From the IMG/VR virus record IMGVR_UViG_3300025676_000667, positions 1 to 30,799 of that record: DNA of 30,799 nt; one strand, given 5' to 3'. The translations under genes were made by a program, and so were the position numbers. Below are positions 1-30,799 of this stretch, in pieces. Position 1 is the first letter of the stretch. Each line of letters starts with the position of its first letter. The notes beneath the pieces were generated by a model. It was given only the letters and a program-made list of their open reading frames with translations, searched no databases and was not told the DNA's origin. Source of the DNA: a virus (taxonomy: Duplodnaviria > Caudoviricetes).

Positions 1-795
1 TGAAAGGACGGTTTTTTGTAACGACGCTGTTATAGTATCATCGGTTGATATATCAATTCCGCTAATTATTCCATTACCAGCATTATTATAAAGTGGAGAA
101 CCATTTCCTTCAACCGAAAAATATTGTATGGCAGCCACACCTTGTGTGCTTCCATCACTGAATTCCATAAAACTTCCTGCGCCTGTTATTCCAATACCAC
201 CATTTACCACTTTAACATCTCCACCAAATGTTGCACCTGCATCTGCGGAAAGTCCTGCCATCATATGAATAATTCCAGTTGTTCCGCCTGCTTGAAATTC
301 TATATTATCGGTAGTGAAATCTATTTTTGTGTCCGAATCACCATAGTGACGAAGTGACCGTTCAATATCTAAGTTGTTTGTTCTTGCATAGATGGCATTA
401 CCGTTAGTGTTGAACTCTAACCTTTCATCAGTCGGACCACCACCAATCCAATTGTTTGTTTCTGTATTGTTAGTACCCAATACTATGTTGTCACCAAATG
501 TTGCACCACCAGAAACATAAAAATCACCAGAAACTCCTAATGTCTGGTCTGGACCAGAAGTTCCTATACCTACCTTTAAGTTTGTGGAGTCATAATAAAA
601 CGCAGTAGCACCTTTAATGATAGAACCTTTCGCATCATAATATGCAACTTCACCAGTATTACCTTCGGTGTTGCCCGTTTCTGTTGCGGCACTTCTTTCC
701 CATATGACAGGGTCTGTGCCCTTACAAATCCAAGATTGGTCTAGATATGTGTAAGTATCGTCTACTGATGGTGATGTTGGGAAATTAATTGCCAT
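1..795 (-). CDS. Tail fibre / virion fibre-like structural protein (runs off the left edge; not in ORF track)
   Basis: ATG at 795 opens a frame reading MAINFPTSPSVDDTYTYLDQSW...NLKVGIGTSGPDQTLGVSGDFYVSGGATFG...AGATFGG. Gly/Thr/Asn-rich, with VGIGT and GATFG motifs typical of beta-rich phage fibre proteins; AGGA SD upstream. Confidence 0.7.
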   Translation of the reverse strand, partial: MAINFPTSPSVDDTYTYLDQSWICKGTDPVIWERSAATETGNTEGNTGEVAYYDAKGSIIKGATAFYYDSTNLKVGIGTSGPDQTLGVSGDFYVSGGATFGDNIVLGTNNTETNNWIGGGPTDERLEFNTNGNAIYARTNNLDIERSLRHYGDSDTKIDFTTDNIEFQAGGTTGIIHMMAGLSADAGATFGGDVKVVNGGIGITGAGSFMEFSDGSTQGVAAIQYFSVEGNGSPLYNNAGNGIISGIDISTDDTITASLQKTVLS

Positions 796-807
796 TGTTA
801 TATCCTA

Positions 808-1872
808 TTAAAATTCTATCCATGCAGATTCAGAATCTACATAAGTATATAGTCTACCTTTTGTTGTGTTGTGCCATCTATCACCATCCGAAGGATTTGA
901 AGGTGCAGAGGATGCTTCTGTGAATGTTCCAGTGTCTGTAATGTTCAATTCCACATCTTTACCTCTACGAGTCACTGTAACCCCACTACCTGTAAGTAGT
1001 AAATCACTTACTGATTTTATTACTTGTGCGCCATTGTCACGAATACCCACAGCACCACCACCTGCTAGTCCTACCCAATCTATATTTTGTAATGTCTGTG
1101 CTTGTGTGGGGGAAACAGTTAACATCTTTTGTAATACTTTTGTGTCCACACTTATTTTCTTTTTCTTTTCATCATATCGTAATGGGAATTGAGCGACTGC
1201 TATTCCGTCATCTCCTTGGATTCCTTGTTCACCTTGAGGTCCTTGTTCACCTATTGAACCATCTATACCTTTTAATCCTGCCTGACCTGGAATTCCTCTA
1301 TCCCCTTTATTACCTTTTGTTCCAATTTTTCCTTGTAGACCTTCTTTTCCTTGTAGACCTTCTTTTCCGTCTTTTCCATGTTCACCTTGAACACCTTGTT
1401 CACCTTGAATTCCGTTATCACCTTGAACACCTTGTTCACCTTGAATTCCGTTATCACCTTGAATTCCCTGTAAACCTTGTTCACCTTGAATTCCGTTATC
1501 ACCTTGAATTCCCTGTAAACCTTGTTCGCCCTGTTCACCTACTTCACCTTGAACACCTTGTTCGCCTACTTCACCTTGAACACCTTGTTCACCTACTTCA
1601 CCTTGAATTCCTTGTTCGCCCTGTTCACCTTGAGGTCCTTTCATGCCAGGGATACCTGTTTCACCTTGTTCTCCTTTTTCTCCAGGAGGACCAGGAAATC
1701 CACTAAATGGATTAGTGTTTTTAACTTCTTCTATTATGGGTACAGTGACAGCAGATTCTTTTACCAAATCTTTTAATTTATCATGGTCTATTATATTTAA
1801 AAAACTAGAAGAATCTTCTAGGACTTCTTCTTCTTCATTGTGGTATTGATTGAAGCCTTTTAAATCAGACAT
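808..1872 (-). CDS. Collagen triple-helix fibre protein with C-terminal SAP..GD.W.NT..G.L module
   Basis: 56 uninterrupted Gly-X-Y triplets (aa 58-225); acidic N-terminus; C-terminus FTEASSAPSNPSDGDRWHNTTKGRLYTYVDSESAWIEF resembles phage fibre modules. Confidence 0.85.
   Translation of the reverse strand: MSDLKGFNQYHNEEEEVLEDSSSFLNIIDHDKLKDLVKESAVTVPIIEEVKNTNPFSGFPGPPGEKGEQGETGIPGMKGPQGEQGEQGIQGEVGEQGVQGEVGEQGVQGEVGEQGEQGLQGIQGDNGIQGEQGLQGIQGDNGIQGEQGVQGDNGIQGEQGVQGEHGKDGKEGLQGKEGLQGKIGTKGNKGDRGIPGQAGLKGIDGSIGEQGPQGEQGIQGDDGIAVAQFPLRYDEKKKKISVDTKVLQKMLTVSPTQAQTLQNIDWVGLAGGGAVGIRDNGAQVIKSVSDLLLTGSGVTVTRRGKDVELNITDTGTFTEASSAPSNPSDGDRWHNTTKGRLYTYVDSESAWIEF
1198..1701 (-). repeat. Gly-X-Y coding tandem repeat (9-nt period, with near-perfect 18/27/36-nt higher-order units)
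   Basis: Recurrent ccttgttcaccttgaattccgttatca and ccttgaacaccttgttc units encode GEQ/GIQ/GDN/GVQ/GEV triplets. Confidence 0.9.
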
Positions 1873-1882
1873 ATAAATTCAC

Positions 1883-2023
1883 TCAAAGAAATAAAATCTT
1901 TTGTTCTAATTTCTTTTTTAAAGTGATGGAAAGCACACCATAACTGTTTCCATCTGTTTTGTTTACATTAACTATTTTGGAAGATTTTTTTACTATGGTA
2001 TTTTCTGTTATTTTAATTTTCAC
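1883..2023 (-). CDS. Small Lys-rich hypothetical protein (46 aa; below ORF-track cutoff)
   Basis: GTG at 2023 overlaps the upstream TGA (GTGA); GAGGT SD 6 nt upstream; frame MKIKITENTIVKKSSKIVNVNKTDGNSYGVLSITLKKKLEQKILFL* fills the gap almost exactly. Confidence 0.6.
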   Translation of the reverse strand: MKIKITENTIVKKSSKIVNVNKTDGNSYGVLSITLKKKLEQKILFL

Positions 2024-2457
2024 CTAGTTACCTCACTAGGAGAATAAAATCTTCCTTCTGTTAGCCTGGTAACTGTACCATCTGGAATGTATCTTAATTC
2101 TAAGTCATATAAATGTTTTCCGGCAGGCACCAAAGAAGTAGCAGTTGCACCTGCAAAGACATAAATGCCTCCAGTTTCACCACCAGTGTTTCCTGCATTT
2201 CTATTCAACCAAAGACCACCACTTATTCCTATTGCTGTATTTCCTGCACCAGTGCTACCAGCGGTTGCCCCATAACTTAAACCCCCAGTAGAACCATATA
2301 AATGTAAAACTTTATCACTGTCTGATACAGACCGTCTAACCTGAAATTCAGCACTGTAGTTTGCCAAATCTATAGAATTATCAGCAGAATCTGTGTACAA
2401 CAAATGAAGACTGAGGGTTTCTCCTTGATTAGATGTGATGTCGTGTCTTGCGGGCAT
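2020..2457 (-). CDS. Putative virion/baseplate-associated protein (BppU N-terminal-like beta-sandwich)
   Basis: Pattern 'DI..NQGET..L.L.Y.D....IDL..YSA..QVR ... T..L..G...YDLEL....G.VTRL.EG.F...EVTR' is typical of phage structural proteins next to fibre genes; GGAG SD. Confidence 0.6.
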   Translation of the reverse strand: MPARHDITSNQGETLSLHLLYTDSADNSIDLANYSAEFQVRRSVSDSDKVLHLYGSTGGLSYGATAGSTGAGNTAIGISGGLWLNRNAGNTGGETGGIYVFAGATATSLVPAGKHLYDLELRYIPDGTVTRLTEGRFYSPSEVTR

Positions 2458-2488
2458 AAAATTTCTCCAATAGTTTATATACTATAAC

Positions 2489-2496
2489 TATATATG
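2489..2496 (-). promoter_or_regulatory. Candidate T4-type late promoter variant (CATATATA)
   Basis: Lies in one of the two largest true intergenic gaps, upstream of structural genes; resembles T4 TATAAATA; same spacing to ATG as the motif before regA. Confidence 0.35.
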
Positions 2497-2498
2497 CT

Positions 2499-3824
2499 TT
2501 ATCTTTTCGCTGTTTTTCTCTTTTTATACCCTATTTTTTGTTGATTTGCTTTAGTGCCTTTTTTCTCTCTATGTTTTCTTTCTTCTTTTTCTTCTTTCTT
2601 TTTAGCATATTCTTCAGCCTGTCTTTGAATTTCTGCTTGTTTTGTTGCTTCGTGCATCTGGCGAGTAAGTTCTTTATATTGCTCTAGGTTTGCGAGTGCC
2701 CTTTCTTTGTGTTCCTCTGGTATAAGATTTTCATCAACCAACCTCTTACATGCTTCAAGTCCCACATGTGGTTTTCCTGCATAATAAGCAGTTGCACCAA
2801 TTTCATCAAGAATTTGATATTTGTAACAGTCTTCACTTATAAAGAGAATGTCGTTTTGAGGATAAGGAATTTCTAATGCCATTTTTGCAAAGATGTAACC
2901 CAATCGTGGTTTATCGTGAACTTGTCTATACAACCTCGCAATTTGATATAGGGGTTCTGCACGGATTGGTCTATATTCATAACAATCCAAAAATGCTTGT
3001 TGAATCTCCGGCCAAGAGTAATTAAGAATTGCTCTTATTATTCCAATTCTGTAAAGAGAATAATATGCTTCTTCTTCCCAACCACCCATTTCTGCTCTCT
3101 TGATATATGCTTCTAATGATTTCTCATATTGTTGGGAGTCGAAATATGATTGTGCAAGATAAAACTGATATCTAACATTTTCTGGTTCATCTTCTAATGC
3201 TTTCAAAAGCATTTCAGCATCTCTTGTATATTTTTCTACAGTAGTAATTCCGACATTTCTTGCACCTTCTGTTCTTGCAGATACATGATACTCTCCAAAT
3301 ATTCTATCTGTGGTCACTTCTTCGTGGGGTTTACCTTTACATTCTGCATACTCGTGAAGTACTCCAGTATAACACCAATCTTGTCCTGTTCTAAATATTT
3401 GGTTTCTCCACCAAGTGAATTCTTCTCTGCCAATGCGAAGACTGTAACTATCTGCTTCCATCTTTTCTGGGAATTTAAAATCTCCTGTTATGAAATCGTC
3501 TGCATCAATGACCCACGCAAAATCTGCTTTACCATCACAATTTCTTAAAGACTCGGACCTACTTCCCATCTTGCCTGAGTGGTCGCCAAACCCTTTCCAA
3601 TCGGAAAGATATACTTCACCCTCTACACCATGTTCATCAAAGAATTCTTTAATAAGTTCTGGAGTTCCATCGGTTGAACCTGTATCTGTAATGTCGTACC
3701 TGTCAATATATGGAAGCATTGAAGTAAGACAATCTTTAATGATATGTGTTTCATTCTTCACAATCATACAAAGAGTTATTGTCGCTGGTTTTGATACTTT
3801 TTCTATTTTCATAATATTATTCAC
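2499..3824 (-). CDS. GT2 glycosyltransferase with TPR repeats and charged C-terminal tail (likely protein glycosyltransferase)
   Basis: LCMIVKNE...DTGSTDGT, WVIDADD (DxD), YTGVLHE; then helical TPR-like repeats (RYQFYLAQSY, EAYYSLYRIG, RAEPLYQIA). Start may be 3812. Confidence 0.85.
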   Translation of the reverse strand: MNNIMKIEKVSKPATITLCMIVKNETHIIKDCLTSMLPYIDRYDITDTGSTDGTPELIKEFFDEHGVEGEVYLSDWKGFGDHSGKMGSRSESLRNCDGKADFAWVIDADDFITGDFKFPEKMEADSYSLRIGREEFTWWRNQIFRTGQDWCYTGVLHEYAECKGKPHEEVTTDRIFGEYHVSARTEGARNVGITTVEKYTRDAEMLLKALEDEPENVRYQFYLAQSYFDSQQYEKSLEAYIKRAEMGGWEEEAYYSLYRIGIIRAILNYSWPEIQQAFLDCYEYRPIRAEPLYQIARLYRQVHDKPRLGYIFAKMALEIPYPQNDILFISEDCYKYQILDEIGATAYYAGKPHVGLEACKRLVDENLIPEEHKERALANLEQYKELTRQMHEATKQAEIQRQAEEYAKKKEEKEERKHREKKGTKANQQKIGYKKRKTAKR

Positions 3825-4665
3825 TCATTACCGCAGATGTGTTTTCTGCCCAATCCCAATTTAATCTATATTTCTTATTCTGTTCCCAAACAGATTTAAG
3901 AACCAACGGGTCAATTCCGTTTTCTTCCATAGTATATATAAGTGCATTTATATCTTTTGGAAAACAAGTTCCACCGAATCCATATTCTCCATCTGGTCCT
4001 GGGACAGAAGTATGGCTTTCTCCTATTCTAGAATCTGATACCACTGCTTCTATTATTGTATCGTAATTTGTTCCTTTAATATTATCACAAAGAATTTTCA
4101 TCTCATTAAATATCATAACTTTTGATGCAAGAAAACAATTCGCGAAATATTTGGCTGCTTCTGATTCATTTGATTTCATAATATAAACTGGAATTCCTGG
4201 AAAACAATATTCATATATTTTTTCTAAACCATAAGCAATTCTTTTATCTCCGCCTATTACATGTCTATCCGAATTTATAAAATCATGTTCTGCATTTACA
4301 GCAGTCAAAAATTCTGGATTGTGAATTATTTTTAGATGAGGATATTTTTTAACAAGTTTATTAGTAGTTCCTATCGGTACAGTAGATTTAATGATAAAAG
4401 TTCCATCTATTGTAGAAGGAATATCATCAAAGAAATCTTCTAATATAGAAAGATTACATTTTCCGCCATCTACACTAATCATAGGTGTTGGAAGGCATAC
4501 AAAAATATAATCAGAGGTAAGTGTTTCCATATAAGAATGTGTTGATTTGTCTGGGTCTATATCATATATTCGTACTTCTAATTTGTCTTGAAATCCTTTT
4601 GCAATTGCATTACCTACAAATCCATTTCCTATTACGCCAATTGTTGCTTGCATGTTATAATCCAA
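3817..4665 (-). CDS. ugd: UDP-glucose/GDP-mannose 6-dehydrogenase family, short form
   Basis: GNGFVG Rossmann motif, CLPTP, IKSTVP, HNPEFL, catalytic GFGGTCFPKD; lacks the usual C-terminal domain. Start may be 4653. Confidence 0.85.
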   Translation of the reverse strand: MDYNMQATIGVIGNGFVGNAIAKGFQDKLEVRIYDIDPDKSTHSYMETLTSDYIFVCLPTPMISVDGGKCNLSILEDFFDDIPSTIDGTFIIKSTVPIGTTNKLVKKYPHLKIIHNPEFLTAVNAEHDFINSDRHVIGGDKRIAYGLEKIYEYCFPGIPVYIMKSNESEAAKYFANCFLASKVMIFNEMKILCDNIKGTNYDTIIEAVVSDSRIGESHTSVPGPDGEYGFGGTCFPKDINALIYTMEENGIDPLVLKSVWEQNKKYRLNWDWAENTSAVMSE

Positions 4666-5564
4666 TCTTCTAGTTTAACTTGAGGTTTCCATTGTAAAAG
4701 GGTATTTGCTTTAGAGCAATCCGAAAGAGTTTCTCTTGATTCTCCCGGCCGTTCTGGTATATAAACAAAATCCTTATATTCTTGAGGTTCATTCTTATCA
4801 CTTATCATCTTTACCAAATCGTGAATATTATAATTTGTTCCTGAACCAATATTAAATAATTCACCAATTGCATTTTCATTGGTTGTTGTTGAGGCTAAAA
4901 TGTTTGCTTCTACAACATCAGAAACATGAGTATAATCTCTGCGTTGTTGGCCATCACCTACTATTGTCATTGGTTCTTCTGCTTTGTATTGTCGTTGAAA
5001 CAAACCAATCACTGGCGCATACTGTCCTTTGGTTGGTTGGTTCTCTCCATACACATTGAAGTAACGAAATGTAATGGTATCCAACCCAAACAAGTTTGTA
5101 TACATCTGGCAAAGTTCTTCTCCTGCGGTTTTAGAAACCGAATATGGATTAAGACAATCCTTTGGCATATCTTCTGTGTTTGGAATAGGATTTGATAAAC
5201 CGTATGCGGAAGAAGTAGATGAATACACTACTCTCTTTACTCCATTTTCTCTCGCGGCTTGAAGAATATTACATGTCCCAAGAACATTTGTTTGTACTGC
5301 AAGTCTTGGATTCTCTATTGTAGGTTGAATTCTTGATTCTGCCGCTAAATGAAAAATTACATCTATATTTTTTGTAATAGATTTTAACTTGTCGTAATCA
5401 TTAATGTCCGACTTATAATTATTGGCAGAATCATTCCAATAAAAATGTTCATGAGCATCTGAAGATTCGTTATCAATCACTTTTACTTTATGACCATCCT
5501 CCAATAATCGTTTGACAAGATTTGAACCTATAAACCCTGCTCCACCTGTTACTAATATTTTCAT
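4632..5564 (-). CDS. NAD-dependent nucleotide-sugar epimerase/dehydratase (extended SDR)
   Basis: TGGAGFIG, HLAA, SSTSSAYG, YSVSK (YxxxK), RYFNVYG, GDGQQRRDYTHVSDVV. Confidence 0.92.
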   Translation of the reverse strand: MKILVTGGAGFIGSNLVKRLLEDGHKVKVIDNESSDAHEHFYWNDSANNYKSDINDYDKLKSITKNIDVIFHLAAESRIQPTIENPRLAVQTNVLGTCNILQAARENGVKRVVYSSTSSAYGLSNPIPNTEDMPKDCLNPYSVSKTAGEELCQMYTNLFGLDTITFRYFNVYGENQPTKGQYAPVIGLFQRQYKAEEPMTIVGDGQQRRDYTHVSDVVEANILASTTTNENAIGELFNIGSGTNYNIHDLVKMISDKNEPQEYKDFVYIPERPGESRETLSDCSKANTLLQWKPQVKLEDWIITCKQQLA

Positions 5565-6412
5565 ATATTCTCCAATATGTAAATTAATTCTTTTGCTCGG
5601 TTTTCACAAGAAAAATTCTTGTGAATTTTATATCCTTCTTTTGAAATATCTTCTATCATATTTTCATTCTGTACCCATTCAATAAGTTCTATTATATCAC
5701 CAAATGAATCATATATCAAACAATTTTTCTTATTTATTAATCCTAATTCTTCATTCATATAACTGTTGTTTGTTAATAGTAGAGTATCACACGCCAAAGT
5801 TTCTATAACTCTATAGGACAATCCATGAGGGTCACCTAAATTTTTATTAAAATGTATATGATATGAATTGATTGCATCGACCATATCTTCACCAATAACA
5901 AAAATGTCTTGTTTCATATTATATTTTTCGGTTAATCTGTCAATAAAATCGTTTCTTTGTGGATTTCTATTTCCACAAAATCCTATCAAATGATTTTTTG
6001 GTATATTATTTTTTTTGATGTGTTCAGTATCTATCCAAGGTTTGAACCAAAAAGAAGGAATACCATTAAATAAATCTCTACTTCCTTTTAAGATTGCATC
6101 ATATTTTCCTTGATTCATTAGATTAATATAAAGTTCTTCTCCTTGGACATGAGCATCACAAGACCATAATAATTTTTTTGTTTTTATAGAACTTAAATCT
6201 AAATGTTGGTGGTACGCTTCCCACAAATCTACAATTAAATCATATGATTCAAAGTCAGGTAATTCACCAACATTACAGTCTGGATGGTTTCTTCCCCACA
6301 CATCACAAACATGTCCTATGTTTCGTATTCCTTTTTGCAGAGTTAAACATTCTCGTAAATGTTTATTTTTTTCGTGCTGTCCACCATCTTGTAATATTAA
6401 AATTCTTTTCAT
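5561..6412 (-). CDS. Putative GT-B glycosyltransferase (CgeB / Glyco_trans_1_2-like)
   Basis: C-terminal 'IGFCG...R...HFNK...SYRVIETLAC..LLLT...I...GY' pattern. Confidence 0.7.
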   Translation of the reverse strand: MKRILILQDGGQHEKNKHLRECLTLQKGIRNIGHVCDVWGRNHPDCNVGELPDFESYDLIVDLWEAYHQHLDLSSIKTKKLLWSCDAHVQGEELYINLMNQGKYDAILKGSRDLFNGIPSFWFKPWIDTEHIKKNNIPKNHLIGFCGNRNPQRNDFIDRLTEKYNMKQDIFVIGEDMVDAINSYHIHFNKNLGDPHGLSYRVIETLACDTLLLTNNSYMNEELGLINKKNCLIYDSFGDIIELIEWVQNENMIEDISKEGYKIHKNFSCENRAKELIYILENI

Positions 6413-7053
6413 TATTTTACCGTAAATATTTTATCTTCAACCCAAGGTTTATCAAAAACTTTTCTAAGAACAACCGTATACTCAAATCTATTAATAATTT
6501 TAGATTCTAAATGCCTTTTTAATAATAATTCTGAATGGAGGGGAATTCCTTCATCCAAATAATTTTCAATTTCATCATAAATGCTACAATAATACTTCAT
6601 ATTTTCTTGAGATGATGCACAAACCATATCAAAAATTCCATTTTCAAAATCACCACCATTGGGTATATTATATTTATCGATATCTAATATAGGAAATTCT
6701 TCTGTATATTTACAATCGAATCTAGTTTTTATTACTGTATCATAATTTCCTTCTAACAAATCATAACATAGTTTTATTTTTCTAAACATGTAAACAGAGA
6801 TTATAGGGTTTGTAATATATGACAGATAATGTGGCATTTCTGTGTTGTAATTTTTGTCCAACACCACAGAGGATTCATCTTCCAATATAAATTTTTTTGG
6901 TTTAATCGTTTCTATTACATCTTCGATATTATCAGAATGATACGAATGCATATACACATCTGCATTTGTTGGTTCTATTATATTTTTTCTTAAAGAGTTC
7001 CAACAAGATAATGCTTCTCTTGTATGTCCAGATAATAATACTGCTGTTTTCAT
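6412..7053 (-). CDS. Putative glycosyltransferase, K.A...SG..R family (paralog 3)
   Basis: MKTAVLLSGHTR, DVYMHSY, YDTVIKTRFD, SELLLKRHL. Start 7053 chosen for the ATGA overlap (track start 7071). Confidence 0.55.
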   Translation of the reverse strand: MKTAVLLSGHTREALSCWNSLRKNIIEPTNADVYMHSYHSDNIEDVIETIKPKKFILEDESSVVLDKNYNTEMPHYLSYITNPIISVYMFRKIKLCYDLLEGNYDTVIKTRFDCKYTEEFPILDIDKYNIPNGGDFENGIFDMVCASSQENMKYYCSIYDEIENYLDEGIPLHSELLLKRHLESKIINRFEYTVVLRKVFDKPWVEDKIFTVK

Positions 7054-7469
7054 TTTAAATATTCGTCCCATAAGTCAGGATAATCTGTACATATTCCTGC
7101 AATTAAATCTATACTTCTTGGAAATTCGTTGTCTACCATGATGCTATCTTTTATTTTATTGCCTGTGAATGCCCAAATCTTACCTTTGCTTGTAAGTGTC
7201 ATTATATCATCCTTATGCCAAAACCAATGTAAATTAGTTTCTTTTAATTGTTCTACTGCTTCTATATTCTTACAATGTAACCACATTTCGTCTGTAAAGA
7301 AATCAAATTTTATATTATATTGTGGTATGTCGTGACCCAACCACCAACCATGTTTGTACCATACATCAACTTCAACTGGATAGTGTTGAATTGCTTCTGT
7401 TATATACATAGGTTCATTCTCTCTATCAGTTCGTCCATTTAAATTTCCTCTATGGGATATTATAATCAT
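7050..7469 (-). CDS. Small PLC-like/glycerophosphodiester phosphodiesterase-fold protein
   Basis: ISHRGN...EN, VEVDVW, LGHD, WLHCKN, GICTDYP match GDPD/PI-PLC-like catalytic His/Glu/Asp motifs. Confidence 0.7.
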   Translation of the reverse strand: MIIISHRGNLNGRTDRENEPMYITEAIQHYPVEVDVWYKHGWWLGHDIPQYNIKFDFFTDEMWLHCKNIEAVEQLKETNLHWFWHKDDIMTLTSKGKIWAFTGNKIKDSIMVDNEFPRSIDLIAGICTDYPDLWDEYLK

Positions 7470-8248
7470 GTGTTTGGATAAATATGATGTTTAATTTTTA
7501 TATCATTTCTTTCTTCAATTTCAACATCGTTATTTAATAGGTATGACCCAAACATATATTCTGCTTTGAACTTCATTGGCGCGCCATTGCCCCAATCAGA
7601 AACTAAAAGTTCTTTTGCAGAAGTAAATATATAATCTTTAAGGTAATCATAATATTCTAAATATAATTTCATAAATTTTGGAGGACCATATGCAAAGGTG
7701 TCGTTTTTATATTGGTCGGGCCCGTGGGCGGGTATGATATTTAAAACATTCAAATCTAATTCTTCTGGTAGATTTTCAATCATTGAATCGAATCGAATTC
7801 TAAACACACAATCATAATCAAATATATTTTCTAAAAATTCTGATGAACCCTTCTTAATCATGTACCATTGCTTTAATATATTTTCCATATTAAAAAGTAT
7901 CCAATATGTTTCCTCTGTAATATTTGTACCCAATTCCATGATACGAGTTTCTAAAGAATTTGGAATGTAATCCTCATAATTATAAATTTCTTTATATTTC
8001 GGTTCATACATTGAAAAACAAGAAATGTCTGGATTCAAATCTTTATATCTCTTATTTCCTGGAATATTATATGATGTATTTTCTATAATGTATTTGTTTT
8101 CTTTTCTTACATTTAAAAATTCATCTTGGTTATCCCATGTACTACAAAACAAATCACAATCATATTTATCCAGTATATTAGATTTTAATGATTCATAGGT
8201 TTTGTCGTATCCTCTTAAATGACCACTAAGAACTATAGCACATTTCAT
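7466..8248 (-). CDS. Putative glycosyltransferase, K.A...SG..R family (paralog 2)
   Basis: MKCAIVLSGHLR, DLFCSTW, YDCVFRIRFD, NDTFAYG...MKLY. Confidence 0.55.
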   Translation of the reverse strand: MKCAIVLSGHLRGYDKTYESLKSNILDKYDCDLFCSTWDNQDEFLNVRKENKYIIENTSYNIPGNKRYKDLNPDISCFSMYEPKYKEIYNYEDYIPNSLETRIMELGTNITEETYWILFNMENILKQWYMIKKGSSEFLENIFDYDCVFRIRFDSMIENLPEELDLNVLNIIPAHGPDQYKNDTFAYGPPKFMKLYLEYYDYLKDYIFTSAKELLVSDWGNGAPMKFKAEYMFGSYLLNNDVEIEERNDIKIKHHIYPNT

Positions 8249-9380
8249 TTTCTATTGCCTTTCTTATCTTTAAAGCACCCGCAGTTGTTCCATCAGTATC
8301 GCCGTGTATTGCTCCGCCGACATTTGCCATATAATCTATACCGAACTTTTCATTAATTGGTTTGATTAATTCTGCTTTCATTCCACAACTTAATGCGGGT
8401 ACTACATTTCTATCTCTAAGAACTTTTAAGGTGATTTTTAAATCTTCTTCATCATCACTTTTATATCCTCCCCACATTCCCGAATGAATAGTATCCACGC
8501 CTACCAATCCGGCAATATCACAAACTACATTCCAATCAACACCAAACCTATGAGTAGAGTCTGTAAATACTTTATCCCCACTCTTTTGAAAATGTATGTT
8601 GATAGGCAAATCTAATTTACGAACAGAATTATATGCACCAAGACCACACCACACATTTAGATGAACACCATTTCCACCATTCTCGTGAACAAACTTTACT
8701 CTGTTTAAAATGTCGTGTGGGTCACTGTTTACACAGAATGAATATACTATATTTCTGCCACAATTGTTTATGTAATCTGTGATGAGTTCTGTTCTATCTT
8801 CCAAAGAACAGAAAGCAGGATTTGATAAAATCTCATCTTCTTTTATAAAATCTACACCACCATCAACCAATTGTTTAGTCATATCTAAAAGTTGCTCTGG
8901 AGATAATCCAATTTTTGGTTTAATGATTGAACCAAATAATGGTTTGTCGTGTTGTCCAGTAAATTCTCTCATTCCAGTTATACCATATTTTGGACCAAGA
9001 AACTTATCTTCTACGCACTTTGGAAAAGAAATATCAACCAATCTACATTTAGTAATAATATCAATATCCATTTGCCCGCCCATTAATTGACACATCAAAT
9101 GAGAGATACCATCATTATCCCAATCAGTATTAACAACAGGAAATGCAATTTTGACTATTCCTTCTGTTTTGGATTCTAGTTCTTTTTCATCTCCGATTAT
9201 TATGCAAGAATTTCTCTCAAATAATTCATCAGTTTCCCATGCATTTCTTACATTGGGATTTCCTACACTTTGGCCTATTGCAAGATTCCACGCGGCATCT
9301 CTTAAAGAAGTTTTTGACCCCATTTCATATGTTGCAACCACATAATCATTAACATTTACTTGTTCTCTATAAAATTTCAT
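8226..9380 (-). CDS. RuBisCO-like protein (form IV-like RLP)
   Basis: IIKPKIGL (K175/K177 equivalents), GGVDFIKEDE (carbamylated-Lys/Mg motif), DTIHSG, PALSCG, NVGGAIHG. Start 9380 chosen for the ATGA overlap (track start 9389). Confidence 0.9.
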   Translation of the reverse strand: MKFYREQVNVNDYVVATYEMGSKTSLRDAAWNLAIGQSVGNPNVRNAWETDELFERNSCIIIGDEKELESKTEGIVKIAFPVVNTDWDNDGISHLMCQLMGGQMDIDIITKCRLVDISFPKCVEDKFLGPKYGITGMREFTGQHDKPLFGSIIKPKIGLSPEQLLDMTKQLVDGGVDFIKEDEILSNPAFCSLEDRTELITDYINNCGRNIVYSFCVNSDPHDILNRVKFVHENGGNGVHLNVWCGLGAYNSVRKLDLPINIHFQKSGDKVFTDSTHRFGVDWNVVCDIAGLVGVDTIHSGMWGGYKSDDEEDLKITLKVLRDRNVVPALSCGMKAELIKPINEKFGIDYMANVGGAIHGDTDGTTAGALKIRKAIENEMCYSS

Positions 9381-10012
9381 TTGTACCACATTGCTCCTAT
9401 TCCAAAATCATTACCACTACAATATTTTTTACTTTCAAATATACTATCATCTACTGCTTCAAATAGGACATATGGTCCTGGATGAGAATGAACATCATGA
9501 AAAGCAACAATTCCTTTTTTCGATAAAAATGGCATTACATAATTTTCCCATTCGTGCAAAACAGCATTAACTGAATGCCATCCGTCAATAAAAATAAAAT
9601 CGAATTCTTTAATGCCAAGTTCTTTTATTTTTGCATGTATAGTTTCTGTGTCAGTACTATTGCTTTGGTGAAAATGAATATTGTTTTCATCATCTTGAAT
9701 TGAACGATGTTCTATATCTACGCCCAAATATACAGTATCTTTATTTTTCATTTCTTTTAAAATTTCTGTAGATATTCCTGCATTGCTCGGCGCATGATGT
9801 TTGCCCATTACTCCTATTTCAAATATTGCTTTGCACTCATCCTTTATAGATGAAAATAAATCTCTAAATTTTGTAGCAACACATGGGGTAAAATGTTCTG
9901 GACAAGATATATTTTTCATATTTACAGAATCCAAATTATCTTTATCTTTTCCAATAGTAGGGGTAAATTTTAATCCTTCTATTTTTTTGTTTTCAATAAT
10001 ATCAATTTTCAT
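9377..10012 (-). CDS. Class I SAM-dependent methyltransferase (Methyltransf_24-like, probable sugar O-methyltransferase)
   Basis: IFEIGV, YLGVDI, FDFIFIDGWHS, GIVAFHD motifs. Confidence 0.8.
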   Translation of the reverse strand: MKIDIIENKKIEGLKFTPTIGKDKDNLDSVNMKNISCPEHFTPCVATKFRDLFSSIKDECKAIFEIGVMGKHHAPSNAGISTEILKEMKNKDTVYLGVDIEHRSIQDDENNIHFHQSNSTDTETIHAKIKELGIKEFDFIFIDGWHSVNAVLHEWENYVMPFLSKKGIVAFHDVHSHPGPYVLFEAVDDSIFESKKYCSGNDFGIGAMWYK

Positions 10013-10340
10013 TAAATTTCTCTTTAATTATTTTATCTCCAGGAACAGATGGTGTTTTTATTACTAGTACAGTACAATCTTCTAAAAAGTCTGGGTCTGC
10101 AACTTCATTCTTTTCTATAATAAAAATATCACCTTCGTTTAATTCTTTCTTTTGTATTATCATTTTACCTTTTATTAATAAGTTATATTCATCACTAAAT
10201 TCATGATAGTGAGGCGCCCAATATTCGCCCTTCTTGTGTGTCAGAACTCCAACTTCAAAATCTTTTGTTCTGAGAACAGATGGTTCAAAATCTCCAATAA
10301 ACCAACCTCTTGTCATATCGTCTATCTTATGCATTTTCAT
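10002..10340 (-). CDS. Small cupin-fold protein (possible sugar isomerase/epimerase)
   Basis: GWFIGDFEP, HYH...EYNLLIKG, L.EGDIF.I cupin signature; 112 aa. Confidence 0.75.
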   Translation of the reverse strand: MKMHKIDDMTRGWFIGDFEPSVLRTKDFEVGVLTHKKGEYWAPHYHEFSDEYNLLIKGKMIIQKKELNEGDIFIIEKNEVADPDFLEDCTVLVIKTPSVPGDKIIKEKFNEN

Positions 10341-11046
10341 TTTTAATATATTCTCTCAAATCATCGGGTGTACCAACGGAATTGTGTTGGTAATTTGGTA
10401 TGTGGTATATTCCGACCTTCTTTCCACTTTCTATCATATGATTGTAACTCAAAGACACATAATATTCTCCATTGGGTGCTTTATCATTCAACTTTACCAT
10501 TCTATCATAACTTTCAATGAAGTCAATCCCTCTTTTCCAAAAATGTATACCATTTAATGAAATATCACTAATGACTTCTTTTTCTTTTAATTCTTCTACA
10601 TAACCAAATTTATTTAATCTGGCATAACTATTTTTTGTTGTTTGAGATGTATATGTTACTATTACACCATCATAATCAGAAGCATTGCAACTAGAAATGA
10701 AATTAGAACCCGACCACCACATAATTTGGTCACAATTAGCAACCACCAGATTATCGTTATTATTAATATACTCTCTTACTAGATTGCATGTAGAAGCAGG
10801 TCCATCGGTAACATAATCAATTTCTTTGATGACACAATCTGGCTTTATTTTTTTTAACACTTGATTTATATTTTCAGAATATTCAGTATTTCTGGTGATA
10901 AAAATATATTTTCCATCTATATCCAAAGATTCTATTGCTTTCTGTATCATTGGGATACCATTTATATCAATTGATGGTTTTGGTTTATCGAATCCATCGT
11001 CTTGAAATCTCTTTCCAAGACCTGCCATTGGTATTATTATATTCAC
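10327..11046 (-). CDS. Sugar-phosphate nucleotidyltransferase (NTP_transferase family)
   Basis: IIIPMAGLGKRF...PKP.I.ING.PMI, TDGPAST, VANCDQ, EKEVISD, NGEYYV, VGTPDDL. Confidence 0.88.
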   Translation of the reverse strand: MNIIIPMAGLGKRFQDDGFDKPKPSIDINGIPMIQKAIESLDIDGKYIFITRNTEYSENINQVLKKIKPDCVIKEIDYVTDGPASTCNLVREYINNNDNLVVANCDQIMWWSGSNFISSCNASDYDGVIVTYTSQTTKNSYARLNKFGYVEELKEKEVISDISLNGIHFWKRGIDFIESYDRMVKLNDKAPNGEYYVSLSYNHMIESGKKVGIYHIPNYQHNSVGTPDDLREYIKNENA

Positions 11047-11774
11047 ACCAATCTCCCTAATATATTTTCTATAGTTTCTTCAGGAGGATATGGTTTAGGA
11101 AAATGAATATCAGCCCTATCACCCGCCATACTTAATAATTTAACTTGTCCTCTATATTCTCGTATCATGTCAGAAGAATACATTTCATCCAAGCACCATT
11201 TTCCTCCACTCTCAACACTAACCTCTTTTAAAAACGAAGCAGGATTGTCTGAATACCCGTTATATTTGTTAGAATAATCTAAAGAATTAAACTTTTTAAT
11301 TTCATCCTTAAACGAATCGTCAAATTGTAATACTTCCTTGAATGTTGAACCTTTTGCCACATGATAATATGAAGGAACTGTAGATGTTCCGTCCCAAAAA
11401 GAATTAATTGGGTTATATCCTGTTGCATTCATTACAACATACGAAGATTCATCAAAAGATTCAATTTTATTATTAAAATAATCAATGTCTAGAATACACA
11501 TATCCATTCCACTCGTCATACAAGTTTTGTCTGGGTAAAAAGATGATACCCAAAAATATCCCCATATTGCAGACAAATAAGTAGGAATATCATCACCACA
11601 GTATATTCTATGAACATCTCCATATTCTTCGGAGAGTTCGATATCTTCTTTGCCGGTGTAGAGAATGGCGCTGTTCAGATTTAACTCGGTTTTTAAGAAC
11701 TTGGAAATGGGTTTCCAAAATCTTGTATATTCATCTTTTTCGTTTACCGAAAATGTAATCATATCTATTTTCAT
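11043..11774 (-). CDS. Hypothetical protein, possible GT-A glycosyltransferase
   Basis: Translationally coupled within the glycan cluster; YTRFW, CMTSGMDM (degenerate DxD), YYHVAKG, WCLDE. Confidence 0.4.
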   Translation of the reverse strand: MKIDMITFSVNEKDEYTRFWKPISKFLKTELNLNSAILYTGKEDIELSEEYGDVHRIYCGDDIPTYLSAIWGYFWVSSFYPDKTCMTSGMDMCILDIDYFNNKIESFDESSYVVMNATGYNPINSFWDGTSTVPSYYHVAKGSTFKEVLQFDDSFKDEIKKFNSLDYSNKYNGYSDNPASFLKEVSVESGGKWCLDEMYSSDMIREYRGQVKLLSMAGDRADIHFPKPYPPEETIENILGRLV

Positions 11775-11784
11775 AATTTACCTC

Positions 11785-12453
11785 TTATTCGCTCGGGCTT
11801 TTACCCATACTATTATCAATATTCCAGTAACATTCACCTCTTATTATATTTATTCCTTCTAAATGGTCTTTTAAAAGAAGTTCTGTATAGAAATCATTTC
11901 TTTTTTGTGCATGTTCGACAGCACTATTAAAAAAATCACAATAGTGTATCATATTTTTATAATCTCCTATTGCAAATGTGTCTACTATACCATATCTTGG
12001 GTCTGGATTTCCGTCCATATTATAAGGAATAAATATTCCATTATTTAATTCGTTTAAATTTAATTCAAGAGTTGTTCCAAAGGTGAAGTCAAATCTTATT
12101 TTGGCTATAAAGTCGTATGAATCATTAATGAATGTGCTTGCTAAATATATTTTTCTTAATTGATAATACAATCTAGGAGCAATAGAAGGTGGAGAACCAT
12201 GGACCAACAGTTCACATTCTTTCCATTCTCTCGGAACTTCCTCTATATCATTTCTCTTTTCCAAGACACAAACTTTAGGATTTAGGCAATCTATTATGTT
12301 GTTTACTTCATCATGAAAATATGTGTGAACAAAACAATCTACTTCAGCCCTTTCTTTTAATGGGTTTATTAAATTTTCTAAATGGTTTTCTTGATTTTCT
12401 CTTTTTGCAAAAGACCTAATATCACCAGAATATATTAATGCACATTTAGTCAT
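11785..12453 (-). CDS. Putative glycosyltransferase, K.A...SG..R family (paralog 1)
   Basis: MTKCALIYSGDIR, DCFVHTY, YDFIAKIRFD, VDTFAIG...MIHY, TELLLKDHL. Start 12453 chosen by paralog alignment (track start 12483). Confidence 0.55.
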   Translation of the reverse strand: MTKCALIYSGDIRSFAKRENQENHLENLINPLKERAEVDCFVHTYFHDEVNNIIDCLNPKVCVLEKRNDIEEVPREWKECELLVHGSPPSIAPRLYYQLRKIYLASTFINDSYDFIAKIRFDFTFGTTLELNLNELNNGIFIPYNMDGNPDPRYGIVDTFAIGDYKNMIHYCDFFNSAVEHAQKRNDFYTELLLKDHLEGINIIRGECYWNIDNSMGKSPSE

Positions 12454-13210
12454 TTTTGTCACCCAAGAATAAAAGAAGGTCATTTACTATTTTTTCGTGT
12501 GTATAATGCTTCATTGCATTACTTCCAACAACATTAATATTATGATATAAAGTTTGTTCTGTTTGATATCTGACTGTGTTTAATTTATATGATTTTGTAT
12601 AAATGTGTACTTCGGACTTCCAAACATCGTTCATTAAAAAATATTTATCATCATAAAATCTATCCAACAAATAATCAATATTTGCAATATATGGACTATC
12701 TCCCATACAGGCCTCACCCAATTTGTCTATCACGGTCTGTATATCATTATACCATATTGTTAATCCGTCCCGTTCAAATTTTCTTTCAACATCACAACAT
12801 CCTGTAACATTTGGGTCGCAATTATCTACATGAAGCATTTTTAAATCTTTTTCATAAAATAGGTCAATAGAAGATTTTAATAAATCATATGATTTTGTCA
12901 CACAAAACCCATCATCCTGACAAAAGAAAATAGAATCTGCTTCCAAATTCTTCATACACTCGATAGCATTCTTAACACACAATGGATATGTAATTTCATT
13001 TTGTTTTAATATTATTAAATTATCATAATATGGTTTTAAATATTTTTCATTTATATGTTCCACATATTCGTCACTGCTATTGTGAAAGGAAAATATATTA
13101 GCCTTAAAATTGTTACGAAACTGGTGGTCTAATTTATTTTCTTTTCTTAGTTTAAATAGTATTTCTCTATCATCACCGTATGTTTGAGTAAAACTACAAG
13201 TATTATACAT
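12446..13210 (-). CDS. Hypothetical protein, possible GT-A glycosyltransferase
   Basis: IFFCQDD acidic motif at a GT-A-like position; cluster context. Start 13210 (ATG) preferred to track start 13228. Confidence 0.4.
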   Translation of the reverse strand: MYNTCSFTQTYGDDREILFKLRKENKLDHQFRNNFKANIFSFHNSSDEYVEHINEKYLKPYYDNLIILKQNEITYPLCVKNAIECMKNLEADSIFFCQDDGFCVTKSYDLLKSSIDLFYEKDLKMLHVDNCDPNVTGCCDVERKFERDGLTIWYNDIQTVIDKLGEACMGDSPYIANIDYLLDRFYDDKYFLMNDVWKSEVHIYTKSYKLNTVRYQTEQTLYHNINVVGSNAMKHYTHEKIVNDLLLFLGDKND

Positions 13211-14324
13211 TATTAATAACCTTTGCAATTCTTTCTACATCTTCTCTGGTCATAAAAGGATGCATCGGTAAACTCATCAATTGTTCTGCATATAAACGAG
13301 TATTGGTATTATTCCAACCCTTATCTTCATATATCTTTGTCTGCTCTATAGGTATTGGGTAGTGTATACCAGATTGGATGTCGTTATCATTAAGTTTAGA
13401 CATTACTTCATCTCTATTTAAATCCAAAAGACGAACACAATAGATATGATAAGTATGGCGTCCACAATAAGATGCCTTTTTTGGTTTGATGATTTTGTCG
13501 TTTTGAATTAATTCATCATACCAAGATGCTATCTTTTCTCTATTTTCGTTCCATTCATTTAGGTGTTTTAGTTTTTCATCTACTATAATTGCCTGAATTG
13601 AATCTAATCGGTTATTGTAGCCCTTTCTTTCATAATAATACTTCTCTACTGCTCCCCAATTTTGAAGAAGTTTTAGAGTATCATAGAAATGTTTGTTATT
13701 TGTTGTAATAACTCCTGCATCACCGGCCGCACCAAGATTTTTTCCAGGATACATTGAAAAGGCAGACATGTGACCAAATGTTCCAACTGGTCGTCCTTTG
13801 TTTGTTGTTGTACCGTGTGCTTGCGAACAATCTTCAATTACCCAACAGTTGAACATGCGAGAAAGTTTCATAATTTTTTCTATATCACATGCACTTCCAT
13901 ATAAATGAACTGGCATAATTACACATTCGTCCCAATCTCCCCTTCGTTTTGAAAGAATATCTTCTAATGTGTTCATATCCATTTGGTAATATTCATCACA
14001 ATCTATTAGGATAAATTCTGCATTTGGTAAGGCCATTTCTGCTCCTAAAAGGGTAGCAATAAATGTGTTTGCGGGGACAATGATTCCTACTTTACCTTCT
14101 AAATTTAAAGCCTCCACACAAAGTTTTAATGCATCTGTTCCGTTTGATACACCAACCGCATAATCCGTTCCAATATATTGTGCAAAGTTGTTTTCAAATG
14201 TGTTTACATCTGGACCATTAATGTAGGATGAACTATTAAATAGATTATCTATTCTTGGTAGGGCATCATCTTTGATTACTTCCCATTGTTTTCCTAAATC
14301 ATTAAATAAAATTCTATTCACCAT
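13203..14324 (-). CDS. DegT/DnrJ/EryC1/StrS PLP-dependent sugar aminotransferase
   Basis: VSNGTDAL, PANTFIAT, PVHLYG, IEDCSQAHG, FSMYPGKNLGAAGDAG (PLP Lys), GYNNRLD, LSLP-like MSLPMHP. Confidence 0.95.
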   Translation of the reverse strand: MVNRILFNDLGKQWEVIKDDALPRIDNLFNSSSYINGPDVNTFENNFAQYIGTDYAVGVSNGTDALKLCVEALNLEGKVGIIVPANTFIATLLGAEMALPNAEFILIDCDEYYQMDMNTLEDILSKRRGDWDECVIMPVHLYGSACDIEKIMKLSRMFNCWVIEDCSQAHGTTTNKGRPVGTFGHMSAFSMYPGKNLGAAGDAGVITTNNKHFYDTLKLLQNWGAVEKYYYERKGYNNRLDSIQAIIVDEKLKHLNEWNENREKIASWYDELIQNDKIIKPKKASYCGRHTYHIYCVRLLDLNRDEVMSKLNDNDIQSGIHYPIPIEQTKIYEDKGWNNTNTRLYAEQLMSLPMHPFMTREDVERIAKVINNV

Positions 14325-15123
14325 ATTCTAAAATCTCCATGACGCTCATAGTTAAATCTTCTTGATTAAAATCATCATCTATAAAACTATTTATAGAGTT
14401 TTTTAGAGGAGAATTCGTTTTCGGAAAATCTATCACTTCACCATTGAATGTTATTGTATTTGTGGTATCGTCCCATGTCAAAAATCCTGCATCAAACTCA
14501 AATATACATTTTCTGTCTTTTCTTCCATATTCCCAACTAGAATGAAGAACAGCATCGAAATTTTTATATTGTAATATGCCTATACAGGTATCACTTACAA
14601 AACTATTTTTATTTCTTTTGTAGAGATTCCAATTAATTGATGTTGGTTGTTCTTCGCAAATATATTGTATGATTGAAACATCATGAGATGCCAAATCCCA
14701 TTTGGCTGACACATCTTTTCTTTCTGGTCCAGAATTTAATCTATTCATAGATAAATTTCTTAACCCACCATATATCTCATTGTTGTATAAATTCTTGATA
14801 AAGTTCACAGCATCGTTGAAGGTGAATATCCAATCAACGAAAAGGCTTGCTTTATTTTGTTTGGCAATTTGATAAAGGACACTACATTCTTTTTTGTGTA
14901 TTGCTAACGGCTTTTCACAAAAAACATCTATTCCTCTTGACAGAAGGTCTTTAACAATCTGAAAGTGTGTAACCGTTGGAGTTATGACAAAAACTTTGTT
15001 GCAGGAATTTATTTCTTCTTGGCTGCCTATTCCTTCTATCGGGTCGTATATTACGACATCTTCATTCAAATTTGAATGAATTATCTTTCCCCAATATCCA
15101 TAACCAACTATTCCAATTTTCAT
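14314..15123 (-). CDS. Gfo/Idh/MocA NAD-dependent oxidoreductase (sugar 3-dehydrogenase-like)
   Basis: GIVGYGYWG, ITP..TH, VFCEKPLA, WDLASHD. Confidence 0.9.
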   Translation of the reverse strand: MKIGIVGYGYWGKIIHSNLNEDVVIYDPIEGIGSQEEINSCNKVFVITPTVTHFQIVKDLLSRGIDVFCEKPLAIHKKECSVLYQIAKQNKASLFVDWIFTFNDAVNFIKNLYNNEIYGGLRNLSMNRLNSGPERKDVSAKWDLASHDVSIIQYICEEQPTSINWNLYKRNKNSFVSDTCIGILQYKNFDAVLHSSWEYGRKDRKCIFEFDAGFLTWDDTTNTITFNGEVIDFPKTNSPLKNSINSFIDDDFNQEDLTMSVMEILEYGE

Positions 15124-15992
15124 TTAATTACCCTCTGTTTAATAAAATCAACCCAGTACTTTTGCTTCATTATAACATCAACATTAGAAAAATCAAACTC
15201 TAAATCAAATATATTCTCATTTATATCAGTCCATTCATCTACAAATAATATCGGAATATTGTGTGTCTTTGCCATTATTTCTAGTCCAGATTCCCACCAA
15301 TGGGAAAAAGTTCTTTTCATAATGGGAACTGTGTGTCTTATCAAGCATTCCCATGTCCGGCCGGGGTCATTTGCCCACGATGCACCAGGAAGAACTATAC
15401 AAAATTTAGATTTGTTTATATTTTCTATATGTGTATCATAGTCTAGTTTAAATTCTGGGTTGTCACATATGAACTGATTTTGTTCAATTTCTTTCATAAA
15501 GGATGGTCTTGCACTATGCCCACAATATTCTGCGGCATGGTGTGGATAATATAGTTTATCTTTTTTATCTTTAAATTCTATTCTATTTTCTACTACTTTA
15601 TTCAATTCTTCTGTAGTTGGTTCATTTTCTCCAAATCCCCAAGGAATAGGAAACAGTTTAGTATTATTGAAGTGTAACTTGGCATTCAAGTTAGTACAAA
15701 ATATATTATTTATCTTTAAATCATCAAGATATCGGTGATTAATAACATAATCTCCCTTGTGGATTATTAAATTTATTGGGTGTTCCAATTTCTCTAAAAC
15801 TCGCTTAAAATGTTCATGTTGAATATAATCAACTCTACAAAAAACCAAATCATTTTCTTTTATTTTTTCTATATCAGAAAGAAAATTATAAAGTGATTCT
15901 CTTGCGTTTGGGCCCTGGTCAACTTCATAATTTAATATGTGGTCACACATGTTCATAAAATGAACATTTCTGATAAAATCTTTATTCATCAT
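15120..15992 (-). CDS. Putative glycosyltransferase (exostosin/GT47-like C-terminal motif)
   Basis: SKFCIVLPG...DPGRTWECL...TVPI...PILFVDEW pattern; PIPWG. Confidence 0.6.
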   Translation of the reverse strand: MMNKDFIRNVHFMNMCDHILNYEVDQGPNARESLYNFLSDIEKIKENDLVFCRVDYIQHEHFKRVLEKLEHPINLIIHKGDYVINHRYLDDLKINNIFCTNLNAKLHFNNTKLFPIPWGFGENEPTTEELNKVVENRIEFKDKKDKLYYPHHAAEYCGHSARPSFMKEIEQNQFICDNPEFKLDYDTHIENINKSKFCIVLPGASWANDPGRTWECLIRHTVPIMKRTFSHWWESGLEIMAKTHNIPILFVDEWTDINENIFDLEFDFSNVDVIMKQKYWVDFIKQRVIK

Positions 15993-16390
15993 ATAGCAGG
16001 ATTTCCTTTTACTGTCATTCCGTCTGGAACATCTTTAGTTACAACAGAACCTGCTCCAATAACAACATCATTTCCTATATTTACAGGTAAGATGGTTGCA
16101 TTTGACCCTATTCGTACTCGGTCGCCAATTTTTGTTTTCTTCATTTTCCAATCCTTTATGGATTTTGAATCTGAAAAAACATCATTAATGAACATGACTC
16201 CATGACCCACAAAACAATCTTCTCCTATATCAACCCCCTCACATATAAAAGTATGACTGCTTATTCTAGTGTTTTTACCAATATTACTGTCCTTTTGAAT
16301 CTCAACAAAAGGACCAACAAACACACCATCGCCCAATTCACACCCATAAATATTTACTAATTGTGGGTGTGGTATATTTACATTATTCAT
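15989..16390 (-). CDS. Hexapeptide-repeat (left-handed beta-helix) sugar N-acetyltransferase
   Basis: VGPFVEIQ, ISSHTFICEGV.IG..CFVGHGVMFIND, IGSNATILPV.IG, IGAGSVVTKDVP, GNPA. Confidence 0.93.
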   Translation of the reverse strand: MNNVNIPHPQLVNIYGCELGDGVFVGPFVEIQKDSNIGKNTRISSHTFICEGVDIGEDCFVGHGVMFINDVFSDSKSIKDWKMKKTKIGDRVRIGSNATILPVNIGNDVVIGAGSVVTKDVPDGMTVKGNPAI

Positions 16391-17094
16391 GTTTGACTTG
16401 CCTCCAACATTACAGCATACTCTTGTGTTGGATTATCATTTTCATCATATACTTGACCAACAAAATCATTCCAATCTTTTCTGGGTTTAGGAAATGGAAC
16501 TCCATTAAAATATTCAATTGAATTATTTAGTCTATTCAACAATGGAGTTCCAACAAAAAATTCATCATGGGACAATGCATTATTTGAAATCTTTGGCCAA
16601 ACATGCTCCCTTAAAAAGTTTTGGTCTACTTGTATGAAATTACCTTTACTGTATTCATTTATAGATTCTTCTATACCTTTGAGAATTCCGTTTCTGCATC
16701 CCCACATACCACCAAGAATTTGTGTGCCATGATATGGGTGGTCCCTCATTATATGGAAATCTTTATCGGACTCTAACCATTCGTTTACAGCATAAACTTC
16801 TCGTTCAGATACTCTTGAATCTGTATCTCTAGACAGAACTACATCATCACTATCCGCAGAAAGAAATCTCCAAAACATTCCTGTCCAATCACCTTCTTCA
16901 TCCATCAAAATAACTTCAGTGTTTGAAACTTCATTCAGTTTATCTAGAATGTCTTGTGGTACACTTCTGCCACAATAAAAACGACCAATCCAACCAGAGT
17001 AAAGTTCTTGAACCAACTCTGCATTCTTTATTGCTCCTATTGTGTATTTGGGGTCATCGCCCCAAAGACTAAAACTAACTATTTTGTTTGACAT
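16387..17094 (-). CDS. Hypothetical protein, putative glycosyltransferase
   Basis: IVSFSLWG..P.Y..GA..N, MFWRF, SRDTDSR (DxD), HIMRDHP.H, GGMWG, DQ.FL. Start 17094 (ATG) preferred to track start 17118. Confidence 0.55.
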   Translation of the reverse strand: MSNKIVSFSLWGDDPKYTIGAIKNAELVQELYSGWIGRFYCGRSVPQDILDKLNEVSNTEVILMDEEGDWTGMFWRFLSADSDDVVLSRDTDSRVSEREVYAVNEWLESDKDFHIMRDHPYHGTQILGGMWGCRNGILKGIEESINEYSKGNFIQVDQNFLREHVWPKISNNALSHDEFFVGTPLLNRLNNSIEYFNGVPFPKPRKDWNDFVGQVYDENDNPTQEYAVMLEASQT

Positions 17095-18127
17095 TAGACT
17101 CCTTGATTTTCTTTTCAATTTCTTCTTTTACTCTGTCCCTCAATGGTCTTGCGTATTCTTTTGCTCTCTCATAATTTTCATCAATATATGGCTTCATCTG
17201 TTCATATGTTTCTGGAGTAATCTGATTGCACAATTCTATAATATCGGATTCGCTATCAACGATTATCATTCCTCTTATATCAAAGAAATCACCAATGTTC
17301 GGACATCCCCAATAAATTGGAACTGTCTTTGTGATTAATGCATCGATTAGTTTTTCAGAAAAGTAGTTGTCAACAGAAGTACTTTCGATTGAAATATGAA
17401 ATTGAGAACTAAAAAGTTTTGCTTTATCATCTTTTGGTAAAAGGAACATTGCATCATCGGCACTCCAAGACATGGGGTCCCTTTGAAAATTCATTTGTCT
17501 GTACATTTCCATACTTTTGATATCCATTCTGACGGGATATCTTGTACTGCTATAAAATAGAGTAGGATTCTTAATTAGCAACCTTTTAACAAAAGCATCT
17601 TTTCTTTTGTTATATCCTTCTAAATCTCTGCTATGGAATGTGCAAAGAAAACTTATTTCAAATCTTTTGTTGTCGTGTAAGTTTTCTAATGATATGTCAT
17701 ATGAGCCCAGTCCGTCTGGATGGTTTATGTTTTCTAAGTTCTTATTTAACCAAGTAGAGCCATATGGAAACATTACTGCATTTTTACACTTATCTAAAAT
17801 TTCTACATCTGTTGTTAATATTAAATCATATGCATGTTTCCATTGAAGTACCATATCTATAGGTTCTCTGTTTGGAGAAGTAACTGGTTCTGTGGTTGTC
17901 ATATAAACTTTAAATGCATCTGGATTGTCAAAGTGTAATGAATTTGGAGTAGATTTACCATCATCATATGCACCCATGAATGGGTGTTCTTTTTTCCATT
18001 CTACAAAATCAACAGAACCCATATTAGTATTTTTAAACCTACACACATCTATTTCTACAGGAATATCAAACATCATTGGTTCATCCCCAAACAAATAATA
18101 AGAATTAAAAGAAATTGCTCTATGCAT
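17075..18127 (-). CDS. GT10-like (alpha-1,3/4-fucosyltransferase-like) glycosyltransferase
   Basis: FHISIESTSVDNYFSEKLIDALITKTVPIYWG matches the GT10 F.l.fEN...DY.TEK...A....VP...G motif. Confidence 0.75.
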   Translation of the reverse strand: MHRAISFNSYYLFGDEPMMFDIPVEIDVCRFKNTNMGSVDFVEWKKEHPFMGAYDDGKSTPNSLHFDNPDAFKVYMTTTEPVTSPNREPIDMVLQWKHAYDLILTTDVEILDKCKNAVMFPYGSTWLNKNLENINHPDGLGSYDISLENLHDNKRFEISFLCTFHSRDLEGYNKRKDAFVKRLLIKNPTLFYSSTRYPVRMDIKSMEMYRQMNFQRDPMSWSADDAMFLLPKDDKAKLFSSQFHISIESTSVDNYFSEKLIDALITKTVPIYWGCPNIGDFFDIRGMIIVDSESDIIELCNQITPETYEQMKPYIDENYERAKEYARPLRDRVKEEIEKKIKESNVKQNS

Positions 18128-19004
18128 TTAGTTCCCCTATCTTTTCATATATCATGTCATCTGCTAACTTCATATTTTTTACTCTCTCAAAATTGTCTGC
18201 TATTGCTTCTTTTCTATTATGGTATTCTGACTCATCAATGTCTTTAATAGTTTTGCACATATCTTCTATACTTCCTTCAAGAAATATTATACCTTCTGTG
18301 TTAAAATAATCACCTATTGACTTTGGTCCATAGTAAAGAGGAACTGTACCTGTTGCAAAACAATCTGTGATTTTCTCTGTAAAATATGTGTCGTACACAT
18401 CATTTTCCACAACAACAGAAAACATATAATCATTTAGTGCTTCCGATTTATCATGCCAAGGACTTGTATGTCCTTTAATATGACACCTAGGTCTATGTCC
18501 TAAAGGAATGTCAGTTATAGTTCCATAAGAATGTACTACATCTTTTATTTTATCATATAATTCATGTCGTATCTCATGACCTTTACACATTTTTTTATTA
18601 GAAGAAATGAAAGATATTAATCTAGCCTTATCGTATATTTTATAGTTCTTTTCTGGAATCCATGGCAGATTGCTTCCCGCAAGAGAAAAATTAATCTTTT
18701 CATGTTTATCAACCAATTCTTTTTCACAAGTAAAAATTCCATCATAAGCATCTACAAGAGCATTTAATACATTTTCATTATCAAATGCTTGTCTAAGTAT
18801 AGGACAAATGGCTCTAGATTCACAAAACCACGCATATCGTTTTTTACCATTTGCTCTGGGGTACATACATCCTTCTGGTATTGTATTGTCCATCCAAATC
18901 TCAATCTCTTGTTCTGTGTCTGTCCATGTAAAATTTTCTGGAGTTCTATTAGAACAAGAAGATTGATGATGACTGAATGGTATTCCTCTGCCTTGAATTT
19001 TCAT
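18120..19004 (-). CDS. GT10-like (alpha-1,3/4-fucosyltransferase-like) glycosyltransferase
   Basis: SFISSNK, YMFSVVVENDVYDTYFTEKITDCFATGTVPLYYG. Start 19004 chosen for the ATGA overlap (track start 19028). Confidence 0.78.
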   Translation of the reverse strand: MKIQGRGIPFSHHQSSCSNRTPENFTWTDTEQEIEIWMDNTIPEGCMYPRANGKKRYAWFCESRAICPILRQAFDNENVLNALVDAYDGIFTCEKELVDKHEKINFSLAGSNLPWIPEKNYKIYDKARLISFISSNKKMCKGHEIRHELYDKIKDVVHSYGTITDIPLGHRPRCHIKGHTSPWHDKSEALNDYMFSVVVENDVYDTYFTEKITDCFATGTVPLYYGPKSIGDYFNTEGIIFLEGSIEDMCKTIKDIDESEYHNRKEAIADNFERVKNMKLADDMIYEKIGELNA

Positions 19005-19639
19005 TCTGCATCCCCTGGAGATTGCCATTTTATTAAATCTTCATCAATACCAAGATTTCTTAAAGATTCCATTTTACCTTCAGAGTCTGCAAGTCCCATA
19101 GTTATACAAGTATTTTCATTGGTATATCCTGGCCATGTGCAATATTCTCCACCGACCATTGCAACTTTCATCTGTTTAACAAACATAGGAATTAATTGAA
19201 AAAGAGGTTCGTGGTCAAAAATACCTTTATCGTTTTCAATAATATCTCTCGTTGTGGAAATCCATGCATGTATAAATTCTTTGGCTTTTGGAGTGTTGCC
19301 AAAATACATTGGAGATGCTCTTACTCCAGTTATGTTAGTATTAGATGATGTAATTCCCATATCTGTATCATCATCAAAAGAATCAAAAATATCTAACGGT
19401 TTGTGTAGTTTGCTGTCAATATCCATCCATAAAACAGGACGATTGAGTTCTTCCATTGTATCTAAAATAAATTGTGGTTTGCTAAGACAGTTCAGTTGGT
19501 ATGTACCAAGAGATTCTTTCTCTTTAATGTGATATGGAATGCTCAGAGATTCACATTCTTTTATGATTCTATCAGCATTATCACTGTAATATGTTCTGTC
19601 TTCTATGTCACTATAGAAACTTATAAGCACCGTGTTCAT
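19001..19639 (-). CDS. Putative GT-A glycosyltransferase
   Basis: KPQFI, VLWMDIDS (DxD), ASPMYF, DH motif; GAGG SD upstream. Confidence 0.65.
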   Translation of the reverse strand: MNTVLISFYSDIEDRTYYSDNADRIIKECESLSIPYHIKEKESLGTYQLNCLSKPQFILDTMEELNRPVLWMDIDSKLHKPLDIFDSFDDDTDMGITSSNTNITGVRASPMYFGNTPKAKEFIHAWISTTRDIIENDKGIFDHEPLFQLIPMFVKQMKVAMVGGEYCTWPGYTNENTCITMGLADSEGKMESLRNLGIDEDLIKWQSPGDAE

Positions 19640-19656
19640 AATAAAAAATCCTCATT

Positions 19657-20061
19657 TTAACTGTTTCCTATATGATATTTAGGTATCATTTCCCATTCAC
19701 TTTTTTCCTTATGGGAGATGATTTTTATTTTATTCACTCCCAACATTGGCTCATCTTCTTCAAACTCATCTATGACGCCTATTAGTCCCCATTCATCTAA
19801 TAATTTAGCAATGGTATTTCGTCTGCCGATGTCATCATCTGATATGTCACTTTCTAGTCCATCTAGAATAAATAATTCTTTAAAATGCATAATAGCATAT
19901 CTTCCTCTCTTGTGAAGAATATGACATGATTGATATAATTTTTTTTCTTTTCTGGACGAAATGCCCATTCTTGTCAAAGTTTCTTTTACTTTTAAGAAAT
20001 CTTCGTCTGAATGTAATTTTACTTCAACACCTAATCCGTTAAATATGTCTTCTTGTTCCAT
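19657..20061 (-). CDS. regA: T4-like translational repressor RegA
   Basis: DFLKVKETLTRMGI...LYQSCHILHK.GRY.I.HFKELF.LDG...RRNTIA.LL.EWGL...W...PKY.IG; follows gp62. Confidence 0.96.
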   Translation of the reverse strand: MEQEDIFNGLGVEVKLHSDEDFLKVKETLTRMGISSRKEKKLYQSCHILHKRGRYAIMHFKELFILDGLESDISDDDIGRRNTIAKLLDEWGLIGVIDEFEEDEPMLGVNKIKIISHKEKSEWEMIPKYHIGNS

Positions 20062-20092
20062 AATTAGTATTCCTATTAACCACCTGTTTCAT

Positions 20093-20100
20093 AATATATA
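20093..20100 (-). promoter_or_regulatory. Candidate T4-type late promoter variant (TATATATT)
   Basis: In the gp62-regA gap; resembles TATAAATA; ends 32 nt from the regA ATG, the same as the motif at 2489-2496. Confidence 0.35.
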
Positions 20101-20105
20101 GGTAA

Positions 20106-20498
20106 TTATGGATTTATACCGCCGCCAGTAAGGTATACTCTCATTTGTTCAATTTCTTCATCGTTTAACAAGTCCATTATCTCTGTTGCTTTTGTATTGG
20201 AGTATCCATAATACTCTTTTACCGTTTCTAGTTTGTCAGTAATTTCTTTTTTCTGCCATTTACTGAATCTCTTTCGTTTTCTTATTGCTTCTCTATAATA
20301 ATCAAATTGCATCTTCTTATCTGCGGAAGAAAATCTGTTTATCTCATTTACATGAATAACCGTATCTATAAAATAAGATAAACACCTATTAATTATAAAT
20401 GGTGTATACTTCTTCTCTACCTGTTCATCCTCTGTGTCCATTAGAGGTTCTTTGGTATAGTTTATTGCATTAAGATATTCACCCAGTTTCATCTTCAA
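20106..20498 (-). CDS. gp62: T4-like clamp loader small subunit gp62
   Basis: YLNAINYTK, YTPFIINRCLS.F.DT...NE.N, MQFDYY...IRKRKRFSKW, VKEYYGYS..KA, GG end; directly upstream of regA. Confidence 0.93.
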   Translation of the reverse strand: MKMKLGEYLNAINYTKEPLMDTEDEQVEKKYTPFIINRCLSYFIDTVIHVNEINRFSSADKKMQFDYYREAIRKRKRFSKWQKKEITDKLETVKEYYGYSNTKATEIMDLLNDEEIEQMRVYLTGGGINP

Positions 20499-20796
20499 AA
20501 ACCACTGCTAGTACATGTTCTCGTTTGATTATATCAAAATCGGCATGTATTCCTATTCTGGAAGTTGCATCATAAAGAATTGTGCTTCCTACCGTAAAGT
20601 CAACAGTTCTGGCATCAGGAAAAGTTCCATCAGAATCAGGAAGTCCCTTTCCCATAGATACAATCTTTGCTTCAACGCTTGTGCTGTCAAGCATCTGACT
20701 CTTTTTAATAATAAGTCCACTTTCTGTGACTTCTTCTTTGTCGTAATCTACCTTTTCTAAAATTAGGTAATCACCTTGTGCTAATATTTTTGTCAT
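20479..20796 (-). CDS. GroES/Cpn10-like co-chaperonin (functional analogue of T4 gp31)
   Basis: GDYLILE, mobile loop EEVTESGLII, AKIVSMGKG, VG..ILY, II....VLAV. Confidence 0.75.
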   Translation of the reverse strand: MTKILAQGDYLILEKVDYDKEEVTESGLIIKKSQMLDSTSVEAKIVSMGKGLPDSDGTFPDARTVDFTVGSTILYDATSRIGIHADFDIIKREHVLAVVFEDETG

Positions 20797-20797
20797 T

Positions 20798-21448
20798 TTA
20801 TGTCTCTTTCAATTTACTCATAAATTCTTTTACTTCTTTCTGTCTAACTACCTCATGTGTCTTTGTGACTTCAGTGTCCCAAAAATAATGATACATTACT
20901 TTATCCAATATAATTTCATTTTTTAATAGTCCTGAATCGAGTAACCTGTTACAGTAATCACTATCTTCTCCAAAATTTTGTTCGAGAAATTTTATCTGTT
21001 TTACAATTTCTGTTCTTGTCGGATTTATGTGATTTATTGTTCTATATTGAATGCCTTCATCATCTGTATATGAACTACCATATTTATTTGCGTGTTTAAA
21101 TACCATTATAAACTTTCCGTGTATATAATATTTTCCTGAAAATCCTATACAGTCTAAATCATCATTATTTTCAATTATATTAACAATTTCTTTAATATAT
21201 GAACTATCTACTTTATCATCATCATCAACAAAAGAAATAAATTTACCATTTGCTTGTTCTAATATTTCATTCCTTTTTTGTCCTACTAATTTTTCTCCAC
21301 CATCAGCATTTACTATAATTTCAACCTTTTTTTCTGTTTCTTCGTCCATTTGATTTTTAAAATCCTCAAGAATTGAATTGAGCATATCTTTTCTTTCATC
21401 TAACGAACAAATACCAATGGATAAAAGTTTACAATCTTTGTTCGTCAT
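20798..21448 (-). CDS. GT2-like (GT-A) glycosyltransferase
   Basis: LSIGI, VGQKRN...A.G.FISFVDDDD, GEDSDY, MYHY. Confidence 0.8.
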   Translation of the reverse strand: MTNKDCKLLSIGICSLDERKDMLNSILEDFKNQMDEETEKKVEIIVNADGGEKLVGQKRNEILEQANGKFISFVDDDDKVDSSYIKEIVNIIENNDDLDCIGFSGKYYIHGKFIMVFKHANKYGSSYTDDEGIQYRTINHINPTRTEIVKQIKFLEQNFGEDSDYCNRLLDSGLLKNEIILDKVMYHYFWDTEVTKTHEVVRQKEVKEFMSKLKET

Positions 21449-22383
21449 TTGAATTCACATCCCATCATAAGTTCTACTATACATGCCACTAAATTAATTT
21501 CTTGGTCTGCTACAAACGCAGACTTGTATTGATATTCTGCTAAAATCAAAACTGCTTGTGGAATAGAAGACGATGTTGTATGTTCGTACAATCCATCATA
21601 AACTTTCCTAAACAATTCTGACGGAGAATTGTCTAGATTCTCCACTGCCCATTTTCTCGCATTGGTAAAGTCTTTATTCTTCATATGACTTACCAAGTCT
21701 TTGATGTGTATCTCGCCTATTTGGGTGAGAATCCCCACATCAATTCCTCCAGACACCGAGTATCTCTGTAACTCGTTAATAATCCTACGAAAATCTGGAA
21801 AATGTTTCATTATAACTTCTACAACAACCTTTTCCTCATAAGAAACACCTTCGGTGTCTAAAATATGTTTTACTCTATCCATAAATTGAGATGCCAAATT
21901 TGGTTTCTCTTTCTTTGGAACTGTAAAATTAATTGTTGTGCATCTGGAATGTAGAGGTTCTATAATTCTATTCTTAAAATTACAAGTAAGAATAAATCTA
22001 CAATTTTCACTAAATTCTTCAATAAACCCACGAAGTGCAGGCTGTGTAGATTGAGCATTTGAATAATCAAACTCATCAAGAATTACAATCTTCTTAGAAC
22101 CAGACAAAGACACTGTACTGGCAAAATTACGAATCTTTGTTCGGAGTGTGTCGATGTTTCCATCTTCTGAACAGTTAATCATAATAAAATCGGTATCGAG
22201 TTCACTGCATAATGCTTTAGCGATTGTGGTTTTACCGCACCCCGCGCCCCCAGCGAGCAATAGATTTTGTACTTCTCCAGAATCAACCATTTGTTTAAAG
22301 GTGGTCTTGATAGATTCAGGAAGAATGCAATCATCTATTGTCTTTGGTCTGTATTTTTCAACCCATATATATTCGTTATTCAT
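21445..22383 (-). CDS. gp44: T4-like clamp loader AAA+ subunit gp44
   Basis: WVEKYRP..I.DCILP, Walker A GGAGCGKTT, Walker B ILDEFD, LHSRC, FPDFRR, DQEINL. Confidence 0.96.
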   Translation of the reverse strand: MNNEYIWVEKYRPKTIDDCILPESIKTTFKQMVDSGEVQNLLLAGGAGCGKTTIAKALCSELDTDFIMINCSEDGNIDTLRTKIRNFASTVSLSGSKKIVILDEFDYSNAQSTQPALRGFIEEFSENCRFILTCNFKNRIIEPLHSRCTTINFTVPKKEKPNLASQFMDRVKHILDTEGVSYEEKVVVEVIMKHFPDFRRIINELQRYSVSGGIDVGILTQIGEIHIKDLVSHMKNKDFTNARKWAVENLDNSPSELFRKVYDGLYEHTTSSSIPQAVLILAEYQYKSAFVADQEINLVACIVELMMGCEFK

Positions 22384-22385
22384 TT

Positions 22386-23402
22386 TTATCTCACCGCATC
22401 ATATGGTGTATGGACATCTTTAAATGCCTTACTATAGTTTTCATCACTTACAACCATATCATCCATTAAAGTTTCAAAAGTATATTCTGGAATCCATCCA
22501 ATTTCATCACGAAGTTTACTTGAATCACCTTTCAGGTCATGAAGTTCTTCTGGCCGTAAATATTTTTCATCTAATACAACATAATCTTTGTAATCCATTC
22601 CAAGTTTATCGAAGACATATTCACAACAATCACGAACACTATGCGACACACCTGTTGCACAAACATAATCATCGGCATTTTCTTGTTGTAACATCATCCA
22701 CATTGCACGGACATAATCTTTTGCATGTCCCCAATCTCTTCGTGCATCTAAATTGCCCATACGAAGTTCTTTTGCTTCTCCAGCGGCAATTGCAATTGCA
22801 CCTTTGACAATTTTACTTGTTACGAAATTTGAACCTCGTCTTGGTGATTCGTGGTTGAATAGAATTCCATTACTAATAAACATATTGTAAGAATTTCTAT
22901 AATTCCTTCCAAGGTGGAAGGAATAAACCTTTGCACAACCGTAAGGACTTACTGGCATCATTGGTGTTGTTTCTCTTTGAAATCCATCATCATCAGTACA
23001 ATTACCAAACATTTCAGAAGAACTTGCTTGATATATCTTTGCATATGGACATGTAATACGGCACGCTTCAAATACATTCAGCACACCAATTGCATCTGTC
23101 TGTGATGTGTAAATTGGAATATCAAAACTAATTCTAACATGCGATTGTGCCGCAAGATTGTATACTTCGTATGGTTGAACATCTTGAAGAATATGAATCA
23201 GTGATGTCAAATCTGTTAAATCACCATAATGAAGTATTAGCCGTTCATGTTCATAAATCTTTTCTAATCTTGCAGTTTGGTTTTCTGCAACTGAGTTCCT
23301 TCGGAGAATGCCATGAACATAATATCCTTTCTCTAATAAAAACTCTGCAAGATAAGAACCATCCTGTCCACTTATTCCTGTAATCAATGCTACTTTTTTC
23401 AT
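22386..23402 (-). CDS. gmd: GDP-mannose 4,6-dehydratase
   Basis: ITGISGQDGSYLAEFLL, YNLAAQSHV, YQASSSE, SPYGCAK, LFNHESPRRG, RDWGHAKDYV. Confidence 0.97.
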   Translation of the reverse strand: MKKVALITGISGQDGSYLAEFLLEKGYYVHGILRRNSVAENQTARLEKIYEHERLILHYGDLTDLTSLIHILQDVQPYEVYNLAAQSHVRISFDIPIYTSQTDAIGVLNVFEACRITCPYAKIYQASSSEMFGNCTDDDGFQRETTPMMPVSPYGCAKVYSFHLGRNYRNSYNMFISNGILFNHESPRRGSNFVTSKIVKGAIAIAAGEAKELRMGNLDARRDWGHAKDYVRAMWMMLQQENADDYVCATGVSHSVRDCCEYVFDKLGMDYKDYVVLDEKYLRPEELHDLKGDSSKLRDEIGWIPEYTFETLMDDMVVSDENYSKAFKDVHTPYDAVR

Positions 23403-24298
23403 TTTCTCACCTTATCATAATTTTCAATAAACCAATCAATACTCTTTTGTAAACCTTCCTCTATCGGTGTAAACTTAAAGTCAGGAAGTATAGATTTTAA
23501 CTTACTATTGTCTGATGGTTTTTTCAATTGACCATCTCTTTCTTGATTATATATAATATTTCCTTCATATTCCATTCTCCATGCAATATGTTGTGCAACT
23601 TCTGTTATGCTAATTTCTTCGTCTGGAGAAATAATTAGAGGTTCTGCATCATTATAATTTTCTAGAACCCATTGTGTAATATATCCAACATCTTCTGCGT
23701 AAATAAATTCCCGATATGCTTTACCTGTTCCCCAAACTTCAAAATTTGTATTATTCTGTTTTGCTAAATAACACTTATGAATCAATCCAGGTATCACATG
23801 ACTACTATCCAAATCAAAATTATCATTTGGTCCATAAATGTTGCACGGTATAACTGTAACGAAATTACATCCATACTGTTCTCTATATGCTCTACTTTGA
23901 ACTTCTAACATTCTTTTTGCATATCCATATGCGTAATTTGTGTGGTGTGGTTCACCGTTGTGTATTTGTTCTACGGTTAATGGATATGTAGCACCTGAAG
24001 GGAAAACACAAGTAGACATAAAAGAAACAACCTTATTGATGCCGGTTCTTCTTGCCGCTTCAAGAACATTTATGTTCATGGCAATGTTGTCATAAAAGAA
24101 TTCACCAAGATGGTCAGAATTTGCTTTTATACCACCCACCTTTGCGGCACAATGAATAATAGAATCTATTTTGTTTAGAGAAATATATAGAATAATATCA
24201 TCAATATTCATAAGATTTAATTGTTTACTTGTGGGTTTAAAATCAGATTCAATAGTTGAACCTACCAATCCGCTACCACCTGTAACTAAAGTATTCAT
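23399..24298 (-). CDS. fcl: GDP-L-fucose synthase
   Basis: TGGSGLVG, AAKVGGI.AN, STCVFP, YAYGYAKR, PCNIYGP.DNF, SHVIPGL, VWGTG...REFIY; adjacent to gmd. Confidence 0.95.
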   Translation of the reverse strand: MNTLVTGGSGLVGSTIESDFKPTSKQLNLMNIDDIILYISLNKIDSIIHCAAKVGGIKANSDHLGEFFYDNIAMNINVLEAARRTGINKVVSFMSTCVFPSGATYPLTVEQIHNGEPHHTNYAYGYAKRMLEVQSRAYREQYGCNFVTVIPCNIYGPNDNFDLDSSHVIPGLIHKCYLAKQNNTNFEVWGTGKAYREFIYAEDVGYITQWVLENYNDAEPLIISPDEEISITEVAQHIAWRMEYEGNIIYNQERDGQLKKPSDNSKLKSILPDFKFTPIEEGLQKSIDWFIENYDKVRK

Positions 24299-24299
24299 A

Positions 24300-24992
24300 T
24301 TAACCCTTGTATGTAGAATCAGATTCTAATGCGACCCAGTATGTGAGGTCATCATTGACTCTATTAAATTCACTAACTACCTTATCGCTAATGTTGATAT
24401 CATAATCTCCTGGCAACATTTTAAGATTTTCTGCTTTAAAATTAAAATTAAAATCTGCACCTGTTGGATTTTTTCCGATAGTAACAGAATAATTATTTGT
24501 TGTAGAATCTGATTTGTCTAATGCAACGATTTCAATATCTTCTTCGTTTGAACGAATCGCAATATCAGATACCTGCAATACAGAAGCCGCACGAAGAATA
24601 TCACTAAACACAGACTGTGTTAATGTACAACTTACTACTGTTTCTGGCATATTAATCTTTTTATTTACTGTTGTTAACAATCTTGGTTCTGAATAGTAAT
24701 AAGTAACCTCTGTTGAGTTATTTTCTTCTCGTATTTTAACATACTTTTCGTGGAATTCATATTCTGGTTTGTTGAATAATGAAACTGTTCCTAAGAACTT
24801 GCTCAAATCCCAGATACCAAATTCTGTATCGAAATCTTCTTCTATAGTTGCTTCTGCCATAACATTCTTGATTGGGGAAATTGTATTAATTACATTTCCT
24901 GGTCTAACAAGAATGTTAGAATTTATTGTAGAAAAGTTTTTGAGAACATCTAATGTTCTACTTGAAAGGGTTATCGCAGTTTGCGTTGTCAT
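24300..24992 (-). CDS. gp45: T4-like DNA polymerase sliding clamp gp45
   Basis: LS..TL.VLKNFS.IN..I, FGI.DL..FL, F.FK.ENLK.LPGDY, YWVALE.DS; GGAG SD. Confidence 0.95.
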   Translation of the reverse strand: MTTQTAITLSSRTLDVLKNFSTINSNILVRPGNVINTISPIKNVMAEATIEEDFDTEFGIWDLSKFLGTVSLFNKPEYEFHEKYVKIREENNSTEVTYYYSEPRLLTTVNKKINMPETVVSCTLTQSVFSDILRAASVLQVSDIAIRSNEEDIEIVALDKSDSTTNNYSVTIGKNPTGADFNFNFKAENLKMLPGDYDINISDKVVSEFNRVNDDLTYWVALESDSTYKG

Positions 24993-25009
24993 AATATATC
25001 TCCATTGAC

Positions 25010-25195
25010 TTAATTTTCGTCATTCACATAATCTTGATATGCATCCATATCAACTGTACCATCCATTATACCACGCAAAGCATCTTTGTCAAAATGTCTT
25101 TTCGATTTTCTTTGGTGTTTTTTCTTTTTGCCCCTGTTCTTCATCGCCCTATAATCTTCGGCATCAACTTTGCCTGTTTTCTTCTTTTTGCTCAC
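25010..25195 (-). CDS. Small hypothetical protein (basic N-terminus, acidic C-terminus)
   Basis: 61-aa ORF with GTG start and GAGGAG SD fills the rnh-gp45 gap. Confidence 0.65.
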   Translation of the reverse strand: MSKKKKTGKVDAEDYRAMKNRGKKKKHQRKSKRHFDKDALRGIMDGTVDMDAYQDYVNDEN

Positions 25196-25198
25196 AAT

Positions 25199-26032
25199 TT
25201 AAAACTCCTCTATGTGTTGCATTAAGTTTTTCAGCCTATTGTCGATAAAATAATTTAAAATGTTGCTTCTACTTCCCATAGGCTCTTTTTCAAATTCTCT
25301 AATTATCATATCTCTAATTTCATCGGGTATATAATTAAAATCAATCATTTGTTGGTTTCTTTTCCAATTTGGAGTATCTGTTAATTCGTCTAAATGCTCT
25401 TTTAGTTTACAAATCTTTTTTGCTCCACAAGGCTTTTGTCTTTTTTCTTTATTTACGAAAGTATCATCGTCAGAAAGAATATTTGGTATTCCATCTGAAG
25501 AATCTCCTTTTATTATGTGTTCTAATATGAAATTCTCTGGTTCTTCACATGCAATATAACTTCTCTTTAATGGGCTATATTGTTTAACATTTTCATATTT
25601 TTGTAGTTGCTGAAAGTCTTTATCACTCGAAACAATTAATATTTTTTCTTCTTTATTATACTTTTGGCACAAAACTGCAATAATATCGTCTGCTTCTACT
25701 CTATTAAGTTTTAGGTTTTTATATGGAAAATTCAAAGATATTTCATTATACATTGTGTTCATAATATCATGTACAGCGTTCCAATCTAAATCTGATTTGT
25801 CCCTATTCTTTTTTCTATTTGCTTTATAGTATGGGTATAAATCTTTTCGCCAATATTTACCACCATCATGACAAATTACTATCTCTCCATACTGGTTTCC
25901 AAATTTAGTCCTATACATTCGATATGTGTTTAATATCAAATGTCGGATTATGTCTTCGTCTATTTCCATATTCATTTTTAAAGATTGGTATAAACTTGCG
26001 ATAATCAACTGATTGTTGTCTAATAATATAAT
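25199..26032 (-). CDS. rnh: T4-like RNase H (5'-3' exonuclease, FEN family)
   Basis: RHLILN, CHD..KYWR...YYKANRK, EADDIIA, SSDKDF.QL, GDSSDGIPN. The conserved N-terminal ILLD..Q strand lies upstream of the track start (TTG 26008), so the start is extended to ATT 26032. Confidence 0.93.
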   Translation of the reverse strand: MILLDNNQLIIASLYQSLKMNMEIDEDIIRHLILNTYRMYRTKFGNQYGEIVICHDGGKYWRKDLYPYYKANRKKNRDKSDLDWNAVHDIMNTMYNEISLNFPYKNLKLNRVEADDIIAVLCQKYNKEEKILIVSSDKDFQQLQKYENVKQYSPLKRSYIACEEPENFILEHIIKGDSSDGIPNILSDDDTFVNKEKRQKPCGAKKICKLKEHLDELTDTPNWKRNQQMIDFNYIPDEIRDMIIREFEKEPMGSRSNILNYFIDNRLKNLMQHIEEF

Positions 26033-26047
26033 AACGAAATACTCACT

Positions 26048-26356
26048 TTAAATTTCTGCCCACTGTGTGCTACCATCATCTGATTTTATAAAAACAAACA
26101 ATTTACCACTATCTGTATTAAACCACTCGTCCCCCTCTTGCGACATTTCTGGTGCAGAAGTACTCTTAGAAAATTTGGTTATTCTTGTTTTGTTTATCTC
26201 TTTCCATCCTCGTTTTTCTCCATGTTCGGGAGAATATCCTCGAATGGTTTTAGAGGCAACATATTCTTTTCCGTTTTTTCTAACGACATCACCCTTTTCA
26301 TATTCTTTCAAATTTCCATTGGGTTCGCGAATTTTAAAATCTTGTATATTTTCCAT
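26048..26356 (-). CDS. Small hypothetical protein with CBM5/12-like segment and fibre-type C-terminal module
   Basis: YEKGDVVRKNGKEYVA...SP....W resembles small carbohydrate-binding modules; C-terminus is similar to that of the collagen protein. Confidence 0.55.
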   Translation of the reverse strand: MENIQDFKIREPNGNLKEYEKGDVVRKNGKEYVASKTIRGYSPEHGEKRGWKEINKTRITKFSKSTSAPEMSQEGDEWFNTDSGKLFVFIKSDDGSTQWAEI

Positions 26357-26361
26357 ATTAC

Positions 26362-26748
26362 CTATGACTTCTTCATATTTTCAAATAAATCTTGGGTGCT
26401 TCCGACAGTTGTGGGTTTAGTCTTTTTAACTGTCTTTTTTGTTGGTGTCTTCTTAACTATAGCATTTTTACAAGCATTAAGTTTTATATCTGCATGTCTA
26501 CGCATATAAACTCTATCTTCTTTATTAGTATTTCTTTGAATCCAAAAAGCCTTTTCTGTAATCCATTCCCAAATACACTCACCCTTCCAACGGATTTGGA
26601 CTCTGAGGTCTTTACCCCTTTCAAATCCCTTCCATTCTTCTTGGTGTGCTGTCTTGTAAGTTTTTAAAGAAAAATTATTAGACACCAACTGCAAATGGTC
26701 TTTCATATAAGTTTCGTATGAACTGTTTGATAATACTGTATTTTTCAT
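26362..26748 (-). CDS. Hypothetical protein
   Basis: 128-aa ORF, co-oriented and tightly packed; Trp-rich core and Lys/Thr-rich tail; no recognised family. Confidence 0.6.
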   Translation of the reverse strand: MKNTVLSNSSYETYMKDHLQLVSNNFSLKTYKTAHQEEWKGFERGKDLRVQIRWKGECIWEWITEKAFWIQRNTNKEDRVYMRRHADIKLNACKNAIVKKTPTKKTVKKTKPTTVGSTQDLFENMKKS

Positions 26749-26749
26749 A

Positions 26750-28252
26750 TTATGTAGTTATAAGGAGTTCTTCGTTTATTTTAACTATTGTTCCATACAA
26801 GTAATTAAATGCTTCATATGGGTCAATGTTGGCCGCTGGTCTTCTGTCTTCCAAATGACCTTTCCCTCCACTTTGGACTGTTAATTGTGGAATGCGAATT
26901 GAAGCACCCCTATCCATTTCTCCCCATGTGAATTCTTCTTGGGATGAAGTTTCATTATTACCAGTTAGTCTTCTGTTGTTTTCTTCACCGTAAACATCAA
27001 TTGATTCTTTATGGTATCTTTCCATGCTCGAACAGAGCGAAATTAGATATGCAATATCAGATTCTCTCCTCATATACTCTGTGGAGAAATTAATATGTCC
27101 ACCAGAACCATTCCAATCACCGGCTACTGGTTTTGGATTATATGAAATTGCTAATCCCATATCTTCTGCAATTCGTTGAAGTAAAAACCTAGAGATAATT
27201 ACATCATCCGCTGCCTGAAGTACCAACTTTGGAGCAGTTTGAAACTCCCATTGTGAAAGCATTACTTCTGCATTTGTGCCCATTATACCTACGCCAACTT
27301 TATTACACAGTGAAGCGTGCGTTTCTGCCAACTTTCTTCCTTTGGTTACATCTGCTCCAACTCCACAGTAATATTTTCCTTGTGGTGGTGGAGTGTCTTC
27401 ATCATAATCGGACCAACCTATAGGGTTTCCTGTAATTGGGTCTACTATGGTATATTCTTGCTCAAAACCAACAAGAAACATATCACTTTTGTCTTCTCTT
27501 TGTCTTAGTTCTGTTTCTCTTTTATTTACTGCATCTACTAGTTTTGACCTAGTATTTGTTTCGTGTGCATTTCCCTCAATATCCGTAACCTCGCATAAAA
27601 CAAGATATGAAATGGGTTTTCCATTTATTCTTGAAGGGGCGTCCATAGGATTTTCCACAATCTTCACTGGGGACAATCCACAATCACTATTATCGGTTGT
27701 TGCTTGCATAGTACTAGAACCATCATAAGACCATTTTGGCGCCATCCTAATTAACATCTGAGGATTGTCGGGAATCCTTGAAATTGGCATTCTTTGATAT
27801 CTTGTTTTACTTCTAATATTCTTTGATGAATCACCATCCAACCAAATATATTCAAACTTTAAAGTTTCTATTTCATTTTGTTGTGGTTGTTGTGGTCTTT
27901 CGGGTGGTGCAGGCATTTCCTCACCCTTTGCCCACTTTTCTAAAATATCTTTTTCTGCAAACCCACATTTCACATTACCTGTTTCAGCATCAAGAAATAA
28001 TGGAGTTCCACACTGTGCATTGTGTTTTGTTTTTGCTTCATTTGCTCTTTCTGCCTGTTCGGGTTTGGTTATGTCCAATTTAGTTATTTCATAACCTTCT
28101 TTTATTAATTCTTCAACTACTGGGTCTGCTTTCGTACACCAACCACAACCAGGATTCATAATATAAAGAAGGTCATTCTTTACTGTTTTGCTTTTAGTCT
28201 TTTTGGACTTTGCTTCTTTATTCTTATCTTTACCACACTTTTTACAAGCCAT
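26750..28252 (-). CDS. Type II glutamine synthetase fused to N-terminal thioredoxin-like domain
   Basis: GSII motifs EYIWLDG, RSKTR, WSYDGSST.QA, GFEQEY, YYCGVG, NAEVM.SQWEFQ, PKP..GDWNG.G.H.NFST, RRLTG..ET, RGASIRIP, LEDRRPAAN.DPY; aa ~27-110 carry CGWC and cis-Pro-like GTP. Confidence 0.9.
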   Translation of the reverse strand: MACKKCGKDKNKEAKSKKTKSKTVKNDLLYIMNPGCGWCTKADPVVEELIKEGYEITKLDITKPEQAERANEAKTKHNAQCGTPLFLDAETGNVKCGFAEKDILEKWAKGEEMPAPPERPQQPQQNEIETLKFEYIWLDGDSSKNIRSKTRYQRMPISRIPDNPQMLIRMAPKWSYDGSSTMQATTDNSDCGLSPVKIVENPMDAPSRINGKPISYLVLCEVTDIEGNAHETNTRSKLVDAVNKRETELRQREDKSDMFLVGFEQEYTIVDPITGNPIGWSDYDEDTPPPQGKYYCGVGADVTKGRKLAETHASLCNKVGVGIMGTNAEVMLSQWEFQTAPKLVLQAADDVIISRFLLQRIAEDMGLAISYNPKPVAGDWNGSGGHINFSTEYMRRESDIAYLISLCSSMERYHKESIDVYGEENNRRLTGNNETSSQEEFTWGEMDRGASIRIPQLTVQSGGKGHLEDRRPAANIDPYEAFNYLYGTIVKINEELLITT

Positions 28253-28263
28253 TATTTAATTCC

Positions 28264-29865
28264 TTATTCTGGTTTCCAAAATATTAACACAGGTTCATAC
28301 TTCAAGTACTTCCCATCAACTTGACAGTAATTTTTACATGTGGGTTTACCATCTTCACCCATTCTATTTTGTCCCGGCATACCTTCTAATGCCATCTTTA
28401 TCGTATATCTATACATCATACCACAAGATTCTAATATGTCAATACTATCTTTCTCTAATGGTAGATAGTTTCCACCCACCAACAAGTCTGCAATATTCCA
28501 CGCCATATATCTTCCTGGCCTCAAATATTCTGCACAGGTTTCCAAAGTTGGTGCAAGGAATCCATGTCGCCATAATTCATAAGATGAACCATACTTTTTA
28601 TAAGATTGGTTGTCATCTTCGCTATATGCTTCTCTATTAAAGTATGGCGGAGATGTAAAAATAAAATCCAACTTTCCTTTATACTTTTTAAAGTCTGGAT
28701 TTATATGAATTACTTCTGAACCTTCTTTGAATATTTCGTAAGTATTCGTTTCGGAAAAGAATGGATTTCCTCTATAAGTTCTGGTATTGTAGAAATCAGC
28801 GATAGAAGCATACTTGCTGTAACCATCATCCCCAATAAAATTGTCAGGATTAGGGTCAGTCCCAATGTAATGAATCCTGCGGTCATCCCGAACACCCATA
28901 GCACCGAGTATGCGGCCGCCCCAACCGGCTGATGGGTCGTAGATGTTAATAACTTCTTGGTCTTTGATATCATTCGTGAACCTTTCATACAAATATTTGG
29001 CAGTCATGGGTGGAAAGTTGACAGCGGGCTGAATATACCCAATACGATATGCCGCAAATGCTTTGGGAAACATCTTCTTTCCCTTTTTATATACACGAAT
29101 ATTATATCGTTTTTCATCAGACATATTGTCTATATCAAAAGTAGAATAATGTCTATACTCTAACCATCCCTTATCTTTATATTCTTGTACTTCATCTTTG
29201 GTTAGATTTAGAATTTCACTTTGTTCTACTTGGAAGTATCCACTGTTTAATCCTTCTCGTATCTTTACTTCCTCTAACATAAAGTCATATCCCTTAAAGA
29301 TATTGCGGTTGTTGTGAAAAGCATCCATCCATGCATTTGCATCTTCTGTTGCAATTATTGCATACTTCTTGTTGTTTGTAAATGCACTTTTTGCGTGTTC
29401 ATATAGGGAATCCCTGCGAAAATGTCGCATTCCGCCTTTTACCATCTTATCTAAATGTTTATCATCCGCAAATAAATCGTAGATGGAATACCCATTATCT
29501 TTCTCTGTGTAATTGATGCGGGTTTGCATCATATTACTGAACCATTGGTCTGCTTCGCCACCAATTCTGGACTTATTAATAATTACATCATCTTCAACAT
29601 CAGAAAGTTCATCACTGTGTGCGAACTTGTGTGTGGGATATTCTGCAATCTTATTAAATCGTTCTATGATTCCTTCTTCGTTTTTGCCTGTTCTTGGTGG
29701 ACATCCGTAATTATCCCATGATTCCTTCACTACTTTTCGGAATTGAATCACCCAATCCCTAAACTGGTCGGGTGTCATTACCAAAAGGTCTTCAAAATTG
29801 CAATTGATATGTGAATTTATCACATGGTCGTTTCGTTCATAAAAATGTTTTGTATCTGTCATCAT
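28264..29865 (-). CDS. DNA amino-methyltransferase (N4-cytosine/N6-adenine type), apparently orphan
   Basis: SAM-binding YDPSAGWGGR, YIGTDPN, catalytic DFIFTSPPYF, L.PG...WNIAD; long N-terminal region. Confidence 0.82.
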   Translation of the reverse strand: MMTDTKHFYERNDHVINSHINCNFEDLLVMTPDQFRDWVIQFRKVVKESWDNYGCPPRTGKNEEGIIERFNKIAEYPTHKFAHSDELSDVEDDVIINKSRIGGEADQWFSNMMQTRINYTEKDNGYSIYDLFADDKHLDKMVKGGMRHFRRDSLYEHAKSAFTNNKKYAIIATEDANAWMDAFHNNRNIFKGYDFMLEEVKIREGLNSGYFQVEQSEILNLTKDEVQEYKDKGWLEYRHYSTFDIDNMSDEKRYNIRVYKKGKKMFPKAFAAYRIGYIQPAVNFPPMTAKYLYERFTNDIKDQEVINIYDPSAGWGGRILGAMGVRDDRRIHYIGTDPNPDNFIGDDGYSKYASIADFYNTRTYRGNPFFSETNTYEIFKEGSEVIHINPDFKKYKGKLDFIFTSPPYFNREAYSEDDNQSYKKYGSSYELWRHGFLAPTLETCAEYLRPGRYMAWNIADLLVGGNYLPLEKDSIDILESCGMMYRYTIKMALEGMPGQNRMGEDGKPTCKNYCQVDGKYLKYEPVLIFWKPE

Positions 29866-30799
29866 TTTATTTTGCTAAAATTGTTCTTTTTCTCAAACAC
29901 GATGTGGTTCTCGAACTTATCTGTCATTGTATCAGATTTATGGGAAATTACAAATATATTTGCTCGATTTCCGAAAGAAGTTAATATTTTTAGAAATTCT
30001 TCGGTGCCAACTGCATCTAGGCTGGAATCAAACACCTCATCCAAAACCAATAAGTTGCAATTAACACTATTCTTCAATCTGGCAATTTCTCTCCATGCTA
30101 AAAGCAAAGACAAGTCAATTCTTAGCCGTTCTCCTTCACTGAAACTGTTGTATGTGAATTCATCCCGATGCCTACTTTTAATTGTTTCAATGAAATTCTC
30201 ATCCAAATTAAACTGGCAAAAGAAATCCATATCTGTTAGGTATTTGTTGATTAGTTTGTTCATTATTGGTAAATAGTGTTTGATGATTTTTGCTTTGATG
30301 CCACTATCTTTTAAAAGAGTAGAAGCAATGCTATAATAATGCTTATCTTCCACCAATTCTTTTCTTCTTTCGACATGTTCTTTACCTTCACCAATTAATT
30401 TGTTTAGTTCGTCTTTGGTTTCTTGTGCTTCTGTTCCTTCGTTCAACACCTCTGCAATACGGTTTTGTATCGTACTGATATACCTGAGTGCAACATTAAT
30501 TCTAGTTTGTTTTTCGTTTATTTCATCATCAAGACTGTCTATAGAATTTAAAATTTCATTAATCTCTGTCATTCTTTCATTGGTAGTATTAATGTTTTCT
30601 GTTAATTCTGATATACCATCCTCTACTTCTTTTTGTTCGTTTGCTTTATCGTCAAACATAGATGTCTTGTGGTGTTCCTCTATGTCTTGTTTGCAAGATG
30701 GGCAGGTATCATTTTCTTCATAGAACTTCACACTCTTCTGTATGGTTTTAATTTTATTCTTTAATTGCTGTTCCAACCCTTCCATTTTCAAGAGTCTTT
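29862..30799 (-). CDS. gp46: T4-like gp46 recombination endonuclease subunit (SbcC/Rad50-like), 5' part beyond window
   Basis: Zinc-hook CPSC, coiled coil, LKDSGIK, signature FSEGE..RIDL, Walker B LVLDEVFDSSLD, FVISHK; the frame is open to the window edge. Confidence 0.96.
   Translation of the reverse strand, partial: RLLKMEGLEQQLKNKIKTIQKSVKFYEENDTCPSCKQDIEEHHKTSMFDDKANEQKEVEDGISELTENINTTNERMTEINEILNSIDSLDDEINEKQTRINVALRYISTIQNRIAEVLNEGTEAQETKDELNKLIGEGKEHVERRKELVEDKHYYSIASTLLKDSGIKAKIIKHYLPIMNKLINKYLTDMDFFCQFNLDENFIETIKSRHRDEFTYNSFSEGERLRIDLSLLLAWREIARLKNSVNCNLLVLDEVFDSSLDAVGTEEFLKILTSFGNRANIFVISHKSDTMTDKFENHIVFEKKNNFSKIK

What the first reader, a model, noticed from the sequence alone, without database searches (positions are those of the whole stretch)
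6412..12453. RuBisCO-like protein at the core of a phage cassette for a probable novel activated sugar
Seen: a run of mostly overlapping genes. In order: K.A...SG..R paralog, unknown GT-like gene, nucleotidyltransferase, cupin, methyltransferase, RLP, second paralog, phosphodiesterase-fold protein, third paralog. Established: characterised RLPs act on enolisable keto-sugar phosphates (methionine-salvage enolase/isomerase, branched-sugar decarboxylation/transcarboxylation), in salvage or catabolic settings. Inference: here the RLP is biosynthetic. It would rearrange a ketose/pentulose phosphate that is then nucleotidylated, possibly isomerised (cupin), processed by the phosphodiesterase-fold protein, methylated and transferred by the three paralogs. 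From memory, the IIPMAGxGxRF nucleotidyltransferase type occurs in capsule loci that add ketose (fructofuranose) branches, which would fit; this needs checking. I know of no described phage RLP-dependent glycan pathway. Best candidate for a new system in the window.
Basis: partly seen in the sequence, partly recalled or inferred. Interest (0 to 1): 0.92.

Follow-up and report, generated by a model that had tools for sequence, protein, structure and literature searches.

The report
Phage RuBisCO relative replaces sugar phosphatase
A marine T4-like phage carries a RuBisCO relative that lacks the residues for fixing CO2 and sits in a sugar-activation gene module exactly where related modules have a phosphatase-type enzyme, which suggests it prepares a ketose phosphate for building glycans, a job not yet shown for this fold.

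Summary
Observation confirmed: nine intact, mostly overlapping minus-strand genes in a T4-like phage glycan island. Phage RLPs are not new: this almost certainly belongs to the 'Form IV-like' phage/Beckwithbacteria clade of Jaffe et al. 2019 (function unknown), and this scan reported the RLP-nucleotidyltransferase link on other DNA at least eight times. The conserved core is NTase + RLP (78/80 viral, 43/47 cellular loci), usually with a small GDPD-like protein, often a cupin; the methyltransferase and the unknown gene are accessory. Added here: the RLP and a beta-PGM/CbbY-like HAD are alternatives in one module (108 NTase-anchored loci: RLP only 52, HAD only 46, both 3, neither 7; NTases up to 70% identical). 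The RLP keeps the Mg/carbamate core and first phosphate site, has lost E60, N123, H294, K334 (273/273), and its second phosphate site is degenerate. Best model (about 50%): a monophosphate ketose isomerase, like the R. rubrum 1,3-isomerase, supplying ketose-1-phosphate to the NTase/GDPD, for transfer by GT-A-fold DUF7796 paralogs. The NTase is related (27-28%) to BcbE-position genes; BcbE is needed for fructose branches. No substrate or product is shown.

The parts
11785..12453 (-). GT-A-type glycosyltransferase candidate, paralog 1 (DUF7796 / phrog_13607 family)
11043..11774 (-). Unknown phage protein, possibly GT-A-like; accessory, not linked to the RLP elsewhere
   Evidence: no Pfam, NCBIfam or PHROG hit; 0 of 80 loci; nearest named Atlas clusters GT8/GT6 at 0.94 with low shared-feature counts, a lead only
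10327..11046 (-). Nucleotidyltransferase-fold protein of the 4EVW / BcbE-like type; core partner of the RLP
   Evidence: 78/80 and 43/47 RLP loci
10002..10340 (-). Small cupin with conserved H44, H46, E51 (likely metal site); optional partner
   Evidence: 66/80 and 14/47; fused to RLP-NTase in P0121 and P0122
9377..10012 (-). Class I SAM methyltransferase (PF13578); accessory, probably glycan O-methylation
   Evidence: 37/80 and 2/47
8226..9380 (-). RuBisCO-like protein, 384 aa, 'Form IV-like' phage clade; Mg/carbamate core kept, carboxylation residues replaced
7466..8248 (-). GT-A-fold glycosyltransferase candidate, paralog 2
   Evidence: model pLDDT 82; best match GT6 BoGT6a, Z 12.2, rmsd 3.3, 184 aligned; Foldseek E 6e-6
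7050..7469 (-). Short (139 aa) GDPD / PI-PLC-like phosphodiesterase with H6, R7, E33, D35, H46 kept; usual core partner
   Evidence: 65/80 viral, 28-31/47 cellular
6412..7053 (-). GT-A-type glycosyltransferase candidate, paralog 3

Best explanation
The unit is a donor-supply module for glycan decoration. (1) Shown by sequence: NTase + RLP, usually with a short GDPD-like protein and DUF7796 or WavE transferases, recur together in viruses, bacteria and archaea, and the RLP occupies the place that a beta-PGM/CbbY-like HAD holds in sister modules. (2) Inferred: both versions deliver a ketose carrying only a C1 phosphate. The HAD does it by removing or moving the far phosphate; the RLP does it by Mg/carbamate-dependent enolisation that walks the carbonyl along the chain, turning a pentulose 5-phosphate (Xu5P or Ru5P) into a pentulose 1-phosphate, the hydroxyl analogue of the R. 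rubrum MTRu-1P / MTXu-5P 1,3-isomerase reaction. The cupin, where present, adjusts the substrate or product (isomerase or tautomerase). (3) Inferred: the NTase makes an NDP-ketose; the GDPD-like protein moves the phosphate from C1 to the anomeric C2 through a 1,2-cyclic phosphate, standing in for the kinase of the BcbEFG fructose module; the DUF7796 paralogs transfer the ketofuranose to a glycan of the virion or the infected cell. Odds: glycan-precursor role about 85%; RLP supplies a monophosphorylated ketose in place of the HAD about 50%; the exact pentulose 5-P to 1-P reaction about 35%.
For: Linkage: NTase in 78/80 viral and 43/47 cellular RLP loci; RLP in 54/58 loci found with the window NTase; RLP-NTase-cupin fusions. 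Swap: 108 loci found with two NTases close to both versions give RLP only 52, HAD only 46, both 3, neither 7; after grouping at 90% NTase identity 17/27/1/1, at 80% 4/21/1/0; HAD in 1/80 and 1/47 RLP-anchored loci; RLP-linked and HAD-fused NTases 68-70% identical and mixed in one supported clade. Active site, 273 distinct sequences: K175, K177, K201, D203, E204, G381 invariant; E60G, N123G, H294Q, K334Y invariant; second phosphate site R295/H298/H327 reads K-D-H in 197, K-D-Q in 39, S-A-Q in 29. Precedent for the chemistry: PMC6302742 and PMC4958253 passages. Ketose link: 27-28% identity to E. coli capsule genes lying just before TIGR01689 EcbF-BcbF; BcbE and BcbG needed for the fructose branch (PMC13552107 passages); paralog-family domains in two such loci and a WavE-like protein in a third. 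Some HAD modules add a PRK-like kinase and a class II aldolase (L264-L267, L271, L133). Where the GDPD-like gene is missing (five Legionellaceae genomes), a LicD phosphotransferase lies within about 3 kb, fitting an NDP-linked 1-phosphate product.
Against: No enzyme was assayed and no glycan structure is known for any carrier. One lineage (L322-L324) has HAD-NTase, cupin and RLP in one run with the HAD DxD motif intact in the two complete copies, and L020/L206/L243 and L085 hold both versions side by side. Related loci share labels, so the P values overstate the number of independent swaps; in the GDPD-anchored set the exclusion fades on dereplication (P 0.004, 0.045, 0.33). The closest swap evidence comes from a cupin-free NTase group; the window's own NTase is only 38% identical to a HAD-fused one, so its substrate may differ. 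PRK was in 0 of 49 HAD loci. The RLP is not in the clade of the isomerase-type RLP tested (L172) and H294, the usual second base, is Gln. R295 is still Lys in 240/273, so a bisphosphate is not excluded. P. multocida BcbE itself was not compared, and the sugar in the E. coli loci L287/L288 was not established. RefSeq labels this NTase family 'glycosyltransferase family 2' and KfoE was published as a fructosyltransferase (title seen).
Confidence: 0.5

Rival explanations
1. The RLP makes or rearranges a carbon-carbon bond (aldol with DHAP, or an acyloin-type shift) to give a branched or unusual sugar phosphate, so the RLP module makes a different, novel sugar from the HAD module while reusing a related NTase.
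For: Characterised RLPs include decarboxylases and transcarboxylases of branched acids. The clade has its own invariant residues (Q at S61, N at T65, Q294, Y334, C380). Class II aldolase-fold genes occur in some sister modules. The HAD and RLP co-occur in L322-L324, as expected if they serve two sugars.
Against: NTases 68-70% identical serve both versions, which favours similar substrates; K334, E60, N123 and H294, used in C-C chemistry on the RuBisCO fold (recalled), are all replaced.
Confidence: 0.17
2. The RLP acts on a bisphosphate (RuBP or FBP) as a C3 epimerase or as an eliminase that removes a phosphate, with the cupin tautomerising the enol product.
For: Lys at R295 in 240/273 and His at H327 in 205/273; weak cupin likeness to KdgF, E 0.09; elimination of phosphate would also remove the need for a HAD.
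Against: Asp at H298 in 236/273 and complete loss of the site (S-A-Q) in 29/273; no reductase is a regular neighbour; many carriers have no cupin.
Confidence: 0.13
3. The 'NTase' is itself the ketosyl transferase and no nucleotide sugar is formed; the RLP and GDPD-like protein make a sugar-phosphate donor (for example a cyclic phosphate).
For: BcbE-type proteins are annotated GT2; BcbE, F and G are the only genes assigned to fructose addition in PMC13552107; KfoE was called a fructosyltransferase (title only).
Against: The window protein keeps the G-x-G-x-R ... P-K-P signature of sugar-phosphate NTases and matches such enzymes best; separate GT-A proteins are present; LicD neighbours in Legionellaceae imply a CDP-type donor (LicD chemistry recalled).
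Confidence: 0.1
4. The RLP is a host-metabolism gene (carbon fixation or methionine salvage) that happens to lie in a glycan island.
For: Best profile score is to form III RuBisCO (184 bits, cut-off 497); sources label it 'ribulose-bisphosphate carboxylase large chain'.
Against: E60, N123, H294 and K334 replaced in 273/273; no mtnK or mtnA in 127 loci; near-obligate NTase linkage and fusion.
Confidence: 0.03

Closest known systems
'Form IV-like' RuBisCO-related proteins of phages and Beckwithbacteria (Jaffe et al., PMC6389311; passages and text of the supplement seen)
   Same: Divergent RLP clade in Myoviridae-type phages, grouping with Beckwithbacteria; key residues unlike known form IV; function unknown. 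My clade holds a Beckwithbacteria sequence (L092, 46%).
   Different: The passages read give no pathway and no NTase, GDPD or HAD analysis; their Fig. S1 shows genomic context but could not be seen, and the supplement's sequences were cut, so identity was not tested letter by letter. Range found here is wider: SAR11, DPANN, Verrucomicrobia, Legionellaceae, Azospirillum.
R. rubrum RLP, MTRu-1P 1,3-isomerase, with its cupin (MTA-isoprenoid shunt; PMC6302742, PMC4958253, passages)
   Same: RLP interconverting a pentulose 1-phosphate and a pentulose 5-phosphate; paired with a cupin. This is what the RLP is proposed to work like.
   Different: Different clade, no mtnK/mtnA context, H294 replaced by Gln, K177 kept; biosynthetic setting.
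BcbE/BcbF/BcbG fructose-branch module of P. multocida type B and related capsule loci (PMC13552107, passages and abstract; TIGR01689; PDB 4EVW)
   Same: Homologous NTase-fold protein (27-28% to BcbE-position genes); DUF7796-like or WavE-like transferase domains nearby.
   Different: No EcbF-type HAD and no APH-like kinase; an RLP and a GDPD-like protein instead.
HAD-NTase + short GDPD + DUF7796 module of cultured cyanophages (B3, S-CAM9) and of rhizobial/Azospirillum plasmids (uncharacterised)
   Same: Same NTase, GDPD-like and transferase families, often the same order.
   Different: A beta-PGM/CbbY-like HAD in place of the RLP.
MtnW enolase; OiaX decarboxylase; form III RuBisCO
   Same: Fold and Mg/carbamate motif; 26-30% identity.
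   Different: All below family cut-offs and outside the clade.

Membership tests
Carboxylating RuBisCO (forms I-III) | K175, K177, K201, D203, E204 (enolisation, Mg/carbamate) | tested here: met
   273/273
Carboxylating RuBisCO (forms I-III) | E60, N123, H294, K334 (carboxylation, hydration, loop 6) | tested here: not met
   G, G, Q, Y in 273/273; positions read from alignment to form I/III sequences
Carboxylating RuBisCO (forms I-III) | Score above TIGR03326 / PRK04208 / PRK13475 cut-offs | tested here: not met
   184/497, 169/438, 108/489 bits
MtnW methionine-salvage enolase | Score above TIGR03332 / NF007095; clade with Bacillus RLP; mtn neighbours | tested here: not met
   113/514 and 149/409 bits; separate clade; no mtnK or mtnA in L001-L127
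OiaX 3-oxo-isoapionate-4-phosphate decarboxylase | Score above NF042437; H294 and K334 kept | tested here: not met
   143/700 bits
MTRu-1P 1,3-isomerase RLP (R. rubrum type) | Clade membership and mtnK/mtnA context | tested here: not met
   L172 (RLP beside transketolase, taken as a stand-in) falls outside, on a long branch; R. rubrum RLP itself not in the tree; no mtn context
MTRu-1P 1,3-isomerase RLP (R. rubrum type) | Carbonyl-migration activity on a pentulose monophosphate | not testable with these tools
   needs an enzyme assay
Form IV-like phage/Beckwithbacteria clade (Jaffe 2019) | Monophyletic divergent RLP group of phages plus Beckwithbacteria, apart from other RLPs | tested here: met
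   63 rows, SH-aLRT 100, includes L092 (quick tree; forms II and IV-Photo not sampled)
Form IV-like phage/Beckwithbacteria clade (Jaffe 2019) | Direct match to the paper's sequences | tested here: inconclusive
   sequence rows in the supplement were cut
BcbEFG fructose-branch module | BcbE-like NTase-fold protein | tested here: inconclusive
   27-28% to genes before TIGR01689 in E. coli capsule loci, which form their own branch; P. multocida BcbE not compared
BcbEFG fructose-branch module | EcbF/BcbF HAD and BcbG-like kinase in the module | tested here: not met
   none in the 30.8 kb window; the rest of the phage genome is not held
GDPD phosphodiesterase | H-R-G, E-x-D and second His catalytic motifs | tested here: met
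GDPD phosphodiesterase | Complete barrel of about 240 aa | tested here: not met
   139 aa; long forms of the same family hit PF03009; short form not folded
GT-A glycosyltransferase (DUF7796) | GT-A fold with a DxD-like motif | tested here: met
   Z 12.2, rmsd 3.3, 184 aligned; invariant R152-x-D154, D183; PF25072 in 33/55 members but not in window paralog 2 itself

The most novel reading that the evidence does not exclude
The RuBisCO fold has been recruited, across phages, giant viruses, SAR11, CPR bacteria and DPANN archaea, as a one-step carbonyl-walking isomerase that replaces kinase/phosphatase bookkeeping and opens an undescribed, kinase-free route (ketose 1-phosphate, NDP ester, 1,2-cyclic phosphate, ketose 2-phosphate, NDP-ketofuranose) to the still unidentified donors of ketose branches in glycans, with DUF7796 and WavE as the ketosyltransferases.
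Probability: 0.3. Interest if true: 0.88.

Novelty: new variant of a known kind. Interest (0 to 1): 0.68.

Why it matters
If right, it gives a function to an abundant RLP clade left unexplained since 2019 (255 viral relatives in one scan), shows a RuBisCO-fold enzyme in biosynthesis of glycan donors rather than salvage or catabolism, and says that these viral 'rbcL' genes should not be counted as carbon-fixation genes. It also bears on how ketose branches get into bacterial glycans: a 2019 E. coli review found no genes for NDP-xylulofuranose in the O-antigen clusters concerned, and my search for a described fructofuranosyl nucleotide donor found nothing relevant. The HAD/RLP swap makes a five-protein in vitro test possible with harmless phage genes.

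Tried and rejected
No RLP relative among 50,697 GenBank phage records, so no cultured phage model. Plasmid RLP hits were other clades at about 31% or less. The RLP 4.6 kb from a HAD module on a Rhizobium plasmid belongs to an mtnK/mtnA operon: coincidence. No plasmid hit for the short GDPD. No E. coli DNA match for the HAD-type NTase and cupin, so no link to the xylulose O-antigens O95/O97 could be made. A scan with the GDPD alignment could not be run; a single protein was used. Sequence search of the paralog profile against PDB gave nothing. The careful RLP tree did not finish; the quick tree is quoted; rows under 300 aa, among them L137, were left out and only 18 of 80 viral loci were used. 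RNA: four runs of one study hold six short contigs (151-266 bases) over par2/GDPD, RLP, methyltransferase and cupin; too little to show transcription. Literature: ten searches found no paper tying this RLP to an NTase or glycan pathway; subscription journals are mostly missing and one search was seen as a listing only. PMC5974469 had no mention of K52 or fructose, so my recalled identification of L288 as K52-like is dropped. The idea that cupin and second NTase are strict alternatives does not hold: several loci have neither. No complex prediction was run, as no binding is claimed. Some 'cellular' loci (L117, L118, possibly L081, L083) look like mis-binned T4-like contigs; they were left in the 47.

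Full report
Observation. The window is a 30.8 kb virus record with T4-like replication genes (RegA, clamp loader, sliding clamp, gp46-like). They lie inside a larger glycan island with GT2, GT10, GT47-like, Ugd, Gmd/Fcl-type epimerases, DegT and a hexapeptide acyltransferase.

The RLP. It matches PF00016 (E 7e-37) but no NCBIfam RuBisCO or RLP model at its cut-off. The model (pLDDT 88) has the RuBisCO fold. It has many close relatives: 2520 proteins among 4112 candidates (this count includes distant RuBisCO forms), 255 viral contigs of which 80 were kept, and 47 loci in genome bins and isolates, among them SAR11, Patescibacteria including Beckwithbacteria, DPANN archaea, Verrucomicrobia, Legionellaceae and Azospirillum. 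In a quick IQ-TREE run of 76 rows these form one clade of 63 (SH-aLRT 100) apart from form I, DPANN form III-type sequences, a Bacillus MtnW-type RLP, OiaX and other RLPs; forms II and IV-Photo and the R. rubrum RLP were not sampled. Jaffe et al. (PMC6389311; passages) described about 80 phage 'Form IV-like' sequences grouping with Beckwithbacteria and left the function open. This is very probably the same clade; their sequences could not be read and their context figure S1 could not be seen.

Active site. In 273 distinct clade members (spinach numbering recalled, positions taken from alignment to form I/III rows) K175, K177, K201, D203, E204 and G381 are invariant, S379, G403 and G404 nearly so. 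E60G, N123G, H294Q and K334Y are also invariant. So it can bind Mg through the carbamate, hold a C1 phosphate and enolise, but lacks the residues for carboxylation. The second phosphate site (R295/H298/H327) is K-D-H in 197, K-D-Q in 39 and S-A-Q in 29 sequences. An aspartate there, and its full loss in one branch, point to a substrate with one phosphate (inference); Lys at 295 in 240 leaves a bisphosphate possible.

What travels with it. NTase in 78 of 80 viral and 43 of 47 cellular loci; GDPD-like 65 of 80 and 28 of 47 (31 with a long-form model); cupin 66 of 80 and 14 of 47; paralog family 41 of 80 and 9 of 47; methyltransferase 37 of 80 and 2 of 47; unknown gene 0 of 80. Many loci are near-duplicates or cut short. 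Searching from the window NTase gives the RLP in 54 of 58 loci. Two of three long hits are RLP-NTase-cupin fusions. No mtnK or mtnA in 127 loci. Earlier notes of this scan reached the same linkage on other DNA; I had that reading before looking, and took from them the lead to look for fusions.

The swap with a HAD. Cultured cyanophages and several plasmids have the same NTase, GDPD-like and transferase families, but with a beta-PGM/CbbY-like HAD, often fused to the NTase, and no RLP in the module. To test this without anchoring on either enzyme I scanned with NTases close to both versions (28 of 28 viral and the best 80 of 510 metagenome loci). Result: RLP only 52, HAD only 46, both 3, neither 7; grouped at 90% identity 17/27/1/1 and at 80% 4/21/1/0. 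RLP-linked and HAD-fused NTases reach 68-70% identity and share a supported clade. A GDPD-anchored set agrees but weakens on dereplication (9/27/1/17; P 0.004, 0.045, 0.33). Against: one lineage keeps HAD-NTase, cupin and RLP in a row (L322-L324), kin share labels, and the window's own NTase belongs to a cupin-linked branch only 38% identical to a HAD-fused NTase. No HAD is in the window, but the genome is partial.

The partners. The NTase's best solved relative is 4EVW. It is 27-28% identical to E. coli capsule genes just before TIGR01689 EcbF-BcbF phosphatases and an APH-like kinase. In P. multocida, bcbE and bcbG mutants lose the fructose branch (PMC13552107, abstract and passages); I did not compare that BcbE directly. 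Those loci have a kinase and no GDPD-like gene among the hits; the HAD and RLP modules mostly have a GDPD-like gene and no such kinase (kinase-like hits in 8 of 80 viral RLP loci). The short GDPD keeps both histidines and the E-x-D motif; GDPD and PI-PLC enzymes work through cyclic phosphates (recalled). The paralogs are DUF7796-type (33 of 55 members) with a GT-A fold, and a domain of this family occurs in two EcbF-type capsule loci, a WavE-like one in a third, none in a fourth. Five Legionellaceae genomes have RLP and NTase with a LicD gene nearby; three were searched and lack the module-type GDPD. Some HAD modules add a PRK-like kinase fused to a class II aldolase fold, though none of the 49 HAD loci did.

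Mechanism. Taken together (inference): three solutions feed one kind of NTase. The BcbEFG type uses a kinase and a phosphatase. The HAD type makes a ketose 1-phosphate and uses the GDPD-like protein to move the phosphate to C2. The RLP type makes the ketose 1-phosphate directly by moving the carbonyl of a pentulose 5-phosphate, the reaction known for the R. rubrum RLP on methylthio-pentulose phosphates (PMC6302742 and PMC4958253, passages). I put about 85% on a glycan-precursor role, 50% on the RLP supplying a ketose monophosphate, 35% on this exact reaction. Rivals: a branched or novel sugar by C-C chemistry (17%), epimerisation or elimination on a bisphosphate (13%), the NTase as the transferase (10%), host metabolism (3%). 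Whether the glycan ends on the virion, the host surface or DNA was not tested; cellular copies lie in surface-glycan settings (GtrA, GT2, PMT-type, WavE, LicD neighbours).

Novelty. The protein clade is published; the scan has noted the RLP-NTase cassette before; ten paper searches found no description of the pathway, with the limits of that library. Also consulted as passages only: PMC7901785, PMC11924219, PMC7685785, PMC10609508, PMC11641403, PMC5974469 and bioRxiv 10.1101/2020.06.19.156794. A word search of the scan's notes did not return the HAD swap. Verdict: a real, conserved, uncharacterised module; a new variant of a known kind of donor-supply module, with a new and testable role for the RuBisCO fold. 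Interest 0.68.

Noticed in passing
window 3817-4665, 13203-15123, 15989-16390 (- strand): Ugd-type dehydrogenase, DegT aminotransferase, Gfo/Idh/MocA oxidoreductase and hexapeptide acyltransferase; together they resemble the WbpA/B/E/D route to 2,3-diacetamido-uronic acids (recalled).
   Followed up: no
window 17075-19028 and 22386-24298 (- strand): Two GT10-like genes and a Gmd/Fcl-type pair: likely GDP-fucose synthesis and transfer.
   Followed up: no
window 26750-28252 (- strand): By eye, a glutamine-synthetase-like protein with an N-terminal thioredoxin-like CxxC domain; not scanned.
   Followed up: no
window 808-1872 (- strand): Collagen-like Gly-X-Y repeat protein beside tail-fibre-like genes.
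   Followed up: no
window 20479-20796 (- strand): GroES-like (Cpn10) gene between clamp-loader genes and a GT2.
   Followed up: no
window 8226-8270: The window RLP and a few close relatives lack the last helix that most relatives carry.
   Followed up: no
L121 6639-9868; also L122, L124, L126, L298: Legionellaceae carry a minimal RLP-NTase pair beside a LicD phosphotransferase, in 5 of 24 genomes of the genus set.
   Followed up: partly
L264-L267 and L271, about 3200-4650: Phage gene fusing a PRK-like kinase to a class II aldolase fold, just before HAD-NTase and GDPD.
   Followed up: partly
P0123 (724 aa): RLP of this clade fused to an unassigned C-terminal domain that looks glycosyltransferase-like by eye; no Pfam hit.
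   Followed up: no
L117, L118: Contigs filed in Bacteroidota/Balneola bins carry PhoH and PD-(D/E)XK genes and look like T4-like phage DNA.
   Followed up: partly
L142 920-1450: A PRK-like gene (40% to the phage one) lies next to a form III-type RuBisCO in DPANN genome G008.
   Followed up: no
L104-L110, L095-L101, L131, L132: Many cellular modules carry a second NTase-fold protein whose G-x-G-x-R signature is lost; function unknown.
   Followed up: partly
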